Of a stretch of 64,000 bases of DNA, positions 1-64,000 are shown piece by piece; positions within the stretch are counted from its first letter, which is position 1; each line of letters opens with the position of its first letter. The stretch covers positions 14,963 through 78,962 of the forward strand of contig CAZHDZ010000006.1 of assembly GCA_964531275.1 (NCBI GenBank), in the 5' to 3' direction. Both the position numbers and the translations under genes were made by a program. The stretch comes from an uncultured Gammaproteobacteria bacterium. Its GTDB lineage: Bacteria > Patescibacteriota > Microgenomatia > Levybacterales > GWA1-39-11. The notes under the pieces are model-generated. The model had not been told where the DNA came from and made no database searches. It was given only the letters and a program-made list of their open reading frames with translations.

Positions 1-2
1 AA

Positions 3-120
3 CAGCTATCAAATGCTGTATCCACCTGCTTCCTAGAGGGCATAGCTGCTGAAGGATTAACAGAAAGAATAAAACCTTTCATAGGTCAAAAATCACTCGA
101 ATATTACTTGCATTACGATC
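3..120 (+). pseudogene. RHS/YD-repeat fragment (frame 3), ends ...KSLEYYLHYDH then TAA; upstream remnant of a disrupted RHS gene
   Basis: Own translation of frame 3 gives a YD-repeat-like EYYLHYDH motif followed by a stop at 118-120. No start codon; window begins inside it. Confidence 0.4.
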
Positions 121-129
121 ATTAACTAA

Positions 130-792
130 CACTCGCTACTCTCAGCTATAGAGCCTGCTCCATCAAGCTCTACAGAAACAACTGTCTACTACTATGCCAA
201 CAAGGAGCTTGTTGCAAAGAAGGATAACAACAATACAAAGACATATTTCCATAGTGATCATTTAGGATCAACAAGTGTTGTAACCAATCAAGCAGGATCT
301 GTTGTCGAGACTACTACGTACGACCCGTGGGGAGAAATCGTATCGGGAGGTACTGCAAACAAATTCCTCTATACAGGACAAGAGCATGATGGAGAAACAG
401 GACTACACTACTACAATGCCCGGTATTATAACCCTGACATTCGAAGATTCACTCAACCTGATGATATAATTCAGAATGTTTATGACCCTCAAATGCTCAA
501 CAGGTATTCATATGTAAGAAATAATCCACTAAGATACACTGATCCTTCTGGGCATTTTATCAATCCCCTCACAATACTCTCTGCCATTAACACAATTAAG
601 GATTTATTTGGCTCAACGAAATCTCATCCTACTCCTCAAAAAACCAATAGTAATATTGGTGCGCATAAGCCAACTTCAGCAGGCTCAGCCCCCTTAAACA
701 AGGTGCTTGGATCAAGCTCTTCAAGTGGTGGTGGAAATAATGTCACTCTAGACCACAAGCACCTCCAGGCGTCAATATCAGGCAGAATGTAA
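130..792 (+). pseudogene. RHS repeat-associated core domain C-terminal region (TYFHSDHLGS...YDPWGE...YTGQEHD...YYNARYYNP..RFTQPDD...RYTDPSGH) plus ~85 aa downstream; no in-frame start upstream (stop at 127-129)
   Basis: Own translation of frame 1 upstream of ORF 493..792. Canonical RHS core motifs YxHxDHLGS, YDxxGR, and the DPxG(L/H) autoproteolysis-site motif. Open frame begins right after a stop, so it is an orphan or disrupted tip. Confidence 0.65.
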
Positions 793-1190
793 GTGAAGCT
801 CAAAATCACAGAGTTAGCTTATCTATATTTAATCTCAATAGTCCAGCTACTCACGGTAAAAATATATACAACACGGCATGGTTTATCAACAAAGTTGCCT
901 ATGGAGGTGATTGGGACTATAAAAAGTATGATAATGATAGATATCAAGACTATGGCAATTGGCACTACGGAGTTGTTGGATCAGCTGCTGGTTATCCCGA
1001 ACCCATGCTGCTGGTAGGCGCAGGCGTAGCACAACAAATGCATAATATTAAACGCGTAAGCCAAGGTAGAAAACCAATAGAAACCTCCGCCTCTCAATTT
1101 TTTGATGCAGTTGATTCTAACGGTTTTTCTAATGATCAGTATTGGATTAGAAATGGTATCAATGATTTTCACTCAGGATCTTACCATTGA
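741..1190 (+). pseudogene. Polymorphic-toxin C-terminal domain in frame 3 (NIYNTAWFINKVAYGGDWDYKKYDNDRYQDYGNWHYGVVGSAAGYPEPMLLVGAGVAQQ...), overlapping the end of the frame-1 RHS ORF; frameshifted toxin tip
   Basis: Own frame-3 translation is open from 741 and extends the listed ORF 1005..1190. The GxWDYK / YGNW(F)NYG / LLxxAG motif pattern is one I recall from a family of Rhs/polymorphic-toxin C-terminal domains (Ntox44-like, from memory). Frames 1 and 3 overlap at 741-792. Confidence 0.5.
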
Positions 1191-1202
1191 AATTAAACTG
1201 GA

Positions 1203-1688
1203 TTGGCAGTAATAGTAAATTTAACTATAAAATTATATAATATACACTCAAAACTTGTGAAATATAAATTCAAGAAAATACTAATCTTAATTGGGGTAAT
1301 AATTATGGTTCCAATATTGGCCGTTGGACTAATTCTTTTATTACCTACAACGGGCTGGGAGTATTCAAATAAAAAATTTTCTGCTGATGGTAAATATTAT
1401 GCGCAAGTATCAGAAAGCAATGGGGGCGCTACAACTGCGTACTCTTCTGATGTTAATATTTTTAATGCAAAGTCTCAACTTAATAACTTAGGTATTATCA
1501 GCAGCTGGATAGGAACGAGCACTTCTGTCTTTGGACTTAACGGAAGACTATCTTCAATTAATACCTCTTGGATAGACAATCGCACCCTAAAAATTACATA
1601 TACAAGTTGCAGGCAAATATATGGTCGAGATTATTCATGGAAAGACGTAAAAATTGTCTACGAAGAAAAATGCTCTCCCAGTAATTAA
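1203..1688 (+). CDS. Small membrane-anchored protein (N-terminal TM, extracytoplasmic ~110 aa); candidate immunity or partner protein of the upstream toxin tip. Start ambiguous (ATG 1203, GTG 1258 or ATG 1305)
   Basis: ORF track. Hydrophobic segment ILILIGVIIMVPILAVGLILLL preceded by KYKFKK. Position immediately 3' of the toxin domain. Confidence 0.5.
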   Translation: MAVIVNLTIKLYNIHSKLVKYKFKKILILIGVIIMVPILAVGLILLLPTTGWEYSNKKFSADGKYYAQVSESNGGATTAYSSDVNIFNAKSQLNNLGIISSWIGTSTSVFGLNGRLSSINTSWIDNRTLKITYTSCRQIYGRDYSWKDVKIVYEEKCSPSN

Positions 1689-1830
1689 CTTTTTTCCTTG
1701 ATGAGACTTTACAATCAGATCAATGAATTTTCTTTTAAGACTGAATGAAGAGTGAACATAAGAAGTAGGTACACAACATACTAGTCTTGTGTTATTAGAT
1801 TCATACATAAACATACCTTGCGATAACATT

Positions 1831-2268
1831 ATGTTTAATATTGGAAAACAGAAAATGAAGTATGAGTTTGAAACTCTCTATTTAGCAATTGTTTTAGAGA
1901 AAGGGTGGATCACAGATTCAAATGAAAAGGGCAACGACCTGCTCAGTTTTTACAAAGAATATAACGGCAACGGAACACTCCAGATTTCTTTAGCAACCTC
2001 AGTTGGTGAAGAGGAATTTAACATCAAAGATGCTTTAAAAAAATTTCAAATCAAAGAAAGCGACGTAAAAAAATACAAGAAACATGGCTCAATGGTTTAC
2101 GAATTTCATAGAGAGGACGACAAGATGGACTATACATACTTCAATCTGGTTAGGGACAGAATAGTTATTCTTACTACTTATACCTGCTTGAAAGATTCTA
2201 TCGATCTAAACGAAATCTATGAAGCAACAAAGATTGCGCAATCTATATCAATAAATACAAAAAACTAA
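1831..2268 (+). CDS. Hypothetical cytoplasmic protein (~145 aa); second candidate immunity protein
   Basis: ORF track (1789..2268; likely start MFNIGKQKMKYEF at 1831 or 1852). No TM segments. Sits in the toxin-immunity neighbourhood. Confidence 0.45.
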   Translation: MFNIGKQKMKYEFETLYLAIVLEKGWITDSNEKGNDLLSFYKEYNGNGTLQISLATSVGEEEFNIKDALKKFQIKESDVKKYKKHGSMVYEFHREDDKMDYTYFNLVRDRIVILTTYTCLKDSIDLNEIYEATKIAQSISINTKN

Positions 2269-2339
2269 CAACAAATTAATCTATTCAGTAGTTTTAGATA
2301 ATAATTATTGCTTTCATTAAAATTAGAAATAGAGAAAGA

Positions 2340-2876
2340 TTAAAATTTCACTGGAATAGTGAGTTTTTTGTCATTATCCGGTTGACCTGATGGGTTTTCT
2401 TTGTGAATAAATAGTGTCCCATCGCCTTTTTCTGGCTTTGTGAATGTTAATTTTCCTTGAAAGTGCACGAATTCATCAGTCATCCACTCCCCTTCTGCTG
2501 TGAGCTTTACTGAACCAAGCTTTTTATTTTCGCGATCAACTAATTCTCCCGAAAGTTGCCCCTCAAAAAACCATGAGCCGCGGGCACGGCCTTGTACTTC
2601 GAGTGGGCTTGATACCTCCTGATTTGGTCGGGGATTTGTCACCATAATTTCGTCTATCATTTCCAATTCGTTGCCGATGTTCTGTGTAAATGACCTCCCA
2701 TCAGGAGTATTGCATCTGGGAGGGTAACTGTTCAAAGTCTCTGAGAAGGCTGTACACTCTTCAAAAGATTTTACATTACTTATCTTTACGCTCCTCTGAT
2801 ATTGGAGAAAGCCATAGACAGCTCCTGCCCCACAGAGAATGAGAAGAATCACTATTACAATCTTTCTTTTTCTCAT
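2340..2876 (-). CDS. Membrane-anchored protein with Gmad2-type immunoglobulin-like domain (GerMN-associated Ig-like fold)
   Basis: N-terminal TM/signal (IVIVILLILCGAGAV). The motifs VTNPRPNQEVSSPLEVQGRARGSWFFEGQ and GEWMTDEFVHFQGKLTF match the Gmad2 Ig-like domain pattern as I remember it. Confidence 0.6.
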   Translation of the reverse strand: MRKRKIVIVILLILCGAGAVYGFLQYQRSVKISNVKSFEECTAFSETLNSYPPRCNTPDGRSFTQNIGNELEMIDEIMVTNPRPNQEVSSPLEVQGRARGSWFFEGQLSGELVDRENKKLGSVKLTAEGEWMTDEFVHFQGKLTFTKPEKGDGTLFIHKENPSGQPDNDKKLTIPVKF

Positions 2877-2957
2877 ACCATTATTGTATCGCAGATTTAT
2901 ATTGCCATGCTAATAGCTTGCTTGACAACTTTGACTTTTTTTGGCTATCATAGATCT

Positions 2958-3698
2958 ATGCGTAAAAGTTTTCTTATAGCTGCTTCTTTTCTTGTGCTTA
3001 GCGCGACACCTACATTTGCAATCTACCGTACAGATGGTCCTCAAGCAACCCCAGCCGAAGGAGAAGCAATGCTTATGACAACGACAACTGAAGTCGGCAC
3101 TGCACCGAAAGAACCCCGAGCAATTCCTATGGAAAAAACTTCAGCTCTTCCTGGTGAACCAACGTCTAGGATTATGATGGAAAAAGATGACATAAAAGAC
3201 AAAATGATGGAGGCAAGAAATGCTTTTAAGGCAAAGCTGCAAGGAATTAAGGATACAAAAAAGCAAAAAACGGTTGAAAATATTGATTCAAGAATAAATG
3301 AAATCAATAAAAAAAGGACAGAGATGATGGGTGAAAAGCTTACTCGAATGACCTCAATTCTTGAAAAAATCACCTCAAAGGCTGCTGCGTTAAAAGCAGA
3401 AGGTAAAAGCACTGCGTCACTTGAAGCAGACATTGCTACAGCAACTACCATAGTTGAAGCAGCAAAAACAGCAGTTGCTACTCAAGCAGCAAAAGATTAT
3501 GTTGTAGATGTTACAACAGAAACTGCTCTTAAAACTGATGCACAAAAGGCCGTTAAAGCATTTGTAACTGACATAAAAGCAACCATGACGCAAGTGACAG
3601 CAGCACAAAAAGCTGTTGCAAAAGCTGCTCGCGGAGCAGGATTATTGATGGAAAAGCCATCAGTCACTCCAACCATAACATCAGCTGCAACTCAATAG
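2958..3698 (+). CDS. Secreted Ala/Lys/Thr-rich coiled-coil protein (signal peptide MRKSFLIAASFLVLSATPTFA)
   Basis: ORF track 2802..3698. The upstream part overlaps the minus-strand gene, so the start is placed at Met53 (2958), which gives a classic signal peptide. Confidence 0.5.
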   Translation: MRKSFLIAASFLVLSATPTFAIYRTDGPQATPAEGEAMLMTTTTEVGTAPKEPRAIPMEKTSALPGEPTSRIMMEKDDIKDKMMEARNAFKAKLQGIKDTKKQKTVENIDSRINEINKKRTEMMGEKLTRMTSILEKITSKAAALKAEGKSTASLEADIATATTIVEAAKTAVATQAAKDYVVDVTTETALKTDAQKAVKAFVTDIKATMTQVTAAQKAVAKAARGAGLLMEKPSVTPTITSAATQ

Positions 3699-3704
3699 AG
3701 CCCT

Positions 3705-4199
3705 ATGGATAATAAAGACCCACAACCAACACAACCAACTACAGAAGCATCCCCAGCAGCACCTTCTGTTCCAGTTACTCCGGTTACTCCCGAGCCAACT
3801 GCTCCTGTCGAAACACCTCCAGCTCCAGCTGCTCCGGCCATAACAACTACTCCTTCAACAGATCCATCCACAACTCCACCTGCAGGCACTCCTCCGCCAG
3901 TAGTCCCTCCACCTGCTGCAAGCGCACCAGTTGTTGCAAAAGATGGTAAAAAGAAAAATGGCCTTATGATCGTTGCAGCTATCCTTATTGTTCTTATCGT
4001 CATCCTGGGCATCTTGTATTACTTCATAATGCAGCAGTCAGCAACCAAAACACCTACTCCAGTCGTCACACCAACACCTACACCAGTATCCGTTGTTACT
4101 CCAACACCTACTGCAACCGACGAATCAATTCTTGAAGAAGAACTTCCTGATACTACAGATGATGAGGCGACACTAGAAGCCGAAATCAACAACCTCTAG
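3705..4199 (+). CDS. Pro/Thr-rich single-pass membrane protein (PT-rich linkers either side of one TM helix, acidic C-tail)
   Basis: ORF track. Low-complexity PT repeats. TM segment LMIVAAILIVLIVILGILYYFIM. Confidence 0.5.
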   Translation: MDNKDPQPTQPTTEASPAAPSVPVTPVTPEPTAPVETPPAPAAPAITTTPSTDPSTTPPAGTPPPVVPPPAASAPVVAKDGKKKNGLMIVAAILIVLIVILGILYYFIMQQSATKTPTPVVTPTPTPVSVVTPTPTATDESILEEELPDTTDDEATLEAEINNL

Positions 4200-4201
4200 A
4201 C

Positions 4202-4534
4202 TTAGGTCAATTTATTCAGAAGAGAAGATATCAATGAGACAACAATGCTAAAGAGTATTGCTGTAAATAAGGACGCTACATGAAATCCCGGAACAACGGA
4301 GCTTACGAGAAGAACCAACGCCCCATTTAGAATGAGTATAAATATTCCAAGTGTCAAAATGGTGAGTGGCAGAGTAAGGATAACGAGTATTGGCTTTATA
4401 AAAGCATTAACAACCGCAAAAACTACCGATACAATAATAAGAGTCGTAAATGTGTCTACCTCAACTCCCTGGATAATATTTGATGCAATAAAAATTGCGA
4501 GAGCCAGAACGATGAGTCGTAAGAGGATGGCCAT
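4202..4534 (-). CDS. DUF360 / phage-holin-4_2 superfamily 4-TM membrane protein
   Basis: Four hydrophobic helices. The motifs PILVILTLPLTILTLGIF and VPGFHV are typical of the DUF360 family (from memory). Confidence 0.6.
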   Translation of the reverse strand: MAILLRLIVLALAIFIASNIIQGVEVDTFTTLIIVSVVFAVVNAFIKPILVILTLPLTILTLGIFILILNGALVLLVSSVVPGFHVASLFTAILFSIVVSLISSLLNKLT

Positions 4535-4564
4535 ATGCTTATTATAGAACGCTTTTTAATAACT

Positions 4565-5563
4565 TCAAACACTAACTACATTAAGAGGTGCTCCAGAAGT
4601 AAATGCTGATAGATTTTCATGAGTAGTCTCGACGATCTTTTTCAAAGCCTCGCGGCTATTAAATGCGTTATGAGGAGTTATTATAACTTTTGGATGATTA
4701 AGAAGCATGTGATCTTGAAGCACAGTAAGTAATTTTTCTTTATCAAAGTCCTGAGAAAGCAGATCCTTCTCTTCTTCAAGCAACGGCTCTTCTTCCAATA
4801 CATCCAGACCAGCCGCACTAACCTTGCCACTTTCTAATGCTTTAAGAAGTGCTGCAGTATTTATTAAAGCACCTCTTGCAGTATTTAAAAGAACTACCCC
4901 ATCCTTCATTTGAGAAAATGCTTCGTCTGAAAGGTAGTGGTGAGTCTCTTTTGTGTATGGAATATGGAGAGTAACGATATCTGATTGCTGATAGAGAATT
5001 GGCAATTCAACAAATTTACACCCCAACTCTTTCTCGAGAGCATAGTCTGGGGTTCTCTTATACACGATAACATTCATGCCAAAACCTCTCGCAATTTTTA
5101 TAACATTTGTCCCAATACTTCCAACCCCAATAACCCCAATAGTTTTTCCTCTCAATTCAAATCCCGTCAAACCACTAGGCATAAAGCTCCCCTCCTCCAC
5201 TCGATCAATTGACTCTGGAAGTCTACGTGCAATTGCTAAAAGAAGAGCGAATGTATGCTCTGCGACAGTTGTCTCGCCATACGAAGGGACATTGCTAACC
5301 ACAATACCTCTTTTCTTACACTCTTCTATGTCTATGTGGTCAAATCCCGTTGACATAGTAGTTATAAATTTCACATTTGGCATTTTGTCCAAGAGCTCTT
5401 TATTCATTTGCGTATGAATAAAAGTAATGACAACTTCAAAGGTGCTAATATCTGGGGTTTGATCTGAAAGTGGTTGATCGAAGAAAACTAGCTCGTTATC
5501 TGATATTTCCTTTTGGAAATATTCTTTTTCCCAATTTTCCAACTCAAAAAATGCGTATTTCAT
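4565..5563 (-). CDS. D-isomer-specific 2-hydroxyacid dehydrogenase (D-lactate dehydrogenase-like), NAD-binding
   Basis: Rossmann motif GKTIGVIGVGSIGTNVIKIARGFGMNVIVY and the conserved catalytic-region layout of D-2-hydroxyacid dehydrogenases; about 330 aa. Confidence 0.85.
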   Translation of the reverse strand: MKYAFFELENWEKEYFQKEISDNELVFFDQPLSDQTPDISTFEVVITFIHTQMNKELLDKMPNVKFITTMSTGFDHIDIEECKKRGIVVSNVPSYGETTVAEHTFALLLAIARRLPESIDRVEEGSFMPSGLTGFELRGKTIGVIGVGSIGTNVIKIARGFGMNVIVYKRTPDYALEKELGCKFVELPILYQQSDIVTLHIPYTKETHHYLSDEAFSQMKDGVVLLNTARGALINTAALLKALESGKVSAAGLDVLEEEPLLEEEKDLLSQDFDKEKLLTVLQDHMLLNHPKVIITPHNAFNSREALKKIVETTHENLSAFTSGAPLNVVSV

Positions 5564-5622
5564 GGCAGTAATTAAGTATACCCAATTATTTATTAAAAAA
5601 GTAGAGCATAGAATCTTTCAGG

Positions 5623-7995
5623 CTAATTTGCCTGAGGCTTTATTGTTAGATTGTCGTTTTCTATTGTAATATGTCCTTTTTCACCAGAAATTAGATCGTG
5701 CGACAAAATCAATTTTGAGAGCTGATTTTCAACTGACTGTTCTATAAAACGACTTATGTTACGGGCTCCAAATTCTACGCTGTATGCATTTTTTGCAATA
5801 TAATCACACACTGCTGAATCAAAAGTTAGCAGTATTTGTTTTTCCTTCGTTTTTTCTACAATTTCTTCAAGGAATATCTTTGCAACTTGAGAAGCCTCCT
5901 CTTGGGTTAATGGATGAAAGACTATTACATCGTCAAAGCGATTTAAAAGCTCCGGCTTAAAAGTTCCACTTTGTAGAAGTTTTTCTAATAATTTGTCTTT
6001 CATATTTTCGAGTGCACCACTCTTAAACATTTCCCTAATGAATTCGCTTCCAGCATTTGATGTCGCGATAATAATAGTGTTATTGAAAGATACTGTCCTT
6101 CCAAGATTGTCTGTCAAACGCCCTTCATCTAGAATTTGAAGAAATAGATTAAGAATTGATGGATCTGCTTTTTCAAATTCATCGAGAAGTATTTCACTGA
6201 ATGGATTTGCTACTACTTTATCGGCAAGAGTATCCTGATTTCCGGAAGAACCCAAAAATCTTTCAACAGAATTTGAATTCTGGTACTCACTCATGTCTAA
6301 CCTGATCATATTGTTCTCTTCTCCAAAATAGGATGTCGCAAGAGCTTTTGCTGCCTCAGTCTTTCCAACACCTGTTGGTCCCAAGAATAAAAATGAAGCA
6401 ATCGGCTTATTCTCATCTTTAATTCCGGACCTAACTCTTCTCATAGCATCAGCTATCGCCTGTACTGCTTCATTTTGAGCAATAACTCTTTTGTGAATTG
6501 TTTGTTCTAGATTAAGAAGCTCTTTTGCTTCTGCATCAGTAGGCTCTGACAGAACAATTTGAGTTTTTGTCTGAATAAAGTCTCTCACGCTTTGGCTGTC
6601 TATGTGCTTAATGCCATGCGTTAGGCAATATGAAACAGTATCCTCAATAAGTCTTACTGCACGTCCGGGAAGACCAGTGCCATCATTTACATAAGAGTTT
6701 GATAATTTGCGTGCCTCTGAGATAGCAGAGTACATAATAGTAACGTTGTTAACGCTTTCAATTTCTTTGGATTTCTCAAGCAGCATGAAAAGCACTGTCT
6801 CCTCATCTGGCTCATCAATTTCTATCTCATCAAAAAGCTCCTTTATTTCGGTTTTTGGATAAATGAATGTTTTGTATGCCTCCTTGGTAGTACTTCCTAT
6901 AATTTTTATTTTGTTGCTCTTCAGATATTCTACTAACGATCCCGAAAAATCGATATTGAGCCCTCCGCCCCCAAACATATTCTCGATATTTGGAATATAG
7001 ACAATGATATTGCCGGCATGAAAAAGCTCTGAGAAAAGATTCACTATTCTCGCTTCTAAATCTCCTTGATTGTCTATCCCAGCAAGTAGCCTTTCAGGAT
7101 ACAACTTAAAAACCAGCTTATTTGAGACACTTTTTGGCAAGCTACCACTATTAGAATCCACAACCAACTCCTTAACCAAAGCAGTCTTTCCAACACCAGC
7201 ATCCCCAACAAGCATTGCGTTGCTTGATGAACTTTTTGAGAGTGCAGTCACTAGTAGATCGTATTCCCGGGATCTTCCAATTGTTAGAGTTTGGGTTGAG
7301 GACAGAACTTCTCTAGTAAAATCTTGTGCATATTGTGCAAGTTCCGCACTCCAACCATAGACGAAAAAATCAAAGACGCCTGCTCCGGTAAAATGGAGCC
7401 CATGGTGCTTAGGCATGTCGATCGAATATTGTCTCCTAACCCACGATAGGACAATAACGATATCTTTTTCGAATATTTCACTTTGAAATAGCGATTTATC
7501 TATCTCATCTTCCAATAAAAGATATGCAGCATATATATCAATTCCATGTATATTATTTCCTCCAACTGATTTGACGAGTTGGCCTGCCTTAAGAAGGACC
7601 TGCTCTTCATCAATGGTCATTTCGTTTCTTTTGTATGAATGTCCCAAAAGCCTATTAAAATATTTAATCTCGCTCGTATGTAAAAGGTTTCCCATAACAT
7701 CCTCAACTTTTGCAAAACGTTCTAGATGCGCCCTTGTTTTATAGTCAACAGCTTCAATGATATGTTTTACAGCATCATGAATTGTCCTTTGAGGGGGAGA
7801 ATTTTCCAGCTTAAAATGAATAAAAAATTCTTGAAGTATGAGGAAAAAATAGATAGGTAGTAATCGCATTATAAAAGCGACATCTGAAAGGTTGAAATAT
7901 ACAAGAATACCAATCCCGAAGAAAATCAGAACCCTCAACCAACGAATAATTGGGTTGTCAAAAAAATAATACAAATAATAATAGTTATTGTGCAT
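5623..7995 (-). CDS. Hsp100/Clp-family double-AAA+ ATPase with N-terminal transmembrane helices; D1 has Walker A (GDAGVGKTA) but lacks the Walker-B DE; D2 is intact (GPTGVGKTE, ILLDEFEKA, ATSNAG, GARN); no ClpP-binding IGF loop
   Basis: ORF track translation. Two hydrophobic helices in the first 60 aa. A ClpB/ClpC-like D2 with a C-terminal small domain. In D1 the sequence IVYIPNIENMF replaces the expected hhhhDE box. Confidence 0.75.
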   Translation of the reverse strand: MHNNYYYLYYFFDNPIIRWLRVLIFFGIGILVYFNLSDVAFIMRLLPIYFFLILQEFFIHFKLENSPPQRTIHDAVKHIIEAVDYKTRAHLERFAKVEDVMGNLLHTSEIKYFNRLLGHSYKRNEMTIDEEQVLLKAGQLVKSVGGNNIHGIDIYAAYLLLEDEIDKSLFQSEIFEKDIVIVLSWVRRQYSIDMPKHHGLHFTGAGVFDFFVYGWSAELAQYAQDFTREVLSSTQTLTIGRSREYDLLVTALSKSSSSNAMLVGDAGVGKTALVKELVVDSNSGSLPKSVSNKLVFKLYPERLLAGIDNQGDLEARIVNLFSELFHAGNIIVYIPNIENMFGGGGLNIDFSGSLVEYLKSNKIKIIGSTTKEAYKTFIYPKTEIKELFDEIEIDEPDEETVLFMLLEKSKEIESVNNVTIMYSAISEARKLSNSYVNDGTGLPGRAVRLIEDTVSYCLTHGIKHIDSQSVRDFIQTKTQIVLSEPTDAEAKELLNLEQTIHKRVIAQNEAVQAIADAMRRVRSGIKDENKPIASFLFLGPTGVGKTEAAKALATSYFGEENNMIRLDMSEYQNSNSVERFLGSSGNQDTLADKVVANPFSEILLDEFEKADPSILNLFLQILDEGRLTDNLGRTVSFNNTIIIATSNAGSEFIREMFKSGALENMKDKLLEKLLQSGTFKPELLNRFDDVIVFHPLTQEEASQVAKIFLEEIVEKTKEKQILLTFDSAVCDYIAKNAYSVEFGARNISRFIEQSVENQLSKLILSHDLISGEKGHITIENDNLTIKPQAN

Positions 7996-8341
7996 ACCAT
8001 TGGGGAGATGCTGCTCCCAAAAGAATGAAAATTAAAGCAATTGGTATTGATGCAATAAGAAATCCTATGAGACATTCTGCGCAAAGGATAATAAGAACAA
8101 TGCATGATGTAACAGCAATCAAAATAGATTTTATTACCATTCCAAATAGTATTGAGAAAAGGACAAGCCCATCCCTATACTCATTCTTCATAGGTTTGAA
8201 AAAAGTTCTTATCAGTAAGGGGAGAGAGAGAAGGGATACTACATACCTGTTAAATAGCACGAAGAAATTTATCAACCCACCAAGAACGTCTTTGTACCAG
8301 AAGATAATGAGATACAGTGGGTAGTATAAAAATGCAACCAT
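7985..8341 (-). CDS. Small 4-TM membrane protein, overlapping (11 nt) and co-directional with the Clp-like ATPase
   Basis: ORF track. Four hydrophobic segments. Stop overlaps the start of the downstream Clp-like gene. Confidence 0.45.
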   Translation of the reverse strand: MVAFLYYPLYLIIFWYKDVLGGLINFFVLFNRYVVSLLSLPLLIRTFFKPMKNEYRDGLVLFSILFGMVIKSILIAVTSCIVLIILCAECLIGFLIASIPIALIFILLGAASPQWYAQ

Positions 8342-8414
8342 AGCAAGACTAAGAAGCTCAACGCTCCCTATTCCTAGTTTAGGTTAACCGTGCTTGTGGG
8401 GCAATAAGTAAATA

Positions 8415-8741
8415 TTGTATGATAACCTCATGACGGATACTGATCTTTTGTCTTATCGTGATCTTTTTATTGAGTCTGCAGAGGAGCATGTACAAAAAAT
8501 TAATTCTGAGCTTACGAACAGCTCTGCACGCAAAGAAGTTATTGATGAAATATATAGGAGGATTCATTCATTGAAAGGCTCCTCAAGCATAATGGGCTTT
8601 TCCGAAATCTCCCAACTATGCACTAAAGCAGGAGACCTACTACAAGATCGCGAGAAAGAAAGTACTAGAGATGATAACCTTAAAATAGTTCAAGAAATTG
8701 TTAATAACATCCAACAAAAAATAGAAGAAATTAAAAAATAA
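8415..8741 (+). CDS. Standalone histidine phosphotransfer (HPt) domain protein
   Basis: The sequence RIHSLKGSSSIMGF fits the HPt signature HxxKGxxxxxG, in a ~100-aa all-helical context. Confidence 0.65.
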   Translation: MYDNLMTDTDLLSYRDLFIESAEEHVQKINSELTNSSARKEVIDEIYRRIHSLKGSSSIMGFSEISQLCTKAGDLLQDREKESTRDDNLKIVQEIVNNIQQKIEEIKK

Positions 8742-8746
8742 GAACT

Positions 8747-9112
8747 ATGAAAATACTGCTCGCGGAGGATGATCCATTCTTTCAAAATTTTTATTCCCGA
8801 AAATTATTAGAACATGGCTTTGAGGTAGATGTGGCGCATGATGGAAATGAAGCAATTGACAAGATATTCAAGCATACACCTGATGTTGTTCTACTTGACC
8901 TTATTATGCCGGGAAGAAATGGCTTTGAAGTACTCTCTGAAGTTTCAAAAAATAACACAATAAAAAAGCCTCCAATAATAGTATTTTCCACTCTAGGCCA
9001 AACTTCAGATATTGAAAAGGCAAAGCAATTAGGTGCAGTTACCTATATTAATAAAACCTTTTTCGATTTTGACAATTTATTATCTAAAGTAACAGCTGTT
9101 ATGAAAAACTAA
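8747..9112 (+). CDS. Single-domain CheY-like response regulator receiver
   Basis: MKILLAEDD...DVVLLDLIMPGRNGFEVL...TYINKTF: conserved Asp pocket, phospho-acceptor Asp, and Thr/Lys positions. Confidence 0.85.
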   Translation: MKILLAEDDPFFQNFYSRKLLEHGFEVDVAHDGNEAIDKIFKHTPDVVLLDLIMPGRNGFEVLSEVSKNNTIKKPPIIVFSTLGQTSDIEKAKQLGAVTYINKTFFDFDNLLSKVTAVMKN

Positions 9113-9119
9113 ATAGAAT

Positions 9120-10808
9120 ATGATCCTGTCCGACGATCAAATCAAAGCATTAGTTCTAAAAACTGGTCTTGCTAATGACCAGACTCTTCAGGAGCTCGTT
9201 GAATTCGCGAAAAATTCAAATGTTACACTTGCCGATGCCTTAATAGAAAAAGATGTAATCTCTGATGAAAATCTTGGAATACTCATCGCTGACTTCCTCC
9301 ATATCCCATTTATAGTTCTTTCAAAACTCTCGATACCAGAAGATGTATTTAGAATTGTTCCTGAAAAAATTGCAAGAAAACATAAAGTTATTCCATTTGA
9401 AAAAACACAAGAAGGGTTAAAAGTAGCAATAGTTGACCCTAAAAAAGTTGAGGTTCTTCAGGCGATCAGCAAAAAAGCTGGAGTCAAAGTCATACCTTAT
9501 CTCACAACGGAGCGTGATGTTGAAAATATTCTCCGCATATACAAAAGAGATCTTCAAAAATCATTCGAGCAACTCCTACAAAAGGAGCTTGGTATAACTG
9601 ATATTTCAAAAGTTACTGATGCTGCTCCAATTGAAAAAATTGTTAACCTACTTGTTGAATTCGGATATCAAGATAAAGTATCCGATATTCATATAGAACC
9701 TGAAGAAAAGGATTCACTTGTACGTTTTAGAATCGATGGAATACTCCATGACGTACTTTACTTCCCTAAGAACTTTCATGAAAGAATTATCTCAAGAATA
9801 AAAATCTTGTCGAAATTAAGAACCGACGAGCATTTAAGTCCTCAGGATGGAAAAATGAGAATAAAACTTGATGAAGAAAATCTCGACATCAGAGTCTCAA
9901 TACTACCAATTGCAGACGGCGAAAAAGCAGTGCTTCGTTTGCTTGCTTCACATTTCAGACAGTTTTCCCTCATTGACCTTGGAATGAGTGAATCCGATCT
10001 GAAAAAAGTAACAGCAGCGTACAGCAAGTCGTATGGAATGGTCCTCTCAACTGGTCCGACAGGAAGCGGAAAGACAACCTCTATATACGCGATTCTAAAA
10101 ATTCTTAACACAAGAGAAAAAAATATTACAACGATTGAAGACCCTGTTGAATACAGAATAAAAGGAGTTAATCAAATCAATGTTAATGTCAAAACCGATC
10201 TTACCTTTGCAAATGGTCTTCGCTCTATTCTGCGTCAGGATCCAAATGTTGTTTTTGTTGGAGAAATCAGAGATGGTGAAACGGCTGGTATTGCTGTAAA
10301 TGCTGCTTTGACCGGACATTTAGTTCTGTCTACCCTCCACACGAATGATGCCGCAACCGCTCTTCCTCGTCTCATTGATATGAAAGTTGAGCCTTTTCTT
10401 GTTGCTTCCACAGTCAATGTCATTATCGCTCAAAGACTTATTAGAAAAATCTGCGATATGTGCAAAATGTCCTATACTATATTAAGAACGGACCTTGCTA
10501 AGAATCTCCCACCAAGCGTAATATCAAAGCATTTTGGTGAAAAAGAGAACATAAGCCTTTATCGTGGAAAGGGCTGCAAGATCTGTCATGCAACGGGATA
10601 TTCAGGAAGACTAGGACTTTTTGAAGTACTCGTGGTATCGAAAGAAGTTAAAGCTCTTATTACGGCAAAGTCGGACTCTGACGTAATTGCAAAAAAAGCT
10701 ATCGAAGAAGGAATGACTACTATGTTAAATGACGGAATAAATAAAGTTGCAAAAGGAACAACAACATTGGAAGAAGTGTTGAGAGTTACAAGGGTCGAAT
10801 CCGATTAA
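9120..10808 (+). CDS. pilB: Type IV pilus assembly ATPase PilB (GspE family) with N-terminal T2SSE_N domain
   Basis: Walker A GPTGSGKTTS, Asp box, His box, and tetracysteine-like motif CDMC...CKIC. N-terminal domain LADALIEKDVISDENL. Confidence 0.92.
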   Translation: MILSDDQIKALVLKTGLANDQTLQELVEFAKNSNVTLADALIEKDVISDENLGILIADFLHIPFIVLSKLSIPEDVFRIVPEKIARKHKVIPFEKTQEGLKVAIVDPKKVEVLQAISKKAGVKVIPYLTTERDVENILRIYKRDLQKSFEQLLQKELGITDISKVTDAAPIEKIVNLLVEFGYQDKVSDIHIEPEEKDSLVRFRIDGILHDVLYFPKNFHERIISRIKILSKLRTDEHLSPQDGKMRIKLDEENLDIRVSILPIADGEKAVLRLLASHFRQFSLIDLGMSESDLKKVTAAYSKSYGMVLSTGPTGSGKTTSIYAILKILNTREKNITTIEDPVEYRIKGVNQINVNVKTDLTFANGLRSILRQDPNVVFVGEIRDGETAGIAVNAALTGHLVLSTLHTNDAATALPRLIDMKVEPFLVASTVNVIIAQRLIRKICDMCKMSYTILRTDLAKNLPPSVISKHFGEKENISLYRGKGCKICHATGYSGRLGLFEVLVVSKEVKALITAKSDSDVIAKKAIEEGMTTMLNDGINKVAKGTTTLEEVLRVTRVESD

Positions 10809-10809
10809 T

Positions 10810-11880
10810 ATGCAATTATTTAATAACTCCAACCCTAAATCGTTACGTATTAGCAGTACTGAAAAATTAGCATTGATCAGCAATCTTGCAACAATGCTAA
10901 CTGCAGGAATTCCTATTCTTGAAGTTGTGGATTCTCTTTTAGAGGATGCGAAAGGCAATCAAAGAAAACTTCTTGAATCACTGAAATTAGATCTTACCCA
11001 AGGAAATCATGTAGCAGATGCATTCGCAAAATTTCCTCGGGTTTTTGACAAGATTACCGTAAATCTCCTTAAGGCATCTGAAGAAGCAGGAACCCTAGAC
11101 GTAACGCTTATCGACTTGAAAGCTTCAATAAGAAAAGATTCTGAATTTTCAGACAAAATCAAAGGAGCACTTACGTATCCCGTACTTATTATGTTTGTTT
11201 TTATTGGAGTGCTACTTATGATCCTGGTTGTTGTTGTTCCAAAAATCTCAACGGTGTTTATGAGACTTAATGTAGAGCTACCACTACCTACCCAGATTCT
11301 TATCGCAATGTCTCAAGCGCTTACTCAATATACAATATTTGTAATTTTAGGAGCTGTAATATTTGTTGCTGGAATTTTTCTTCTATACAGAGAAAAGAAA
11401 AGAGAATTTCTTCACATACTCTTTATGCTACCCATCATATCCACCCTCGCAAAACAAATTGATCTGACTCGCTTTTCAAGAAGTCTTTACTTATTACTTA
11501 ATGCGGGTATTCCAATTGCAGCCGCATTAGAATTAACACAAGACGTTGTACTAAAACGTGAAGTTGCAGAATCAATTACGCATTGTAAAGAGGTTGTTCT
11601 TGCTGGTAGCCAGCTTTCGGAGGGACTTAAAAAAGCAAAGGGGATATTTCCAAGCATTATGATAAGAATTACTGAAGCAGGAGAGAAAAGCGGATCCCTA
11701 GATAAATCGATGCAAGATGTCTCTGAATATTTGGACTACCAAGTAGAAAAAACTCTCAAAACTCTTACAACTGTTCTAGAACCTATTATGCTTATTTTTG
11801 TTGGAATTGCGGTCGGAGGAATGATGCTTGCTATTATTGCTCCTATATATGGGCTTATTGGGCAAGTCACTACACGGTAA
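10810..11880 (+). CDS. pilC: Type IV pilus platform protein PilC (GspF family, two T2SSF repeats)
   Basis: Three TM segments with duplicated cytoplasmic domains. Position directly after pilB. Confidence 0.85.
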   Translation: MQLFNNSNPKSLRISSTEKLALISNLATMLTAGIPILEVVDSLLEDAKGNQRKLLESLKLDLTQGNHVADAFAKFPRVFDKITVNLLKASEEAGTLDVTLIDLKASIRKDSEFSDKIKGALTYPVLIMFVFIGVLLMILVVVVPKISTVFMRLNVELPLPTQILIAMSQALTQYTIFVILGAVIFVAGIFLLYREKKREFLHILFMLPIISTLAKQIDLTRFSRSLYLLLNAGIPIAAALELTQDVVLKREVAESITHCKEVVLAGSQLSEGLKKAKGIFPSIMIRITEAGEKSGSLDKSMQDVSEYLDYQVEKTLKTLTTVLEPIMLIFVGIAVGGMMLAIIAPIYGLIGQVTTR

Positions 11881-12365
11881 TGAAACTACAACGACAAGCT
11901 GGATTCACCTTAATTGAAATTTTATTAGTAGTTGGGATTCTGGGACTACTTTTCGGAATCGGGCTTTTAAGCATTGGCAACATCCAAGTAATCACTCAAA
12001 ATAATGCCTCTTCAACCCTGATAGTCTCAGATCTTAAGACACAGCAGATAAAGGCGATGGTTGGTGACACAGAGGGAAGAGGAATTCCGGATAACTATGG
12101 CATTAAAATTTTGACAGACAGATATATTTTATTCCACGGCATAAATTACAACGCAGCTGATACTGCTAACTTTTCAATTCCACTCGCATCCGGATATACA
12201 CTGAGCTCTACATTTCCCAATACAACAATTCTCTTTGCATCAAATAGTGGAGAGCTAGTAAACTTTGCTCAGGGCAGTGACACAATTACGGTAACCCATA
12301 CGTCATCAAGCAAGCAACAGGTTATTAGACTTAATAAATATGGAACTATTACAAATCTTCAATAA
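11880..12365 (+). CDS. Prepilin-type (pseudopilin/minor pilin) protein with class III signal peptide
   Basis: N-terminus MKLQRQAGFTLIEILLVVGILG: G-F-T-L-I-E with Glu at position +5 after the Gly cleavage site. Confidence 0.8.
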   Translation: MKLQRQAGFTLIEILLVVGILGLLFGIGLLSIGNIQVITQNNASSTLIVSDLKTQQIKAMVGDTEGRGIPDNYGIKILTDRYILFHGINYNAADTANFSIPLASGYTLSSTFPNTTILFASNSGELVNFAQGSDTITVTHTSSSKQQVIRLNKYGTITNLQ

Positions 12366-15276
12366 AAACCAAAAAGGCCAGATGCTCATAGAAATTCTTA
12401 TTGTCATTGCAATAAGTGCGATTATGCTCCCAGCACTACTCACTGGCCTTTTCTCATCAACTCAAGGAAAAGCACAACAGGGACAACGAGTACAAGCAAT
12501 CGCTCTTATGAAAGAGGCTGAAGAAGTAGTCAGAAACGTTAGAAACCAGAGCTGGCAAGCCTTTGCCACCAATGGCATTTATCATCCATTGATATCGGGC
12601 ACTACGTGGAATTTTGCATCAGGGAGTGAGACGGTAAATGGCTTGACTAGAACAATTACTGTTAGTGACGTTAGGAGAGATGCGAATGGAGCAGTTGTTA
12701 CTTCAGGCGGCAGCCTTGATCCTTCTACTAAGCGTGTCTATATTCAAGTGACCTGGGGTGAACCCTACGCTTCTTCTGTAGATTCTACTATTTACGTTAC
12801 AAGATTCCTACAAAATGCAGCCTCAACCCAAACAAGCATTAGTGACTTTAGCACCGGCACTTTTGCAACAACCGAATCATCGAATGTGTTGGGTGGAGAA
12901 ATTACGCTTTCAACCAATACGAAGGGTAAATGGTGCTCTCCCGCTTTTGCTGCAGCTACCATTACGCTCCCTGATGGTCCACCAGTTGCCGTTGCCGCGA
13001 CCTCAAGCGCAACCAGCATAACAATACCAAATCAAGCATTTGTAGCAACAGCCCCAACCCTTGCAACTTCAATTAAATTGGCGCATGTTACGGTGTCTGC
13101 TGATACCGATACTCAGACGACTTCTCTTCGAGGGAAATTCACTCTTGACCCAACCAAATACAGCAATGCCGGACTGGTGCCCTCAGGCATTGGACTAGAC
13201 AATAGTTTTAAAACAAATGCCATAAAATATTACAAATCGTCTTCGGGAAAAATGTATGCCCTTATAGCAACTACAAAACCTGACAGGGAGGTTATAGCAA
13301 TTTTAGTTGATGACAACAATAGCTCGAATGATAATACAAATACCGGCGAGTACCAAGATTATGTAAATGGAATTTATAAATATTGGACGTACTTTAATAC
13401 CAATACATACAACACTGCAGGAAATTTTGATACAGGATTTCAAAGTCCATCAGCAAATTCCGCAGACAGTGGAGGGGATGGGGATGGATTTACCAATGGT
13501 AGCAGGGCTTACTCAAATAATACCCAACAAGCAACAGATAGTAATAGCGGATCGGGGACAGGAACAAGCTGCACTGGGAGCGACAAGGACAAGCATCGAT
13601 TCTACAACTATGATTTTACTCTCCCAACAGGTGCTGCTATTTCCGGGATCGAAGTAAGACTTGATGCATGGGTTGAAAGCACATCCAATTCACCCACTAT
13701 GTGTGTTCAACTTTCCTGGGATGGGGGTACAACATGGACAACAGCAAAATCAACAACAACATTAACAACATCTCAATCAACATATCTGCTTGGAGGCTCG
13801 TCCGACACTTGGGGTCGGTCATGGGGAAGCACTGAGTTGAGCAATTCAAATTTTAGAGTTAGAGTGATTAATGTATCAAGCAGCACCTCAAGGGATTTTT
13901 CCCTTGATTGGGTGGCTGTAAAAGTTAATTATTCAGGTGGAACCCTAAATGACCAAGCCCCATTCGATTATGGAGCTACCTCTATTGCAGTTCTTGGAAA
14001 TCAAGGCTATGCAAGCTCTGGTGGATACCTTTACACCTTTGATTTATCAAACATCGACTCAAAATCCACCTCAGATGGTCTAGATATGGTAGGCTGCAGA
14101 ATACAGCTTGATGGGTACGACTGTAATCCCGGCTCCGGCACAGATAGAAAGTACGACCCTGGTGAATATGGGGCAAGCTGGTCTGATACAACTTCACCTG
14201 CCCACAATGACTGCTCTGATGGAGGAAATATAGAGCTGTATGGAACAAATGATATTTACCCAGTCCAGGTAGGCAGCAATACATATATTTATGCAGCGGT
14301 TGGTGCTGGTACAAATCCTGAGCTTAATATTGTAAATGCTACAAGCATACCAACCACAAGCACTACTCCCACAATTTCAGATAGTACGTGTGGGAGAGCC
14401 TCCGGAGGCAATACCGGATGGAAATTGGTCGGAAGCTATGACTTTAATACAGCCAATGGCACAGAAGAAGCTGCAAATTCTGTATATGCCAGCGCTGATG
14501 GAACGAGGGCTTATATATCATCCAATGGTGGCTCGGCCAGCAAGCAGCTTTATGTAATAAATACCTCCAGCAAAACCGCTCCCGCCTTCCTTTCAGGCAG
14601 TCCTTCAACTGGACCTCTAAGCGGATTCTACAGTGGAACTGGAGCAGATGCCGAACTGTATCCAAGACGTTCACTAACTGTTTTTAACGGTCAGAGAGCT
14701 GTGTTGGTTGGAAAAGATGGAACGGTAAATGGAAATAATGGGAAAGAATACCAAGTACTTAACATGAGCAATGAAGCCAACCCTACATACTGTGGGGGTT
14801 TGCAGTTCGATTCAGGATTTAATGACCTTACTGCTGTTTCGGAGTTAGACGGAGACAACTTTGTATACATGGTCGGAAATACAGTAGGAAATGAGTTGAA
14901 AATAATTCAAGGAGGTCCTGATGGCACCTACCTAAGCTCCGGAACGTATGAATCCTCTCCAAAGGATCTAGGTGCAAATGTAGCACTTAATAGATTTTCT
15001 GTAACTGCTACTGTCTCTGCTTCAACCATTCTTCAATTTCAAGTTGCTGCCACTCAACAAGTAAGTGGTTCTTGTGTTGGCGCAACATATACGTACGTTG
15101 GGCCAGATGGCACTTCAAGCACCTACTTCCCTTCAAGCGGAGGACCAATACCTTTGAGTGGAGTTGTTGGATTTGAAAATCCTGCACAATGCGTAAAGTA
15201 TAAAGCTTTTCTTTCAACAACAGACAACAATGTAACCCCTTCAATTCTTGACGCATCTTTTAATTTCTCACCGTAA
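12340..15276 (+). CDS. Giant prepilin-type protein (978 aa): class III signal peptide (KGQMLIEILIVIAISA) fused to a large Ser/Thr/Gly/Asn-rich extracellular region; candidate pilus tip adhesin
   Basis: ORF track. N-terminal prepilin motif with E at +5. Remainder is beta-rich with low-complexity ST-rich stretches and no further TM segment. Confidence 0.7.
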   Translation: MELLQIFNKNQKGQMLIEILIVIAISAIMLPALLTGLFSSTQGKAQQGQRVQAIALMKEAEEVVRNVRNQSWQAFATNGIYHPLISGTTWNFASGSETVNGLTRTITVSDVRRDANGAVVTSGGSLDPSTKRVYIQVTWGEPYASSVDSTIYVTRFLQNAASTQTSISDFSTGTFATTESSNVLGGEITLSTNTKGKWCSPAFAAATITLPDGPPVAVAATSSATSITIPNQAFVATAPTLATSIKLAHVTVSADTDTQTTSLRGKFTLDPTKYSNAGLVPSGIGLDNSFKTNAIKYYKSSSGKMYALIATTKPDREVIAILVDDNNSSNDNTNTGEYQDYVNGIYKYWTYFNTNTYNTAGNFDTGFQSPSANSADSGGDGDGFTNGSRAYSNNTQQATDSNSGSGTGTSCTGSDKDKHRFYNYDFTLPTGAAISGIEVRLDAWVESTSNSPTMCVQLSWDGGTTWTTAKSTTTLTTSQSTYLLGGSSDTWGRSWGSTELSNSNFRVRVINVSSSTSRDFSLDWVAVKVNYSGGTLNDQAPFDYGATSIAVLGNQGYASSGGYLYTFDLSNIDSKSTSDGLDMVGCRIQLDGYDCNPGSGTDRKYDPGEYGASWSDTTSPAHNDCSDGGNIELYGTNDIYPVQVGSNTYIYAAVGAGTNPELNIVNATSIPTTSTTPTISDSTCGRASGGNTGWKLVGSYDFNTANGTEEAANSVYASADGTRAYISSNGGSASKQLYVINTSSKTAPAFLSGSPSTGPLSGFYSGTGADAELYPRRSLTVFNGQRAVLVGKDGTVNGNNGKEYQVLNMSNEANPTYCGGLQFDSGFNDLTAVSELDGDNFVYMVGNTVGNELKIIQGGPDGTYLSSGTYESSPKDLGANVALNRFSVTATVSASTILQFQVAATQQVSGSCVGATYTYVGPDGTSSTYFPSSGGPIPLSGVVGFENPAQCVKYKAFLSTTDNNVTPSILDASFNFSP

Positions 15277-15279
15277 AAT

Positions 15280-15786
15280 ATGAACCATAAATCAATAAAG
15301 ATGCACAAACAAAGAGGATTCACATTGGTTGAGCTACTTATCTACATGGGGCTACTAGTAATTATGATTGTTGTCTTCACGCAAATTTTTGTTTCGATTT
15401 TGGACAATCAGTTGAGATCTACTAATACTTCGAATGTTGCTGATGATGGAAGATATATTTATTCTAGATTCATTTATGATGTTAATAGGGCTGACTCAAT
15501 TGCTTCACCCTCAGCATATGGCAGCAGTTCTGCAAGCATGACTTTGGTAATTGACGGGATAGACAATACTTATTCTGCAACAAATGGAAGCCTCCTAGTA
15601 ACAACCCCGACAAATACTTTTATATTGAATGGATATGGATCAACAGTTACAGATCTAATATTCACTAAGGTCGGTTCCCCAAGCGCAAAAAGTACAGTAC
15701 GCATGAACTTTACAATCAGTGGAACAATTAATTCGCGTGGCTTAATAGATAGACAAGATTTTCAAACAACTGCCGGACTGAGATGA
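15280..15786 (+). CDS. Prepilin-type minor pilin/pseudopilin
   Basis: Near the N-terminus: KQRGFTLVELLIYMGLLVIMIVVF, a prepilin cleavage/methylation motif. Confidence 0.8.
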   Translation: MNHKSIKMHKQRGFTLVELLIYMGLLVIMIVVFTQIFVSILDNQLRSTNTSNVADDGRYIYSRFIYDVNRADSIASPSAYGSSSASMTLVIDGIDNTYSATNGSLLVTTPTNTFILNGYGSTVTDLIFTKVGSPSAKSTVRMNFTISGTINSRGLIDRQDFQTTAGLR

Positions 15787-16166
15787 TACATAACTTTCGC
15801 AATCAAAAAGGGCAAACGCTCGTTATTATGCTTACCTACATGGTAATAGCTGTTGTTGTTACAACTGCATCAATTGCTTTGGTTTTAAATAGCGCGAGCG
15901 GTACAGATAAAGTCTATCAGGGAACCAACTCCCTTGATATTGCAGAAAGTGGAGCAGAAACTGCTATGATAAAGTTACTAAGAAATCCGAATTATACGGG
16001 CGAGACATTGACAGTTGGAGGAGGCCAAGCAGTAATAACCATAACGGGCACCAATCCAAAAAAAGTTATTTCGAAAGGGACTCTCAACCATTTTACTCGT
16101 ACAATACAGGTGCTAGTAGATACAAGTAACAATACTCTCACTGCTATATCCTGGAAGGAAATCTAG
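15783..16166 (+). CDS. PilX-like minor pilin (hydrophobic N-terminus without Glu5, AESGAETAMIKLL motif)
   Basis: QKGQTLVIMLTYMVIAVVV followed by IAESGAETA, which resembles the PilX N-terminal region. Confidence 0.55.
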   Translation: MIHNFRNQKGQTLVIMLTYMVIAVVVTTASIALVLNSASGTDKVYQGTNSLDIAESGAETAMIKLLRNPNYTGETLTVGGGQAVITITGTNPKKVISKGTLNHFTRTIQVLVDTSNNTLTAISWKEI

Positions 16167-16175
16167 ACTGCTCAT

Positions 16176-16874
16176 ATGGAATTTACAAAAAAACAACCTG
16201 CTTTTATTTATCTTGATAAAAATGGCTTCTACTTTTTTGAGAATGGCATGACCCAAGTAATAAGTCTCGCTTTCCTTGCAACTTCTGTAAAAGATATGGA
16301 CGTTATCAATGGTGGCTCGCTTATGACCCAGGTAAAAGGTTTTATAGATCAATATAAACTGTCCCCTGCGGCAGCCACCATAATCTTCTCTCCAAATATT
16401 ACCTTTGAAAAAGATATCGTTGATCTTGCCCATGATCAGCAGGAAGAAGAGATTAAAAAATTCTTAGAGACAGTTCCTTTCGACAGCGTGCTTTCAAAAG
16501 AGTATCCGATTAATAAAGGGGTTAAGATAATCGCGGTCAATGAGGATATATACATGGAACTTAAAATGGCATTTGAGAAAAACGCATGGAGCGTTGATAA
16601 CGCTGTAGCTTATCAAATGATGGGTCAAGATCAGACATTTATTCGCAATCTAACTCCAGACAACGCAGCACAACTCGTAAAGCGTCTTTATCACCTAAAA
16701 CAAGCAACACTTCTAACTGTTGAGAAAGAAAAATTCCAACCAATTGAAATGTCTTCTGACAATAAAAAGGAAATGACAAAAACAAAAAAAGTAAATGTTC
16801 GTCTCTTTGCCATGATTGGAATTTTCGGAATTCTTTTCGTTGTTCTGGGTTTTATGATAATTAACATGAAATGA
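16176..16874 (+). CDS. Hypothetical pilus-locus protein, ~205-aa cytoplasmic domain with a C-terminal TM anchor; possibly a reduced PilM-like component
   Basis: ORF track. C-terminal helix LFAMIGIFGILFVVLGFMIINMK. Sits between the minor pilins and the major pilin. Confidence 0.4.
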   Translation: MEFTKKQPAFIYLDKNGFYFFENGMTQVISLAFLATSVKDMDVINGGSLMTQVKGFIDQYKLSPAAATIIFSPNITFEKDIVDLAHDQQEEEIKKFLETVPFDSVLSKEYPINKGVKIIAVNEDIYMELKMAFEKNAWSVDNAVAYQMMGQDQTFIRNLTPDNAAQLVKRLYHLKQATLLTVEKEKFQPIEMSSDNKKEMTKTKKVNVRLFAMIGIFGILFVVLGFMIINMK

Positions 16875-17058
16875 GATTCTTAAATCTTTTTCTGATTTAT
16901 ATTTTTTTCTACAATCAGAAATAAAATCCTCACAAATTGCTATTGAAATCATGAAAAGAAAAATTAATATGAGATATTTTTTGGTTAATTTGAAGCAAAA
17001 GTTGCTCTTAAATTACCTATTGACAAGGTTTTTCAAATATGATTATCTTAATACAGAT

Positions 17059-17532
17059 ATGACAACTGCCCAGTTTAAAAATCAAAAAGGTTTCACACTC
17101 ATCGAGTTACTCGTAGTGATCGGAATCCTAGCCGTTCTTCTTGCTATCACTCTTATTGCTATCAATCCAGCGAGACAATTCCAACAGGCAAATGACACAA
17201 AAAGATCTTCTGACGTAAATGCTATTCTTAGTGCAGTCGGACAATATTCAGCAGACAACAAGGGAAATCTAACAGCTCTTGGAATCCCAACAGGAACAGC
17301 AGCGATTATCGGAGATGGAGTTGGACAAGTTGATCTTTGCGATGACATAGTCACACAATACATGGCTGCCCTACCTGTAGATCCATTAACGAATAACGGA
17401 GCCCCAGTAACTGATTGTACAGCTGCATACGATACGAATTACACAATTGTTCAAAGCGCTGCAAACAGCAGAATAACTGTAAGTGCTCCAGCAACTGAAA
17501 TCGGAGCTGTAGACATCTCAGTAACTCGATAG
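17059..17532 (+). CDS. pilA: Type IV major pilin (PilA-like) prepilin; start ambiguous (17059 gives leader MTTAQFKNQKG; in-frame ATGs at 16951 and 16969)
   Basis: KGFTLIELLVVIGILAVLLAITLIAINPARQFQQAND is a canonical type IVa pilin N-terminus. Mature length is about 145 aa. Confidence 0.8.
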   Translation: MTTAQFKNQKGFTLIELLVVIGILAVLLAITLIAINPARQFQQANDTKRSSDVNAILSAVGQYSADNKGNLTALGIPTGTAAIIGDGVGQVDLCDDIVTQYMAALPVDPLTNNGAPVTDCTAAYDTNYTIVQSAANSRITVSAPATEIGAVDISVTR

Positions 17533-17619
17533 TTCTTCACTCATTGACTTCCCTATAAATTAAGTGTTAGCATTTTATTAGTAGTTTAATTCGCTTAGCT
17601 AAGAATCTTACAATTCTAT

Positions 17620-18012
17620 ATGGATAAGAAGATACTCATTGCGGAAGATGATGAATTCCTAAGACAACTATATTCTGATGTCTTAAAAGGCGAAGGCTAT
17701 ACTGTCGATGTTGCCATAGATGGAGACGATGCCCTTCGCAAAATACAGGCAGGTGGATGGGATCTAGTGCTACTTGATATCATAATGCCCAAGCTCAGTG
17801 GTCTTGATGTTATGAGGAAGGCAAAGGAATCTCCTCAACCTTTAAATCAAAATAAATGCATAGTATTTCTCACCAACTTAGATAAGGGGGAAGAGATTAA
17901 GGAAGCATTAATTTTGGGAAATGGTTATCTCATAAAAAGTCAGATTACTCCAGGTGATTTGGTTAAAGAAGTTCAATTATATCTTACGCCTCAAGGACAA
18001 ACCGTTAATTAA
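17620..18012 (+). CDS. Single-domain CheY-like response regulator receiver
   Basis: MDKKILIAEDDEFLRQLY...DLVLLDIIMPKLSGLDVM... Confidence 0.85.
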   Translation: MDKKILIAEDDEFLRQLYSDVLKGEGYTVDVAIDGDDALRKIQAGGWDLVLLDIIMPKLSGLDVMRKAKESPQPLNQNKCIVFLTNLDKGEEIKEALILGNGYLIKSQITPGDLVKEVQLYLTPQGQTVN

Positions 18013-19418
18013 ATAGGAAGCGTAAATGAAAATGTCGCACCTTTTCCTTCCCCTTCTGATTCTACCCAGATGCGCCCATGATGTAATTCAATAAGATTTT
18101 TCGAAAGGTATAATCCTAGCCCTGATCCTTGGCCTGCTTGCTTCGTCAAATAACTACCACCTAGCATATTAAATTTCTTAAATAGCTTTTCCATATCCTC
18201 TGGTTTTATACCCATACCGGTATCGCGGACTTTAATAAGAACGCTTCCATCTTTTTCTTCACAGGTTACTGAAATACTGCCGTCTTTTACGGTAAATTTA
18301 AGAGCATTCCCTATTAGATTAATAAGAACTTGCTTAATTCTATCTGCATCAGCTGATATCACCGGCAAAGGCTCTGCCGGAACTGTTACAAATAATTTAA
18401 TGCCAAGTTCTGTTGATTTTGCTTGCATCTCCGCTATAACTTCCTGAACAAGAGTTACGATATTCATTGGCTTAGGATCAATTGTAAATCTTCCAGACTC
18501 AATACGAGAAATATTCAACATGTCATTTACCATATCAATAAGTCTATTTGTAGAATCGTATGATCTTTTAAGATATTCCATCTGCTGAGGGGTAAGCTCT
18601 CCGGTTTTTCCCTCTAAAAGAAGCCATACATATGACTTAATAACGGTCATTGGAGTTCTTAACTCATGTGATGCAAGAGAGACGAATTCATCCTTCAATT
18701 TATCTACTTGTTTTAATTTCTCGTTGGCATTTTGGATTGCTCGATACAAAAGGGCATTATCAACAGCAATACCAATAACACCAGTCAAGCGATCTATTAT
18801 GTCTTTCTCTGCTGGTGTCGCCTCTTCAAGCTTCTTCTCAAGCATCACAATCAAAGTTCCAATTACGTTATTACGGATTATAAGCGGCACTGCAAGTATT
18901 GACTGCACCCCGACCGAGCTTTGCAGCCGTACAAGCTCCTCTTTTGACTGACTACTTATGCCAAGGTCTTCTATGTTTGTAACAACCTGCATCTTTCTGT
19001 CAATTACTGTCTTAACAACGGGATTGATGCTTAAAGAAAGGGGTATTTCCTCAACGTAAAGCTTCCCTGTTTCACCTATTCCTGTGTATGCATCAGCTAG
19101 CGGCCTCAAGCTATTTTGGGTGGATAATTCATACACAGCAAGACCTCTAAATTCTGATTCGGCGACGATTAAATCGGCAACCTGTTGCGCAACTAAGTTT
19201 GGGTCAGTCACTGAAGAAAGAACAATAACGTCTATTTTTCGAAGCAGTGATAATGTCTTATTGCGTTCATTAAGCTCTACGTTCTTCTTATACATTTCCT
19301 CAGTTGCATGAGTAAGCTCACCCTGCAAACTTGATGTATCTTGAGTGGGCGTAAGCTCACCCTGAAGAGATGATGTATCCTGAGCTGGAGTAGGTGAATT
19401 AGGATTTTGCGGATCCAT
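18009..19418 (-). CDS. Cytoplasmic sensor histidine kinase: N-terminal 13-aa tandem repeat, GAF-like domain, HisKA (HELRTPMTVIKSY), HATPase_c
   Basis: H-box, N/G1/G2 boxes (LIGNALKFT, DTGMGI, GSGLGL). No TM segments. Confidence 0.85.
   Translation of the reverse strand: MDPQNPNSPTPAQDTSSLQGELTPTQDTSSLQGELTHATEEMYKKNVELNERNKTLSLLRKIDVIVLSSVTDPNLVAQQVADLIVAESEFRGLAVYELSTQNSLRPLADAYTGIGETGKLYVEEIPLSLSINPVVKTVIDRKMQVVTNIEDLGISSQSKEELVRLQSSVGVQSILAVPLIIRNNVIGTLIVMLEKKLEEATPAEKDIIDRLTGVIGIAVDNALLYRAIQNANEKLKQVDKLKDEFVSLASHELRTPMTVIKSYVWLLLEGKTGELTPQQMEYLKRSYDSTNRLIDMVNDMLNISRIESGRFTIDPKPMNIVTLVQEVIAEMQAKSTELGIKLFVTVPAEPLPVISADADRIKQVLINLIGNALKFTVKDGSISVTCEEKDGSVLIKVRDTGMGIKPEDMEKLFKKFNMLGGSYLTKQAGQGSGLGLYLSKNLIELHHGRIWVESEGEGKGATFSFTLPI
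19312..19389 (-). repeat. 2 x 39-nt tandem direct repeat encoding TPTQDTSSLQGEL twice at the kinase N-terminus
   Basis: Two near-identical 39-nt units (first 19312-19350) read directly in the sequence; the second unit is my own extension of the count and the least certain. Confidence 0.7.
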
Positions 19419-19484
19419 ATGTTACTAATTAGTATACTGCAAGAATTATTTTTTTACTGTATCACAGAAAGAATCTTTGATTCT

Positions 19485-19763
19485 TTACTGAAGCTGTGAT
19501 GGGATTTTATCTACAGGAATACTCTTAAGTAATCCCTTAATCGCATCGCGACAAACTTCTACTGAGGCTTGACCAAAAAGATGCTTGTAGCTGTTCACCA
19601 GCTGGTCCAAAATGTCTTTTTCGTTACCAGATAAAGATACCTCGTGCTTATCCCAATTGATAGTAAGCCCTGGTACTTTCTTTGCCTGCTCCAAAGCAAT
19701 AGGACCAATAACATTTTCTTGTTCTTTGATTATTTTTTGCGCAAGCTGTGCCATTGCATCCAT
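19485..19763 (-). CDS. Small hypothetical protein (92 aa) immediately upstream of and co-directional with the histidine kinase
   Basis: ORF track only. Confidence 0.4.
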   Translation of the reverse strand: MDAMAQLAQKIIKEQENVIGPIALEQAKKVPGLTINWDKHEVSLSGNEKDILDQLVNSYKHLFGQASVEVCRDAIKGLLKSIPVDKIPSQLQ

Positions 19764-19768
19764 ATATA

Positions 19769-20566
19769 TTATTCGTAATTCTTAAATAACATTAAGCCGA
19801 CAGCCATGAGAGTAAAAGAGGTTGTAAACATCAGGTCATTAATCCCAGCATTATAGTATGAACCAGTTGCTGCCTGATAAAAGAATGTAAATTCAGTGAT
19901 GTATTCCATGACCAAAGCAACAACTATAAACAAGATCTTTGGCCTCATTATTCCACCAAGCATCTTGCGTGACAGACTATAAGTAGCAATTGCTATAGAT
20001 ATTGGAATGGCCAGTCCGAGTGGCGTTCCATAGTCTAAAAATGTTTTTACGGGATTTGAAAAATCATGAGGAGCATCTTTTACAAAAAAGAAGTACGAAA
20101 CACTTAACATTATTGCGGGAATCATTATTGCTACAAAACGGGCATTATTCTTTTTAAGGAAATATTTTGATCCCGCTGCTCTTGCAAAATGGTACATTCC
20201 AAGAGAGTACGTGATAATTGCTGAAAAATATCCAAAATCAGCTACGGAAGGGTAAGGAATCTCTACTTTTGCAACTAAATTATAATACGACCAAATTGTC
20301 TGTCCAAGCCAATAACCAAAAAGTCCGAGAGACAAGTAGATTATTCCCTTACCGATATGACTCTTAAAACCCCCCCACTTTTTAGCTATTATTATGCCAT
20401 AGATTCCTCCTAAAAGAGGAATAAGCGAATATGCAAAACCAAAAAGCATATTCTCATCACCCTCTTTAACGCCGGAAATAAAGATCTTAACCCACCACAA
20501 AACAAGGAGAATATAATAGGATATTAGAACTAAAAAAACTTTACTTTGAAAGATTTGTTTTATCAT
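19769..20566 (-). CDS. Polytopic membrane protein (about 7-8 TM), possible membrane sensor module for the downstream kinase
   Basis: Hydrophobicity pattern. Operon-like spacing with the 92-aa gene and the kinase. Confidence 0.5.
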   Translation of the reverse strand: MIKQIFQSKVFLVLISYYILLVLWWVKIFISGVKEGDENMLFGFAYSLIPLLGGIYGIIIAKKWGGFKSHIGKGIIYLSLGLFGYWLGQTIWSYYNLVAKVEIPYPSVADFGYFSAIITYSLGMYHFARAAGSKYFLKKNNARFVAIMIPAIMLSVSYFFFVKDAPHDFSNPVKTFLDYGTPLGLAIPISIAIATYSLSRKMLGGIMRPKILFIVVALVMEYITEFTFFYQAATGSYYNAGINDLMFTTSFTLMAVGLMLFKNYE

Positions 20567-20680
20567 CTATATTTTAACTGTATGACAATCGATAATTCTT
20601 GTCAATCAGCCTGATCGACCTAAGCATTGATTGATCAATTTACCTACTATATACTTGTATTTTGGTAGACATTTTCTCAA

Positions 20681-22399
20681 ATGAAGGCAAAATCAATATA
20701 TATTCTGGGACTAAACACAACGTATCACGAGCTATCAGCGTGTCTATTAAAAGATGGGATGCTCATCGCCGCGATCGAAGAAGAGCGACTATCCAGAATT
20801 AAACATGGCAAGAGTGCTCTCATCAGCAACCCAGACGTTCTTCCACTAAAGGCAATTGAATATTGTCTTCATCAAGCTGGAGTTCGCTTTAAGGATATTG
20901 CTCGCATTGGATTGTCATTTTGCCCGAAAGACCGCTTGAAAAATAGCAACACAGATCCTTATTTCCAACCCAATGACTGGGGAAGCGTAGAGGGCGAAAA
21001 TTTATTCTATAAAAAATTGATGAATATACCAACTTTGTTAAGTAAATATGCAGGTATTGATGTAAAAGACAGAACTGAATGGGTTCCTCATCATATTTCG
21101 CATGCAGGAAGCGGGTTTTATGTATCTCCATTCAAAAATTCCGCAATCCTTTCAATTGATGGGATTGGTGAAATTAGCTCAACCTGGCTTGGTGAAGGTC
21201 ATGGCAATAAGATGAGCGTAATAAAAACAATCGATTACCCAAACTCAATAGGTTTTCTATGGGAAAAGCTATCGAAATATGTCGGCTTTGGTGAATATGA
21301 CGCGTCAAAAGTTATGGGCTTGGCGTCTTATGGAAATTGGAAAAAATATTATCCTCAAATGAAGGAGTTAGTAACAATTGGAAAAAATGGAGAATTTACA
21401 ACAGATATTGAACTCCTAAAATTTAGACTTGAAGATTATACCGATCTTGAAAAGTTGTTTGGCGTAAAAAAGATCAAATCGCCTGCAGATATTACCGAAA
21501 AACAAAATGACATTGCAGCAAGTCTTCAAAAAAGGACAACTGACGTAATACTTTCTCTTGGAAAATACCTCGCAGAAACAACAGGACAAGATAATTTATG
21601 CATGGCAGGAGGGGTAGCCCTTAATTGTGTTTCTAATTATAATCTTATGAAGTCTGGATATTTCAAAAAAATATACATCCAACCAGCAGCAAATGATGCT
21701 GGCACAGCTCTTGGTGCTGCATACCATTTATGGTCTTCCTATCCAAATGCTACAAGACCCTATGTCATGAAACATCCATATATAGGATCTGAATTTAGTG
21801 AGGAAGAGATGGAAAATGCTCTTTTGCAGAGTGGTTCGAAATATCAAAAATATAAAAACATAGAAAAAGAAACAGCAAGACTTATTGCTAAAGGAAATAT
21901 CATTGGCTGGTTTCAGGGAAAAATGGAATGGGGTCCTCGAGCACTAGGCAACAGATCTCTTATTGCAGATCCAAGAAATCCCAACATGAAAGAGATACTC
22001 AATTTAAGAATAAAAAAGAGAGAACCATTTCGACCTTTTGCCCCAAGCGTTCTTAGCGATGCTGCTATTGATTGGTTTGAAATTCCACAGAATTGTACCA
22101 CCTTGTCTATGGACTTTATGGAATTTACTTTTCCAGTTCGAAAAAGCAAGCAAAAAACCATTCCAGCAGTAACACATGTAGACGGGACCAGCAGGATTCA
22201 AACAGTCAAAAAAGCTACAAACCCAAAATATTACAAACTTATAAATGAATTTGAAAAGATAACAGGTGTCCCAATGATTTTAAATACTTCTTTCAATGAA
22301 AATGAGCCAATAGTATGCTCTCCAAATGACGCAATAAATACCTTCAACAAAACACAAATGGATTATCTGGTTCTCGGAAACTTCTTAGTATCTAGATAA
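20681..22399 (+). CDS. Carbamoyltransferase, NodU/CmcH/TobZ family (N-terminal ASKHA-like and C-terminal YrdC-like halves)
   Basis: The N-terminus IYILGLNTTYHELSACLLKDGMLIAAIEEERLSRIKH is the typical carbamoyltransferase opening. Length 572 aa. Confidence 0.85.
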   Translation: MKAKSIYILGLNTTYHELSACLLKDGMLIAAIEEERLSRIKHGKSALISNPDVLPLKAIEYCLHQAGVRFKDIARIGLSFCPKDRLKNSNTDPYFQPNDWGSVEGENLFYKKLMNIPTLLSKYAGIDVKDRTEWVPHHISHAGSGFYVSPFKNSAILSIDGIGEISSTWLGEGHGNKMSVIKTIDYPNSIGFLWEKLSKYVGFGEYDASKVMGLASYGNWKKYYPQMKELVTIGKNGEFTTDIELLKFRLEDYTDLEKLFGVKKIKSPADITEKQNDIAASLQKRTTDVILSLGKYLAETTGQDNLCMAGGVALNCVSNYNLMKSGYFKKIYIQPAANDAGTALGAAYHLWSSYPNATRPYVMKHPYIGSEFSEEEMENALLQSGSKYQKYKNIEKETARLIAKGNIIGWFQGKMEWGPRALGNRSLIADPRNPNMKEILNLRIKKREPFRPFAPSVLSDAAIDWFEIPQNCTTLSMDFMEFTFPVRKSKQKTIPAVTHVDGTSRIQTVKKATNPKYYKLINEFEKITGVPMILNTSFNENEPIVCSPNDAINTFNKTQMDYLVLGNFLVSR

Positions 22400-22404
22400 T
22401 CATT

Positions 22405-23313
22405 TTACGGTAAGAAAATGAAGTAGAGTCCAATAAACATAACGACAATACATGAAGCCTTCCATATTAAATTAGTCCCACCAATATCTTCTTTTATTAA
22501 TCTTGGCAATAGAACGGTAAGAACTATTCCAAAAAACAAAGTTATTAAAGGCTGTATCCCTTGCATGATAGTACTGGCAAGTCCAGCACTTATGGTAGTT
22601 AAAGAGAACCAATAGAAATATACTGCTACAAGATTTATAGACTCATTAATAAAGATGAATCCGTAGACTTTTTTCTTTATTCGCTTTGAATTTTTAACAA
22701 ACATTCTTCTAATACTCTTGTTGAGAAGCAGTACTACCGAGCATAGTAAAACCCCAACACCTTCATAAGTAAGAGCTTGAAAAAAAGGAATATCATTTGC
22801 TACAAATTTATATAAAATAAGAGATAGCGAATAGAGAAAACAGGAAAGCATCAGATACCAAAATGACTTCCTTAACTTGAATATATTAAGGCTAGGTTTT
22901 TCCATCGATATTACAAGAGAGGCTACAATAATAAAAAATGAACCAATATATTGATTACCTGATAATAGCTCACCAAGCAAAAGATATCCCATGATTATGG
23001 TAAAAACCGGAATTACCGAGAATAGTGGTATTATTCTTGAGGTTTCATCCATCGACAAAGTTTTGTAATAAGGCAAGAGGGAAATGTTAATAAGAAAGCC
23101 TGACCCGACCACCAAGAGAATTGTTAGAATATCACCCGTATATATTCCAACTACAAGAGCTACGCCTAAGCCAACAATAAATCCAAATATTCCGCTGTAA
23201 ATCGTTATGAGGTAGTAATTTAGCCGCTGCTTCTCAAGCAAGAACTTGTCAATGTAATTACTGCAGGAATAAAAAAATGCAGCAGCAATTGCTGAAAATA
23301 TACCGCTATTCAT
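22405..23313 (-). CDS. EamA/DMT-superfamily transporter (10 TM)
   Basis: Two EamA-like 5-TM repeats; about 300 aa. Confidence 0.7.
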   Translation of the reverse strand: MNSGIFSAIAAAFFYSCSNYIDKFLLEKQRLNYYLITIYSGIFGFIVGLGVALVVGIYTGDILTILLVVGSGFLINISLLPYYKTLSMDETSRIIPLFSVIPVFTIIMGYLLLGELLSGNQYIGSFFIIVASLVISMEKPSLNIFKLRKSFWYLMLSCFLYSLSLILYKFVANDIPFFQALTYEGVGVLLCSVVLLLNKSIRRMFVKNSKRIKKKVYGFIFINESINLVAVYFYWFSLTTISAGLASTIMQGIQPLITLFFGIVLTVLLPRLIKEDIGGTNLIWKASCIVVMFIGLYFIFLP

Positions 23314-24421
23314 TTAAAAAATGGGTTGTGGGTATTTCAAACCCATTGAATTCTGAAGCAAATACGGTCGAATAACAACCTACATCAAGAACATATACCT
23401 TGTCTCCAATTTTTGAATTTGGAAATTCAATGTGCTCAGCAACTACGTCAAAACTATCACAGCTAGGCCCTGCTATTGTTGTTTTGACTTTTGCATTTGC
23501 ACTCTCACTTACAAAATTAAATCTAAAACCACCTGTAATCTCCATGAGTCCGTTGTATACCCCACAATCAAGAAAAAGCCACTGTTCACCATCTCTTTCT
23601 GACCGCCCGACTATCGTTGCAACCATTACTCCAGCATCCCCGACTAATCCTCTGCCAGGCTCTATAGAAAATTTTAGACCGTCTTCGTCCGGAAAATTCT
23701 TCTTCTTTGCAGACACTATGTTCTCGCAAATTTCTTTAATGGGAGGAATAGGAACAGTATACTCAACCGGAATACCTCCACCCAAACTCACTAGTTCCAA
23801 TGGTACCCCACCCTCTTCTTTAAATCCGTTATATACTTTTCTTACCAATTTTAGGGCCTCATCCCAACTTTCATAATTTGGATTTTGAGAACCAACATGA
23901 AATGTAATGCCATAGGGTATCAATCCTTTATTTTTTGCGTAACTAAGCATCTTGACTGCTTCAGTGGGATTAACTCCATATCTATTACCTAACGGAAATG
24001 TGCTTCCTGTCTCAGGCACACTTATCCTAACCAAAACTTTACTTTCCGGCGCACAACTTGCAATCTTGTCTACCTCATCGTAAGAATCAATTGCCATAAT
24101 GTCTATGTTTTTTTCAAACATGTATTTTAAAAATTCAGGTGATTTAATCGGATTCAGACACATTATTTTTTCAGGCATTACGCCAATTTCAATAAGCTTT
24201 TTTGTTTCGTTAAGGGAGGAAACTTCAAAACCCGCCCCCTGATCAAGTAATCTCTTGCAAATAATCTTATTATCGTTTGCCTTCATCGCATAAAAGATTT
24301 CAATATCGACAAGGCTGTCCCTAAGCAATGAATACTTATTATCGAGAAGCTGTAGGTCCACTAATAAGTATGGGGTTTTGAATTTTCTTGAAGACTGAAT
24401 CACGGAGTCGGATAAATTCAT
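23306..24421 (-). CDS. PLP-dependent decarboxylase of the ornithine/lysine/arginine decarboxylase (alanine-racemase fold, ODC/NspC-like) family
   Basis: Motifs FYAMKAN (PLP-Lys), FHVGSQ, GGG(I)P, GPSCDSFD (catalytic Cys). Confidence 0.8.
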   Translation of the reverse strand: MNLSDSVIQSSRKFKTPYLLVDLQLLDNKYSLLRDSLVDIEIFYAMKANDNKIICKRLLDQGAGFEVSSLNETKKLIEIGVMPEKIMCLNPIKSPEFLKYMFEKNIDIMAIDSYDEVDKIASCAPESKVLVRISVPETGSTFPLGNRYGVNPTEAVKMLSYAKNKGLIPYGITFHVGSQNPNYESWDEALKLVRKVYNGFKEEGGVPLELVSLGGGIPVEYTVPIPPIKEICENIVSAKKKNFPDEDGLKFSIEPGRGLVGDAGVMVATIVGRSERDGEQWLFLDCGVYNGLMEITGGFRFNFVSESANAKVKTTIAGPSCDSFDVVAEHIEFPNSKIGDKVYVLDVGCYSTVFASEFNGFEIPTTHFLNE

Positions 24422-24433
24422 ATGTAGTTTTTT

Positions 24434-25297
24434 TTAAAACCAACGTTTCTTTTTTGATTCTTCTGCAAATTCCTCAAGAAGCTCTTTTTGTCTTGAGGAT
24501 AATTTGCCAGGCACTTCAACTTGAACTCTTACATAGTGATCTCCATGAGTAGAAACATTAACATGCTTTACACCCTTCCCCTTAATCCTTATAAGAGTCC
24601 CTGGTTGAGTTCCTTGTGGTATTTTAAGCTTTACTTTTCCAGCAACTGTCTCGATTTCCTCAATGCCACCGAGGGCCGCCTCGTGCATTGCCACTTTAAG
24701 ATCTGAGATGATATCATACCCTTCTCTTCTGAATTTAGAGCTTGAAGCAACAGAAATTAAAATATCAAAATCATTAAATTGAATTCTTGATCCTTCATTT
24801 ACTCCTGCCGGTACTTTAATGTCTTTCTTAGTTCCATCCAAAGATACCGTTTTTGTAGTTCCTTTTACTGCTTCCATAAAATCAATTGTTAAAGAATATG
24901 CAGGCTTTCGTCTTCCAAAAGGGGAAGCACCGCCAAAAAATTGCTCAAAAATATCAAATGGATCTGTCCCACCAAAATCAAAACCCTGGCCACCGTTACT
25001 TGTATATGAATAACTAAAAGGTCCCTGCTGGCCACCAAATCCTCCAAAGGGCCCACCCGCTCCCCCACGTCCTCCATTCTCAAATGAAGCGGACCCGAAT
25101 TGATCATATTGTTGTCTTTTCTGAGGATTTCCAAGAATTTCGTATGCTTGATTTATTTCTTTAAATTTTTCCTCTGCTTCTTTGGATTTATTTTTATCAG
25201 GATGATACTCAACAGCAAGCTTTCTGTATGCCTTTTTAAGCTCTTCCGCAGTCGCGGACTTAGTAACTCCTAACACTTTGTATAGGTCTGAATTCAT
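24434..25297 (-). CDS. DnaJ-family co-chaperone lacking the zinc-finger CxxCxGxG repeats (class B, CbpA/DnaJ-like): J-domain, G/F-rich region, C-terminal substrate-binding domains
   Basis: YKVLGV...HPDKN J-domain with the HPD motif. A GGFGG-rich linker. No CxxC repeats. Confidence 0.85.
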
Positions 25298-25329
25298 ATA
25301 GCTATTGTAACTTTTTGCTCATCAGTATT

Positions 25330-25356
25330 TTAGCAATTTCAAGATTCAATTGCTAG
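25330..25356 (-). promoter_or_regulatory. CIRCE-like inverted repeat TTAGCAATT-N9-AATTGCTAG upstream of the dnaJ-like gene
   Basis: An 8-bp perfect inverted repeat with a 9-nt spacer, the same geometry as the HrcA operator CIRCE (TTAGCACTC-N9-GAGTGCTAA). Intergenic position between the subtilase stop and the dnaJ-like start. Confidence 0.45.
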
Positions 25357-25358
25357 AT

Positions 25359-27056
25359 TCATCTTGGGGAACAGATGAGAGGGCAAATCTGAATACTTTT
25401 TCCGTTTTTTGTACATTTTGGATCAGGAACGCAACTAAAATACTGGTCGGGAGTTGGAGTTGGTGTTCCGACTTGCTTAAATGCACCCAAGGTTGGAGTT
25501 GGTGTGGGAAATAACACGGTTGGCAATGGAGCAAACGTTGCTGTAGGGCTTATTGTAAGACTAGGAACAATTGTCGTTGAGACCGATGGCGTGAGGGTTG
25601 ATGCCACTGTTGGTAATGCTGTTAAAGAACCGCAGGCTTGCATTGCCTTATACACATTAAGTCGCGGACCAATTGGCCTATCAGTAGATATTGGTTCTGC
25701 ACCTTGAATGAGACAGTCTTTTACTTGAGATGCGGAAAGAGACGGTTTTGCTGCCAAAAGAAGCGCAGCTGCTCCTGCAACATGAGGACTTGCCATACTT
25801 GTTCCTTGACTGGATTTATATCCTCCACCTGGCCATGTCGATATAATTCCTGTCCCCGGTGCTGAAATTCCAACAAATGACCCAAAATTAGAAAAGGATG
25901 CCCTTGAGTCAGTGGGTGTAGTTGCGCCAACAGCTAGAGCCCCACTGCATGATGCCGGACTATAGAGACCAGCATCCTCAGCAACGTGCGTGGTTGGGTG
26001 GCCATTTCCAGCAGCAACAACAACCAAAACACCCTTTGAAACAGCGTATGTTATTGCCGTATCATACTGGCTACCCTGTCTACATGGAGTCCTGCCACCC
26101 AGACTCATATTAATAACTTTTGCTCCATTATCTGCTGCGTAACTGATAGCCTGTGTCGTTGCAGTTGTGTCGCAGCTTGCAGAAGAACCGTATGGGACAC
26201 ATACCTTTAATGGCATTATCTTAACCGTCCAATTAACACCCGTCACCCCAACAGAATTATTACCAACTGCACCTACTGTTCCTGCAACATGCGTCCCATG
26301 TCCCACATCATCAGCTGGGTTTGAGTCTCCATTGGCAAAGTCGTACCCAGCTACCGCATTTGCAGATAAATCGGCATGGGAAGCTTCAATTCCCGAATCA
26401 ATTACAGCAACAACAACACTTCCAGAACCTTTTGTCATATCCCATGCAAGCGGCGCTTGAATTTTTTCCATTCCCCAAAGCTGACTATAATTAGGATCGT
26501 TTGGAACTGCAAAAAGCTCAAACTGGTTATTGGGCTCTGATGAGTAAAAGAAAGGGACGCTTGCAAGTTCTTGCTGCACATTAATAGCATCTACTCCTTG
26601 ACGTAATTTTAATGTATAAAATCCACGAAGCATTATGTCATCGGTACTATAAACTTTGACGAATGATACTACCCCAATCTTTTTAAAGACATCATTAATT
26701 TCGGAAAGCTTTTCTTGGGGCTTCTTTTCTTTAAGAATACTGTCTTGTGCCGAATTCCATGTATTCACAGTCTTGCCTAAAATATTTCTATCATTCTTAT
26801 TAAATTCTTCTTCCTTTTTCATTAAATCTGAAGGAATATAGTCATCTCTAAATCGAACCACTATTTCATTGGGGACATATCTTTCCGTTGCAGGAAATGC
26901 CTCATATTTTTTTGAATAGACTTCATTTTTTTTTGCGGATTTCTGAAAAACGGTTGCAAAAAAATATAGAGTAATCAGAACAAATACAAAAAGAGTGATT
27001 ACTATAAAAAGTACTCTTGGAGATTTTAAGTTATTGATTGAGAATTGCTTTAACAT
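25359..27056 (-). CDS. Subtilisin-like serine protease (peptidase S8) with N-terminal TM anchor, prodomain-like region and C-terminal Pro/Thr-rich, Cys-containing tail
   Basis: Catalytic triad motifs VAVIDSGI (Asp), HGTHVAGT (His), GTSMASPHVAG (Ser). Confidence 0.9.
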   Translation of the reverse strand: MLKQFSINNLKSPRVLFIVITLFVFVLITLYFFATVFQKSAKKNEVYSKKYEAFPATERYVPNEIVVRFRDDYIPSDLMKKEEEFNKNDRNILGKTVNTWNSAQDSILKEKKPQEKLSEINDVFKKIGVVSFVKVYSTDDIMLRGFYTLKLRQGVDAINVQQELASVPFFYSSEPNNQFELFAVPNDPNYSQLWGMEKIQAPLAWDMTKGSGSVVVAVIDSGIEASHADLSANAVAGYDFANGDSNPADDVGHGTHVAGTVGAVGNNSVGVTGVNWTVKIMPLKVCVPYGSSASCDTTATTQAISYAADNGAKVINMSLGGRTPCRQGSQYDTAITYAVSKGVLVVVAAGNGHPTTHVAEDAGLYSPASCSGALAVGATTPTDSRASFSNFGSFVGISAPGTGIISTWPGGGYKSSQGTSMASPHVAGAAALLLAAKPSLSASQVKDCLIQGAEPISTDRPIGPRLNVYKAMQACGSLTALPTVASTLTPSVSTTIVPSLTISPTATFAPLPTVLFPTPTPTLGAFKQVGTPTPTPDQYFSCVPDPKCTKNGKSIQICPLICSPR

Positions 27057-27576
27057 TTGGCTCTACTCCTTGTACTTCAGGAATTGTATAAATTACCTTT
27101 GAAGCATCCTCAACATTCGTTCCTTTTTTAAAGGTGAGTGTATAAAAACTATTGAGAGTTGGGTCTGTGGTTTTTTCATAAATATGTGTCTCACTCGTTA
27201 CTCCAACACTTTCTAGGATTTTTTTAATCTCTGCTCTTCTTTTTGGATCTAATTCTTCCGGAGTTTTCCCTAATTGGTACGAAATCACTAATTCATCTTC
27301 AACATATAGTTCTTTATCTGGGAATGGGAGAAGTGTAGGCTTTGCAATTGGCACAGGAGTAGGAGTGATAGTCGTTTTGTTTGAGACGCCAATAGCGACA
27401 CCTACCGCACCCAAGAGCAGCAGAACAAATGCTATTGTAAGAATAATGACAATCTTTTTTTTATAGAAAGGTTTTGACTCCTGCGGCAACTGAGATTGAA
27501 TAGGTGCTTGAACCGGTGATTGGACAGTAGCGTTTGGATCCATATAGTACTTATGCTGGCTGCATTTGGGTGCCAT
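27031..27576 (-). CDS. Membrane-anchored protein resembling a free-standing subtilisin prodomain (inhibitor I9-like), paralogous to the N-terminal region of the adjacent subtilase
   Basis: ELVISYQLGKTPEE...FYTLTFKKGTNVEDASKVIYTIPEVQGVEPN aligns by eye with the subtilase N-terminus EIVVRFRDDYIPSD...FYTLKLRQGVDAINVQQELASVPFFYSSEPN. N-terminal TM. 26-nt overlap with the subtilase gene. Confidence 0.5.
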   Translation of the reverse strand: MAPKCSQHKYYMDPNATVQSPVQAPIQSQLPQESKPFYKKKIVIILTIAFVLLLLGAVGVAIGVSNKTTITPTPVPIAKPTLLPFPDKELYVEDELVISYQLGKTPEELDPKRRAEIKKILESVGVTSETHIYEKTTDPTLNSFYTLTFKKGTNVEDASKVIYTIPEVQGVEPNVKAILNQ

Positions 27577-30436
27577 CTGCTCCTATGGTTGGCATTGGAG
27601 TTGTAGGGGTAGCAGAAGGCTGGGTTTGATCTGCAGTAAATGGATCAAATGGCGCTGGTGCCATCGGATTTTGGATTGGAGTGTACGGATCAACTACCAT
27701 ACCATTTGATTGGGAAGGAGGTGCTACTGGAGCCTGTTGAACCGCTTGACCTTGGGGAACTTGTTGGGACGCACCGTCAGGAGAAGGTGGCATTCCATTT
27801 GTTGGTGGCTGTGGTGCTTGTCCTTGCGGCTCTGCTCCCGGAGCGACTGGCACTGGAGTAGTCTTTACAAATAGATACTCTCCTTTTGCAGTGTCATAAT
27901 CAACCTTTATAGTATCCCCAGCTAAAAATTCTTGACCGATAATTTTTAAACTGATAGGGTTTTCGATTACATTTTGTATAAGGCGTCTTAATGGACGAGC
28001 TCCATAAATTGGGTCAAAGCCCTCATCACCAAGCTTTTCAAGGGCAAGATCAGAAATTTCCAATACAAATCCCTGCTCCTTTAATAACTTCGCAGTTTTA
28101 CCAATATTTATTTTTGCAATAAGCTTCATGTCCTGCTTCCTTAACGGCTTAAAAATAACAACTCCATCAAAACGATTTACCAGTTCTGGTCTAAAGAATT
28201 TAGTCAACTCATCCATAAGCTTCTTTGAAAGATCAGCAAATACTTTTTGCGCTGCTGGATCTTGATTTGGAGTCTTCGGAATTGCAGCAACTGCCCCATT
28301 TGCACTGGCGATTGTAGGGGTAGTAGTTGGAACAGCCTGATTTTGAGTTGAAGCAGACGCCCCAGTGTCGCCTGGGAGTCCTGGTGTAGCAGGAGTCGCA
28401 CCTTGAGCCTTTTCACTTGCAGTCTTCGCGTTAGTCAATGCTTCCTGAATCAAATTGCTTCCAATATTTGAAGTGGCTACAACAATAGTATTCTTAAAAG
28501 AAATTGTATTTCCCTTATTATCAGTTAGCCTTCCATCTTCAAGAAGTTGAAGTAATATATTAAATACATCAGGATGTGCTTTTTCGACTTCATCTAGTAG
28601 GACTATTGAGTATGGTTTTGCGCGTACGGCTTCAGTAAGTTGTCCCCCTTCTTCGTACCCTACATATCCTGGAGGTGCACCAATAAGCTTTGCCACCTCA
28701 TGCTTTTCCATGTATTCAGACATGTCCAATCTAACCATGGCATCATCACGACCAAACAATATCTCGGCTAAGGTCTTTGCCAGTTCTGTTTTTCCAACAC
28801 CCGTTGGTCCAAGGAAAATAAATGAAGCAATTGGCCTGTTGGCTGCTGCCAATCCAATTCTTCCACGCCTAACGGCCTCCGACACTGCGGCAACAGCTTC
28901 TTCTTGATCAATAAGTCTCTGGTGTATCAGGTCTTCAAGTTGCAAAAGCTTTTTCCCCTCGTCTTCCGTAAGTTTTGTTATAGGAATACCTGTCCAATCC
29001 GAAACAACCTTCTCAATATCAGCTCTTGATACATTTCCGTCGGTCCTTTGGCCTTGTGCAAGCTTCAACTTTACTTCAGCAGCTGCTTCATCCAATAAAT
29101 CAATTGCTTTGTCTGGCAAGAAACGCTCCCCAACATATTTCTTAGACAGTGTCACTGAGAATTTGATTGCATCCGGAGTAAGCACTACATTATGATATTT
29201 TTCGTATTTCTCCTTTAAGACATCAAGCATTTTCATAGCTGTCTCTTCATCTGGCTCATCAACTATTACTGACTGAAAACGCCTCTGAAAAGCCTTGTCT
29301 TTTTCAAAATACTTTCTATATTCTGCAGTGGTTGTTGTGCCAATTAGTTGCAATTGTCCACGAGCCAAGTAAGGCTTTATTATGTTAGATGCGTCCATTG
29401 CGCCTCCTCCTTCTTCCCCAGCGCCAATGAGCGTATGTATTTCATCAATGAAAAGCAGAATCTTTCCGCTTGAAATCTGCACCTCTTTAATGACATTTTT
29501 AAGTCTTTCTTCAAACTCTCCTCTATGTGAAGCTCCGGCGATTAAAGCTGCTAGATCAAGCTCTATAATTTGCTTATCCTTCAGCTGGTCTGGCACATTT
29601 CCTTTAACAATATTTTCAGATAAGCCTTCAATTACAGCTGTTTTTCCAACCCCTGCTTCACCAATAATGATTGGGTTATTCTTAGTGCGGCGCAGTAATA
29701 TATGAGTAAGCCTTTCTATTTCTTTATCACGCCCAATAACAGGATCTAATTTTCCGTCTCTTGCCTCAGCAGTTAGATCTATTCCAAATTGCTCCAATAC
29801 GGTCTTTTTACCTGCAGCTTGAAAAGTAGGGTTTTTTGAAAGATTCTTTTCAAGTCCTTCTTTTTGTACACCTTTAGTGGTGAGATATTGAGCTGTGCTC
29901 TCAGAATTAAATAAGGAGAGCAGAATATCTTCCGGGGTAATAAAGCTTGACCCTCTATTCTTAGCCATAGTAAATGCATCATCAAAAATCTTTTGAGAAG
30001 TAGGCGAAAGAGTGGGTATTCCATCTGAAGTTCCCGGTGTCTGCTTTTGCTGTAGCTCTCGTGCAAGATCTCCTGCATTCACCGAAAACTCCTGCATAGT
30101 CTTATAAATCTCTTTGTCATATAGCAAACCAAGAAGAACGATATCTGGGTTAATTTGCGAAAGTCTGGCTTTTTTCGCTTCACTTTGGGCTTGCTGGAGA
30201 ACTTGATTGGCTCGCGCATCTAGATGAGTAAGGCTTTCGACATTCTGTCTTTTAACAGGATCCATACCACCGGGAGAAGTAGGCGTTTCTACGACCTGCT
30301 GCGGCACAGGGGCTATGCCAATACCCCCCTGCATACCTTGATTTGGCATGCCTTGCTGATCAGACATACTAGGGTCCATTACGCCATCTTCACCGTATTT
30401 TTTATTACTGAACAAATTTCCAAACATATTACTCAT
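27551..30436 (-). CDS. clpC: Hsp100/Clp-family double-AAA+ ATPase (ClpC/ClpA-type: Clp_N repeats, both AAA modules intact, no M-domain), with Q/M/P-rich N- and C-terminal extensions and a ~55-aa low-complexity insert at the position of the ClpP-binding loop
   Basis: GEAGVGKTA / LLFIDEIH in D1; GPTGVGKTE / VLLDEVEKAH / ATSNIG / GARPLRR in D2. D1 and D2 are nearly contiguous. The insert follows the sensor-1 ATSNIG of D2. Confidence 0.85.
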   Translation of the reverse strand: MSNMFGNLFSNKKYGEDGVMDPSMSDQQGMPNQGMQGGIGIAPVPQQVVETPTSPGGMDPVKRQNVESLTHLDARANQVLQQAQSEAKKARLSQINPDIVLLGLLYDKEIYKTMQEFSVNAGDLARELQQKQTPGTSDGIPTLSPTSQKIFDDAFTMAKNRGSSFITPEDILLSLFNSESTAQYLTTKGVQKEGLEKNLSKNPTFQAAGKKTVLEQFGIDLTAEARDGKLDPVIGRDKEIERLTHILLRRTKNNPIIIGEAGVGKTAVIEGLSENIVKGNVPDQLKDKQIIELDLAALIAGASHRGEFEERLKNVIKEVQISSGKILLFIDEIHTLIGAGEEGGGAMDASNIIKPYLARGQLQLIGTTTTAEYRKYFEKDKAFQRRFQSVIVDEPDEETAMKMLDVLKEKYEKYHNVVLTPDAIKFSVTLSKKYVGERFLPDKAIDLLDEAAAEVKLKLAQGQRTDGNVSRADIEKVVSDWTGIPITKLTEDEGKKLLQLEDLIHQRLIDQEEAVAAVSEAVRRGRIGLAAANRPIASFIFLGPTGVGKTELAKTLAEILFGRDDAMVRLDMSEYMEKHEVAKLIGAPPGYVGYEEGGQLTEAVRAKPYSIVLLDEVEKAHPDVFNILLQLLEDGRLTDNKGNTISFKNTIVVATSNIGSNLIQEALTNAKTASEKAQGATPATPGLPGDTGASASTQNQAVPTTTPTIASANGAVAAIPKTPNQDPAAQKVFADLSKKLMDELTKFFRPELVNRFDGVVIFKPLRKQDMKLIAKINIGKTAKLLKEQGFVLEISDLALEKLGDEGFDPIYGARPLRRLIQNVIENPISLKIIGQEFLAGDTIKVDYDTAKGEYLFVKTTPVPVAPGAEPQGQAPQPPTNGMPPSPDGASQQVPQGQAVQQAPVAPPSQSNGMVVDPYTPIQNPMAPAPFDPFTADQTQPSATPTTPMPTIGADGTQMQPA

Positions 30437-30455
30437 TATTCATTATATGCAGATA

Positions 30456-32756
30456 CTAATTTGAAACGCCAGGAGGTCCACCTTGCCCCTCATCTTTTTT
30501 CTCCGGTGTTTCCTCTTCTGGAAGCTCTCTTTGCATTGTCATTTCAGCATGGCCCTCTTGGGTCTTGTTGTCAGCTCTATCAACCATTGTGTCATCCTCT
30601 TCCTTCTTACTATCAACGGACGTCATCACCGATTTTGCAGCTTCAAGTTTTGCCTTCAAGTAGGATACGACCTCAGTCTTAGAGAATCCTCCCAGGAGTA
30701 AAAATGGCAATATATTAGCCACTCTTTCCATTCCCTTATCTACATTCTCTTGGCTTTCTGAGCTAAGGAGATTGATCGTTTCCGTAATATTTTCAATGTC
30801 TGTCTGAAGGAAGGTATGCTTATCGGTTGGTATTCCATTCGCTCCGATTGGCGTCTCAATATTTTGATAATTTTCCTGCCACATTTTCTTAACATCCTCG
30901 TATTCTTCTATGCTCACTTGCTGAACTTGGTTTGTTTGAGGGAGTGAAACATCTTTAATTCCTGCTGTTGCTTGTGGTTTTTGACCAGGAATAACAGCTC
31001 TTGTCTTACTATTAACCTGCTCAGAGACACGAGAGGCCGACAATACATTGCCCGCAAGCTTATCACCTTGTTTTTGCTGAGAGATAAGTTTTTCTTTTAT
31101 TGTTGTAAATTTCTCCCTATCCATAGATCCCATAACGGTTGTAGGTTTTGAGATCTTCTCTAATGTTTCGTGGAAATTATTTACTTCGGTCTTTGAGACA
31201 GTGTCATGCTTTGTCATGGATGTTTCGTATCGAGCAATATCTCTCATCTTTGGAATTGAAAGATTAGCAAGCTTTAGCACATCCCTTGTCTCTCTTACTG
31301 TCTGCAAACTTGAGAGGGAGGCTCTTTCAATAGATGAAGTAGATGAAGATGTCTGGCTAGTGTTAGTGTTGGTGTTCGTATTCGTGTTGGTATTAGTATT
31401 TGTGTTGAGCTTCGAATTAAATATTGAACTTGAATTCGAATTTACCTTTGAAATTGTGTTTGTAGCCGAATTTGAGATGGTCCTCCCGGCAGGCATCTCC
31501 ATTGATCTTTTATTAAAGAATGGCAAAGCTTTTGCCATACCAAAAGGTGCAGGAACAGGCGGCGGAGAACCCGGAGGTGGGGGAGGATTTTGATAGGCCC
31601 GATTAAACCAGGAGTTATTCGTTATCTTCTTAACAACAGGGTTTTCAGAAATTGATACAGAGCTAAGATAATCAAGAAATATCTGCAACAAAAGGAATGG
31701 CAATAGAATAACAACCCAAAGCATGAGAAGTGCTACTACATATAACGCAAAGGTGTCGCTCAGATTTACAGAATTTGCTATATCTATTTGTTGTCCTGGG
31801 CCTCCAAGAAGAATATTGATTGCTGTGGGATAAGTCTGCTTTCCCCCTACGCTTGAGAAGTCAAAATACATAGGAATCCCACTTCTCCACACATTAACTA
31901 AGCCATGCAGAAATAATGCAAAAAGGGGTGCATAAAAAAGCCATCTGAAAAATTCCCCAATCCAAATTTTTGCTGTATTTCTAACCGGCCGGAAAAATAA
32001 TAATAAAGGAAACACTGGAGATACAATTAAGAAAAACCACAAGATAATTTTTCTAATAAGAAGAATTCCGGTCATCACATAGTAGGTAACAGCAGTAAGT
32101 TTAACCAACAGCAGAGATATAAATGCAGACTCATCAAACTCAATTCCAGGAATTCTATAACCAATAAAATTCTCGTAATCAAATGCGATGTAAAGAAGAT
32201 CTTCCGGTCCAATATTTTTTGTCACATTCGGATCTTCTAGGGAAGGCACCGATAAGAAGAATCCCTGGACAACGTCAGTTGCCTGATACATAAAGCGTAT
32301 AAGCCCATATGAAAAATAGATAAGAATAACTATTCCTATAAAAAGTGGGATGAATTTCATGACAGTTAGGTTCTGCCCGCGGGTTATTATCATTACAAAG
32401 GCAGCTCCAAGCACAAAAAGGCCCAGAAGGGCAAATACAACATAGGTAACCCTGCTCCAAAATTCTTGAATTGGATCTTGAGCGCCATTTGCGGGCAGCG
32501 TTATCCAACGGTAATTTTCTTCGGAGAGAGTCCACTTCAAAAAATCATTTGCACGTGTTGCAGTCTTACCAACAAAGGTAACCTCTTGATCTTTTACGAA
32601 GCTTGGTTGAGCACTTGTTGATGATGCTGCTATTTGAGCATCGGGAGAAAGTATGATTGAAGATTGCGCATTAGAAGTCCCAACGTAGCCTAAAAATCCC
32701 ATCGCAAAAAAAGCGATTACCAAAGCTATTTTAATCTTGGACAGTTTTTTTTGCAT
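30456..32756 (-). CDS. Large polytopic membrane protein (signal peptide, ~80-aa extracytoplasmic domain, 6 TM, ~400-aa low-complexity C-terminal region with an (NT)8 repeat and a PPPPPGSPPP stretch); topology resembles VirB6/TrbL-family proteins
   Basis: Hydrophobicity layout from the translation. The VirB6-like assignment rests on architecture only, not on a recognised sequence motif. Confidence 0.45.
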   Translation of the reverse strand: MQKKLSKIKIALVIAFFAMGFLGYVGTSNAQSSIILSPDAQIAASSTSAQPSFVKDQEVTFVGKTATRANDFLKWTLSEENYRWITLPANGAQDPIQEFWSRVTYVVFALLGLFVLGAAFVMIITRGQNLTVMKFIPLFIGIVILIYFSYGLIRFMYQATDVVQGFFLSVPSLEDPNVTKNIGPEDLLYIAFDYENFIGYRIPGIEFDESAFISLLLVKLTAVTYYVMTGILLIRKIILWFFLIVSPVFPLLLFFRPVRNTAKIWIGEFFRWLFYAPLFALFLHGLVNVWRSGIPMYFDFSSVGGKQTYPTAINILLGGPGQQIDIANSVNLSDTFALYVVALLMLWVVILLPFLLLQIFLDYLSSVSISENPVVKKITNNSWFNRAYQNPPPPPGSPPPVPAPFGMAKALPFFNKRSMEMPAGRTISNSATNTISKVNSNSSSIFNSKLNTNTNTNTNTNTNTNTSQTSSSTSSIERASLSSLQTVRETRDVLKLANLSIPKMRDIARYETSMTKHDTVSKTEVNNFHETLEKISKPTTVMGSMDREKFTTIKEKLISQQKQGDKLAGNVLSASRVSEQVNSKTRAVIPGQKPQATAGIKDVSLPQTNQVQQVSIEEYEDVKKMWQENYQNIETPIGANGIPTDKHTFLQTDIENITETINLLSSESQENVDKGMERVANILPFLLLGGFSKTEVVSYLKAKLEAAKSVMTSVDSKKEEDDTMVDRADNKTQEGHAEMTMQRELPEEETPEKKDEGQGGPPGVSN
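31358..31408 (-). repeat. Short tandem GT-rich repeat encoding (Asn-Thr)8 within the 766-aa membrane protein
   Basis: Plus-strand tgttagtgttggtgttcgtattcgtgttggtattagtatttgtgtt; translated on the minus strand as NTNTNTNTNTNTNTNT. Confidence 0.6.
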
Positions 32757-32759
32757 AGG

Positions 32760-33074
32760 CTACGAAAAACCAGGTATTTTCAAGATATTTCCAGCGATTA
32801 CAGATATAAAAACAAAGCCGAAAATAGCAAGAAGAATTCCTATAATTGCGTATGTTATATAAGACTTGCCTTTCTGTACGCTCATTGGGTCTCCTCTTGA
32901 AAGTAACAGGTGATAACCTCCAATAATGAGAAACAGGAGGCCAACCAAACCTATGAGCCCAAGCCCCCATCCATAGAATGAAGTGACAAATCCTACAGGA
33001 TTGTTGGGAAGACATCCAAAGTCTGTCTTTATAGATAATGCTGGATCACAGATTTCCCCTAGCGTTGAAGCCAT
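32760..33074 (-). CDS. 104-aa 2-TM miniprotein: Cys-containing N-region, TM1, short charged loop (SRGDPMSVQKGKS), TM2, short tail; VirB2/TrbC pilin-like architecture
   Basis: Translation. The layout parallels mature VirB2/TrbC pilins. 3-nt spacing to the downstream VirB6-like gene. Confidence 0.4.
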   Translation of the reverse strand: MASTLGEICDPALSIKTDFGCLPNNPVGFVTSFYGWGLGLIGLVGLLFLIIGGYHLLLSRGDPMSVQKGKSYITYAIIGILLAIFGFVFISVIAGNILKIPGFS

Positions 33075-33142
33075 ACAACATTAATAGTAGCATCAATCGG
33101 ACAGATAAAACAACACGTTTTGCAAAATTTACTCTGTAGAAT

Positions 33143-35242
33143 TTACTCTATTACACTTCCCCAAACAACTGCCGTAAAGTCCTTTCGGACTAGAGGACTG
33201 AACTGAATCTTTGTAGGTACAATTTCAGATGCGCCTTGTAGTTTTTTTGCGTAGAAGATGTGAGACATAAATGCTCTTGGCTGAGGTGAAACACTCACAG
33301 AAAGCAATTCTTTTACCTTTTCCTGAGGCAATGTGCTGAAGAATATATAGGGTGAATCTGACAACTCACCACCAAAGAAATCTACTATATCCTCTACCTC
33401 CCGAGTGTTAAAGCCTAAGCTATACGCATAGTCTGCAATCCCCTTTCGAAGCTCTTTTTGAGATAGTACAACTCCAGAAGTAGGGGTTGATACGCTTCCG
33501 CGAGGAAAATCATAATCAATTTTTTTATACACACCATCTGCAAAACCTAGGTCTCCATTACTATTTGCTTCAAAATTCCATGAATTATTAGAAAGGCTTG
33601 GCACCGCAGAATCTCTACTTATGGGAGTTACCGGAGAGATGCTAACCTTTTTCTTATCCGCACTATAGACATAAATTGGGCAAGCTTCACATGCTTCATA
33701 ATTGGGGTATCCTTTCTTTTCCCATTCCTCTTCACATTCTGAACGAGGATTCTTGCGTACACGCTTTGGCTCTACAGGAACAAAAGTTCCAAGCTTAAGC
33801 TGCCTTGTCATCGTTGTTAGTTCATCAACGAGCTTTTTATTTCTTTCGATTCCTATTTTTTCTTGAGGTAACTTGGGCATAACAGATATAAATTCAAAGC
33901 TATTTGATTTATCAGGCGTTATAGTTGATATCAGTGATTTAGTCGACAAATTATAAATCTTAATTGAACTAAGCTTATTCTTATAACCGGATGGTCCTAT
34001 GCCATTACCAGTCCCCAAATTACCTCGAAATTCAATTTCATTTCCAACAAGTACAGTCTTATCTCCTGAAGGCAACTCCCCCACACTGAGTATTCTCATT
34101 GCATTTTCTGCCTTACCAACGATTGTTTGCTTGGTAAATTTTCCATCTTTATCTTTGTGAATAAGCTGTATCTCTGAGAAGGCAAGAGTCGAAGCACCAC
34201 CAACAGAATCTATCTTATATACTTCAGCTACAATTTCCATCTCCCCATCGGGACTCCCCGATACATACACAGGGTGTTTGTAATGCTCGCCTTGATCTCC
34301 AGGTGCTACGGTTACGACATTTTTCGATTCGAGATCATAAGTCTTTACGATATTTGTATTTACAATCTGGTCGCGGGTGCTATCAACATCCCCAGTTGAG
34401 GGCAGCTTGGAATTGCGACTATCAAACGAAGAAAAGAGAAGGTATTGCTGCTTGAATAAATAAGGATTACTGTTGTAGGTATTTAAAGGCAATATAACGT
34501 TCAGTGACTCATCTTTAAAGCCATAGTACAGTGCATAGCTACTCGGAATTATTGAATCAAAATACACGTTACCTGCATTTGTAATTAAAGAGGGCAATGT
34601 AATTTGAATACCTACGTCTGCTTGTTGCTCTGTCAGCCTGACAGGAGAAAGTGTGCCTTTGCTTTTTACTGCTTCTTCTAAATTAGCCTTATAAACTCGG
34701 TAGAAGTCTCTGTCGTGAGAATAACCATTTTCATCAGGGGCCTTTATTTCATACCATGCAACCCATTTATTGTCTTGCGAAAGCACATACCTATCGATTT
34801 TGTAGTCATCTTCAGGAGTATAAATTTTTCTAGTTGTACCATCTGGGCCACCTGAACTTGCGGCAATTTCCCTAAGTCCAAAAGCTCCACCGGCATCCCC
34901 ATAGTCAGTATCAGCAACATAGAATATATTTTTTCCGTCAGAAAGAGGGGTTGCAAATTTTATCTTGCTCTCAAGTAGAGTGACTGGTGAATTATTGACT
35001 CCAGAATCATTTACTGCAGAAATCGAAGTTGAATCTTCGCCCATTTCACCGTAAATAATGGTATTTACCGAGGAACGATCATCTTTAAGATCAGTCTGAT
35101 TTTCCTTTGGAATCTCTTTTCTAATGGTCCCCGGCTTTCCATTTTGGTTAGCTACACCAACAAAACCCAAGCCCAAGGCAATGACTGCAATAACAAGAAT
35201 AAGGGAGGATTTATTTTGGGACAGCTTCTCAACGCTTACCAT
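33143..35242 (-). CDS. Large (699 aa) N-terminally anchored extracytoplasmic protein, beta-rich, with a Cys cluster (CEEEWEKKGYPNYEACEACP); function unknown
   Basis: ORF track. Single N-terminal TM LILVIAVIALGLGFVGV. Confidence 0.5.
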   Translation of the reverse strand: MVSVEKLSQNKSSLILVIAVIALGLGFVGVANQNGKPGTIRKEIPKENQTDLKDDRSSVNTIIYGEMGEDSTSISAVNDSGVNNSPVTLLESKIKFATPLSDGKNIFYVADTDYGDAGGAFGLREIAASSGGPDGTTRKIYTPEDDYKIDRYVLSQDNKWVAWYEIKAPDENGYSHDRDFYRVYKANLEEAVKSKGTLSPVRLTEQQADVGIQITLPSLITNAGNVYFDSIIPSSYALYYGFKDESLNVILPLNTYNSNPYLFKQQYLLFSSFDSRNSKLPSTGDVDSTRDQIVNTNIVKTYDLESKNVVTVAPGDQGEHYKHPVYVSGSPDGEMEIVAEVYKIDSVGGASTLAFSEIQLIHKDKDGKFTKQTIVGKAENAMRILSVGELPSGDKTVLVGNEIEFRGNLGTGNGIGPSGYKNKLSSIKIYNLSTKSLISTITPDKSNSFEFISVMPKLPQEKIGIERNKKLVDELTTMTRQLKLGTFVPVEPKRVRKNPRSECEEEWEKKGYPNYEACEACPIYVYSADKKKVSISPVTPISRDSAVPSLSNNSWNFEANSNGDLGFADGVYKKIDYDFPRGSVSTPTSGVVLSQKELRKGIADYAYSLGFNTREVEDIVDFFGGELSDSPYIFFSTLPQEKVKELLSVSVSPQPRAFMSHIFYAKKLQGASEIVPTKIQFSPLVRKDFTAVVWGSVIE

Positions 35243-35246
35243 AGCA

Positions 35247-35729
35247 TTAGCTCTTCTTTACTATATTAATTTCAATCTTATCTAAATCTTTAAGAAGAAT
35301 CCATCGGTAAAAAGCCGATACTTTTTTATCATTCTTTTTTATCGTTATTTCATAACCATCAAACTCACGTATGCCACCTATCTGAGTGTCGCTGAAAGTA
35401 GTCCCCATAGTGTCAAAGAAATCTCCAAGAAAGAATGGAAACGGGATTGGATATTCCATATGTATAAGACCTGTTGCATCATGCGTATGTAGGGGGTGCA
35501 TACATGCGGTTGTTAATCCTATATTTGCCGGTACTAAAACGTCTACACCGTCTTGAATAATTTTAAGTTGTGTATGAGTATGCGTCGGACTATTATCAAT
35601 ATGCTCAACACACTGCATAAAAGCCAACTTTCTGAAGTGAAAAAATAGTATCGCAAAAATCAAAACCCCAAGGAAAAAATAAACGACAATCAGGACAACT
35701 TTACTACTAACACGATTTTTTCTAGCCAC
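35247..35729 (-). CDS. 160-aa N-terminally anchored protein with His-rich motifs (HTHTQ, CMHPLHTHD)
   Basis: ORF track. One TM. Immediately downstream of dnaK with a 4-nt gap to the next gene. Confidence 0.45.
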   Translation of the reverse strand: MARKNRVSSKVVLIVVYFFLGVLIFAILFFHFRKLAFMQCVEHIDNSPTHTHTQLKIIQDGVDVLVPANIGLTTACMHPLHTHDATGLIHMEYPIPFPFFLGDFFDTMGTTFSDTQIGGIREFDGYEITIKKNDKKVSAFYRWILLKDLDKIEINIVKKS

Positions 35730-35765
35730 CTATTTAGGATAGCATTTGCGGAGGAAAATAAAAGA

Positions 35766-37685
35766 TTAATTAACGACTTGACCTTCTTCGGCATCATCTT
35801 TCTTTGTCGTATCATCATTAGACTCTTCTGAGGAATCATCTTTCTTGTCTTCTGTATCCGTATTTTCACCCGACGAAGCAGAATCTTCTGGCTTTTTAGC
35901 ATACATTTTTTCGCCCACCTTTGAAATTTTTTCAGAAAGATCTTTTGTCTTTGCCTCAATTTCTTCCTTATCTTCACCGTCTTTTACCTTTTTAAGATTC
36001 TCAATCGCTTCCTCAACGTCTTTCTTGTCAGATTCTTCAACTTTACCCTCCATATCTTTCATAGATTTTTCAGCAGTAAATATTAAGTTGTCTGCACTAT
36101 TCTTAACTTCAATTAGCTCCTTCTTTTTGGCATCTTCCTCCGCATGAGCTTCAGCATCTTGAGTCATCTTCTTAATCTCATCGTCAGTAAGACCGGTGGA
36201 GCCAGTAATTTTAATGCTCTGCTCTTTACCCGTTGCCTTATCTTGTGCTTTTACTGATAGGATTCCAGATGCATCGATGTCAAAGGTTACTTCAACCTGA
36301 GGGACACCTCTTGGTGCTGGAGGAATTCCATCAAGGATAAATCTTCCCAAAGACTTATTATCATTTGCCATTGGACGCTCTCCCTGAACAACATTAATTT
36401 CAACCTGTGTCTGATTGTCGGCGGCTGTTGAAAATACTTGAGACTTCTTGCTTGGAATAGTTGTATTTTTTTCAATAAGAGGAGTTGCTACTCCACCCAT
36501 TGTTTCGATACCAAGAGTTAATGGAGTAACATCCAAAAGCAAAACGTCTTTCACTTCTCCGCCTAATACTCCCGCCTGAACAGCAGCTCCAACAGCTACG
36601 ACTTCGTCAGGATTTACGCTTTTATTTGGTTCTTTTCCGAAGAATTTAGAAACTTCTTCTATAATCTTTGGCATTCTTGTCATTCCTCCAACAAGAATTA
36701 CTTCATCGATACCTGATTTTTCTACTTTTGCATCTTTAAGTGCCTGCTTTACAGGACCAAATGATTTTTCAATAAGTGGGGCAACAAGTCCCTCAAGCTT
36801 AGATCTGGAGATTTTAACGGTTAGATGCAGTGGTCCTGAAGGGCCTTGAGTTATAAATGGTTGGTTAATTTCAGCCTCCATCGAGCTTGATAACTCAATT
36901 TTTGCTTTTTCTGCTGACTCCTTAAGTCGCTGAAGAGCTTGAGGATCAGTGCGAAGATCTATACCATTCTCTTTCTTAAATTCATCGGCCAAATAATCTA
37001 TGAGTACCTGATCAAAATCATCTCCTCCAAGATGGGTGTCTCCATTTGTTGCCTTAACTTCATACACACCGTCTCCAAGCTCAAGGACAGAGATATCGAA
37101 TGTTCCTCCGCCAAGATCATAAACAGCAACTGTATGTGCATGTTTTTTATCAAGACCGTAAGCAAGAGCAGCGGCTGTTGGTTCATTTACGATTCTAAGC
37201 ACTTCAAGCCCGGCAATTTCTCCAGCCTGCTTTGTAGCTTGGCGCTGGGCATCATCAAAATAAGCAGGAACAGTAATAACCGCTTGCGTTACTTTATCTC
37301 CCAAATAATCCTCAGCATCCTTCTTAAGTTTTTGAAGAATTTGAGCTGATACCTCTTGAGGCGTGAAGGTTTTTCCATCTACTTCTACGACAGCCATTCC
37401 TTCACGTCCTGATGTAACTGTATAGGGAAGAAGCTTCATGTCTCTTTGGACAGATTCATCTTTCAACTTTCTCCCCATGAGTCTTTTGACGGAGAATATT
37501 ACCTTCTTTGGCTTAAGAACCATTTGTCTTTTTGCAACATCTCCCACAACCCTATCGATTGGATCAACGACTGAAGGGGTGGTATTTCTTCCTTCTGAAG
37601 AAAAGATAACCTTTGGAGATCCTCCCTCCATGACAGCCATACAAGAGTTTGTTGTTCCTAAATCTATACCTATAATTTTTCCCAT
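35766..37685 (-). CDS. dnaK: Molecular chaperone DnaK (Hsp70) with extended acidic C-terminal tail
   Basis: [21 protein letters not shown], and [11 protein letters not shown] signatures. Confidence 0.97.
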
Positions 37686-37697
37686 AATTTATTTAGT

Positions 37698-38201
37698 TTA
37701 TTTTTTGCCTCCGACTTTTACCTGCGCCGGTCTTATTAATTTTCCGTGCAAAGTAAATCCCGGACGTACTTCTTCTATTACTTCATCGCTATTTCCTTCT
37801 ACTACCTCTATCGCTTCCATCGTGTCTGCATTATATTTTGCACCAATAGTTGCGATCTTTTCAATACCATTCTCTTTTAAAATCTCAATAATTCTTGCAA
37901 TCGTTAATTTAACACTCTCGTCGTTAGTATACTTACCTGCCATCATCAATGTGTCAAAGGCCGGTAAGAGTGCTTCTATTAAATTCCTATTTGCAAACCT
38001 TATTGCGTCTAATCGCTCCTCACTGCTTCGTCTCTCTAAGTTTCTATAATCTGCAACTGCCCTCTTTAATTGATCAGTTAGTTCCTCTATCCTTTCGTCT
38101 TTCTCATCTTTTTCAATGACCTCTTCAACTTCCTCAACTATTTCCTCTTTTTTCTCTTCTTGTTTTAGATTTTTATCATTCATTTGCTTACCAATTTGCA
38201 A
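37698..38201 (-). CDS. grpE: Nucleotide exchange factor GrpE
   Basis: LKRAVADYRNLERRS and a C-terminal beta domain. Sits between hrcA and dnaK. Confidence 0.9.
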   Translation of the reverse strand: MQIGKQMNDKNLKQEEKKEEIVEEVEEVIEKDEKDERIEELTDQLKRAVADYRNLERRSSEERLDAIRFANRNLIEALLPAFDTLMMAGKYTNDESVKLTIARIIEILKENGIEKIATIGAKYNADTMEAIEVVEGNSDEVIEEVRPGFTLHGKLIRPAQVKVGGKK

Positions 38202-38910
38202 CTTCTTCTATTAAAGAGCCGTAGTACCTTACTAGTGGCACGATATTTTCATATCTTAACCTGGCAGGTCCAACAACGCCTATGGTTCCGTCCTGATTGC
38301 TTCTTGTATGAAATTTCGAAAAAACAAAACTATAAGGTCTAAATAATTCCAACTCTAAATCTTCCCCCAAAACTACAGCAAACTTTTCATTAATTCTTCC
38401 AAAAATTGTATCAAAATAATCTTGATTGTCCAATAGATTTAAAAGATTACGTGTTACATCAATGTCGTAAAACTCAGGCATATCAAGAATCTGTGAATAC
38501 CCGGCGCAGTAAAAGTCTCCACCCTTGCTAATTGCAACCGCTAATGTCCCGGTCTTTTCAGCTAGTCTATGAGTCGCAAGACGCATAAATTCTCCTTCTT
38601 TCTCTCTGACGTCCCAAATTTTTTCTTTTGCCTCTACCTCCTCAGCAACTGAAAGCTCTTTCTCTTTCATAAGCTCATTTACATATAGCTTAATTGCTTT
38701 AGATGTGGGAACACGACCAGCAGATGTGTGTGGCTTTCCAAGGTATCCTTTCTTAACCATTGCCGCCATTTCATTTCTGATCGTCGCAGGGCTTACACCG
38801 ACATCATATTTTTTTTCAAGGGTCTCTGAGCCAACTGGGTTGGCCGTATCTATATACTCTTTAACAATTTGTTTGAGTATTTCAATCTGTCTTTGTGTTA
38901 AATCATACAT
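38188..38910 (-). CDS. hrcA: Heat-inducible transcription repressor HrcA (short form)
   Basis: N-terminal winged-helix LTQRQIEILKQIVKEYIDTANPVGSETL is the classic HrcA start. Forms an operon with grpE-dnaK. Confidence 0.85.
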   Translation of the reverse strand: MYDLTQRQIEILKQIVKEYIDTANPVGSETLEKKYDVGVSPATIRNEMAAMVKKGYLGKPHTSAGRVPTSKAIKLYVNELMKEKELSVAEEVEAKEKIWDVREKEGEFMRLATHRLAEKTGTLAVAISKGGDFYCAGYSQILDMPEFYDIDVTRNLLNLLDNQDYFDTIFGRINEKFAVVLGEDLELELFRPYSFVFSKFHTRSNQDGTIGVVGPARLRYENIVPLVRYYGSLIEEVANW

Positions 38911-38959
38911 ATTTTAATGAATTCAATCTCATATACCCTGCTAAATGAAATATACGAGA

Positions 38960-38986
38960 TTAGCAATAATATATCACGAGTGCTAA
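38960..38986 (-). promoter_or_regulatory. CIRCE operator upstream of hrcA: on the gene strand TTAGCACTC-GTGATATAT-TATTGCTAA (left arm canonical, right arm 7/9)
   Basis: Read directly in the sequence, 50-75 nt upstream of the hrcA start. Confidence 0.6.
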
Positions 38987-39023
38987 GTTGTGTCAATACC
39001 GTGGTTTTATGTTACCCTAAAAT

Positions 39024-39360
39024 TATGAACGCCAGGAAGAAATTTGTACCATACTTATTCATTGCTATTCTGTCTTTAGTAGGACTCTTCCTATATATAC
39101 ATACGTTCACTCCTACTAAATCGATTGATTTTTTTGATGTCCAAATTATTCCTATTGCTCCTTTCCTCGCAATTTTTTTTCTTACCGTCTCATGTCTTTT
39201 TGCATTCATCCTAGCTAATTCGAGGCGTGGACTTTTGGTCGGACTTTTTGCAATAAGCTTTTTATTCCTTCAATACATTCGGTATAATAATGTTTTCTAT
39301 ACTATTCTTCTTATTCTGATTTTTACCCTTATCGAATTTTTATTCTGGAAAAAGAAGTGA
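39024..39360 (+). CDS. Small 3-TM membrane protein (start moved to Met at 39024, leaving the hrcA operator region intergenic)
   Basis: ORF 38917..39360. Hydrophobic segments. Confidence 0.4.
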
Positions 39361-39406
39361 GATTCCACTCATTGTCCTTAGCCTCAAAAATTGGTAAAAT
39401 GAATGT

Positions 39407-40831
39407 ATGGATGAAAATAAAAAATTCTATATAACAACTGCTATTCCATACGTAAACGGAAAACCTCATATCGGCCATGCATTGGAATATTTCCAGGCAG
39501 ATACCATAAGAAATTACCAAAAACTTATCGGAAAAGAAACTCTTTTATTGTCTGGTGCAGATGAAAACGCATTAAAAAATGTTCAGGCAGCTGAGAAAGA
39601 AGGAACCCCAGTGCAAGACTTTCTAGATAAAAATTCTGAAGTATTTCGAAATGCTTTTGCGAGCCTAGGAGTCAAACTTGATGTGTTTGAAAGAGGTTCA
39701 GATTCCGTAAGTCATTTTCCTGGAGTACAGAAATTATGGAATCTATGCCTAGAAAATGGAGATATATACAAAAAAGAATACACCGGACTATATTGTATCG
39801 GTTGTGAAAGTTTTAAAACTGAGACTGACCTGGTCGATGGTAAATGTCCAGATCATTTGACAGTACCGGAAAAAGTAACAGAAGAGAATTATTTTTTTAA
39901 ATTATCAACCTACCAGAATATACTTTTAGAGAAAATTGAATCAAACGAAATTAAGATCATTCCAGAAAACAAAAAAAGTGAAATTATTTCCTTCATATCT
40001 TCAGGCTTGGAAGATTTCTCAATATCAAGAAGCAAGGAACGCGCAAAAGGAGTTGGTGTACCTGTTCCTGGTGACCCAAACCAAGTAATGTATGTATGGT
40101 TTGATGCATTAGCGATTTATATTACTGGAATTGGTTATGGAACAGATGAGGAAAAATTTCAAAAATGGTGGCCCGCAGATGTACATGTTATAGGCAAGGA
40201 TATTAATAGATTCCACACAGTCTATTGGCCTGCAATGTTGCTCTCCGCAAAATTGCCACTTCCAAAATGTGTTCTAATTCATGGCTTCATTACATCCAAT
40301 GGACAAAAAATGTCAAAAACATTAGGCAATGTCATAGATCCTTTTGAAATGGTAGAAAAATTTGGACTTGAACCATTTAGATATTTTCTGCTTTCCCAAG
40401 TTCCTACCAATGATGACGGTGACTTTACCCAAGAACGCTTTAAAGAAGTCTACACATCAGAACTTTCAAATGGCTTAGGAAATTTAGTCGCAAGAGTCGC
40501 AAAGCTGGCAGAAAATAATAATATTTCAATAGATCCATATGATAATTCGTTTGTTCCCGAGGTTGAAGATGATCTTAAAGACTTTAGATTTAACATAGCG
40601 ATACAAAGAATAAGAGGGGTCATAGCGGCGCTTGATAAATCAGTAAATGAAAGTAAGCCATGGGAGTTAAAAGGAAATGAGGCGGTAAATGTAATAACGG
40701 TACTTTCGAAAGGAGTCCAACAAGTTGCATTTAATCTACAGCCATTTCTTCCAGACACTGCCAGAAAAATTTTGAACCAATTTTCGGGAGAAATCAGAAG
40801 CTCTAGCCCCCTATTCCCTCGCTTAGGCTAG
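39407..40831 (+). CDS. metG: Methionyl-tRNA synthetase (short form, no C-terminal tRNA-binding extension)
   Basis: A PYVNGKPHIGHA HIGH-type motif, KMSKTLGN (KMSKS), and a CxxC...C zinc knuckle. Confidence 0.95.
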   Translation: MDENKKFYITTAIPYVNGKPHIGHALEYFQADTIRNYQKLIGKETLLLSGADENALKNVQAAEKEGTPVQDFLDKNSEVFRNAFASLGVKLDVFERGSDSVSHFPGVQKLWNLCLENGDIYKKEYTGLYCIGCESFKTETDLVDGKCPDHLTVPEKVTEENYFFKLSTYQNILLEKIESNEIKIIPENKKSEIISFISSGLEDFSISRSKERAKGVGVPVPGDPNQVMYVWFDALAIYITGIGYGTDEEKFQKWWPADVHVIGKDINRFHTVYWPAMLLSAKLPLPKCVLIHGFITSNGQKMSKTLGNVIDPFEMVEKFGLEPFRYFLLSQVPTNDDGDFTQERFKEVYTSELSNGLGNLVARVAKLAENNNISIDPYDNSFVPEVEDDLKDFRFNIAIQRIRGVIAALDKSVNESKPWELKGNEAVNVITVLSKGVQQVAFNLQPFLPDTARKILNQFSGEIRSSSPLFPRLG

Positions 40832-41377
40832 TTCGTTATTGATGTAATCAATTGCTTCCCGCGGTGTGTCGGCAAAAAATACTATTTCCTCAACAGTATG
40901 TGTCAGAAATCCTTCGTCGTACATTTTTTGCAATTGAATTTTAAGCCCTTCATAAAAGTTATCCGAATTTAGAAAAACGATAGGCTTTGCATGGTGCTTA
41001 TGCTTTTTATGCTCAATGACTTCCGTAACTTCGTCAAGAGTTCCGATGCCGCCTGGAAGCACAACTATTGCATCTCCTCTGGCCATCATCGTTGCCTTTC
41101 GTTCAGAAAGATCTTTTGTAATAATCATCTCATCTGCATTTTCACGCGCTTTCCATTTTAAGAACTCCACAGAAACACCTATTATATTTCCACCATTTTC
41201 TTGAACTGTATCAGCCATTACTTTCATAAGACCAGTATTAGATCCTCCCCAAACAAGTGAGTAGTTATTTTGCGGAATCATTTTTCCAAATTCGATAGCA
41301 GGTTTTGTATATTTTTCCTGGAGGTCATTGGCTGAACAAAAAACTAATATGCTCTTCATTGACTTGATTATAAACAA
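40823..41377 (-). CDS. LOG-family protein (cytokinin riboside 5'-monophosphate phosphoribohydrolase-like / TIGR00730)
   Basis: GGSNTGLMKV and VVLPGGIGTLDEVTEV motifs. Confidence 0.85.
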   Translation of the reverse strand: MFIIKSMKSILVFCSANDLQEKYTKPAIEFGKMIPQNNYSLVWGGSNTGLMKVMADTVQENGGNIIGVSVEFLKWKARENADEMIITKDLSERKATMMARGDAIVVLPGGIGTLDEVTEVIEHKKHKHHAKPIVFLNSDNFYEGLKIQLQKMYDEGFLTHTVEEIVFFADTPREAIDYINNELA

Positions 41378-41396
41378 AAAACCTCCCGAATTTTCG

Positions 41397-41428
41397 AGAG
41401 GTTTTTTGAGTGACCTGCCTTTTTCAAA
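41397..41428 (-). terminator. Intrinsic terminator-like hairpin flanked by A and T runs (aaaaaaCCTCCCGAAttttCGAGAGGtttttt), downstream of hsp20
   Basis: GC-containing imperfect stem plus a T-tract, read on both strands. Confidence 0.5.
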
Positions 41429-41444
41429 GCGAAACGGTTCATTT

Positions 41445-41888
41445 TTAAGCAGATACTTTTGCCTTTTTTGATACTGTTATTTTCTTAGGCTCTTTCTTTT
41501 CTGCTTTCTTAAAAGCCAGTCTAAGAACTCCATTATCAAGCTCTGCCGTAGGCTCTTCATCTCTCACTACTCCTTCAGGAATTCTGAATGAGTAATTGAA
41601 TGAAGTTGCCATAGAGGACATGAAATATCTCTTCTTACTCTTTTCCTCGTCGCTTTGAGAAGAAGATGCACTAACTCTTACGATACCCTCTTCAAAAGTG
41701 ACATCAATTTTGTCCTCGGAGATTCCAGGAATTGCCGCTTCTGCAACAATTGCGTCTTCGGTCTCATAAAGATTGAGCCCCTGAGACATAAATTTTGAAA
41801 TACCTGGAATCGTTGGAAATTCAAAATCGTCATCTAACATACGATCCAAATTCCAAGGATTCCATCTTATTATTGCCATATTTTTCAC
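41445..41888 (-). CDS. Small heat shock protein, Hsp20/alpha-crystallin family
   Basis: Alpha-crystallin domain pattern: AEAAIPGISEDKIDVTFEEGIVRVSAS...GVLRLAFKK. Confidence 0.85.
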   Translation of the reverse strand: MKNMAIIRWNPWNLDRMLDDDFEFPTIPGISKFMSQGLNLYETEDAIVAEAAIPGISEDKIDVTFEEGIVRVSASSSQSDEEKSKKRYFMSSMATSFNYSFRIPEGVVRDEEPTAELDNGVLRLAFKKAEKKEPKKITVSKKAKVSA

Positions 41889-41916
41889 CTCCTTTTGAAC
41901 CTAAATTTGGTTATTT

Positions 41917-41943
41917 TTATCAGTATACAACCTCGAGTGCTAA
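41917..41943 (-). promoter_or_regulatory. CIRCE-like element upstream of hsp20: gene strand TTAGCACTC-GAGGTTGTA-TACTGATAA (left arm canonical, right arm 6/9)
   Basis: Read in the sequence in the hsp20 / PEGA divergent intergenic region. Confidence 0.4.
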
Positions 41944-41987
41944 TTTGTCAAGTCTATTTATGTCTGTTATCATTGGTAGTTACCACT

Positions 41988-42842
41988 ATGAAACGAAAAC
42001 TTCTCCTTGGCCTATCTATAATATTAGTTGCTTCTGGATTATTTCTGTTGGTTAGAGTTATCTATTCATTTCGAGATATTGAAAAGGGGGGACTTCAAGT
42101 AACTGCAAACGTGCATGGCCGCGTATTGTTAGACGGAAAAGACATCGGTGAAATCCCAGTAAGAAAAACTAGCTCAACAGATACTGTCCCCGTTGGAAAT
42201 TATGAATTAAGAATAGAGCCGGAAGATACAACCTTATCCTCATATACGGCAAGGGTACGCATCAATGGCGGAGTACTGACAGCTGTTGATAAAACATTTC
42301 TACCAGGGTCTCTAGGAAGCGCATATGCGTTAACTCTTGAAAAAACACAGAATCAAAAACCTAAAATTGATATTACCTCTGTTCCTAGTGGTGCTCTAGT
42401 TACGATAGATAGCGTTGCTGTAGGAGCAACTCCTTACTCCTCTGATTCCCTATCAGCATCAGAGCATGAAATTGAAATTCAAAAAGAGGGATTTGCAAAG
42501 AAAACAATTCGGGTAAAAACTGTAGAAAAACATACGCTAGTTGTTAGTGCGGCGCTTGGGACCGGAGACATTGGGACAGTTCAGATTCCAGCCAACATAT
42601 CACCGACACCTTCAGTTTCCGCTTCTCCAACTCCAGTGGTTGCTGCAACAACCATTACAATTCTCAAAACTCCTAATGGGTTCTTAAGAGTAAGAAGCGG
42701 ACCGAGTACTTCTTTCGGCGAAGTAGCACGAGTGAGACCTGGCGAAACCTACACGATAATCACTCAAGAAAATGGATGGTATCAGATACAAGCTGAAGGA
42801 GTAAATGGCTGGATCTCAAGCCAATTTGCTAGTGTAAATTAG
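41988..42842 (+). CDS. Membrane-anchored protein with PEGA domains and a C-terminal bacterial SH3 (SH3b) domain
   Basis: A PEGA motif (VTIDSVAVGATPYSS...HEIEIQKEGFAKKTIRVK) and an SH3b motif (GFLRVRSGPSTSFGEVARVRPGETYTIITQENGWYQI). Confidence 0.7.
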   Translation: MKRKLLLGLSIILVASGLFLLVRVIYSFRDIEKGGLQVTANVHGRVLLDGKDIGEIPVRKTSSTDTVPVGNYELRIEPEDTTLSSYTARVRINGGVLTAVDKTFLPGSLGSAYALTLEKTQNQKPKIDITSVPSGALVTIDSVAVGATPYSSDSLSASEHEIEIQKEGFAKKTIRVKTVEKHTLVVSAALGTGDIGTVQIPANISPTPSVSASPTPVVAATTITILKTPNGFLRVRSGPSTSFGEVARVRPGETYTIITQENGWYQIQAEGVNGWISSQFASVN

Positions 42843-42845
42843 CAC

Positions 42846-43811
42846 TTAACCTCCTATAAAGTAGATAATAAATATTACTAAAAATCCCCAAATTATGACT
42901 GATGCCAACAACGGTTTATCTGAAAGTAAAACCTTATCTGGGCTTTCACCCTCCTTCTTCTCGTAAATATCTTGAAGATAGCGCATTACTCCATAGATTA
43001 CAGGAAGTATCGTTATCATCAACCATTTCCTATTAAAATAGGAAGGTAAAAATTCTGGCAAAAGAATATCCAAGCCAATATGCAGACCTCGGGGTGTTGC
43101 CAAGAATGTGAATAGACCATAGAACACAAATGTACTTGTCGCAAAAATTGTTGAGAATGAATCAAGAAGTGCTTCTGAATAATGAGATAATGTTTTTCTG
43201 ACTTCGTCAATTTTTGCTCCCTTTACATTTTGTAGAAGTGTTAATTCAGACCTCCTTTTTCCAACAGCAAGAAAAAGAGACAATGAAACGGCTGTCAATA
43301 GCAGCCATATCGATGTGTGGAAGTTTGAGATGGCTTCTCCGGCAAGTATTCGTAAAATGTATCCTGTAGCAATAAAGAGAATATCAAATATTGTTATTGA
43401 TTTGAAAATTGTTGAATAGAGCACCTGAAGCAACATATAGGCAATACCAATAACTACAAAGAGATAACTTGTGTTAATTGCTATTGTGAATGCTGCGACC
43501 AGCATGACAACAAGAAGAACCAATGCTTCTGGGACAGATACTTCACCATTTGCGATAGGTCTGTGTCTTTTAAAAGGATGAAGTCTATCCTTCTTAACAT
43601 CAAGGATGTCGTTAAAGATATATGTTGAAGAAGCAAACAGACAAAACGCAACAAATCCGCTGACTACTTGAAAGAAAAGATCGGGGTTAAAAAGTTGGCC
43701 GGCAAATGTAATACCAGCAAAAAGGGCCGAGTTCTTTATCCACTGTCGTGGACGTAATAATTTCAGGACATAGTATAAATGCCTAATCATTGTATTCCCT
43801 CTTCCCTGCAA
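42846..43811 (-). CDS. UbiA-family prenyltransferase of the decaprenyl-phosphate 5-phosphoribosyltransferase (DPPR synthase) type
   Basis: RPRQWIKNSALFAG...FNDILDVKKDRLHPFKRHRPIANG: the NDxxDxxxD motif and the characteristic DPPR-synthase N-terminus. Confidence 0.75.
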   Translation of the reverse strand: MQGRGNTMIRHLYYVLKLLRPRQWIKNSALFAGITFAGQLFNPDLFFQVVSGFVAFCLFASSTYIFNDILDVKKDRLHPFKRHRPIANGEVSVPEALVLLVVMLVAAFTIAINTSYLFVVIGIAYMLLQVLYSTIFKSITIFDILFIATGYILRILAGEAISNFHTSIWLLLTAVSLSLFLAVGKRRSELTLLQNVKGAKIDEVRKTLSHYSEALLDSFSTIFATSTFVFYGLFTFLATPRGLHIGLDILLPEFLPSYFNRKWLMITILPVIYGVMRYLQDIYEKKEGESPDKVLLSDKPLLASVIIWGFLVIFIIYFIGG

Positions 43812-44835
43812 TTCGCAGCATAAATATAAAACCTAACACTACAACTACTACCAACATTATAACAAAAAGTTTTCCTCTACTCGAAGCACTTAATGCAACT
43901 ACTCCTAAGATTAATGACATTAACCAATAAAATACTGCAATACTTCTATGTCCCATTCCATAATTTAGAAGCAAATGATGAAGGTGACCTCTATCATGCC
44001 AAAACGGAGATTTCTTTGAGAGAATTCTTCTTATTATAGTAATTGCAGCATCAACGCTTGGAACTCCCATAACAAGAACTGCAGTAGCAAGTTTGACTCC
44101 TGAAGTTATTGATAGAATTCCAATAAAATATCCTAGTATCGTTGCGCTATAACCTGGAAAAATTTTAGCCGGATAAAAATTGAAAAAGAGAAATCCAAGA
44201 GATGCTCCCCCAACTATGAACGAAAACATTGTTGTTACATAACTCATCTCTTCCACAGATAGGAACCGTAAGGCAGCTATGCCTATCACGAAAGATGAGA
44301 TTGCTGCAATACCAGGCATTTGTCCGTCAACACCCTTACTCCAATTCAACATGTTCATAACCCACACAATCCAGACTATCGCGAGAATGTCTCCAAAGCG
44401 AAGTGTCATAAAAATCAGGTCCATTGAAAAGTCGGTAAAATGCAATATTCCTCCAAAAGGATTGGTTATAAAAGGAATAGTAACCCCAGCATATACTGCT
44501 ATTGCGGCAGCCAGAATATTAATCCCAAAGCGAATATATGGGGAAAGATCGTATTTGTCATCAAGAACCCCCGTAACAACAACTATTAAACCTCCCAGTA
44601 GTAAGGTGAGTGTAAATGCGTCAAGTGGTGTAAATATCAATGCAGCAACTGCAATACCAGCATAAATGGCAAGTCCTCCAGCACGAGGAATGGGCTTTTT
44701 GTGAAGCAAGGCGGGGTGCTTATGGGTCTTAGGATCGTCAATAAGATTTGCCTTCTTGGCAAATTTAATAACCAAAGGAACAGACAAAAGAGAAACAAGG
44801 AATGCTACAACGGGTGCCCAAATAAATTCTTGCAT
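43783..44835 (-). CDS. Glycosyltransferase family 4 polyprenyl-phosphate N-acetylhexosamine-1-phosphate transferase (WecA/TagO-like rather than MraY)
   Basis: HKKPIPRAGGLAIY and the DRGHLHHLLL motif (WecA DxxHxHHRL). Confidence 0.75.
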   Translation of the reverse strand: MQEFIWAPVVAFLVSLLSVPLVIKFAKKANLIDDPKTHKHPALLHKKPIPRAGGLAIYAGIAVAALIFTPLDAFTLTLLLGGLIVVVTGVLDDKYDLSPYIRFGINILAAAIAVYAGVTIPFITNPFGGILHFTDFSMDLIFMTLRFGDILAIVWIVWVMNMLNWSKGVDGQMPGIAAISSFVIGIAALRFLSVEEMSYVTTMFSFIVGGASLGFLFFNFYPAKIFPGYSATILGYFIGILSITSGVKLATAVLVMGVPSVDAAITIIRRILSKKSPFWHDRGHLHHLLLNYGMGHRSIAVFYWLMSLILGVVALSASSRGKLFVIMLVVVVVLGFIFMLRIAGKREYND

Positions 44836-45188
44836 TAAAATGTTAAAAATAAAATCTGTAAATAAGCTAACAGCCCAAGGAGCAAGAACAAAAAAGTATT
44901 GAACATTACAATTCTAGCAACCAGAACATACTTAGAATACGCAAATGAAGCTTGCAGTATATTTGCCATAAATATCCCAAGGAGAAGAAGGGGAAGAAAG
45001 ATGGATACTGAAGAACTAACCAGCCTATCCTCGCCCCATGGCATACTATTAAAAAAGGGTATCAGTGGAGGTAGATTTGAATAAGTTGCAATAATAATTG
45101 CAGTAAGGGGAATAATAAATAAAAAGGATAAAACAAGTGATATCCTCACAAATTGATCGGAGATAATTAGTTTAAATTTGCCTTTCAT
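44835..45188 (-). CDS. Small 3-TM membrane protein within the glycosyltransferase operon
   Basis: ORF track; overlaps both neighbours. Confidence 0.4.
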   Translation of the reverse strand: MKGKFKLIISDQFVRISLVLSFLFIIPLTAIIIATYSNLPPLIPFFNSMPWGEDRLVSSSVSIFLPLLLLGIFMANILQASFAYSKYVLVARIVMFNTFLFLLLGLLAYLQILFLTF

Positions 45189-46608
45189 AAATCTTTGTTC
45201 CTTCCATAATATATCTTAAATGGTACGAAGATAATATATCATTCACCAATGGTCCGTCGACTGTCTGAATTATATACTTTGGCTTTGCCGTTTCAATCTC
45301 TTCTTTTGTAACAATGTCTGCGTTTTTATAGAATTTAATGTGATATGCAACTATATATTTCCCAATTGGAAGCTTATTTGATAAAGCGTAAATCTGGGGA
45401 CTGTCAGACCACAGGAATACACTTTCTTCTGGCGAGACATTCATGGCTATAAAGTTAGCAACATTATAATCTCGTGGAGTATTGGCATCGAAAAAATATT
45501 CATATTGGATAATACTTTTACCCCCCGTCATAAATTCCAAATAATTTTTATAATACGGGATTGTTTTTTTATAAATTTGAAAATGAAAATAACCAATAAA
45601 TGAAATTGCAATTATCATAACCATGCTTATAATTTTGCCTTTTCTATTTTCCAAAATATGTCCAAAAAGTAATGAAAATGCAGGCAACAGAACCAAAAGA
45701 TAATGTGTATATGGCCGATCTGAAAAGAACGCACTGTACAAGCCGAATATAACCCACATATATATAAAAATTGTTGCTTTGGAAAATTTGCTACGCCTTA
45801 AAAACAGCAAAAGCGTAACAAATCCAAGAAGTATTGTTTTGATAATAAGAATACCCATTGGAAATACAAAGGCATTTTCCTCACCTACGTAGGAAATATT
45901 CTGAATAAAAACAGCGCTGATAAAATCTGTTAAGGCACCTAAAAAGAAAAACACTATTCCTGCAAGAAACGTCAACGAAAACGCGCATAGTAAAAAGATA
46001 CTGTATGGTCTTACATCAATTCTATTTTTCTGGAAAGAACTTACCGTTATAAGAAATACCAAAAAAGCAGCCACATCAAAAATTGCAACTACTTTTGTTA
46101 ACAATGCAACTGCAAGGAGAAGACCGGAGATTGCCATATGCACTTTCTTTTGAGATTCAACAAAACAAAACGCATAATATGCAGCAAATATTACGGGGAG
46201 CAACATAAAGTTTTCGGCATTTGCAATATTTCCCTCTAGAAGAGGTGTGCCAAATAAAAATGCGTAAATCCCAACAGAAATATATCTCGCTTTTTTACTT
46301 ACGAATAGCTTAGTGCTAAGGAGGTAAAATGCAAAAATTGAACAGAGCCCGCTTAATAAGGACAGTAATTTAACAAAATATAAATTTCCATTTACTGCGG
46401 CGTAGATAAGATAGAGAAGCGGGGGCTTATTGTCCCAGATATCCTGATATAGGACTCTCCCATCCAACAGCGCTCTGCCAATTACCTGATAGATTCCTTC
46501 ATCTCCATACCAATGCGGTTCTGCAAGTGAGGGGATTCGAAGTAATACAAAAAATGTAGAGATTAATAAAAGTACCCAGGCGGTTTTGTGCTTTCTGAAT
46601 TTCTCCAT
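45172..46608 (-). CDS. GT-C-fold glycosyltransferase (family 39/83, ArnT/PMT-like) polytopic membrane protein
   Basis: Periplasmic-loop motif HWYGDEGIY (DE/DD motif). About 12 TM. Confidence 0.7.
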   Translation of the reverse strand: MEKFRKHKTAWVLLLISTFFVLLRIPSLAEPHWYGDEGIYQVIGRALLDGRVLYQDIWDNKPPLLYLIYAAVNGNLYFVKLLSLLSGLCSIFAFYLLSTKLFVSKKARYISVGIYAFLFGTPLLEGNIANAENFMLLPVIFAAYYAFCFVESQKKVHMAISGLLLAVALLTKVVAIFDVAAFLVFLITVSSFQKNRIDVRPYSIFLLCAFSLTFLAGIVFFFLGALTDFISAVFIQNISYVGEENAFVFPMGILIIKTILLGFVTLLLFLRRSKFSKATIFIYMWVIFGLYSAFFSDRPYTHYLLVLLPAFSLLFGHILENRKGKIISMVMIIAISFIGYFHFQIYKKTIPYYKNYLEFMTGGKSIIQYEYFFDANTPRDYNVANFIAMNVSPEESVFLWSDSPQIYALSNKLPIGKYIVAYHIKFYKNADIVTKEEIETAKPKYIIQTVDGPLVNDILSSYHLRYIMEGTKIYERQI

Positions 46609-46610
46609 AC

Positions 46611-48146
46611 TTAAACTTTTTCAGTTACCTTATACTCAAGTCTCTTACCGCTAATAAGCTGGAGATGGGAAATTAACGCAGGGAGTGCTGATAAGAAAAA
46701 TCCCCCAATTGGCATAAATAAGAATTCCAAAGGAAAAAGTATTTTTCGAAGCGTTGAATATTTATGCTTACTTTTCTTAGGACCCAATGTATAGTCAACG
46801 TAAATCATGGCAAGTATAGAAACCAAGCAAAGGGTTAATATAAACGAAGAGATTTGAGGAAGAGTGTATCCAAGACTAGTTCTAGTAAATACAGGATTAA
46901 CTAAAGCCACAAGATTGGCAGAAACGGTAATAATGAACCAGTTAACCGGCCACAATATATGATCCACCAATACATTAACGATTAATGCAGTTTTTCTCCA
47001 AAAAGGTATCCCTGGAATTGTAAGATACCACTTCACATATGTTGCATCATCAGCAATCCCCCAAGACCATCTTCTTTCTTGATGATATTTATTGATAAGA
47101 CTTCTCTTATATGTCTGGGACTGCGCTGCATCCATTGAAGTTTTGAGGAATATCGGCTCAACCACTACCCTCCCCTTGGTTTTGAAAAACGCCTTAAAAA
47201 ACACTCTATAATCTTCTGGAATAACATCAACATCCCAATTCCCAATATCCATCAGTAATTTATATGAAAGGGTATATACAGAATTTGGAACAAGGCGAGC
47301 ATGCTGAACGAGTACTGACGTGCGCCAAAGACTTCCGAAAAAAGAAATAACTCTTGTAAAAGATGGAACCTGCCAGAAGTTATTATATGTGACATTTGCT
47401 GACTGCCAGAAAGTAAAGAGTGGGTCAGGAATGGTTAGGAAAGAATATGCAAGATACGAGAAAAATGCTTTATCGAATAGCACATCTGCATCAGCTGAGG
47501 TTACTGTCATAAAGTTAATATCAAGCTTCCCTGATTTAACGAGTCTTTTATAAGCATCTGCAGCAGCGAACGCCTGATTTGAAGATTTTCCCTTAACCTC
47601 ATTCGGAAGATCAGGGTGCAAGGTATAATAAAAACCACCAAATATTTTTTCGTACTCTTTTTTCAATTTGTCTCCCTTAACGCTAACCTCCTCTTCTCTT
47701 GCTTCAAAAGCCATATAAATGTGCATTTGCTTCTTAGGAAATGTCTGGTCATTAATACTCTCAAGTGTTTCTTTTATTTTTTCGTAGCTTTCTTTATAAC
47801 TTGGAATAACAATGAGATGATTTATCTTGGAAAAATTAGGTAATTTTTCTGCCATAGAAAGCCAGTCGGTTTTCTCAGCTGCTCTAATCTTTCTTGCTGC
47901 AATAAATGACATTATTACAAGATTTACTGCCTTATAGAACCAGTACACATCGAAAATAATAATAAAATAGGAAAGAGCGACCGGGAAAAAATAGGCACCC
48001 CACAACGGCATTGTTATCAAAAATAATGCAATGAGTGGAGGAATTATCTCCAATGCCCTCCGGGATTTTACAGGATACCGAGTGAAAAGACGATCAAGTA
48101 TTGTATGCATGTTAGCAGCTAAAAACTGAATGGAAATTACGCTCAA
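46611..48146 (-). CDS. Membrane-embedded processive family-2 glycosyltransferase (cellulose/chitin-synthase-like) with QxxRW motif
   Basis: IVIPSYKE, DQT and D,D motifs, and QERRWSWG (QxxRW). TM helices flank the catalytic domain. Confidence 0.75.
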   Translation of the reverse strand: MSVISIQFLAANMHTILDRLFTRYPVKSRRALEIIPPLIALFLITMPLWGAYFFPVALSYFIIIFDVYWFYKAVNLVIMSFIAARKIRAAEKTDWLSMAEKLPNFSKINHLIVIPSYKESYEKIKETLESINDQTFPKKQMHIYMAFEAREEEVSVKGDKLKKEYEKIFGGFYYTLHPDLPNEVKGKSSNQAFAAADAYKRLVKSGKLDINFMTVTSADADVLFDKAFFSYLAYSFLTIPDPLFTFWQSANVTYNNFWQVPSFTRVISFFGSLWRTSVLVQHARLVPNSVYTLSYKLLMDIGNWDVDVIPEDYRVFFKAFFKTKGRVVVEPIFLKTSMDAAQSQTYKRSLINKYHQERRWSWGIADDATYVKWYLTIPGIPFWRKTALIVNVLVDHILWPVNWFIITVSANLVALVNPVFTRTSLGYTLPQISSFILTLCLVSILAMIYVDYTLGPKKSKHKYSTLRKILFPLEFLFMPIGGFFLSALPALISHLQLISGKRLEYKVTEKV

Positions 48147-48930
48147 TTTGAGCCTCTAGTGTATTATATGCAATTCCTTTAGCCTTAGCAATGAAGTCTA
48201 AAATGAGGGGAATATTTGCGGGAGTATTCCTTTGCCCTCTCACTACTTGAGGAGACAAAAAAGGGCTGTCTGTCTCTGTTAATATTCGATCATACGGAAC
48301 ATATTCAATAAGATCTAGCAGACTTGTACTTTCTCCCGGCGGGACACCACCATATGTAATATTTCCATCAAATCCAGTATAAAATCCCATTTCTAGAACT
48401 TTTTTTGCAAACTCTTTGCTCCCTGAAAAACAGTGAAACATGCCCGGCACAGGCAATAATTGCTCTTTGTAGTCGGAAAGGATTGATAGTGTTTTGTCCC
48501 AAGCAAGACGTGTGTGGATTTGCAATGGTAGCGAGAGTTTTATGGAAAGTTCAATTTGCTTTCTGAATGCATCTTCCTGAAGGTCTTCGGCTACAATCCC
48601 ATTCGTTCTGTAGTTCCAAAAATCCATACCAATCTCTCCGATGCCTATTACTTTTGGCATCTTTGCAAGCTTCTCTAATTCGCTCAACCATTCAGTATGC
48701 AATTCTCCTTCAAATTCGATGTCGGATTTGTCTGCGTGGTGCGGGTGAACACCAACGATTGCATATAAATTCTCATATTTTTGAGCTAATTCTACAGTTT
48801 TTCTTGAAGAAGGTATAGAAGTTCCTGTATTTACAATTGTTGTAACTCCTTTTTCGTATGCGTCTTTTATAACGTCGTCTACGTCACTATCGAATTTATG
48901 GAAATTTAAGTGACAATGTACGTCTATCAT
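48112..48930 (-). CDS. tatD: TatD-family metal-dependent hydrolase/DNase
   Basis: MIDVHCHLNF start and a conserved His/Glu/Asp scaffold. Confidence 0.85.
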   Translation of the reverse strand: MIDVHCHLNFHKFDSDVDDVIKDAYEKGVTTIVNTGTSIPSSRKTVELAQKYENLYAIVGVHPHHADKSDIEFEGELHTEWLSELEKLAKMPKVIGIGEIGMDFWNYRTNGIVAEDLQEDAFRKQIELSIKLSLPLQIHTRLAWDKTLSILSDYKEQLLPVPGMFHCFSGSKEFAKKVLEMGFYTGFDGNITYGGVPPGESTSLLDLIEYVPYDRILTETDSPFLSPQVVRGQRNTPANIPLILDFIAKAKGIAYNTLEAQIERNFHSVFSC

Positions 48931-48932
48931 AA

Positions 48933-49577
48933 TTAAGTCATCGGTGAGATCAATGGAACCATTTTAAAGTTTTCGTCTTTGTAAGCAGGATCGGCAATAT
49001 CTATGAAGTTGTTAATAATGAAGCAATTCCTATCGTTACCTTTTCTGTCTTGGAATATAGTTTCTGTTCTAACGAATATATCATTCCAAGGATTAGATTT
49101 TTTTTCTTTCTCCTGGCTATGCATTATGCCAACATATTCCGCCACGCTACCTCGTCTAACACTTACTCCAGCAACTTCCTGTTCGAATCTTGATGCAAAT
49201 TCATCAATCTGCTCAGTGCTCTCATCAAATGTCATATTATTGCTACCCTCCAACGCCACTTCGGGTAAAATAGCGTATTCAGAATTTTCTGGCCACGAAA
49301 AGAGCAGTCTTTCAATTTCCTGGTCGCTAATTAAGCCCGCGCTCATACTCCTAAGTCTGTCTTTTTTCTGCTCAACAGTAAGACCACTACTACCAACCTG
49401 GATAATTTTGCAACCTTTTGCAATCAAAGACTCTCTGGTTGCTTCAGAAAATTGTCTTGTTGGATTCTTAACTTCTTCTTTATGCGGCAACAAACCTACT
49501 GTGTCTGCTGCAGCCTTTAGGGGAAGCGGTTGATCCAGTGCAAGTTCTCCATCCATAGTAATTAGTATACCAACCAA
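48933..49577 (-). CDS. Hypothetical protein (214 aa)
   Basis: ORF track only. Confidence 0.4.
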   Translation of the reverse strand: MVGILITMDGELALDQPLPLKAAADTVGLLPHKEEVKNPTRQFSEATRESLIAKGCKIIQVGSSGLTVEQKKDRLRSMSAGLISDQEIERLLFSWPENSEYAILPEVALEGSNNMTFDESTEQIDEFASRFEQEVAGVSVRRGSVAEYVGIMHSQEKEKKSNPWNDIFVRTETIFQDRKGNDRNCFIINNFIDIADPAYKDENFKMVPLISPMT

Positions 49578-49609
49578 ATCGTGAAGTTATTAAATAAAAT
49601 CGAGTCTTT

Positions 49610-51573
<1,964 letters not shown>

Positions 51574-51733
51574 CTAAGGTAACTTGAGTTGGGCTGTTTG
51601 TAGTTATACAAAAGTGTTATCAATTTGTCAAGATGTCTGCTAATTTAAACTGCTTTCGCTTGCAAAAAGTTCAAAAATCTTCTACGCTAATATCATCTTG
51701 TGTTGCAGGCTGTTGTGTCTGTGATGGCTACAA

Positions 51734-52852
51734 ATGAATATTTTTAAGAATAAGTTCTTTTTACTTGGTAATCTCGCATTTTTGTTATTGGCTATCCCGG
51801 TTGTTCTTTTTATCGTCAAGAATCAAACATCAACAAGAGGCAGCGCCGCTGCAACAACTACGCTTTCCTTTATAAATCCATCTATAACAACAGATCAATG
51901 CGACCAAACTAAAACCTCAAGACTTGTACTCAATCCAGGAGATAACATAGTAAGCACCATTCAACTCGCACTCAAGTGGGATAAAACAAAATTCGATATT
52001 AACTTTGCACCAAATACCACCGCCTTCCCACAAACTCTTAAGGGGCCTGAGCAAACCGCAGATGGGATGACCATTACCCTAAATATAGGAGCTGATGTTA
52101 CAAAGGCAGTGAGTACAACAACTGACGTAGGAACAATTACAATAAAACCAATTGCTCCAACCAATGGAACAGTCATATCACTTCAAATTGATACTGCAGG
52201 CACTAAGGCATACTCACTTGCCCAGCAGGATGGCACAACTGAAAATGTTTTTAACCCTGCCGGAACCTCCCCCCTACAAATCTCCATTGAATCAAAAACC
52301 TGCGGCGGTCAGGCAAATCCAACAGGAGGGGTTAGTCCGTCACCATCTATATCAACTATTCCCTCTCCGACATCTGCAACGACCAATCAGTCCCCTACAT
52401 GTCTAGCGCTTAACTCTTCTGTTGCGACGGGAGCTGCTCCTTTATCAGTTAATTTTACGGCAACAGGAAAAGACGCAGATGGAACCATCTCGAAGGCGAC
52501 ATTCAATTTTGGCAATGGTGCTCAGCAAGATGTAACGACAGGACTCGGAACTGCATCAGCCTCAGCTCAACTTGCATATACGTACACCTCAGGAGGCACA
52601 TTTACTGCTACTGCAGTATTTACTGACAACAATGGAGCTGTTAGTGCTTTATGCCAAAAACAGATTACCGTCTCGGGAGCTGTTGCAACACTTGCCCCGA
52701 CAGCGACTTCCACACCAGTCCCAATGACTCCAACAACTCCTCCCACTGCGACTCCAACAATTGCAGACACAGGAACGCTTACTACGACCGTAGGAATAAT
52801 CGGAGGCGTAATCCTGGTAATCTTCGCTGGGATATTCTTGCTAGTCCTCTAA
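51734..52852 (+). CDS. Cell-surface protein with signal peptide, PKD-like domain, Pro/Thr linker and C-terminal hydrophobic anchor (IADTG + TM)
   Basis: A PKD-like sequence (NFTATGKDADGTISKATFNFGNGAQQDVTTG...YTYTSGGTFTATAVFTDNNGAVSA). C-terminal TM with no charged tail. Confidence 0.6.
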   Translation: MNIFKNKFFLLGNLAFLLLAIPVVLFIVKNQTSTRGSAAATTTLSFINPSITTDQCDQTKTSRLVLNPGDNIVSTIQLALKWDKTKFDINFAPNTTAFPQTLKGPEQTADGMTITLNIGADVTKAVSTTTDVGTITIKPIAPTNGTVISLQIDTAGTKAYSLAQQDGTTENVFNPAGTSPLQISIESKTCGGQANPTGGVSPSPSISTIPSPTSATTNQSPTCLALNSSVATGAAPLSVNFTATGKDADGTISKATFNFGNGAQQDVTTGLGTASASAQLAYTYTSGGTFTATAVFTDNNGAVSALCQKQITVSGAVATLAPTATSTPVPMTPTTPPTATPTIADTGTLTTTVGIIGGVILVIFAGIFLLVL

Positions 52853-52858
52853 AGGTTT

Positions 52859-54619
52859 CTAGACCTTAAGGATACTCATGAATGCCTCTTTGGGGACGTT
52901 AACTCGACCAATTGACTTCATCTTCTTCTTTCCTTCCTTTTGTTTGTCGAGTAATTTATCTTTTCTTGTTCTGTCTCCACCATACAGCTTTCCCGTAACA
53001 TCTTTCATGTAAGCTCCTATCTTTTCGGACGCAACAATCTTTGCTCCAACTTGAGCTCTTACCGCGATCTGGAATGAATGCTTTGGGATACTCTTGGATA
53101 GGACTTCAACAATTTTCCTCGAAAATGACTCTGTAGTAGAACGGTGAAGTATAAAAGAAAGCTCCGGAATAACAACATCATTTACAGAAATGTCCACTCG
53201 CTCTAAATCTGAATTACGATAGTCTAAAAATTCGTAGTCAAAAGATGCGTATCCAGCTGAAGCAGATTTAAGCTTGTCATAGAAGTCGTAGACGATATTA
53301 GATAACGGCATCTCAAATGTTATTTTCACTTGATTTCCAAAATACGTTACGTCCCCCTCCATTCCCCGACCTTTATAGACAAGATCTAATATTCCGCCCA
53401 TGTATTGAGCTGGTGTATACACTTCTCCTGATATGAATGGCTCCTTTATATCATTTCTAGAAATATCAAAATCTTTTGGAGAAGAGACCTCTTGCCCATC
53501 AACCAAGTATAATATGGAAGGCGGTGCACTAAAAACGTCGAGATTATATTCGCGTTCTATTCTTTCCATTACAATCTGTGAGTGTAAAAGTCCTAAGAAT
53601 CCACACCTAAAACCCGATCCAAAAACTGTTGAATAATCCGGAGCTATAACTAGAGCCGCATCAGTTAATTTTAAAGAATACACTGCCTTTCGAAGATTTT
53701 GGAAATCCGACGAATCGGTTGGGTAGATAGAAAGATATACAAATGACTTTTGCTCTTTATACCCAGGGAGGCTTTCTCCTGGATTCTTAGAAAGGGTCAT
53801 TGTGTCTCCAACTTTAGCCTGTGTAATATCTTTAATATTGGTAATAACAAATCCCACATCGCCACTCTTTAATGCTGGGGCTGAAGTAAAGGTGGGGGAC
53901 ATGAATCCTACATCCATAACAAGTGCCTTTGAATTATCTGAGAGAAATGTAATCTCATCACCTTTTCTAATTTCTCCATTTCTTACCCTAATAAAAATAA
54001 CAATTCCCCGATGGTCGTCATACTTTGAATCGAAAATGAGTGCTTGCGTGTTGTCGGTATCAGATCCTGTTGGAGAGGGGATCTTATCAATCAGAATCTC
54101 CACTAATTTCTCTACTCCAAGCCCAGTTTTGGCGCTAATTCGGACAATTTCCTCTTTTTGAAATCCAAAAGATTCTACAATTTCATTTTCAACCCTATCA
54201 ATTTCAGCACTATCAAGATCGACCTTATTAACGACAGGTATTATGACTAGCCCCAAGCTCTTTGCCACGTTGAAATGGCTTACGGTTTGCGCCTGAATAC
54301 CTTTCGTAGCATCAACCACAAGAATTGCTCCCTCGCATGCATATAGAGTTCTTACAACTTCATATGAAAAATCTACGTGTCCGGGGGTATCGATTAGATT
54401 AAGTATGTAGTCTTGAGAATTTAGCTTGTACTTCATGTGCACAGGAGCAAGTTTTATGGTGATACCTCTTTCTCGTGAAATGGGGTTGCTATCCAAAAAT
54501 TGCTCCTGGTCAAGATCTTTACCGGTTAAGGTGCCAGTCAAAGCCATCAATCTATCTGCAAGAGTAGACTTCCCATGATCCACGTGGGCAATAATCGCAA
54601 AGTTCCTAATATTATTCAT
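52859..54619 (-). CDS. lepA: Elongation factor 4 (LepA)
   Basis: NFAIIAHVDHGKSTLADR G-domain and the LepA-specific C-terminal domain. Confidence 0.95.
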   Translation of the reverse strand: MNNIRNFAIIAHVDHGKSTLADRLMALTGTLTGKDLDQEQFLDSNPISRERGITIKLAPVHMKYKLNSQDYILNLIDTPGHVDFSYEVVRTLYACEGAILVVDATKGIQAQTVSHFNVAKSLGLVIIPVVNKVDLDSAEIDRVENEIVESFGFQKEEIVRISAKTGLGVEKLVEILIDKIPSPTGSDTDNTQALIFDSKYDDHRGIVIFIRVRNGEIRKGDEITFLSDNSKALVMDVGFMSPTFTSAPALKSGDVGFVITNIKDITQAKVGDTMTLSKNPGESLPGYKEQKSFVYLSIYPTDSSDFQNLRKAVYSLKLTDAALVIAPDYSTVFGSGFRCGFLGLLHSQIVMERIEREYNLDVFSAPPSILYLVDGQEVSSPKDFDISRNDIKEPFISGEVYTPAQYMGGILDLVYKGRGMEGDVTYFGNQVKITFEMPLSNIVYDFYDKLKSASAGYASFDYEFLDYRNSDLERVDISVNDVVIPELSFILHRSTTESFSRKIVEVLSKSIPKHSFQIAVRAQVGAKIVASEKIGAYMKDVTGKLYGGDRTRKDKLLDKQKEGKKKMKSIGRVNVPKEAFMSILKV

Positions 54620-54642
54620 ACTTGGGAATTATACCAGACAAA

Positions 54643-56295
54643 CTAGGGATTGAGCTTAGATCCATCAAGAAGTTCTCCAATTTGTTTTATAATTTTATTC
54701 TTATTTCTGAATTGTTTGGCAACAGCGATTATGTAATACGCTTCTTTTATATCCAAAAGCCATGTAAAGAAAATATATGCAACAATACCAGTCACAGATG
54801 CAATACCAGTCAGAATGAGAAGATTGATCGTTCTTGTTGTGTCAAATACTAACTGATCCAATAATTTAATTGGTATATAAAGAGCAACTCCCATAACAAG
54901 CGTTGCAGTTAAAATTTTCATTGAGGTAATAGCAATTTCAAGCTTCGGAAGCATAACTTTTGCATTAAGCGTTATCAGTAAAAGAAGAAAACTTATGATA
55001 TTCCCTATGCTAAATGATATCCCCAGATAGTAAACAGGAAATTTTAAATACAATATAAAATAATAGGAAAGCGCAATATTTATCACAACAGAAAAAAGAG
55101 TAATAAAGAAAGGAGTTTGGGAATCTTTTAATGCAAAAAATGCTCTTGCGCAAAGATAAATTGCACTCTGAGCAGCTATAGATACCCCTAATAGTGCGAG
55201 CGTTAAACCAGTCGAAACTGTCGCATCCCAATCAAATCTTGAAGCACCGAAAAATAACCTAACTACAGGTATTCTTAGAACAATAAGAAGCGCGCTGACG
55301 GGTAAGGTCAGATACATAATTTGATTCAGAGAAGAAACGAAGATTGAGACAAATTCATCAGGATTTTTTGCCTTCATAGCTAGCGTAGGGAATGATGCCT
55401 GAGCTATGGACTGCCCAAATAAAATTACTGGGGCAAGCATTAGGGTTTGGGCAAGCTCCAAGACAACAAGCCCCCGGGAAGTCGTAAATGAAGCAAAAAA
55501 TACGTTCGCAGTAATTGATATCTGAGCAACAAGGAGGGTTAAAGAACGAGGCACCATAAGCTGTACTATCTTATTGACTGCATCATCGCGCTGAAACGTT
55601 GGACGAAAATGGAAGCCTGTTCCTTTCAGCATCGGCAGTTGTATTACAAAAAAGAAAAATGCCCCCACGACTACTCCCAGAGTTGCCCCATATATTCCCA
55701 TATGAAATACTCCAGAAAGAAGAGTGAGGCCTATTATTATTCCTAAATTGTAAAGTGCAGATGCAATGCCCGGAACCAGAAAGTGTTGATACGACTGCAG
55801 CATCCCAGAAAAAACCGTACCCACAACAAAAAATACTTGAGATAATTGAATTATTATCATGAGATTTGACATCAAACGAAGCTCATTCTCTGAAAAACCA
55901 GGAGCAATAACCTTAGACAAAGGATATGCAAAAATAATTACAAACAATGATATTACGGTAAATATTGCTACCCCATAAGTAAGAATTGCCGAAGTAAACC
56001 TGTCGGATTCAGCTTTCTTATTCTGAGCAATAAAATCGGAGAATAGGGGAATAAACGAAGTTGAAAGCGCGCCAGCAATAAATATTTGGAATAGAAAATC
56101 CGGAACTCTAAAGGCTGCGAGAAAAACTCCAAGTTCGCTTGATGCACCAAATATCGCAACTAACAAACGGTATTTGAGTAGACCCAATATCTGACCGAAG
56201 ATAGTTGTTGCCACAATAAAAAATGCAGCAGTAAAAATGTTTGACTGCTTTTGCGTAAGAGCCTGGAGTCCTTTCTTTACAATGTCCTTTACCAT
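54643..56295 (-). CDS. murJ: Lipid II flippase MurJ (MviN)
   Basis: 14-TM MOP-superfamily pattern; a FRVPDFLFQ motif near the N-terminus. Confidence 0.85.
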   Translation of the reverse strand: MVKDIVKKGLQALTQKQSNIFTAAFFIVATTIFGQILGLLKYRLLVAIFGASSELGVFLAAFRVPDFLFQIFIAGALSTSFIPLFSDFIAQNKKAESDRFTSAILTYGVAIFTVISLFVIIFAYPLSKVIAPGFSENELRLMSNLMIIIQLSQVFFVVGTVFSGMLQSYQHFLVPGIASALYNLGIIIGLTLLSGVFHMGIYGATLGVVVGAFFFFVIQLPMLKGTGFHFRPTFQRDDAVNKIVQLMVPRSLTLLVAQISITANVFFASFTTSRGLVVLELAQTLMLAPVILFGQSIAQASFPTLAMKAKNPDEFVSIFVSSLNQIMYLTLPVSALLIVLRIPVVRLFFGASRFDWDATVSTGLTLALLGVSIAAQSAIYLCARAFFALKDSQTPFFITLFSVVINIALSYYFILYLKFPVYYLGISFSIGNIISFLLLLITLNAKVMLPKLEIAITSMKILTATLVMGVALYIPIKLLDQLVFDTTRTINLLILTGIASVTGIVAYIFFTWLLDIKEAYYIIAVAKQFRNKNKIIKQIGELLDGSKLNP

Positions 56296-56501
56296 AGAAT
56301 AGCAATACTCAATCTTTTTGAGGCTTCTTTTGTTGTATTTAGTCTCTATCCATGTTAGAATAACAGCGATCCTTTTACAACAAGCCGTAGATTTGTTGAG
56401 GAATTCTTAAGAGAACGACTACAATAAGACCTGTCTTATTGATGAGTTTTTGGAAAAAACGAATACAACAACCATAGGATTGTTAAAAAATTTATAAAAA
56501 T

Positions 56502-56816
56502 ATGCCAGTCATTAAATCAGCAATTAAAAAATTGCGTCAAGACAAAAAGAAAGAAAAACAGAATGATGCAATTCGCGAGCAGCTAAAATCTGCAATTAGA
56601 TCAGCTAAAAAAGTCAAAACAGGCAAATCTGTAACAAAAGCAATCTCAAAAGTTGATAAAGCTGCTAAATTGAATATTATTCACAACAATAAAGCAGCCA
56701 GACTCAAATCATCGCTATCAAAACTTGCAAAACCAGTGAGTTCGAAGATTACCGAAAAGGTGGCCGCTAAATCTACAAAAAAAGCTACACCAAAAAAGAC
56801 TACTACTAAGAAATAA
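56502..56816 (+). CDS. rpsT: 30S ribosomal protein S20 with Lys-rich C-terminal extension
   Basis: MPVIKSAIKKLRQDKKKEKQN... Confidence 0.8.
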   Translation: MPVIKSAIKKLRQDKKKEKQNDAIREQLKSAIRSAKKVKTGKSVTKAISKVDKAAKLNIIHNNKAARLKSSLSKLAKPVSSKITEKVAAKSTKKATPKKTTTKK

Positions 56817-56921
56817 TTCTTTTCCAGCCTCATTTATTTTCTTTTTTCTTTGACATACGTCCTAAAAAACCCTACACTAAATTAAGTACCCAGCATGGGC
56901 TATTTTGCTGTGGTGATTTGT

Positions 56922-57491
56922 ATGGCAAAGAGACCTGCTCCAAAAATTAACATAAATTTAAGCTCTCGTGGGAAGGCTACTGTTGGAAAAGTTATTTACG
57001 GTTGGACGGTTGACGCAGGCAGAGCAATAATTGTCAGCATCGAACTTATCGCTCTTATTGCCTTGGGCTATAGATTTGTAATAGACAGACAAATCGTAGA
57101 CCTTCATGATCAAATAAAAACACAAGAGGCATATATTGCTGCTCAAGCCGCTGACGAAAAAACATATAGAGGCATACAAGACAGACTTAAGAACATAAAA
57201 ACAATTAATCAAGAAACCGCAGCAAAAGCAGCGCTTACAAACGAACTCCTTAATGCAATCTCACAAGGAACTTTTTTCTCAACGAATCTTACCGTTAGTG
57301 ACAGAACGATTTACATTGACGGAAGTACATTCTCAATCTATACGTTGACTAGCTTTTTAGATGGCCTTAAGAATTTTTCTTCAGTTGCTGCCATAACAAT
57401 TGATGAGATTAATACAGCCGATGAAGGGGTTCGTTTTAAATGTAGAATAGAGATAAAAAATACAGAAGCAACACCTGAAGCTGCAAGTTAA
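56922..57491 (+). CDS. PilN-like type IV pilus assembly protein (short cytoplasmic N-terminus with ININL motif, single TM, periplasmic coiled coil)
   Basis: KININLSS resembles the PilM-binding INLLP motif of PilN. The TM IIVSIELIALIALGYRFV. Followed by a PilO-like gene. Confidence 0.6.
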   Translation: MAKRPAPKININLSSRGKATVGKVIYGWTVDAGRAIIVSIELIALIALGYRFVIDRQIVDLHDQIKTQEAYIAAQAADEKTYRGIQDRLKNIKTINQETAAKAALTNELLNAISQGTFFSTNLTVSDRTIYIDGSTFSIYTLTSFLDGLKNFSSVAAITIDEINTADEGVRFKCRIEIKNTEATPEAAS

Positions 57492-57492
57492 T

Positions 57493-58116
57493 ATGCAAAA
57501 GAATACTGAAAAAATAACAGCAGAGTTAAAGGCATTAATAACGAGAGGAAATACTAGTCTTAACGATGCCAAAAACAAACAAAAAGCAGTCGCGTATCTT
57601 TATATAATCTTTTCATTTATTGCACTCTCATTTTTCGGAATATTTGCAATTGGCCCAACCATTGCAACGATTTCTGACCTTAACAAGCAGTATGAGGAAA
57701 AAACTACTGCGCTTAAGCAACTTGAAGCAAAAAATGCTGCGCTTAAAGCGTTGGGCGCAAAATATATTGATATCCAATCAGATCTTCCGCTTATTGATGC
57801 CGCCATACCTCTCAGTCCAAAGGTGGGAGAATTAACCAGACAACTTGAGGCATTAACTCTTAGCAATGACTTAGTTGTTCAAAAACTCGATACTGGACTG
57901 ATGGAACTATACCCTGCAATAAATAATACGTCGTCTGTATTTGCATACACATTTTCTATTAGTGTCTCAGGAACCGAACAAGACATAAATAGATTTATTG
58001 GAGATGTCATAAATATGGGCAGAATGGTAGGAATAGATAAGCTGACTACGGGAAAAAAGCTTGAAAATATCTATACTGCATCAATAACAGGAAAAGCTTA
58101 TTTTATCAAAAACTAA
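57493..58116 (+). CDS. PilO-like type IV pilus assembly protein
   Basis: Short N-terminus, one TM, coiled coil, then an alpha/beta domain. Position after the PilN-like gene. Confidence 0.55.
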   Translation: MQKNTEKITAELKALITRGNTSLNDAKNKQKAVAYLYIIFSFIALSFFGIFAIGPTIATISDLNKQYEEKTTALKQLEAKNAALKALGAKYIDIQSDLPLIDAAIPLSPKVGELTRQLEALTLSNDLVVQKLDTGLMELYPAINNTSSVFAYTFSISVSGTEQDINRFIGDVINMGRMVGIDKLTTGKKLENIYTASITGKAYFIKN

Positions 58117-58118
58117 CT

Positions 58119-58430
58119 ATGTTAAAGAATCTTATTTTACTTTCCGGTTTTAGTACATTTGCCGTTATTGTAATAATCGGTTTTAATATTTACCACAACA
58201 ACACCATATCTTCTCTTCCAGAAGTTACACAAGAAAGAGTATTGAATATACCCTCAACATTTGATGAGCAAACTATTGAAAGTCTCAGAACTCGCAAGTC
58301 GATAGAAGTTAATATTACAGATAAAACAACTGTTGTTTCTGAGGATTCAAAAAATGCATCAACTAATCCCATCTCACTACCCGAAGACTTAAATCGAGAA
58401 CAAGCAAGTAGCAGCGCTACGCCATTATGA
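58119..58430 (+). CDS. Small membrane-anchored hypothetical protein
   Basis: ORF track; one N-terminal TM. Confidence 0.4.
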   Translation: MLKNLILLSGFSTFAVIVIIGFNIYHNNTISSLPEVTQERVLNIPSTFDEQTIESLRTRKSIEVNITDKTTVVSEDSKNASTNPISLPEDLNREQASSSATPL

Positions 58431-59821
58431 AAAATGGAATATTTAACAAACGCATACCTACCCTATTTTTACTCTTTGTCCTCTTAATAGTAATTGTAAT
58501 TTCCATTGCTCTCATTCAAAGTGGAATTTTCTACATAGGAAAAGCGTCTCAAGATGGCACGCCACGTAATTTTTTGATTGCTAACGTTACCGATTCTTCA
58601 TTTACGGCAGTTTTTACAACAACCGCACAATCTGAAGCAGTTGTAATCTTAGCCGATGCCCAAACAGGCAATGCTGTTACCCTAGATGATAGAGATAAAA
58701 AAAGTGGCATTAAGAACAAATACTATTCACATCATGTAACGGTTCATAATCTAAAACCGAATACAAAATACTCCTTCAAAGTACTCTCTCTGGGGAAAGA
58801 GTATACCAGCCCCAGTTATTCAGTAGCTACTGGGCCTGAGATTAGCACTGTACCCCCAGCCCAAAATCCTCTTTTTGGAAAAGTGTTAATCCCCGAGGGA
58901 TCAATTTCACCCGACACACTTATTACAGCCAGAACGTCCAGATCTTCGCTGATCACTGCGGTAACAGATAGTAAGGGAGAATTTATACTCCCAACAAATT
59001 CTCTAAGAACAACGGACCTAAAAACATATTTAGCGCTTGAAGATACTGATAAATTCTCTCTTGATCTTTTCCACCAAGATCTTAAGGCACATGTTTCGAC
59101 TACTTTTTTGTTGGCACAAAACCTGCCAACAGTAACACTTTCTCAAGAATATATTTTTTCAGAGAATAAAACCCAAACCGAAATTGAAGAGAATCAATTC
59201 AATTTTACTCAACAAGATAATAGCGGCAAAACCGTAGACATAACAGTGCCATTCGAAGGGGAATCTTTCACAGATCTTAGCCCGCAATTTGAAGGAACAG
59301 CATATCCAGGCAAAGAAGTATTAGTAACAATCTCTGGCCAAATTCCACAAAAAATAATAGCTGATCCAAATGGTTTATGGAAATACAAACCTTTGGGTGG
59401 GGCGGGCATGGGAAATCAAAAAATATCGATACTTGTTGTGGATAATGACGGCAACGAAATCGAGGAAAGCAGAAATTTTCTAATACTCCCCTCTGGATCT
59501 CAAATTACTGATAGTGCAACCCCATCAGCTACTCCCACCACGAAGCCTACTACAACCCCCACATCTCAACCTACTCCAACCCCTACACTCCCCCCAACAC
59601 CTACTCCAACTCCCATCCCAACGATGGTGCCGACTATTCAAGCAACTCCTACACCAACTCCAACAGTAGCACCTTCTCCAACCCCTCTTCCCACAATCGC
59701 AACTACTCCAACACCTGCTCCATCTATTGCACCGCCAGGAGAATTCCAAAATACCTTTATATTAACCGGTCTCTCTGCTATTCTCATAGTTGCTGGTGCA
59801 GTCCTCTTATTTGCCCTCTAA
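58427..59821 (+). CDS. Anchored extracytoplasmic protein with a purple-acid-phosphatase-N / fibronectin-III-like domain, Pro/Thr-rich linker and C-terminal hydrophobic anchor
   Basis: NFLIANVTDSSFTAVFTT...YSHHVTVHNLKPNTKYSFKV is an Fn3-like pattern. PT-rich stretch. C-terminal FILTGLSAILIVAGAVLLFAL. Confidence 0.55.
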   Translation: MKNGIFNKRIPTLFLLFVLLIVIVISIALIQSGIFYIGKASQDGTPRNFLIANVTDSSFTAVFTTTAQSEAVVILADAQTGNAVTLDDRDKKSGIKNKYYSHHVTVHNLKPNTKYSFKVLSLGKEYTSPSYSVATGPEISTVPPAQNPLFGKVLIPEGSISPDTLITARTSRSSLITAVTDSKGEFILPTNSLRTTDLKTYLALEDTDKFSLDLFHQDLKAHVSTTFLLAQNLPTVTLSQEYIFSENKTQTEIEENQFNFTQQDNSGKTVDITVPFEGESFTDLSPQFEGTAYPGKEVLVTISGQIPQKIIADPNGLWKYKPLGGAGMGNQKISILVVDNDGNEIEESRNFLILPSGSQITDSATPSATPTTKPTTTPTSQPTPTPTLPPTPTPTPIPTMVPTIQATPTPTPTVAPSPTPLPTIATTPTPAPSIAPPGEFQNTFILTGLSAILIVAGAVLLFAL

Positions 59822-59836
59822 CGTACCGCTATCTTC

Positions 59837-61588
59837 ATGCCGATTATTACATCTAAATTTTTAAAACACACTATCGCGCTTTTTATTTTTCTCAGTGCTT
59901 CCACCTATCTAACTTTCCCACTCATCTTTAACTTAAAGGATTATGTCCCTGGTACTGTTGATGAATTGTATATAACATGGATTCTCAACTGGGATATTCA
60001 TTCAATAGCAACAAATATTTTTACCCTCTTTCATGGCAATATTTATCATCCTTTCCCTTACGCAACTGCTTTTTCCGATCTACATTTAACATCTGCTTTT
60101 ATTGGAATACTTCCGGTACTCATCACTCAAGAGCCGCTCACTGCATACACAGTTAATTTATTTCTTTCTTTTGCCTTATTAGGATTTACCATGTACCTAC
60201 TTGTGCATTTTCTAACAGATGATTTTTGGGCATCCATGGTTTCCGGAGCAATCTTTGGATTTTCAACATACCTCCTACCAAAGCTCGGGCATCTACAAGT
60301 TCTTACAACGTACTGGATTGCACTTTCTCTACTTTGTTATTTCGCATATATAAAATTCGGAAAATTTAGATATTTTTTACTATGTATATTATTCTTCTAT
60401 CTTCAGTTCGTAAATAGTTTTCAACCTGCATACTTCTTAGTAGCATGCCTAATTACAATTTCTTTTTATGAGGTTCTTACAAAAAGAAAAAGCATTTCAT
60501 TCTTTATCAATAAAAGAACTGCTATCGTAATCTTTGCAACACTGTTACTATCAATTCCCATAATATATCCCTACTACTACACGTCTTTGACCCAAGGGTA
60601 TACACGCGACGTTCGAGAAGCAATTCACACTGCAAATAGACCAGAACATTTCTTTCTTAGTTATGGAAGATCTCATATTGGGCCAACTCTCTACACTCTC
60701 CTCTATAAATCTCCTGGGCCCTTCTTATATGATGGGTACCGAGGCTTAGTAAGCATAATCCTTACCTTTATAGTACTTTTTTATTCACTTTTTAAATGGA
60801 AAAAACAAAAGCCAAATTATTTCTCTTTATTTATAGGAATCGCAATTAGCATGTATGTAGTAAGTCTTGGACCAGCATTTCAACTTGGTGGAAAAGTTAT
60901 AAAAGAACCATTCTTGATCCCTCTTCCCTATGCATTACTCTACTACATAGCTCCCGGGTTTAAAGGCTTTAGAAATTCTGGGAGATGGGAAATGTTTGAA
61001 ATATTTGCCTTCTGCGTAGCAATTGGGATTTTCCTAGCTTTTATGCTTAAAAAGCACAGAATACTAAAAATATTCATCAGTAGTGTTCTTTGTATTCTTG
61101 TACTAGCAGAATTTACATTTCCAATAAAATATATGACGGTTCCATCAAGGGAAAATATTCCAGAAGTTTACAAATTTCTCGCAATGACAAAAGAAGACTC
61201 GATTATTGCAGAATTTCCAATCTACAATTGGAACATGTCCCCATACTCTTCCGACGAGAATATTAGATTGTATTTTTCAACCTACCACTTAAGAAAAACT
61301 ATTAACGGAGGAGGAGGTTTCTCGCCATTTCCATGGCAAAATATAGTTGAAAAACTCGCATCCAGTTTTCCAAGTGAAAGCTCAATAGTAGAGCTTAAAA
61401 AATTGGGAATAAATTACATAGTTGTGCATGAAAAAGAATTTGACAAACTGTTTTTAGATAAATACACGGTATTCGGCTATAGCATTCCAAATTCTAAAAT
61501 GGTAAAAACTATGTTACTGGAAAATAGATCTATTAGATTAATAGATACATTCGATAGAAATGATAGTGTATATGAAATCATCTACTAA
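59837..61588 (+). CDS. Polytopic membrane protein with large C-terminal soluble domain; probable GT-C-fold glycosyltransferase-like protein
   Basis: About 11 N-terminal TM helices followed by ~150 aa that are non-membrane. Family not recognised with confidence. Confidence 0.45.
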   Translation: MPIITSKFLKHTIALFIFLSASTYLTFPLIFNLKDYVPGTVDELYITWILNWDIHSIATNIFTLFHGNIYHPFPYATAFSDLHLTSAFIGILPVLITQEPLTAYTVNLFLSFALLGFTMYLLVHFLTDDFWASMVSGAIFGFSTYLLPKLGHLQVLTTYWIALSLLCYFAYIKFGKFRYFLLCILFFYLQFVNSFQPAYFLVACLITISFYEVLTKRKSISFFINKRTAIVIFATLLLSIPIIYPYYYTSLTQGYTRDVREAIHTANRPEHFFLSYGRSHIGPTLYTLLYKSPGPFLYDGYRGLVSIILTFIVLFYSLFKWKKQKPNYFSLFIGIAISMYVVSLGPAFQLGGKVIKEPFLIPLPYALLYYIAPGFKGFRNSGRWEMFEIFAFCVAIGIFLAFMLKKHRILKIFISSVLCILVLAEFTFPIKYMTVPSRENIPEVYKFLAMTKEDSIIAEFPIYNWNMSPYSSDENIRLYFSTYHLRKTINGGGGFSPFPWQNIVEKLASSFPSESSIVELKKLGINYIVVHEKEFDKLFLDKYTVFGYSIPNSKMVKTMLLENRSIRLIDTFDRNDSVYEIIY

Positions 61589-61594
61589 CTTATT

Positions 61595-62878
61595 ATGAAA
61601 ATCGGAATAATTGGCGCTGGATTTACTGGACTTGCATCTGCTTACTATTTACAGAAATTGGGTCATGAAGTGACACTATTTGAACGATCTAAAAACCCAG
61701 GTGGCCTTGCAATAGGCTATAAAGAAAAACCATGGAAGTGGACCTTGGAGGAACATTATCATCACTGGTTCACTAACGACAACAGTGTCCTTAACCTTGC
61801 TAAAGAAATTTCTCACCCAGTTATAATAAAAAGGCCAAAGACCTCTTCTTTTGTAAAGGACTCTATATACCAGTTGGACTCCCCTCTTTCTCTTCTTAAA
61901 TTTCCAGAGCTTTCTTTAATTGAAAGAATTAGAACGGGTGTCTCAATTGCATTCCTACGATTTAACCCTTTTTGGAAAATCTTTGAAAATTTTAATGCAG
62001 AACCTTATCTCATATCTACAATGGGAGATCATGCATATGGCAAAATTTGGAAACCACTTATGGTTAATAAATTAGGTAAATATTCTAAAAAGGTCTCTCT
62101 GGCATGGTTCTGGGCAAGAGTCTACAAAAGAACACCAAGTCTTGCTTACCCGGAAGGCGGCTTTCTGGAATTCTCAAAACACCTTGAGAAAGTTATAACA
62201 AAAAAAGGTGGCACCTTTCATTATGAATGCGACGTAACAAACATTTCATCTGTCAACCATCCAAAGGTAACAGTTGCAAGAAAAGATAAAAAAATAACGC
62301 TGGATTTTGACGCGATTTTAGTCACGACACCAATGTTTGCGTTTTCAAAAATGGCACCGTCACTTCCTCAGGAATATGTCAAAAAGTACTCAAAACTAAT
62401 AGGCATTGGTGCCGTAAATGTTGTCTTAAGACTAAAAAAACAATTTTTTAACGACGAAACATATTGGCTAAATATGTGTGATGAAAGATCTCCAATACTT
62501 GCTATCGTAGAGCATACAAATTTTATGCAGAAGAATAAATACAACAATGAACACTTGCTATATATAGGTAACTACATGGAAATTGATGACAAAAGATTTA
62601 CCATGAACAAAGAAGAGTTACTCAAGCTATATGACCCCTGGCTAAAGAAAATTAACCCGGATTATAAATCAGCAATAATAAGCTCGCAGATTTTTAAAGC
62701 ACCATTTGCACAACCAATAATTCCAAAGCACTATTCAAAAAAGATTCCACCTTTAGCAACCCCTTTAGCAAAGGTCTATCTTGCAAATATTCAGCAAGTT
62801 TATCCTTGGGATAGAGGAACCAATTATGCTGTTGAGCTGGGGAAAAAAGCAGCCGAAATCATTCATGAATCTTCATAA
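61595..62878 (+). CDS. FAD/NAD(P)-binding oxidoreductase (amine-oxidase/PPOX fold; some resemblance to UDP-galactopyranose mutase)
   Basis: MKIGIIGAGFTGLASAYYL...ERSKNPGG dinucleotide-binding motif. EHYHHWFTND resembles the Glf HIFHTND region. Confidence 0.6.
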   Translation: MKIGIIGAGFTGLASAYYLQKLGHEVTLFERSKNPGGLAIGYKEKPWKWTLEEHYHHWFTNDNSVLNLAKEISHPVIIKRPKTSSFVKDSIYQLDSPLSLLKFPELSLIERIRTGVSIAFLRFNPFWKIFENFNAEPYLISTMGDHAYGKIWKPLMVNKLGKYSKKVSLAWFWARVYKRTPSLAYPEGGFLEFSKHLEKVITKKGGTFHYECDVTNISSVNHPKVTVARKDKKITLDFDAILVTTPMFAFSKMAPSLPQEYVKKYSKLIGIGAVNVVLRLKKQFFNDETYWLNMCDERSPILAIVEHTNFMQKNKYNNEHLLYIGNYMEIDDKRFTMNKEELLKLYDPWLKKINPDYKSAIISSQIFKAPFAQPIIPKHYSKKIPPLATPLAKVYLANIQQVYPWDRGTNYAVELGKKAAEIIHESS

Positions 62879-64000
62879 TTTTTCTTCAAAATATATACTT
62901 CCCTATTTCGTATTCTATTTCCTAACCATTGGGCTTTTTTTGCGAACTTATGATTTATTTTGGGACACTCCCTATTTCTTTCATCCAGACGAAAGGAACG
63001 TAGCATCTCTTGTTACCGACAACATCACAAAGCCCAGCTATAAAATATTATATTCTGGAACATATTCTTACGGAAATTTTATCCCTCTATACACAACAGG
63101 AATACTTGCGCTTACAAAACCAGCACTTAATTACATTAACGACGATACCTTTGTTCAAGCTATCTTTCTTTTAAGAGTTAATACTATTATTTTTTCCCTA
63201 CTATTACTTTATCTCGTTTTCCTTGCGGGAAGCCTGTTCTCAAAGGCAATAGGAAGACTTGCTCTTGTACTGGCGACTTTCAATATAGGCCTGATACAGC
63301 ATTCTCATTTCGGAACAGTTGATATTTTTGCTACATTCTGGATCTTCTTAACTTTTTATTTACTTGCATTACTAGTGCTTCGACTGAAGCATTCATATCT
63401 ATATCTTTCAATCTTTTCTCTTGCAATAGCATGCTCTGCAAAATTAAATAGTGGTATTTTTATCGTCATTTTTGGGATTGCTTTTCTTTATTACATGAAA
63501 CAAAGAAAAGAGAAAAAATCATATGTTGTGGCCTCAGCATTGCTTGGGCTATCTCTCCTTATGACGACCACATTGATTCTTTCGCCTTACTACGCGACTG
63601 TGGATTTTGCCAACTTATTTAAATACGAAAGAGAAATGGTAACTGGTGTTTTTCCGGTTTTTTATTCTGGCTCATTCATTGGAACAGTACCTGTTATTTT
63701 TCAATTTACCTCAATCTATCCCTTTATGTTAAATGTTGCAGTTGCCGCCCTGCTACCCATAGCCCTAGCATATACATGCTTTGTAGCGTTTAAGAAGAAA
63801 AGCAAGATACTCTCTCTAACTCTGCTTGGATTTCTAGTTCTTTTCATACCATCATCATTTCTGTATGCCAAGTGGAGCAGATATTTACTACCAACAATTC
63901 CTTTCGTAATTATTCTTGTGTCATATTTTATAATCAAAATTTCTAATAAGAGTCGTATGCTTAAAATAAGTGTAGCTTCGATTTCTCTTTTGTTTGCGTG
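62865..64000 (+). CDS. GT-C-fold glycosyltransferase family 39 (PMT_2/ArnT-like) membrane protein, 3'-partial at the window end
   Basis: Own translation from ATG 62865: MNLHNFSSKYILPYFVFYFLTIGLFLRTYDLFWDTPYFFHPDERN... (DE motif). Polytopic, open to the end of the window. Confidence 0.6.
   Translation, partial: MNLHNFSSKYILPYFVFYFLTIGLFLRTYDLFWDTPYFFHPDERNVASLVTDNITKPSYKILYSGTYSYGNFIPLYTTGILALTKPALNYINDDTFVQAIFLLRVNTIIFSLLLLYLVFLAGSLFSKAIGRLALVLATFNIGLIQHSHFGTVDIFATFWIFLTFYLLALLVLRLKHSYLYLSIFSLAIACSAKLNSGIFIVIFGIAFLYYMKQRKEKKSYVVASALLGLSLLMTTTLILSPYYATVDFANLFKYEREMVTGVFPVFYSGSFIGTVPVIFQFTSIYPFMLNVAVAALLPIALAYTCFVAFKKKSKILSLTLLGFLVLFIPSSFLYAKWSRYLLPTIPFVIILVSYFIIKISNKSRMLKISVASISLLFA

Follow-up and report, generated by a model that had tools for sequence, protein, structure and literature searches.

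The window, which is the whole stretch of DNA that was analysed, comprises 64 kb from an ultra-small bacterium of the Levybacteria type (CPR) and contains a composite locus, in which a conserved module is nested within the frame of an HrcA/CIRCE heat-shock operon. All genes and protein regions given below lie on the minus strand. The operon head (35766..38910) is formed by hrcA (38188-38910), grpE (37698-38201) and dnaK (35766-37685), which show 53-97% identity to relatives in tblastn and whose orthologues there belong to the HrcA, GrpE and HSP70 Pfam families, respectively. ORF calls in the window then gave seven ORFs at exactly the coordinates of the initial annotation. They encode proteins of 160 aa (35247-35729) and 699 aa (33143-35242), a VirB2/T4SS-pilin-like protein of 104 aa (32760-33074), a VirB6/TrbL-like protein of 766 aa (30456-32756), an atypical Hsp100 of 961 aa (27551-30436), a prodomain-like protein of 181 aa (27031-27576) and an S8 subtilase of 565 aa (25359-27056). 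Next comes dnaJ (24434-25297), whose product is of type II with a J-domain and a C-terminal domain, and for which the profile search gave no zinc finger match. From dnaK to dnaJ the spacers measure +36, +4, +68, +3, +19, -26, -26, and +61 nt, which reproduces the range of -26 to +68 nt described before. The seven genes thus fill the interval from dnaK to dnaJ, with a CIRCE-like operator upstream of them, as had been stated.

This operator is an inverted repeat, TTAGCAATA-N9-GAGTGCTAA (2 mismatches; consensus used for the HrcA/CIRCE regulon test: TTAGCACTC-N9-GAGTGCTAA), at positions 38960-38986 just upstream of hrcA. It is overlapped by the best sigma-70-like promoter match (38996..38968, minus strand), and both the repeat at a promoter-like site and hrcA itself, as expected for an HrcA/CIRCE regulon, are present. 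A second CIRCE-like site was found upstream of an HSP20 gene. Among related loci, the site upstream of hrcA is kept in 43 out of 56, and a scan of these loci revealed no CIRCE in front of the pilin, VirB6-like or Clp genes. A terminator scan yielded 13 sites with 13 expected from shuffled sequences, and therefore neither shows nor excludes a terminator within the string. In 51 of 55 loci, the module follows the CIRCE/HrcA promoter along with dnaK, grpE, and dnaJ. The position of dnaJ varies, as it follows the Clp and protease genes in 19 loci and stands directly after dnaK in 16. The description of the module as inserted inside the heat-shock operon therefore fits about half of the relatives, whereas in the others dnaK and dnaJ are adjacent and the module comes after dnaJ. 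In most relatives the gene of a second, membrane-anchored Clp-like ATPase follows.

The initial annotation had proposed a survey of gene neighbourhoods, and this was done for 80 related species loci. The survey tied the VirB2-like/VirB6-like pair to an AAA+ Clp ATPase across the 80 species, and the conserved core consists of three genes, encoding the VirB2-like protein with two transmembrane (TM) helices, the polytopic VirB6-like protein and the atypical Hsp100. This trio is conserved across the Levybacteria-type Microgenomatia. In 71 of 75 loci the pilin-like gene immediately precedes the VirB6-like gene, and in 55 of 60 the Hsp100 gene follows the latter at a distance of no more than 2.5 kb. 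Of the other loci, three have enough upstream flank (L042-L044), and in each of them the Hsp100 gene lies upstream on the same strand. There dnaK is not nearby, and the Hsp100 gene is found beside an array of T4SS pilins and the VirB6-like gene with no heat-shock genes near. Hence, where the two contexts separate, the Hsp100 keeps with the membrane pair and not with dnaK, although this dnaK-free arrangement probably goes back to a single evolutionary event. Synteny alone is weak evidence here, since almost all loci belong to a single lineage whose gene order is strongly conserved and in which even the adjacency of the obviously unrelated genes metG and hrcA is kept. The trio is widely conserved but undescribed: as had been suspected from the window, no description of this combination was found in the literature searched.

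The 104-aa protein has an N-out tail, a first TM helix, a basic cytoplasmic loop, a second TM helix and a conserved C-terminal IPGF motif, and its N-terminal tail carries two conserved cysteines (aa 9 and 21). It scores just below the cut-offs of PF18895 (26.5 bits, cut-off 26.6) and NF045849 (39.6 bits, cut-off 40). Pilin paralogues beside the same module in L042 reach 31-34 bits, which is above the cut-off, and match PF04956 too. With this hairpin layout and the paralogues above threshold, the proposed VirB2/pilin-like nature of the protein is supported. An alignment of its orthologues (n = 79) shows that it is highly conserved.

The 766-aa protein exhibits the helical fold of the VirB6/TrbL family (PF04610) and matches its profile through homologues. 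A signal peptide and an extracytoplasmic N-terminal region are followed by ~5 TM helices (aa ~100-360) and a long, predicted cytoplasmic tail. For comparison, VirB6 of A. tumefaciens has been mapped as an N-out protein with ~5 TM helices, a large extracytoplasmic loop and a cytoplasmic C-terminus. For the 766-aa protein, the hydropathy profile shows 5-6 hydrophobic helices after a signal peptide. The signal peptide and the polytopic layout described before were thus found again, whereas five TM helices instead of six appear to fit hydropathy and the positive-inside rule better. As the positive-inside rule favors a 5-TM, C-in model, the tail is predicted to be cytoplasmic, which is supported by the presence of a repeat of this tail, described below, on a cytoplasmic Clp protein. 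The reported poly-proline and (NT)8 runs of the tail are present at aa 391-402 (31551-31586) and aa 451-466 (31359-31406), respectively. Further along, the tail contains a single copy of a ~53-aa helical repeat at aa 516-568 (31053-31211), and a conserved helical domain forms its terminal part (aa ~600-725). Among the VirB6-like tails the number of repeat copies ranges from 1 to 25. Hsp100 orthologues from seven species belonging to one clade likewise bear 2-5 copies of the repeat in their C-terminal extension, with per-domain E-values down to ~1e-13. These Clp-borne copies are positionally orthologous between species and, for the most part, 50-93% identical to their best Clp-borne match in another species, but only 32-53% identical to the VirB6-like copies, and are thus old and maintained. 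They probably arose in a single evolutionary event, and since the VirB6-like and Hsp100 genes are adjacent, a local duplication of repeat DNA would be mechanistically easy. A search of the repeat profile against 1.84 billion cluster representatives matched only 168 proteins. The 145 new ones comprise 109 proteins with the VirB6-like TM domain, two Clp ATPases and 34 short or domain-less sequences, so that, outside short sequences devoid of a domain, the repeat always came with a VirB6-like or a Clp domain in this search.

The 961-aa protein is a class I Hsp100, with a Clp_N domain, two AAA+ modules and P/Q-rich tails at both termini. The Walker A and B motifs of both nucleotide-binding domains (NBDs) and the GARPLRR motif are conserved, as expected for an active double-ring unfoldase of this class, which is also marked by pore-loop aromatic residues and an arginine finger or sensor. 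The NBD2 pore loop GYVGY is intact, and the NBD1 pore loop (29501-29539) reads SHR instead of KYR throughout the family, i.e., Tyr is replaced by His. The protein scores under every curated cut-off; the best profile match is ClpB (TIGR03346, 890 bits, cut-off 1232), and the ClpA profile gives 711 bits (cut-off 993). The M-domain, a coiled coil between NBD1 and NBD2, is the DnaK-binding element that couples ClpB to DnaK; ClpC has a short M-domain, and ClpC and ClpA carry a ClpP-docking tripeptide [ILV]-G-[FL] in NBD2. Identity with ClpB was rejected, because E. coli ClpB ~410-525 has no counterpart in the alignment, residues 459-466 of the Hsp100 bridging ClpB positions 405 to 528. Instead, the D1-D2 junction at aa 459-469 (29030-29062) is ClpA-like in the alignment to E. 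coli ClpB and ClpA. The M-domain is absent in all 68 Hsp100 orthologues, and no ClpP-docking tripeptide ([ILVM]G[FLIM]) was found at the respective site in the window protein or in 66 orthologues. With neither that tripeptide nor even the short M-domain of ClpC, identity with ClpC or ClpA was rejected as well, and the label "ClpC-type" has to be given up. The Ala/Pro/Thr-rich insert (aa 666-733; 28238-28441) is indeed located at the site of ClpA IGL and ClpB 729-735, but is ~66 and not ~55 aa long. A special meaning of this insert is not borne out either, as it is variable low-complexity filler ranging from none to ~110 extra residues among the orthologues. It is possible that these reduced genomes have no general disaggregase other than the Hsp100.

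The remaining genes are less constant. The 160-aa protein has one N-terminal TM helix, eight His and two Cys residues and no Pfam match. Its gene is present at this position only in L007, L012, L014, and L018, and homologs elsewhere, on three near-identical contigs of one other lineage, follow a DsbA/thioredoxin gene in a metal-homeostasis cluster. It is therefore a clade-specific, unrelated accessory gene outside the conserved module. The 699-aa protein is membrane-anchored and extracytoplasmic, with a seven-bladed beta-propeller (aa 60-456) and a conserved C-terminal domain of ~175 aa (aa 513-699; 33146-33706). Only this C-terminal domain is common to a recurrent component of the module, which stands beside it in 21 loci, and many relatives have no 699-like gene within ±10 kb. 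The protein with the ~175-aa domain is hence an optional extracytoplasmic part of the module. The subtilase matches Peptidase_S8 (PF00082) with an E-value of 5.7e-58. Its catalytic domain (aa 213-453) contains D220, H253, N351, and S420, with the Asp-His-Ser triad in S8 order, and the protein is membrane-anchored and has a P/T-rich tail that contains Cys. A prodomain of its own is retained at the N-terminus (aa 54-176). The 181-aa protein has a TM segment (aa 42-60) and a prodomain-like region (aa 85-174), which matches the Fervidolysin_NPro-like family PF22148 (24.2 bits) and aa 54-176 of the subtilase (BLASTP, E = 4e-8). Accordingly, a free prodomain-like protein is encoded, as had been noticed, but it is a membrane-anchored, paralogous extra copy rather than the only prodomain. 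The slot after the Hsp100 gene contains S8 in 25 species and a thermolysin-like M4 metalloprotease with its own small partner in 11, including the closest relatives; some loci have no protease there. In the closest relative, whose proteins are 87-97% identical, M4 and a different small partner replace S8 and the prodomain protein. The protease cassette is thus an optional part, with S8 or M4 each accompanied by a small membrane-anchored protein.

To our knowledge, a VirB4-family ATPase is the signature protein of all T4SS. The noted lack of VirB4 and VirD4 agrees with our Pfam scan of the larger ORFs in the 64 kb of the window, which matched neither. Moreover, none of the 80 species showed a VirB4, a VirD4 or an unannotated VirB4-like Walker-A ORF within ±10 kb. 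A complete T4SS, i.e., a VirB4-family ATPase encoded together with membrane components, is therefore not what this locus represents. For a Levybacteria genome, which is the same named Levybacteria as locus L032, a separate virB4 locus has been reported that consists of two VirB2, TrsD, VirB4, VirB1, and T4CP, with no VirB6 detected (PMC12102498). The published T4SS inventory of this genome omits the pilin described here and any VirB6, and in Microgenomatia VirB6 homologs were reported to be scarce and T4SS genes scattered (PMC12102498). The Levybacteria virB4 locus has three unannotated genes where other Patescibacteria have VirB6 and VirB3, so that it may have a VirB6 of its own.

The VirB6-like member of a pair of T4SS ancestry shares a private repeat with the neighboring Hsp100, which suggests a membrane machine with a chaperone-type motor. 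Judged from the sequences, we tentatively favor a T4SS-derived membrane platform on which the Hsp100 is docked as a motor, a reading which is possible though short of probable. It is preferred because of the gene linkage, the private repeat on both proteins, the lost couplings via the M-domain and ClpP, and the absence of a VirB4-like ATPase within ±10 kb across the 80 species. In the cytoplasmic membrane, the VirB6-like protein would build a platform or conduit of T4SS descent together with the VirB2-like subunit, and the predicted cytoplasmic repeat tail would recruit the Hsp100 hexamer or share a partner with it. The Hsp100 would then be the ATP-driven threading motor of the platform, taking the place held by VirB4 in canonical systems, and could either draw the pilin-like subunit out of the membrane or pass unfolded polypeptide on to the conduit. 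Read-through from the hrcA promoter might link expression of the module to the heat-shock regulon. The function first put forward, stress-coupled export or surface remodelling, may apply to such a module. Since the cytoplasmic loop of VirB2 is short, it would be a poor handle for a threading motor, which counts against this reading. The more specific proposal of a VirB4-independent, T4SS-derived machine, whose dedicated Hsp100 motor is docked via the VirB6-like tail and threads unfolded pilin or cargo through the VirB6/VirB2 conduit or out of it, is on the same data rather unlikely.

A clpB gene placed with dnaK is common in bacteria, and the Hsp100 could accordingly be a general heat-shock unfoldase or disaggregase of the lineage, a degenerate ClpB of the dnaK operon, with the pair providing VirB6 and a conserved pilin for a VirB4-centered T4SS encoded elsewhere and just happening to reside in a strongly expressed operon. 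That the genes are neighbors only in this way, without working together, is the chief alternative, which we regard as somewhat unlikely. The separate virB4 locus without detected VirB6, the scarce VirB6 and scattered T4SS genes of Microgenomatia (PMC12102498), the conserved order of the unrelated metG and the CIRCE site upstream of hrcA only are in line with it. However, the repeat is restricted to VirB6-like, Clp or short domain-less proteins, the Hsp100 stays with the pilin and VirB6-like genes where dnaK is not nearby, it lacks the M-domain needed for DnaK-coupled disaggregation, and the Levybacteria virB4 locus may possess its own VirB6. Quite unlikely is a role in envelope quality control rather than secretion, in which the VirB6-like tail would tether the Hsp100 to extract or disaggregate damaged membrane and surface proteins upon heat stress, and the anchored S8 or M4 protease would clear misfolded protein outside the cell, so that the heat-shock operon would span cytosol, membrane, and surface. 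The promoter shared with dnaK, grpE, and dnaJ in 51/55 loci and the second membrane-anchored Clp-like ATPase speak for such a role, as does the slot itself, because non-orthologous extracytoplasmic proteases (25 species with S8, 11 with M4) in one slot suggest selection for an activity rather than for one enzyme. Yet quality-control systems built on VirB2 or VirB6 proteins are not known to us, the high conservation of the pilin-like protein is what a structural subunit would show, the dnaK-free loci show a pilin array without heat-shock genes nearby, and some loci have no slot protease. That all seven genes, including those for the His-rich, 699-aa, free prodomain and subtilase proteins, form one obligate apparatus is highly improbable despite their tight spacing, their common strand and the 699-aa C-terminal domain beside the module in 21 loci, and is largely refuted by the synteny survey, since the 160-aa and 699-aa genes are at this position in only 4/80 species loci, the family of the former occurs elsewhere by DsbA and metal-homeostasis genes, a 699-like gene is absent from the ±10 kb around the module in many relatives, and the protease slot is filled by M4 in the closest relatives, with a different partner in the closest one, or is without protease in some loci.

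Among known systems, the anti-phage pair IetAS resembles the locus in that an AAA+ ATPase gene adjoins an S8 peptidase gene. However, the matches are generic and at domain level only (IetS 50 bits, IetA 19, NF042956 35 with a cut-off of 900), and the protease here is swapped for M4 in close relatives. ClpV/TssH of the T6SS and EccA of the T7SS are likewise AAA+ ATPases of chaperone ancestry that are dedicated to and encoded with a secretion apparatus, but no T6SS or T7SS genes are present, the window Hsp100 reaches only 690 bits with TssH (cut-off 885), and ClpV recycles a sheath and does not dock on a VirB6-type membrane protein. With ClpB/Hsp104 and ClpC/ClpA the Hsp100 shares Clp_N, two AAA+ modules with intact Walker motifs, GYVGY and the D2-small domain, and with ClpB also the place of its gene in the dnaK operon. 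It differs from these class I proteins by the missing M-domain and ClpP tripeptide, the Tyr to His exchange in NBD1 and the long low-complexity tails, and in one clade by C-terminal repeats in common with the VirB6-like protein. As T4SS comparators we used VirB2 and VirB6 of the inner-membrane/stalk core (TrwL/TrwI of R388; DotA of Dot/Icm) and the MPF-FATA-like T4SS of Patescibacteria (PMC12102498). The VirB6 fold of the 766-aa protein with its TrbL/VirB6 profile match through homologs, the VirB2 hairpin layout of the 104-aa protein with its match to the CPR T4SS_pilin family at threshold, and the adjoining of the two genes, as is often the case for VirB2 and VirB6, are T4SS-like. In contrast, no VirB4, TrsD, VirB3, VirB8, or T4CP is encoded within ±10 kb in the 80 species, the ATPase next door belongs to the Hsp100 type, a 400-aa, predicted cytoplasmic tail of private repeats is attached to the VirB6-like protein, and most pilin-like orthologs have no signal peptide. 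PTEX of Plasmodium consists of an HSP101 hexamer, the adaptor PTEX150 and the EXP2 pore (PMC8016102). As a working analogy only, it likewise combines a protease-free ClpB-type Hsp100, a disordered or helical adaptor and a membrane conduit, and threads unfolded protein. EXP2 and PTEX150 are not homologous to the VirB6-like and VirB2-like proteins, HSP101 retains its M-domain, and PTEX is experimentally established, whereas the coupling here is deduced from genomics, namely gene linkage and the shared private repeat. If the VirB4-independent machine with its docked Hsp100 exists, CPR bacteria would possess a new class of apparatus for secretion or extraction, which would follow the logic of PTEX in a bacterium and be regulated jointly with the heat-shock response.

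On the minus strand of the window, hrcA, grpE and dnaK are followed by genes for proteins of 160, 699, 104 and 766 aa, a 961-aa Clp protein, a 181-aa protein and a 565-aa S8 subtilase, and finally by dnaJ, with intergenic spacers of -26 to +68 nt. The initial annotation had described seven co-directional, tightly spaced genes between dnaK and dnaJ under a CIRCE-like operator, and since order, strand, spacers and a CIRCE-like site were all found, this observation is right at the sequence level. The inverted repeat, which has two mismatches to the HrcA operator, lies at 38960-38986 upstream of hrcA and overlaps the best sigma-70-like promoter match. A second CIRCE-like site with three mismatches (41917-41943) is located just upstream of an HSP20 gene (41445-41888, minus strand). 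Within the gene string no internal CIRCE was found, and a terminator scan yielded matches at the level of the shuffle expectation and no clear terminator. In nine related loci a CIRCE-like site is additionally present 2-5 kb upstream of hrcA; such an extra site could be placed in one locus, L016, which shares its contig with locus L001, and there it is found just upstream of an HSP20 gene. The longest form of a 147-aa membrane-protein ORF (38917-39360, plus strand) overlaps the hrcA CIRCE/promoter region; its true start is probably an internal Met (MNARKKF...).

The window has a G+C content of ~38% and a gene content like that of CPR/Patescibacteria, with a type IV pilus PilB/PilC cluster, GroEL, MurJ and small metabolic islands, and the nearest kin of the proteins studied here come from metagenome-assembled genomes (MAGs) labelled Candidatus Levybacteria or Levyibacteriota. 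Many MAG records with a Levybacteria-type locus (L007-L086) are titled "uncultured Gammaproteobacteria bacterium". Because their proteins resemble those of the Levybacteria-labelled MAGs and the gene order is common to both, this title is, as judged from the sequences, almost certainly wrong.

For the conservation of the gene string, one genome per species was surveyed, giving 80 loci with ±10 kb flanks that were annotated by tblastn, blastp and HMM searches; these are the nearest loci, nearly all from one lineage with conserved gene order, and the locus counts refer to these 80, the scan having matched 92 more distant loci besides. The pilin gene is directly upstream of the VirB6-like gene in 71 of the 75 loci with enough flank, and the proposed link of this pair to an AAA+ ATPase is borne out by an Hsp100 gene at most 2.5 kb downstream of the VirB6-like gene in 55 of 60 loci. 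dnaK is present at most 5 kb upstream in 51 of 55 loci, and even the adjacency of metG and hrcA is conserved, which weakens arguments from gene order. The position of dnaJ is variable, being behind the Clp and protease genes as in the window in 19 loci and directly behind dnaK, with the module after dnaJ, in 16. The 160-aa and 699-aa genes are positioned as in the window in only four loci (L007, L012, L014, L018). The gene position after Hsp100 is occupied by an S8 subtilase in 25 species, by a thermolysin-like M4 enzyme accompanied by a small partner of its own in 11 species, and by a cohesin-domain protein or nothing in other loci. As these flanking and slot genes vary, the seven genes are not one conserved unit as had been proposed; the expected co-occurrence holds for the pilin, the VirB6-like protein and the Hsp100, which form the conserved core, and fails for all seven together. 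What the loci show is a previously unrecorded core module, usually nested in an HrcA heat-shock operon, to which extracytoplasmic components can be added, an exchangeable protease cassette among them.

Six loci (L042-L045, L054 and L056, one of them labelled Daviesbacteria) have a second arrangement, in which the VirB6-like gene has no Hsp100 gene downstream of it and the available flanks yielded no dnaK. In the three with sufficient upstream flank (L042-L044), the Hsp100 gene shares the strand of the VirB6-like gene and precedes it by 3-4 kb. The order in L042 is Hsp100, immediately behind it a T4SS_pilin gene, a divergent 699-aa-family gene, another two pilin genes with scores exceeding the Pfam cut-off, the orthologous pilin and the VirB6-like gene. 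The Hsp100 stays with T4SS-like genes when it is apart from the heat-shock genes. This dnaK-free arrangement probably goes back to one evolutionary event.

Both membrane proteins of the core had been likened to T4SS components, and for both the likeness is supported. The 104-aa protein scores 0.1 bit below the gathering threshold of T4SS_pilin (PF18895) and 0.4 bit below the cut-off of NF045849 (Mbov_0395 pilin-like conjugal transfer protein). It is strongly conserved among 79 aligned orthologues, which share the VirB2-like hairpin layout: a tail with two Cys at the N-terminus, a pair of TM helices with a basic loop between them, and a C-terminal IPGF motif (signature TDFGC..P.DP.GF ... IPGF). 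A cleavable signal peptide precedes the Cys tail in a few orthologues, which puts the tail on the outside of the cell. The 766-aa protein itself has no Pfam match, TrbL/VirB6 (PF04610) being matched by 25 of its 50 aligned homologues (best 8.3e-7). Furthermore, its AlphaFold model has a pLDDT of ~90 in the membrane part, and the top five PDB matches in Foldseek are TrwI/VirB6 of plasmid R388. From hydropathy and the positive-inside rule we favour a signal peptide, five TM helices instead of the six counted before, and a cytoplasmic C-terminal tail of ~400 aa, whereas the signal peptide and the tail with its polyproline and (NT)8 runs were described correctly; the tail also contains a helical repeat as well as a terminal helical domain that is conserved. 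The family is marked by the motif WIGEFFRW.

The 961-aa protein had been labelled ClpC-type, which does not hold: judged by alignment it is a class I Hsp100 that is neither ClpC nor ClpB. The alignment to E. coli ClpB skips from ClpB ~405 to 528 over only ~6 query residues, and therefore the protein has no M-domain, the coiled coil between NBD1 and NBD2 of ClpB; this domain is absent in 68 of 68 aligned orthologues. The Ala/Pro/Thr-rich insert was correctly placed at the ClpP-docking loop site (ClpA IGL, ClpB 729-735), where the tripeptide [ILVM]G[FLIM] is never present in the orthologue alignment. However, a special meaning of the insert as a working substitute for the ClpP loop was rejected, as orthologues carry from none up to roughly 110 extra low-complexity residues at this site that are unrelated to each other and appear as variable filler. 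The family conserves the Walker A/B pairs of both NBDs and, in NBD2, the pore loop GYVGY. The NBD1 pore loop is SHR instead of the usual KYR throughout, and all members have low-complexity N- and C-terminal tails. An identity as anti-phage defence (IetAS; the ClpB-like DolB and PDC-M37B models) was dismissed, since the PADLOC/NCBIfam matches are to generic subtilase and ClpB-D2 and fall far under the curated cut-offs.

A second Clp-like double-AAA+ protein of 790 aa, Clp2 (5623-7995, minus strand), has TM helices at its N-terminus, lacks an M-domain and shows, as read by eye, an apparently degenerate NBD1 Walker B; its gene is preceded by that of a 118-aa membrane protein (7985-8341, minus strand). 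The two genes come immediately after dnaJ or the Clp/protease genes in relatives, but are 16 kb distant from the string in the window, which implies a rearrangement or insertion. The type IV pilus cluster (9120-16874, plus strand) separates dnaJ from the displaced Clp2 gene and encodes PilB (562 aa) and PilC (356 aa) together with two N_methyl prepilin-like proteins and a protein of 978 aa without a Pfam match.

The VirB6-like protein and the Hsp100 have a ~53-aa helical repeat in common. The window copy comprises aa 516-568 of the VirB6-like protein (KHDTVSKTEVNNFHETLEKISKPTTVMGSMDREKFTTIKEKLISQQKQGDKLA), and in seven species, one of them represented by a complete chromosome, 2-5 copies are also present in the C-terminal extension of the Hsp100 orthologue. 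As these copies are positionally orthologous between species, yet only 32-53% identical to the VirB6-like copies, they are old and maintained; they probably derive from one evolutionary event. A profile of the repeat retrieved only 168 proteins among 1.84 billion cluster representatives. The 145 new ones comprise 109 with a VirB6-like membrane domain, two Clp ATPases and 34 short or domain-less sequences, which are probably fragments. According to this tally the repeat is confined, domain-less sequences aside, to the VirB6-like and Clp families. The repeat number differs widely among species, with up to 25 copies in some VirB6-like proteins of 2000-2800 aa (e.g., P0217, a matched protein of 2790 aa).

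The remaining proteins are optional or accessory. A separately encoded prodomain had been proposed for the subtilase; the S8 enzyme has an intact catalytic triad and keeps a prodomain of its own, of which the 181-aa protein is a membrane-anchored paralogue. The species with an M4 enzyme in the slot include the closest relatives of the window, whose remaining proteins are 87-97% identical. One of these loci, L007, has the M4 enzyme with an unrelated 177-aa partner (15181-17663) where the window has S8 and the 181-aa protein (25359-27576), which is a non-orthologous replacement in a fixed slot. The 699-aa protein consists of an anchored 7-bladed beta-propeller and a C-terminal domain of ~175 aa, and within its family it is this domain, rather than the propeller, that recurs around the module. 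Seventeen further loci encode a ~460-aa protein with the ~175-aa domain, placed either between the genes for the VirB6-like protein and the Hsp100 or next to the pilin array; the domain thus marks a mobile yet recurrent extracytoplasmic component. The 160-aa protein (one TM helix, 8 His, 2 Cys; no Pfam assignment) was rejected as module component and taken as accessory, as it occurs in 4 of 80 species and elsewhere beside DsbA/metal-homeostasis genes. In the one lineage examined beyond the survey (L087-L089), its homologue immediately follows a DsbA/thioredoxin gene in a cluster with a CsoR-type repressor, DUF305, YibE_F and a P-type ATPase. This context hints at an extracytoplasmic metal or redox role. 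For this gene (35247-35729, minus strand) the public record has 123 aa (P0144), 100% identical over 77% of the ORF, a call that would drop the TM helix; the longer GTG start is supported by relatives of 158-160 aa that align over the full length.

For their life attached to other microbes, CPR/Patescibacteria rely on envelope machines, which are barely understood. As noted initially, VirB4 is missing: in none of the 80 species do the ±10 kb flanks of the module encode a VirB4-like ATPase. A 2025 survey described MPF-FATA-like T4SS of Patescibacteria centred on virB4 and often near dnaA, with VirB2-like pilins frequent and VirB6 homologues scarce in Microgenomatia, and T4SS genes essential in the single lineage tested (PMC12102498). 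Its supplementary table lists for Levybacteria GW2011_GWA1_37_16, the same named organism as our locus L032, two VirB2, TrsD, VirB4, VirB1 and T4CP, and neither a VirB6 nor the pilin of the present module (PMC12102498). By this inventory these bacteria possess a VirB4 machine at another site, and the pilin/VirB6-like pair has escaped HMM-based inventories. The 766-aa family is a clear VirB6-fold family in Microgenomatia that HMM surveys overlooked and that is permanently linked to Hsp100 and not to VirB4. The suspected novelty of the combination held up, as no previous description of the module was found in the literature searched.

The persistent linkage in two genomic contexts, the repeat common to both proteins, the loss of both canonical couplings (to DnaK by the M-domain and to ClpP by the loop) and the absence of VirB4 suggest that the Hsp100 may act at the cytoplasmic face of a VirB6-like platform, a reading that we favour tentatively and that is somewhat short of probable. 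It is rather unlikely, but to be taken seriously, that the proteins are mere neighbours, the Hsp100 being a general heat-shock unfoldase and the pair serving a distant VirB4 system; the shared repeat and the dnaK-free loci speak against it. Still more doubtful is that the same tethering would serve heat-shock envelope quality control, for which the usual nesting in the HrcA operon speaks, and against which stand the loci lacking dnaK in their available flanks. Under the favoured coupling of Hsp100 and platform, the module may represent membrane proteins of T4SS origin that were recruited to an Hsp100; that it is a new type of machine is a minority possibility. Even without coupling, the Hsp100 stands out as a new subfamily that lacks the M-domain and the ClpP loop and has SHR in its pore loop, the repeat as a private domain, and the operon as a heat-shock operon with exchangeable surface proteases.

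If the coupling is physical, this would be the first bacterial ClpB-type unfoldase serving as motor of a membrane conduit, a role that to our knowledge has so far been known only for HSP101 of the malaria PTEX translocon. In canonical T4SS, VirB4 is reportedly positioned under VirB6, as in the R388 structure, and is said to extract pilin from the membrane; by analogy, an Hsp100 acting as a threading motor could take such a part in the present module, or feed unfolded cargo. Functionally, PTEX with its HSP101 attached to the EXP2 pore comes closest, whereas the present coupling is proposed from genomic data; HSP101 has been stated to be unique among Hsp100 proteins in being attached to a pore (PMC8016102).

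Follow-up and report, generated by a model that had tools for sequence, protein, structure and literature searches.

The 64-kb stretch of DNA analysed here (hereafter the window) encodes an Hsp100 protein whose family has lost both the M-domain and the [ILV]-G-[FL] tripeptide and has exchanged the D1 pore tyrosine for histidine, while keeping the D2 GYVG motor. Comparison of its members indicates that the family has also gained disordered N- and C-terminal linkers, which end in M(F/L)GNLF and, usually, DGTQMQP, respectively. The family is large and specific to the Microgenomates group of Patescibacteria. Considered together, the sequence, the gene order and the sharing of domains with neighbouring genes tip the balance, by a small measure, towards a ClpP-independent double-ring unfoldase that would work with an envelope module.

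The gene for the window Hsp100 (27551..30436, minus strand) is an uninterrupted open reading frame of 961 aa, recognised by Pfam and NCBIfam matches and by its homologues. The 120 closest of these are 56–91% identical, the nearest, at 91%, having the same architecture; the exact window sequence is absent from the protein collection. Because 118 of the 120 begin with M(F/L)G..F, the true start is probably Met4 (ATG at 30427). Pfam detects two Clp_N stretches, AAA, AAA_lid_9, AAA_2 and ClpB_D2-small, and the two AAA+ modules together with the D2-small domain place the protein among the class I (two-ring) Hsp100/Clp AAA+ proteins. Catalytic motifs are complete in both rings, as judged from their positions in the translation: D1 carries Walker A (residues 259–266), Walker B (328–334), sensor-1 (365–370) and the RR finger (383–388), and D2 carries Walker A (543–550), the GYVG pore loop (586–594), Walker B (612–620), sensor-1 (654–659), the R-finger (753–758) and sensor-2 (812–818). 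The Clp_N repeats and intact AAA motifs reported in an earlier, sequence-only reading of this DNA are thereby confirmed. The Clp_N double repeat (approximately residues 62–205; 29822..30253, minus strand; PF02861 in two stretches, and by alignment) forms an N-domain that AlphaFold2 models with pLDDT above 90, and a conserved MDPxKRQ motif precedes it.

Within the D1 ring, the pore loop (GASHRGEFEER; 29504..29536, minus strand) has His at the Tyr position of the KYRG motif, a substitution ('ASHRG') that the sequence-only reading overlooked. The residue is His in 117 and Arg in 6 of 123 family members, and His in 40 of 41 members from metagenome loci; other Hsp100s have KY, KF or RY here. The D2 GYVG pore loop is intact in 123 of 124 members. 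Spacing, alignments and the AlphaFold2 model agree that D1 and D2 are joined without an M-domain coiled coil (residues 448–542; 28811..29095, minus strand). From LPDKAID to the D2 GPTGVGKT there are 102 residues, compared with 100 in E. coli ClpA, 157 in ClpC references and 218 in E. coli ClpB, which bears out the earlier statement that a ClpB-type M-domain is missing. The modelled junction is a helix-loop-helix only, and an alignment against ClpA, ClpB and ClpC references returned both a gap where the ClpC references carry the M-domain and no tripeptide. With the M-domain lost, neither ClpB-type coupling to DnaK nor MecA-type regulation is expected.

At the position occupied in ClpC and ClpA by the V/IGF or IGL ClpP-docking loop, alignments place a disordered A/T/P-rich insert of 53 residues (676–728; 28253..28411, minus strand; A 23%, T 17%, P 15%), whose residues 682–710 have pLDDT below 50 in the AlphaFold2 model; a search of the DNA beneath it found no tandem repeat. 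A scan of the whole protein for [ILVM]G[FLM] returned only LGL102 and IGL527, neither of them at the loop position. The former sits in a Clp_N helix, and the latter aligns with the 'AGL' before D2 Walker A in ClpA and ClpB and is therefore not the surface loop in question. The [LIV]-G-[FL] tripeptide, present in the aligned ClpC references, occurs at the loop in none of 120 database homologues and none of 39 metagenome-locus members. These results agree with the earlier observation that the insert lies at the ClpA/ClpC docking position with no IG(F/L) motif there, and no docking loop was found elsewhere in D2. What they contradict is the view that the insert replaced the ClpP loop: loop length after D2 sensor-1 varies continuously from 33 to 141 aa across the family, and the insert-free members, with loops of normal length (33–42 residues), already lack the tripeptide. 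Inserts are thus present in orthologues, at variable lengths, but absent from the short-loop members, a pattern that marks the insert as having arisen later, by clade-specific expansion of a loop on the exit face of D2 that had already degenerated. Within the insert lies a short conserved motif, SANGAVAAIPKTPNQDP (residues 711–727; 28256..28306, minus strand), whose columns are 50–90% conserved when the 43 closest sequences are right-aligned to a consensus, next to an unconserved low-complexity stretch. The motif, which was not found in more distant family members, may provide an additional contact.

Disorder is also the hallmark of both termini; AlphaFold2 assigns pLDDT below 50 to residues 1–55, 682–710 and 862–958 around a well-folded core. 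The G/M/P/Q-rich N-terminal region (residues 1–60) contains the MFGNLF motif (residues 4–9; 30410..30427, minus strand), itself disordered in the model. Among 84 aligned members, M1 and F6 of the motif never vary, and G3, N4 and L5 are at least 90% conserved. Related DNA amounting to 1.3 Mb contains the motif nowhere but at the starts of these Clp genes. The linker that follows (residues 10–60; 30257..30409, minus strand; pLDDT 31–50) differs in length among homologues. At the other end, a P/Q-rich tail (residues 862–961; 27554..27853, minus strand; pLDDT 32–41; P 24%, Q 15%, A 13%) closes with a conserved DGTQMQPA (27554–27577), and every homologue with a recognisable sensor-2 extends 103–203 aa beyond it, most with DGTxMQ. 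The Q/M/P-rich termini once described as prion-like are better regarded as disordered linkers bearing conserved short motifs.

The same losses recur throughout the family, as neither the M-domain nor the ClpP tripeptide occurs in any of the more than 160 members examined. In a tree they form a separate clade whose nearest canonical neighbour is, narrowly, ClpC, and descent from a ClpC-like ancestor is probable. Sister sequences of the clade keep an M-domain of ClpC length and also miss the tripeptide; for one sister-lineage protein (P0125), the gene shows no linkage to the membrane module described below. The designation 'ClpC-type' is accordingly defensible, given the tree and the M-domain length of the nearest lineages, but the protein represents a large family and not a one-off ClpC. 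It falls below the NCBIfam cut-offs for ClpB, ClpA, ClpV, ClpK and ClpG: the best-scoring curated model, TIGR03346 (ClpB), reaches 889.6 bits over three separate stretches against a cut-off of 1232.1, TIGR02639 (ClpA) 711 against 993.15, TIGR03345 (ClpV/TssH) 689.8 against 884.95, and NF033607 and NF033606 (ClpG/ClpK) 665.3 and 678.6 against 1900.

Upstream of the Hsp100 gene lies that of the candidate partner, a 766-aa polytopic membrane protein (30456..32756, minus strand) in which a signal peptide is followed by approximately six TM segments and the tail is helical, and which has homologues at 39–57% identity in all related loci. Its assignment as VirB6/TrbL-like is sub-threshold, two orthologues scoring 24.6 and 19.8 bits with the TrbL Pfam model (cut-off 25.9) and the window's own protein giving no Pfam match; no solved structure is recognisably related to its tail domain. 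A simple hydropathy count, which finds six TM segments beyond the signal peptide, would put this tail outside; the sole basis on which we infer a cytoplasmic location is the existence of fusions to cytoplasmic Hsp100s. Next upstream is a small putative VirB2-like membrane protein (32760..33074, minus strand), at 26.5 bits just under the PF18895 ('T4SS_pilin') cut-off of 26.6. Its orthologues in related loci are listed in the same family, mostly marked 'weak', and its gene, conserved in sequence, directly precedes the membrane-protein gene in 61 of 63 loci. On the downstream side, a gene at 27031..27576 (minus strand) encodes a TM-anchored protein of 181 aa, part of which resembles the fervidolysin N-prodomain; the start of this gene overlaps the Hsp100 stop by 26 nt, and in many loci a homologue is encoded between the Clp gene and the S8 gene. 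A membrane-anchored S8 subtilase follows (25359..27056, minus strand; PF00082), with an N-terminal TM anchor and a C-terminal four-Cys motif. TM-anchored proteases of S8, M64-like or M4/M28 type lie downstream in 28 of 32 related loci, and the four-Cys tag is partly common to three unrelated protease families at the module. Its anchor predicts that the subtilase is extracytoplasmic, which excludes ClpP-like docking to a cytoplasmic ring and thus the subtilase as the docking partner once suggested. No VirB4-like gene was found in the window annotation or among the called genes of 10 related loci, and no VirD4, VirB3 or VirB8 near the module.

The association of the Hsp100 with this module is recovered from either direction. 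Among nine loci found via the Hsp100, eight have the VirB6-like gene immediately upstream. Of 42 unique loci chosen by the membrane protein alone, 40 have the gene of this Hsp100 downstream in the same orientation at a distance of no more than 2.5 kb, 26 of them within 300 bp, and the remaining 2 have it upstream; the linkage persists where dnaJ is rearranged. In rare cases, 4 among approximately 200 members, relatives of the Hsp100 are fused to modules of the membrane-protein tail. P0134, an Hsp100 without the N-domain or the P/Q tail and encoded on a 45.9-kb contig in a different context, has a C-terminal region of approximately 230 aa homologous to the window protein's tail (E 2e-34), and P0122, L159 and L172 end in repeats homologous to those of the tail (E 1e-23 to 3e-25). 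As the Hsp100 almost always adjoins pilin-like and channel-like genes, it probably drives an undescribed membrane-associated machine. The earlier suggestion of a neighbouring membrane protein as its partner in place of ClpP is thus strongly supported by the gene linkage and the shared domains.

By gene order and upstream elements, the Hsp100 gene is also part of a predicted CIRCE/HrcA heat-shock operon, whose genes share one strand with small gaps between them. Pfam identifies hrcA (38188–38910), grpE (37698–38201) and dnaK (35766–37685) upstream on the minus strand, and translation and synteny identify dnaJ at the far end (24434..25297, minus strand); of 33 loci, 28 have dnaK upstream and in the same orientation. 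A CIRCE-like inverted repeat with 2 mismatches (38960–38986, minus strand) just upstream of hrcA is overlapped by the best sigma-70-like promoter of the region (38996–38968, minus strand). Another CIRCE-like site precedes hsp20. Linkage within such an operon could reflect co-regulation only.

In the reading slightly favoured here, the Hsp100 would be expressed from the HrcA/CIRCE-controlled dnaK operon and would serve as the cytoplasmic ATPase of an envelope module composed of the VirB2-like protein, the VirB6/TrbL-like polytopic protein and the membrane-anchored extracytoplasmic protease. The hexamer might be tethered to a cytoplasmic helical tail of the VirB6-like protein by its terminal motifs, its N-domain or both, and, with D2 as the main motor, would thread or extract polypeptides at the membrane, a role analogous to that of ClpV or the type IV VirB4 ATPase and unlike that of ClpC in feeding ClpP. 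The architecture, the motif losses, their conservation across the family, the operon setting, the near-obligate linkage and the domain sharing are observed; for this scheme we infer the physical docking, the direction of threading and the substrates. A bolder proposal, to which we give only a modest chance, is that the VirB2-like protein, the VirB6-like protein, the M-domain-less Hsp100 and the membrane-anchored protease with its Cys-rich tag form a four-gene cassette for a new trans-envelope machine in which the Hsp100 docks on the channel instead of ClpP/VirB4. If so, the ring could power the building or turnover of a surface structure of VirB2 type; or else, it could thread damaged polypeptides out of the cell to a protease tethered at the surface, which would amount to a Clp protease divided by the membrane, in organisms that have lost ClpX.

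A different reading, possible though clearly the less probable, is that the Hsp100 is a general heat-shock disaggregase/unfoldase of reduced genomes, an autonomous ClpB substitute comparable to ClpG/ClpL, whose Q/P-rich termini and N-domain bind aggregates and whose gene adjacency means nothing beyond a shared stress regulon. DnaK-independent Hsp100 disaggregases are known, ClpG and ClpL among them, and the location in an hrcA-grpE-dnaK...dnaJ operon with a CIRCE element, the intact ATPase rings and D2 pore loop, the rank of ClpB as top curated model and a D2 core 66% identical to that of E. coli ClpB all fit such a role, as does the fact that the window encodes only one further Hsp100, a paralogue that is anchored in the membrane and has a degenerate D1. 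Missing, however, are the M-domain through which ClpB cooperates with DnaK and the D1 pore tyrosine, and a purely regulatory adjacency accords poorly with near-obligate membrane-protein linkage (40/42) that survives dnaJ rearrangement; nor does co-regulation alone explain the tail-module fusions. The disaggregase and membrane-module readings are compatible and not mutually exclusive.

Much less probable is a divergent ClpC/ClpA-type subunit that feeds ClpP via a non-canonical contact, either the insert motif NGAVAAVPKV or the C-terminal tail. Insert and tail do emerge on the D2 face, where ClpA and ClpC carry their ClpP loops, the insert holds a short conserved hydrophobic motif, and homologues are annotated 'ATP-dependent Clp protease ATP-binding subunit (ClpC)'; yet that motif is limited to the closest clade, short-loop members have neither motif nor tripeptide, the loops of more than 160 members contain no [ILV]G[FL], and the window's second Hsp100 also lacks the loop. 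Further, tblastn searches of the window and of a biased sample of related loci totalling 1.32 Mb detected neither clpP nor clpX, and ClpX is reported to have been lost on the CPR stem (bioRxiv 10.1101/2020.07.15.205187). Finally, a frameshifted, chimeric or decaying gene with untranslated low-complexity parts might be suspected, given low complexity at three places and a sequence with no exact counterpart in the protein collection, but its likelihood is practically nil: the reading frame is uninterrupted with catalytic motifs intact, the disordered parts themselves contain conserved motifs, the DNA of the insert is free of tandem repeats, and the 91%-identical homologue and all 120 closest homologues share the layout, which excludes a frameshift as the origin of the low-complexity regions.

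Set against known Hsp100s, the window protein is closest to ClpC (Bacillus, Staphylococcus, Mycobacterium ClpC/ClpC1), which supplies its best structural matches and likewise combines Clp_N with two AAA+ rings. ClpC differs in having an M-domain (spacing 157 versus 102) and a V/I/L-G-F loop, and it lacks the D1 pore histidine and the long disordered termini with conserved end motifs; it is tied to ClpP, whereas the window protein is tied to membrane proteins, and Pfam and tblastn searches of the window recovered neither ClpP nor MecA nor McsB. ClpB/Hsp104 similarly lacks a ClpP loop, resides in a heat-shock operon with dnaK and has the closely similar D2 core noted above, but it is defined by an M-domain of approximately 120 residues for Hsp70 coupling, which the window protein lacks along with the D1 pore tyrosine. 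ClpA is without an M-domain (100 versus 102) and aligns across the junction in a single stretch, but has an IGL loop and lower similarity; no clpS was seen near the window gene. ClpG/ClpK and ClpL, stress Hsp100s independent of ClpP and DnaK, are possible functional analogues, differing in that they keep an M-domain, albeit a shorter one, and have their own N-terminal domains. A precedent for a ClpP-free Hsp100 dedicated to an adjacently encoded envelope machine is ClpV (TssH) of type VI secretion, which keeps a middle domain and works with the T6SS; the window contains no T6SS genes, and its Hsp100 neighbours VirB2-like and VirB6-like genes. In the same organisms, the VirB4-centred, monoderm-type type IV secretion system of Patescibacteria, in whose description the terms Clp, DnaK and chaperone are absent (PMC12102498), uses PF18895-type VirB2-like pilins and VirB6-like polytopic proteins, for which the window module has putative counterparts. 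The window module differs from that system in sitting within a dnaK operon and in having an Hsp100 instead of VirB4.

The Hsp100 protein encoded at 27551..30436 on the minus strand represents a distinct and conserved lineage of two-ring unfoldases that is devoid of the M-domain, the ClpP tripeptide, and the pore tyrosine of the first ring (D1). Its open reading frame is uninterrupted and codes for 961 residues in a window of ~39% G+C, and the closest named homologues come from Candidatus Levybacteria/Levyibacteriota, members of the Microgenomates group of Patescibacteria. Pfam assigns to the protein two Clp_N repeats, AAA, AAA_lid_9, AAA_2, and ClpB_D2-small, which bears out the N-terminal Clp_N repeats proposed in a sequence-only reading of this DNA; the catalytic motifs of both rings, described there as intact, were found as a full set, each at its expected place. 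No NCBIfam Hsp100 model reaches its curated cut-off on this protein: ClpB leads at 889.6 bits (cut-off 1232.1) in a match broken into three stretches, followed by ClpA (711; cut-off 993), ClpV (690; cut-off 885), and then ClpK and ClpG. In searches of PDB sequences and folds, ClpB and ClpC rank about level, structure giving ClpC a slight lead. Public records name the homologues ClpC or 'Clp protease ATP-binding subunit', the latter of which is probably wrong.

Alignments were made against genuine E. coli ClpA and ClpB and against a set of canonical ClpC genes from other phyla, the latter recovered by a contig scan in which the family alignment picked universal Hsp100 peptides (DMSEYME, DE[VI]EKAHP); these genes were useless for synteny. 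The distance from the LPDKAID motif to the Walker A motif of the second ring (D2) is 102 residues, compared with 100 in ClpA, 157 in ClpC, and 218 in ClpB; the D1-D2 junction is thus as short as that of ClpA, and the claim that an M-domain is lacking holds. After the D2 sensor-1 (ATSNIG), where ClpA carries IGL and ClpC VGF or LGF, the protein instead carries an A/T/P-rich insert of 53 residues (676-728), as had been proposed. The further claim that no IG(F/L) docking motif is present also stood: matches to [ILVM]G[FLM] in the whole protein are confined to LGL102, which sits in a Clp_N helix, and IGL527, which aligns with the conserved 'AGL' segment preceding the D2 Walker A of ClpA and ClpB, and neither is a ClpP loop. 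The alignment likewise revealed no conventional ClpP loop elsewhere in D2 of the target. An AlphaFold2 monomer model built on 84 family sequences has a mean pLDDT of 73.5 and a confidently folded core, with disordered stretches (values <50) at residues 1-55, 682-710, and 862-958.

These features extend to the best 120 database matches (56-91% identity, 834-1215 aa), which share the architecture of the target. The M-less spacing of 102 residues recurs in 83 of the 86 homologues matched by the spacing pattern, the loop tripeptide occurs in none of the 120, and 103-203 residues follow the sensor-2 motif in all of them, as against 38 in ClpB. The D1 pore-loop tyrosine of KYRG is replaced by His in 117 of 123 family members and by Arg in the other 6; the GYVG pore loop of D2 is intact in 123/124. 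At the extreme N-terminus, 118/120 homologues begin with M(F/L)GNLF, followed by a variable disordered linker and then by a conserved 'MDPxKRQ' leading into Clp_N, and from these starts the target probably begins at Met4 (ATG at 30427). Most members also carry DGTxMQP a few residues before the C-terminus. MFGNLF is absent elsewhere in 1.3 Mb of related DNA, and so is not a general targeting signal. The idea that it packs on the N-domain as a shifted relic of the 'MFGRFT' start of ClpC found no support, the motif being disordered in the monomer model.

The insert itself is a secondary trait. More distant family members have a loop of 36-42 residues, a ClpC-like length, between sensor-1 and F-RPE, and these short loops already lack the tripeptide; other clades have loops of 63-141 residues composed of unrelated low-complexity sequences. 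Across 39 additional members taken from metagenome loci, loop length varies continuously from 33 to 121, and conservation in the 43 sequences nearest to the target is confined to the end of the insert, SxNGAVAAVPK(V/I)PNQDP. Loss of the ClpP motif therefore preceded the expansions, for which the degenerate loop then became a hotspot. The sequence-only reading had allowed that the insert might be a strain-specific expansion absent from orthologues; it is indeed absent from part of the family, but it is specific to clades rather than to a strain. No DNA tandem repeat was found beneath the insert, and this source was rejected, as was a frameshift or pseudogene artefact, the reading frame being uninterrupted and the homologues sharing the architecture.

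An exhaustive search without profiles, covering 1.84 billion representatives, yielded only a handful of family representatives at the 50% identity level, with canonical ClpC and ClpB types coming next at ~45-50% identity. The family forms a separate clade in a neighbour-joining tree, its nearest neighbours being four Hsp100 relatives (P0125, P0126, P0127, and P0129) that have a disordered N-terminal extension and an M-domain of ClpC length, alignable with the one in ClpC; the tripeptide was not found in P0125 or P0127, and the loop pattern matched neither P0126 nor P0129. Of the canonical proteins, ClpC (distance 0.78) and ClpB (0.83) come nearest, in a tree that is star-like outside the family and carries no bootstrap, so that a ClpC versus ClpB origin is weakly resolved; a ClpC-like origin is likely, if not firm.

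The gene resides in a chaperone operon with an embedded cassette, which runs from 38910 down to 24434 with all genes on the minus strand and small gaps between them, in the order hrcA, grpE, dnaK, two unassigned ORFs, a PF18895 'T4SS_pilin'-like gene, a membrane-protein gene, Hsp100, a prodomain-like gene, an S8 subtilase, and dnaJ. The two ORFs (699 aa, 33143-35242; 160 aa, 35247-35729) encode TM-anchored proteins, and the membrane protein upstream of Hsp100 is polytopic and 766 aa long. The gene of the prodomain-like protein (181 aa, TM-anchored) begins before the Hsp100 gene ends, in an overlap of 26 nt (27551-27576) that suggests translational coupling in the cassette, and the subtilase that follows is also TM-anchored. 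A CIRCE-like inverted repeat with 2 mismatches overlaps the best sigma-70-like promoter directly upstream of hrcA, and by this gene context the Hsp100 is heat-shock regulated. A second CIRCE-like repeat with 3 mismatches (41917-41943) lies immediately upstream of hsp20 (41445-41888, minus strand), which suggests that hsp20 belongs to a small HrcA regulon.

Pilin, membrane protein, and Hsp100 follow one another in this order in loci of homologues with 56-72% identity and of more distant representatives, even where dnaJ has relocated, and the membrane proteins of related loci are homologous over their full length (39-57% identity). In a reciprocal test, metagenome contigs were scanned with two membrane-protein-specific peptides, a selection independent of Hsp100 that yielded 70 unique loci. 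Among the 42 with >=3 kb of downstream sequence, Hsp100 lies on the same strand at most 2.5 kb downstream of the membrane protein in 40, within 300 bp in 26 of these, and upstream of it in the other 2. In 12 of the 40 the two genes are separated by one small ORF, which in most cases matches the C-terminal domain of the 699-aa protein; the last ~180 residues of this protein form a separate small ORF in about a dozen related loci, a unit that may be accessory to the cassette. In 61/63 loci the gene immediately upstream is the pilin-like one, and dnaK lies upstream in 28/33. The gene after Hsp100 encodes a large TM-anchored protease in 28/32 loci, of the S8 (13), HExxH 'M64-like' (8), or M4/M28 (7) type, and with three families in one position it is the protease slot that is conserved and the occupant that is exchangeable. 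Members of all three unrelated families end in the four-Cys motif (Y/F)xCxxDPxCx7Q(L/I)CPL(I/V)C, which lies at 25359-25450 in the window's subtilase, recurs in related loci L005, L006, L008, L100, L103, L104, L110, L115, L119, L137, L145, and L154, and resembles a shared tag for docking or sorting. The Hsp100 is tied, genetically and modularly, to a VirB2-like/VirB6-like/protease cassette.

The strongest indication that the Hsp100 and the membrane-protein tail act together comes from fusions, found by BLAST against the Hsp100 sets. P0134 (L090, 10001-12493), a relative encoded on a 45.9-kb contig in an unrelated gene context, lacks Clp_N, MFGNLF, and the P/Q tail, and its last ~230 residues are homologous (35% identity, E 2e-34) to the helical domain that ends the window's membrane protein; its domains run in the opposite order to the genes, which rules out read-through as the source of the fusion. 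Three longer relatives of 1312-1444 aa, P0122 (L092, 8001-12335) and those of L159 and L172, carry up to eight copies of a ~50-residue repeat, '...NP...F..LH.K......GN.LA..IL...', homologous to repeats of the membrane-protein tail (E 1e-23 to 3e-25). Such fusions further suggest a cytoplasmic location of the tail. P0134, having gained the tail domain, has lost the N-domain, N-motif, and C-tail, which would fit with one of these normally making the contact. The tail domain, encoded at 30459-31319 in the window, is all-helical; it had no meaningful match in a PDB-sequence profile search or in Foldseek of its AF2 model, and neither search recognised a known Clp adaptor fold (MecA, ClpS). When the tail served as a homology query, nothing but 30 short fragments devoid of Pfam domains came back, and these were unusable for counting fusions. 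TrbL/VirB6 Pfam scores are sub-threshold in orthologues (24.6 and 19.8 bits against a cut-off of 25.9), and the window's own membrane protein has no such match. In longer membrane proteins (L008, L092) the tail module itself occurs in two or three copies. An imperfect hexanucleotide repeat at 31358-31407 encodes a (TN)n run in the tail, possibly a length-variable spacer, and a similar run occurs in the L008 orthologue.

Elsewhere in the window, a second Hsp100 paralogue of 790 aa (5623-7995, minus strand) has hydrophobic, membrane-anchor-like N-terminal segments in place of Clp_N, a degenerate D1 that keeps Walker A and lacks the DE of Walker B, and a D2 that is intact save for a pore loop without GYVG. 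It is followed by a 2-hydroxyacid dehydrogenase gene, and the pair lies directly downstream of dnaJ in related loci L005, L006, and L009. A type IV pilus cluster (9120-17532, plus strand) encodes a PilB-like T2SSE ATPase, a PilC-like T2SSF protein, and two proteins with prepilin-type N-terminal methylation motifs; response regulators and a histidine kinase flank it. GroEL is encoded at 49610-51250.

We lean toward the view that the Hsp100 is a ClpP-independent threading motor that would dock on the membrane-protein tail and act on polypeptides at the membrane. Its action could be the extraction or assembly of pilin, export toward the surface protease, or removal of damaged membrane proteins. 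The main rival, compatible with such a motor, casts the protein as a general autonomous disaggregase; we regard this as possible but doubtful. A dedicated role in association with the membrane is indicated by the near-obligate VirB2/VirB6-like linkage, the exchangeable surface protease, and the domains that the Hsp100 shares with the VirB6-like protein. A ClpP partnership through non-canonical docking is quite unlikely. A 'predicted clp protease' gene has been named for TM7x in a Saccharibacteria transcriptome paper (PMC10768705), and a published reconstruction places ClpX loss at the CPR stem (bioRxiv 10.1101/2020.07.15.205187). E. coli ClpP and ClpX queries gave no tblastn match, either within the window or across 1.32 Mb of related loci, all from one genomic neighbourhood, and the second paralogue likewise has neither M-domain nor ClpP tripeptide. 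Overall, the balance is against a ClpP partnership.

No description of the Hsp100 family or of its VirB2/VirB6-like linkage was found in the literature searched. A survey of Patescibacteria T4SSs (PMC12102498), in which the terms Clp, DnaK, and chaperone do not occur, reports that VirB6 homologues are scarce in Microgenomatia, and Clp is unmentioned in Meheust et al. 2019. There is a minority chance that the cassette constitutes a new kind of envelope machine. A membrane-associated role could bear on the upkeep or building of the cell surface in Patescibacteria, for which the surface is central to an epibiotic lifestyle. ClpP independence, docking via the terminal motifs, and partnership with the membrane-protein tail are now testable hypotheses.

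Hsp100 proteins are usually sorted by two accessories, the ClpP loop, which marks the protease partners ClpA, ClpC, and ClpE, and the M-domain, which marks the DnaK-coupled or regulated disaggregases ClpB, ClpC, ClpG, and ClpL. The present family has neither accessory and is also without the D1 pore tyrosine; even so, its conservation is high across a major group of ultra-small bacteria, and its gene lies within their core heat-shock operon.

Follow-up and report, generated by a model that had tools for sequence, protein, structure and literature searches.

Gene Organization and Conservation of the Block

The DNA analyzed here is a 64,000-nt stretch (the window) of contig CAZHDZ010000006.1 (GCA_964531275.1; GTDB Levybacterales), positions 14,963–78,962 of the forward strand. 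Between 42846 and 48930, six minus-strand genes each overlap or abut their neighbor. In upstream-to-downstream order, they encode a TatD-family hydrolase, a family 2-type glycosyltransferase (GT2), a GT-C fold glycosyltransferase, a 117-residue membrane protein (mp117), a WecA/MraY-like sugar-phosphate transferase (GT4), and a UbiA-family enzyme. With corrected starts, the spacing is +1 nt from TatD to GT2, +2 nt from GT2 to GT-C, −17 nt from GT-C to mp117, −1 nt from mp117 to GT4, and −8 nt from GT4 to UbiA, while a further reading frame, orf214, precedes TatD at +2 nt. The open reading frames listed in the initial annotation are found where it placed them, and their overlap or abutment is borne out.

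The collinear TatD-GT2-GT-C-mp117-GT4-UbiA block is kept in 66 of the 67 eligible loci, i.e., Levybacteria loci with enough upstream sequence, which suggests that the six genes serve one pathway. The block also survives rearrangement, as a clade with GroES/EL and MetRS on different sides retains the gene order. One genome, L074, keeps UbiA, GT4, mp117, and GT2 and has no GT-C. The block is probably a conserved envelope-glycan operon of the candidate phylum Levybacteria.

The genes flanking this core differ in their conservation. TatD (48112–48930, minus strand; PF01026, 249 bits; TIGR00010, 238.7 bits, cut-off 206) precedes GT2 in all loci having the full block. Its inclusion in a glycan operon, as first proposed, agrees with its orientation and proximity to GT2, but in a second clade, the first gene detected upstream of TatD encodes a MetRS homologue (18/19 loci examined), and MetRS with TatD is a usual pairing. 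TatD is, therefore, probably a housekeeping passenger, co-transcribed yet unrelated. The frame orf214 (48933–49577, minus strand) has no family, was detected in one of 84 related loci, that of the closest relative, and is lineage-specific. On the other flank, a plus-strand gene (41988–42842) encodes a membrane-anchored surface protein with PEGA (PF08308) and SH3_3 (PF08239) domains, one predicted N-terminal transmembrane (TM) segment, and a Ser/Thr/Pro-rich linker visible in the translation. It is convergent with UbiA and no more than 2.5 kb away in 81 of 84 loci, making its product a candidate wall-associated partner or acceptor.

The UbiA-Family Enzyme, a Probable Phosphoribosyltransferase

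The UbiA gene (42846–43790, minus strand; PF01040) most likely begins at an internal ATG, giving a protein of 314 residues that matches its relatives. It scores 234.4 bits against the NCBIfam model for decaprenyl-phosphate phosphoribosyltransferase NF008977, just 0.4 bits over the cut-off of 234, and 215.5 bits against NF008978 (cut-off 207). The structure of Mycobacterium tuberculosis Rv3806c (PDB 8j8j) aligns over the full length of the protein (residues 15–308, E = 2.3e-32), and all seven positions matching Rv3806c K28, N73, D77, Q135, Y138, K143, and K208 are identical. In Rv3806c, these residues have substrate- or Mg-binding roles, with K28, Q135, Y138, and K143 contacting the ribose and 5-phosphate of PRPP (PMC10994848). 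An ordinary aromatic or lipid prenyltransferase of the menaquinone, heme O, or ether-lipid type, which would reduce the glycan reading to an artefact of adjacency, shares with this protein its superfamily membership (PF01040) and the NDxxDxxxD motif common to the whole UbiA superfamily. However, the best score among quinone, heme O, and chlorophyll clade models is 53 bits, and both the retained PRPP contacts and the full-length alignment to Rv3806c speak against it, leaving this alternative extremely improbable and close to refuted. By sequence, then, the protein groups with Rv3806c-type phosphoribosyltransferases and not with prenyltransferases for quinone, heme O, or chlorophyll, as initially supposed.

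Public annotation already calls a Levybacteria relative of this protein ‘decaprenyl-phosphate phosphoribosyltransferase’. The remark that such enzymes are unexpected in CPR bacteria holds in part: the literature searched gave no link between them and CPR, but the relative had already been named.

The Predicted Polymer Enzymes and the GT-C Transferase

GT4 (43783–44835, minus strand) falls in the WecA/MraY superfamily (PF00953, 88.9 bits) as a polyprenyl-phosphate HexNAc-1-phosphate transferase and has ten predicted TM segments. Its best NCBIfam match is WecA (TIGR02380, 106.8 bits, under the cut-off of 326), compared with 48.6 bits for MraY (TIGR00445, cut-off 192), and it also matches MraY chains in the PDB (E = 9e-13). 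GT4 is closer to WecA than to MraY, in keeping with the WecA-type label of the initial annotation, and is a candidate initiator that would produce a polyprenyl-PP-sugar primer.

Its neighbor mp117 (44835–45188, minus strand) is an orphan membrane protein for which three TM segments are predicted. Neither the window copy nor 26 relatives match a Pfam or NCBIfam family, and no relation to any flippase family is detectable. Its length is nearly always 117 residues (76 distinct copies extracted), and W51, G52, and R55 are invariant within a PWGxxRL loop following TM1. The family comprises 344 cluster representatives; among the 150 listed, all are stand-alone proteins of 99–172 residues. Speculatively, mp117 is a candidate flippase or accessory subunit.

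GT2 (46611–48110, minus strand) most likely begins at an internal ATG, giving 499 residues as in its relatives, which have PF13632; the window copy itself has no Pfam match. Its structure model (pLDDT 84) places two TM helices at the N terminus and several at the C terminus, and Foldseek ranks the hyaluronan synthases of Chlorella virus and Xenopus highest, together with BcsA and chitin synthase (E = 1.6e-9 to 1e-6). The motifs D207-A208-D209 (DxD), E299-D300 (ED), and Q344-E345-R346-R347-W348 (QERRW, of the QxxRW type) are invariant or nearly so. Fold and motifs together agree with the processive QxxRW enzyme proposed initially, i.e., a membrane-integrated synthase of the hyaluronan/cellulose/chitin type.

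The GT-C of the block (45172–46608, minus strand) is PMT_2/GT39-like (PF13231), and its GT-C fold is confirmed, in keeping with the initial assignment. Aft/Emb enzymes are no closer to it than other GT-Cs are, and it is predicted to take a polyprenyl-phosphate-sugar donor outside the membrane. As L074 keeps UbiA without this GT-C, the latter need not be the donor’s only user.

The Flavoenzyme Locus

A second set of genes lies on the plus strand at 59837–64000. The flavoenzyme (61595–62878) is an FAD protein of the amine-oxidase/CrtI fold class (PF01593, residues 10–423) that scores 384.7 bits against the NCBIfam ‘hypothetical protein’ model NF005560 (cut-off 252). No GLF domain was found with Pfam, and the profile resembles UDP-galactopyranose mutases (UGM) over the first ~60–94 residues alone, i.e., the N-terminal FAD motif. 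Its identification as Glf was, thus, rejected, a result of the kind that the initial annotation, which had called the enzyme Glf/PPOX-like, itself named as telling against its reading. In relatives, the flavoenzyme gene is usually followed by same-strand genes for polytopic membrane proteins, mostly PMT-type GT-Cs, and in some of them another Rv3806c-like gene or an SDR epimerase gene occurs at the locus.

Two further GT-C-like proteins had been proposed here, one of which stands. The frame at 62865–64000, which overlaps the flavoenzyme gene at its end and is truncated where the window stops, encodes a second PMT-type GT-C (PF02366, 25.8 bits, cut-off 22.7; PF13231, 24.6 bits) with a weak match to TIGR03663; hhalign sets its HPDE beside YGDE of the block GT-C. 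The other, a 583-residue polytopic membrane protein (59837–61588) with nine predicted TM segments, has no match in Pfam, NCBIfam, or the PDB, reaches a probability of 0.5% against the GT-C profile (hhalign), and is missing from this position in 80 of 80 related flavoenzyme loci; it has no detectable family.

Proposed Pathway

The identity of UbiA, its PRPP and Mg residues, and its conserved neighborhood of PNPT initiator, GT-C, and synthase-type GT2 make a lipid-linked pentose donor feeding the GT-C the best reading, in line with the suggested lipid-linked pentose surface glycan. We favor, with slightly better than even confidence, a version of the pentofuranose modification pathway known from the literature (a lipid-linked ribose synthase and a GT-C), tied here to a synthase-type polymer. 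Such a pathway could proceed in four steps. (i) At the cytoplasmic face, UbiA, by homology, would move 5-phosphoribose from PRPP onto polyprenyl phosphate. (ii) A phosphatase not recognized among the block genes would strip the 5-phosphate, and the resulting polyprenyl-P-ribofuranose would be flipped to the outer face, with ribofuranose kept as the sugar if no epimerase from elsewhere acts on the donor. (iii) The GT-C, whose fold is confirmed and whose substrates are predicted, would pass the pentofuranose to an extracytoplasmic acceptor. (iv) The likeliest acceptor would be a polymer made and exported by GT2, which may start on polyprenyl-PP-HexNAc from GT4. In synthase-dependent O-antigen pathways, the polymer is primed on polyprenyl-PP-HexNAc; however, hyaluronan-synthase-like enzymes usually work without a lipid-PP primer, so the coupling of GT4 to GT2 is a guess.

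Neither the block nor the scanned part of the window encodes a flippase of known type (GtrA/SMR, MATE) or a HAD or PAP2 phosphatase, and DprE1-type (PF01565), DprE2, and Glf proteins likewise went undetected in the scanned part. Given these undetected epimerases and mutase, and a GT-C that is not Aft/Emb-like, ribofuranose is the default sugar; Araf or Xylf would need an epimerase, which may be encoded beyond the 64 kb window. Attaching the sugar of a lipid-carried five-carbon donor to a surface polymer is a known bacterial strategy, one that the literature searched does not describe for these ultrasmall bacteria.

Alternative Readings

The same genes could be divided between two adjacent functions, with GT4 and GT2 making one polymer and UbiA and GT-C serving protein O-pentofuranosylation of type IV pilins or the PEGA-SH3 protein. 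The GT-C matches PMT-family models, i.e., protein O-mannosyltransferases, the window contains type IV pilus genes (PilB, PilC, PilO-like), and the PEGA-SH3 protein, with its Ser/Thr/Pro-rich linker, is a near-constant neighbor of UbiA. A DPPRS orthologue has been proposed as the donor source for pilin O-glycosylation, and the pilin arabinosylation of Pseudomonas aeruginosa mentioned by Kelly et al. would serve as a model (PMC11127046). Still, the pilus genes lie ~13 and 31 kb off the block, and the collinearity of the six genes points to one pathway; we regard this division as unlikely.

In an arabinogalactan-like pathway, as the initial annotation hinted, lipid-linked ribose would be epimerized to arabinofuranose and GT-Cs would build arabinan on a galactan-like polymer. 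A PNPT initiator, a processive GT2, an Rv3806c homologue, and several GT-Cs do parallel mycobacterial logic (PMC11127046), and the second Rv3806c-like gene and SDR epimerase at some relatives’ flavoenzyme loci could supply epimerization. Arguing otherwise are the failure to find DprE1-type, DprE2, or Glf proteins in the scanned part, the non-Glf flavoenzyme, a GT-C with no particular affinity to Aft/Emb, and a GT2 that is a membrane synthase, unlike GlfT2, a soluble polymerase. The arabinogalactan reading is, on balance, quite unlikely. It is very unlikely, too, that GT2 is a GtrB/DPMS-like polyprenyl-phosphate hexose synthase feeding the adjacent GT-C, the UbiA product being left to other GT-Cs such as that at 62865. 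The GT2 model does also resemble PcManGT, which is DPMS-like (E = 1.4e-7; target TM-score 0.58), the two genes adjoin, L074 has UbiA without the block GT-C, and more GT-Cs lie at the flavoenzyme locus. Against this stand the invariant or nearly invariant QERRW, ED, and DAD motifs (GtrB-type enzymes are not known to have QxxRW), the arrangement of TM helices at both ends, and whole-length best matches to hyaluronan, cellulose, and chitin synthases.

Comparison with Known Systems

The closest parallels to the favored ribofuranose pathway are the three-component pentofuranose modification systems described by Kelly et al. (PNAS 2024; PMC11127046), e.g., ORF15-ORF14-ORF12 of Citrobacter youngae O1/O2, in which a PPPRS and a GT-C yield α-linked Ribf side chains, with epimerases determining whether Ribf, Xylf, or Araf is used. 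The Levybacteria block similarly pairs an Rv3806c-like phosphoribosyltransferase with a GT-C, with epimerase presence or absence setting the sugar and ribofuranose as the default. Unlike those PPPRS, flippase, and GT-C systems, its UbiA has no fused HAD phosphatase domain, the block has no MATE or GtrA-type flippase, and it adds a PNPT initiator, a hyaluronan-synthase-like GT2, and the orphan mp117, all in a CPR host. Its GT-C is PMT_2/GT39-like by Pfam.

More distantly, the mycobacterial decaprenyl-phospho-arabinose pathway has a homologous first enzyme with the PRPP site kept, and arabinogalactan assembly follows the same logic, in which a polymer primed by a PNPT is decorated extracytoplasmically with a lipid-linked pentofuranose as the donor. 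Unlike in mycobacteria, the scanned part of the window yielded no Rv3807c-type phosphatase, DprE1, DprE2, or Glf, the GT-C does not resemble Aft/Emb, and GT2 is a membrane synthase. GT2 shares its fold and DxD, ED, and QxxRW motifs with hyaluronan synthase, BcsA, and chitin synthase, yet its sequence identity to solved synthases is just 10–15%, with no evident c-di-GMP or accessory subunits; a WecA-like initiator adjoins it, and Salmonella O:54 is a WecA-primed, synthase-type O antigen. Gtr-type extracytoplasmic glycosylation uses GtrA-GtrB-GtrC, or CsbB/GtcA/YfhO in Firmicutes. Unlike these systems, the block lacks a GtrA homologue, and a UbiA-type PRPP enzyme takes the place of a GtrB-type GT2 as donor synthase; common to both would be a lipid-phosphate-monosaccharide donor used by an outer-face GT-C.

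Organization and Conservation of the Predicted Glycan-Gene Block

The minus-strand region between positions 42846 and 48930 holds a real and strongly conserved block of predicted glycan genes. ORF calling recovered the minus-strand reading frames that the initial annotation had placed here. The block consists of TatD (48112-48930), GT2 (46611-48110), a GT-C (45172-46608), the orphan 117-aa membrane protein mp117 (44835-45188), GT4 (43783-44835; our handle for a member of the WecA/MraY superfamily, or PNPT), and UbiA (42846-43790). Counting the junction with the ORF at 48933-49577, three junctions are overlaps (8, 1, and 17 nt) and three are gaps (2, 1, and 2 nt), and UbiA and GT2 measure 314 and 499 aa, respectively, once their starts are set to agree with those of relatives. 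Pfam/NCBIfam families were found for UbiA (PF01040), GT4 (PF00953), GT-C (PF13231), and TatD (PF01026), and none for mp117 or for the 214-aa product of the ORF at 48933-49577 (minus strand).

Scanning one genome per species identified 328 relatives of UbiA, and the best 80 of these were kept. Where a record among these 80 has a specific name, it is in most cases Levybacteria/Levyibacteriota or ‘Patescibacteria group’; three other names occur, and most of the remaining records are titled ‘uncultured Gammaproteobacteria’. The identical or near-identical counterparts of the window proteins come from MAGs named Candidatus Levybacteria or Levyibacteriota, which makes the source of the window a member of the CPR Microgenomates. 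The collinear order TatD-GT2-GT-C-mp117-GT4-UbiA is found in 66 of the 67 loci with enough upstream sequence. The exception, L074 (MFNL01000001.1, 6306-10957), keeps TatD, GT2, mp117, GT4, and UbiA, and lacks a GT-C both in the block and in the 10 kb flanking it on each side. A convergent gene for a PEGA-SH3 protein (41988-42842 in the window, plus strand) follows UbiA in 81/84 related loci. Median identity to the window is 63% for UbiA, 60% for GT2, 59% for GT4, 56% for TatD, 44% for GT-C, and 41% for mp117. The last two are thus the least conserved members of the block relative to the window, a pattern that could reflect a change of acceptors or exposure at the surface.

Many MAG records carrying the block (among loci L005-L084) are titled ‘uncultured Gammaproteobacteria bacterium’; one record bears the title Candidatus Eisenbacteria and another Candidatus Parcubacteria. 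The order of genes and the 56-96% identity to named Levybacteria point to mistaken record titles.

The surroundings of the block differ between two clades. GroES/EL lie upstream of TatD in the window’s clade; in the second clade (L038-L083), they are found beyond PEGA-SH3, and a MetRS homologue is the nearest gene detected upstream of TatD. MetRS and TatD form a usual housekeeping gene pairing. In the window, the MetRS region lies at 39407-40831 and TatD at 48112-48930, and the clade difference in the sides of GroES/EL and MetRS points to a rearrangement that split MetRS from TatD in the window’s clade, after which TatD is still attached to GT2. The 214-aa ORF at 48933-49577 fills the gap between GroEL and TatD and was dropped as an operon member: a copy was detected in just one of the 84 related loci, that of the closest relative, L022 (79% identity), which argues for a lineage-specific insertion outside the conserved unit.

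The window has a GC content of 35-42%; tRNA and Rfam scans across it found no element, and promoter and terminator scans between 41.3 and 52 kb gave counts not above those of shuffled sequence. Genes around the block encode chaperones (GroES/EL, DnaK, GrpE, HrcA, DnaJ, ClpB, and Hsp20), along with MetRS, LepA, MurJ, and ribosomal protein S20. Type IV pilus assembly is represented by a T2SSE ATPase resembling PilB, a T2SSF platform protein resembling PilC, and a PilO-like protein (9120-11880 and 57493-58116). Two ClpB-like AAA+ proteins are encoded at 5623-7995 and 27551-30436 (-), and after the second come genes for a subtilase (25359-27056) and for a small protein that carries a fervidolysin-like prodomain. 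Beside dnaK, three consecutive minus-strand ORFs of 766, 699, and 160 aa (30456-35729) have no Pfam match; in relatives, a small ORF 3′ of dnaK has a weak T4SS_pilin match and precedes a large protein without a family. About 20 kb from the block, a NodU/CmcH-type carbamoyltransferase (20681-22399), grouped with an EamA transporter and an ornithine/DAP-type decarboxylase (20681-24421), could serve in glycan or metabolite modification.

The UbiA Enzyme

UbiA is a predicted polyprenyl-phosphate 5-phosphoribosyltransferase of the Rv3806c/DPPR synthase clade. It scores above the cut-offs of two curated NCBIfam models for decaprenyl-phosphate phosphoribosyltransferase, reaching 234.4 bits for NF008977 (cut-off 234, a margin of only 0.4 bits) and 215.5 bits for NF008978 (cut-off 207). 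By comparison, the UbiA-family model NF006088 gave 174 bits, under its cut-off of 351, and none of the heme O synthase, 4-hydroxybenzoate prenyltransferase, chlorophyll synthase, or archaeal lipid-enzyme models gave more than 53 bits. Thus, apart from NF006088, no other UbiA clade exceeds 53 bits, and the DPPR-synthase-like assignment of the initial annotation holds. The structure of M. tuberculosis Rv3806c (8j8j) aligned to the window enzyme with HMMER over residues 15-308 (E = 2.3e-32). In Rv3806c, K28, N73, D77, Q135, Y138, K143, and K208 bind Mg2+ or the ribose, 5-phosphate, and pyrophosphate of PRPP (PMC10994848), and all seven residues are identical in the window UbiA. In public annotation, one Levybacteria relative is already named ‘decaprenyl-phosphate phosphoribosyltransferase’.

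GT-C, GT2, and GT4

Searching PDB sequences by phmmer with GT2 and GT-C returned nothing useful, so we used fold searches. The GT-C, a PMT_2 protein by Pfam, was modeled with AlphaFold from 39 sequences (pLDDT 91), and Foldseek matched the model to STT3, AglB, DPY19, and ArnT. The loop following TM helix 1 carries a conserved EPxWYGDEGIY motif, in which E30, P31, W33, and Y34-Y40 are invariant; we take its DE pair to be the acidic motif of PMT-type enzymes. The protein has a multi-TM GT-C fold whose first extracytoplasmic loop holds an acidic motif, and the Foldseek matches and conserved loop together characterize it as a probable polyprenyl-phosphate-sugar transferase, as judged from the modeled fold. 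It has no special affinity to mycobacterial arabinosyltransferases of the Aft/Emb type.

The window copy of GT2 has no significant Pfam match; its relatives carry PF13632. The model (pLDDT 84) places a GT-A domain between two N-terminal and several C-terminal TM helices, and the closest folds are the hyaluronan synthases of Chlorella virus and Xenopus, together with BcsA and chitin synthases, with TM-scores of only 0.4-0.5. The motifs DAD, ED, and QERRW show no or almost no variation. The earlier description of a processive QxxRW GT2 is upheld at the level of fold and motifs, within the limits of those TM-scores.

GT4 belongs to the PNPT superfamily (PF00953, 88.9 bits against a cut-off of 27). 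It reaches 106.8 bits for the WecA model TIGR02380, under the cut-off of 326.05, and 48.6 bits for MraY, also under the curated cut-off; among solved structures, the matches are to MraY chains only. What had been called a WecA-like initiator is therefore a PNPT-superfamily member nearer to WecA than to MraY, but one that misses the curated WecA cut-off.

mp117 and TatD

The mp117 protein has three predicted TM segments and a PWGxxRL loop in which W51, G52, and R55 are invariant. Searching 1.84 billion protein representatives yielded a family of 344 cluster representatives; all 150 matches listed are small stand-alone proteins of 99-172 aa, and 26 members scanned against Pfam gave no recurring family. 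Any flippase or accessory-subunit function would be speculative.

TatD is present in the block, as had been noted, but its canonical TatD/YchF-type scores and the MetRS neighbor in the second clade lead us to treat it as a probable housekeeping passenger. On the same grounds, we rejected it as the missing 5-phosphatase.

The Flavoenzyme Locus

At the end of the window, the flavoenzyme (61595-62878, plus strand) had been proposed to be a Glf-like protein (PF03275), which the family assignments refute. It matches Amino_oxidase PF01593 along its whole length, has no GLF domain, and belongs to NF005560, an NCBIfam family named ‘hypothetical protein’ (384.7 bits, cut-off 252). In a profile of 27 homologues, UDP-galactopyranose mutases align only at the N-terminal FAD motif, whereas monoamine oxidases align over the full length.

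One of the two additional GT-C-like proteins proposed at 59837-64000 is confirmed: the ORF at 62865-64000 (plus strand), which overlaps the end of the flavoenzyme gene and runs to the window end, encodes a PMT-type GT-C. The other, a 583-aa protein (59837-61588, plus strand), falls in no family. It has no Pfam, NCBIfam, or PDB match, an hhalign probability of 0.5% against a GT-C profile, and no homologue at its position in any of 80 related flavoenzyme loci (L085-L164). Nine TM segments are predicted for it, a D-E pair follows TM helix 1, and its gene sits between the flavoenzyme gene and that of a conserved fn3-like protein of 464 aa.

In the 80 related loci, the flavoenzyme is 51-69% identical to the window copy, and between one and three genes for polytopic membrane proteins usually come after it in the same orientation. 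The majority are recognizable PMT-type GT-Cs; in two loci, the first of these measures 737-738 aa and, in L085, contains DUF2298. In four loci, the flavoenzyme is separated from the GT-Cs by a further Rv3806c-like UbiA gene, with ~40% identity to the window enzyme; its product, too, matches the phosphoribosyltransferase models best in NCBIfam (177-188 bits, under the cut-offs). Several loci also encode a soluble ORF of ~350 aa among or after the GT-C genes, and the three tested (L091, L127, and L164) are NAD-dependent SDR epimerases/dehydratases (PF01370). A methyltransferase or GT1 lies nearby in several related loci. Examples of such loci are L113 (8001-15448), L143 (8001-15177), and L164 (8001-15941). 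Taken with these loci, window positions 61595-64000 look like a variable glycan-modification island, and only gene context connects the flavoenzyme with GT-Cs and the chemistry of lipid-linked sugars.

Proposed Product and Significance

The initial annotation had seen in these genes hints of an arabinogalactan-like or lipid-linked pentose surface glycan. The UbiA and GT-C families favor the second part, i.e., a lipid-linked pentose donor feeding GT-Cs, but Glf drops out and an arabinogalactan-like glycan is unsupported, since the scanned window contains no DprE1/DprE2 or Glf and the GT-C is not Aft/Emb-like. Specifically, the proteins scanned in the 64-kb window (seven small ORFs in the 4.2-17.5 kb stretch aside) include neither DprE1 (FAD, PF01565 type) nor a DprE2 epimerase. 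The product is most likely a synthase-made surface polymer bearing ribofuranose; the acceptor, the sugar identity, the phosphatase, and the flippase of this scheme are putative.

A bolder reading gives the Levybacteria a pentofuranose pathway with non-canonical parts, in which the flavoenzyme is an epimerase component and mp117 a flippase or subunit. The NF005560 flavoenzyme could be a non-homologous replacement of DprE1 that oxidizes polyprenyl-phosphate-ribose, with an SDR then completing the epimerization, and mp117 could be a new kind of polyprenyl-phosphate-sugar flippase or a GT-C subunit. We consider this combined pathway improbable. Anything new is most likely to be found in the association of flavoenzyme and GT-C and in the orphan mp117.

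Surfaces of CPR/Patescibacteria mediate host attachment and, to our knowledge, almost nothing is known experimentally about their cell envelopes. The block, which is conserved across the sampled Levybacteria, predicts a specific surface chemistry: a pentofuranose, most simply ribofuranose, put from a lipid carrier onto a synthase-made polymer outside the membrane. If true, a recently defined pentofuranose modification pathway would reach ultrasmall bacteria with reduced metabolism, which would point to further components, namely a phosphatase, a flippase, and possibly an epimerase. Because standard models recognize the core enzymes and one relative is already annotated, we regard the finding as useful, not startling. 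Our literature searches linked neither decaprenyl, DprE1, nor phosphoribosyltransferase to CPR bacteria.

Comparison with Known Systems

In the mycobacterial DPA/arabinogalactan pathway, DprE1/DprE2, Glf, and Aft/Emb enzymes are the reference components; the window scan identified none of them, and, as far as tested, the block lies outside this pathway.

A closer counterpart is the three-component system of Kelly et al., which attaches α-linked pentofuranose side chains outside the cytoplasm by means of a polyprenyl phosphoribose synthase, a flippase, and a GT-C. In that system, the default sugar is ribofuranose, an SDR epimerase leads to xylofuranose, and candidate arabinofuranose systems have DprE1/E2 homologues (PMC11127046). 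The Levybacteria block differs in several respects. It has no dedicated MATE or GtrA/SMR-type flippase, and GtrA, SMR, and MATE proteins are likewise absent among the scanned window proteins; the only MOP-superfamily gene near the block, ~6 kb away, encodes a canonical MurJ (TIGR01695, 253.5 bits, cut-off 235.55). It also has no 5-phosphate phosphatase, fused or separate: the 314-aa UbiA protein contains no additional domain, hence no fused HAD, and neither the block nor the scanned window proteins include an HAD or PAP2 phosphatase. Conversely, a PNPT, mp117, and a GT2 of the synthase type are found only in the block. The likeness lies in the synthase and the GT-C, which are encoded together in 66/67 loci. 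By analogy, the Levybacteria block would work like the system of Kelly et al. and, more remotely, like mycobacterial arabinan synthesis.
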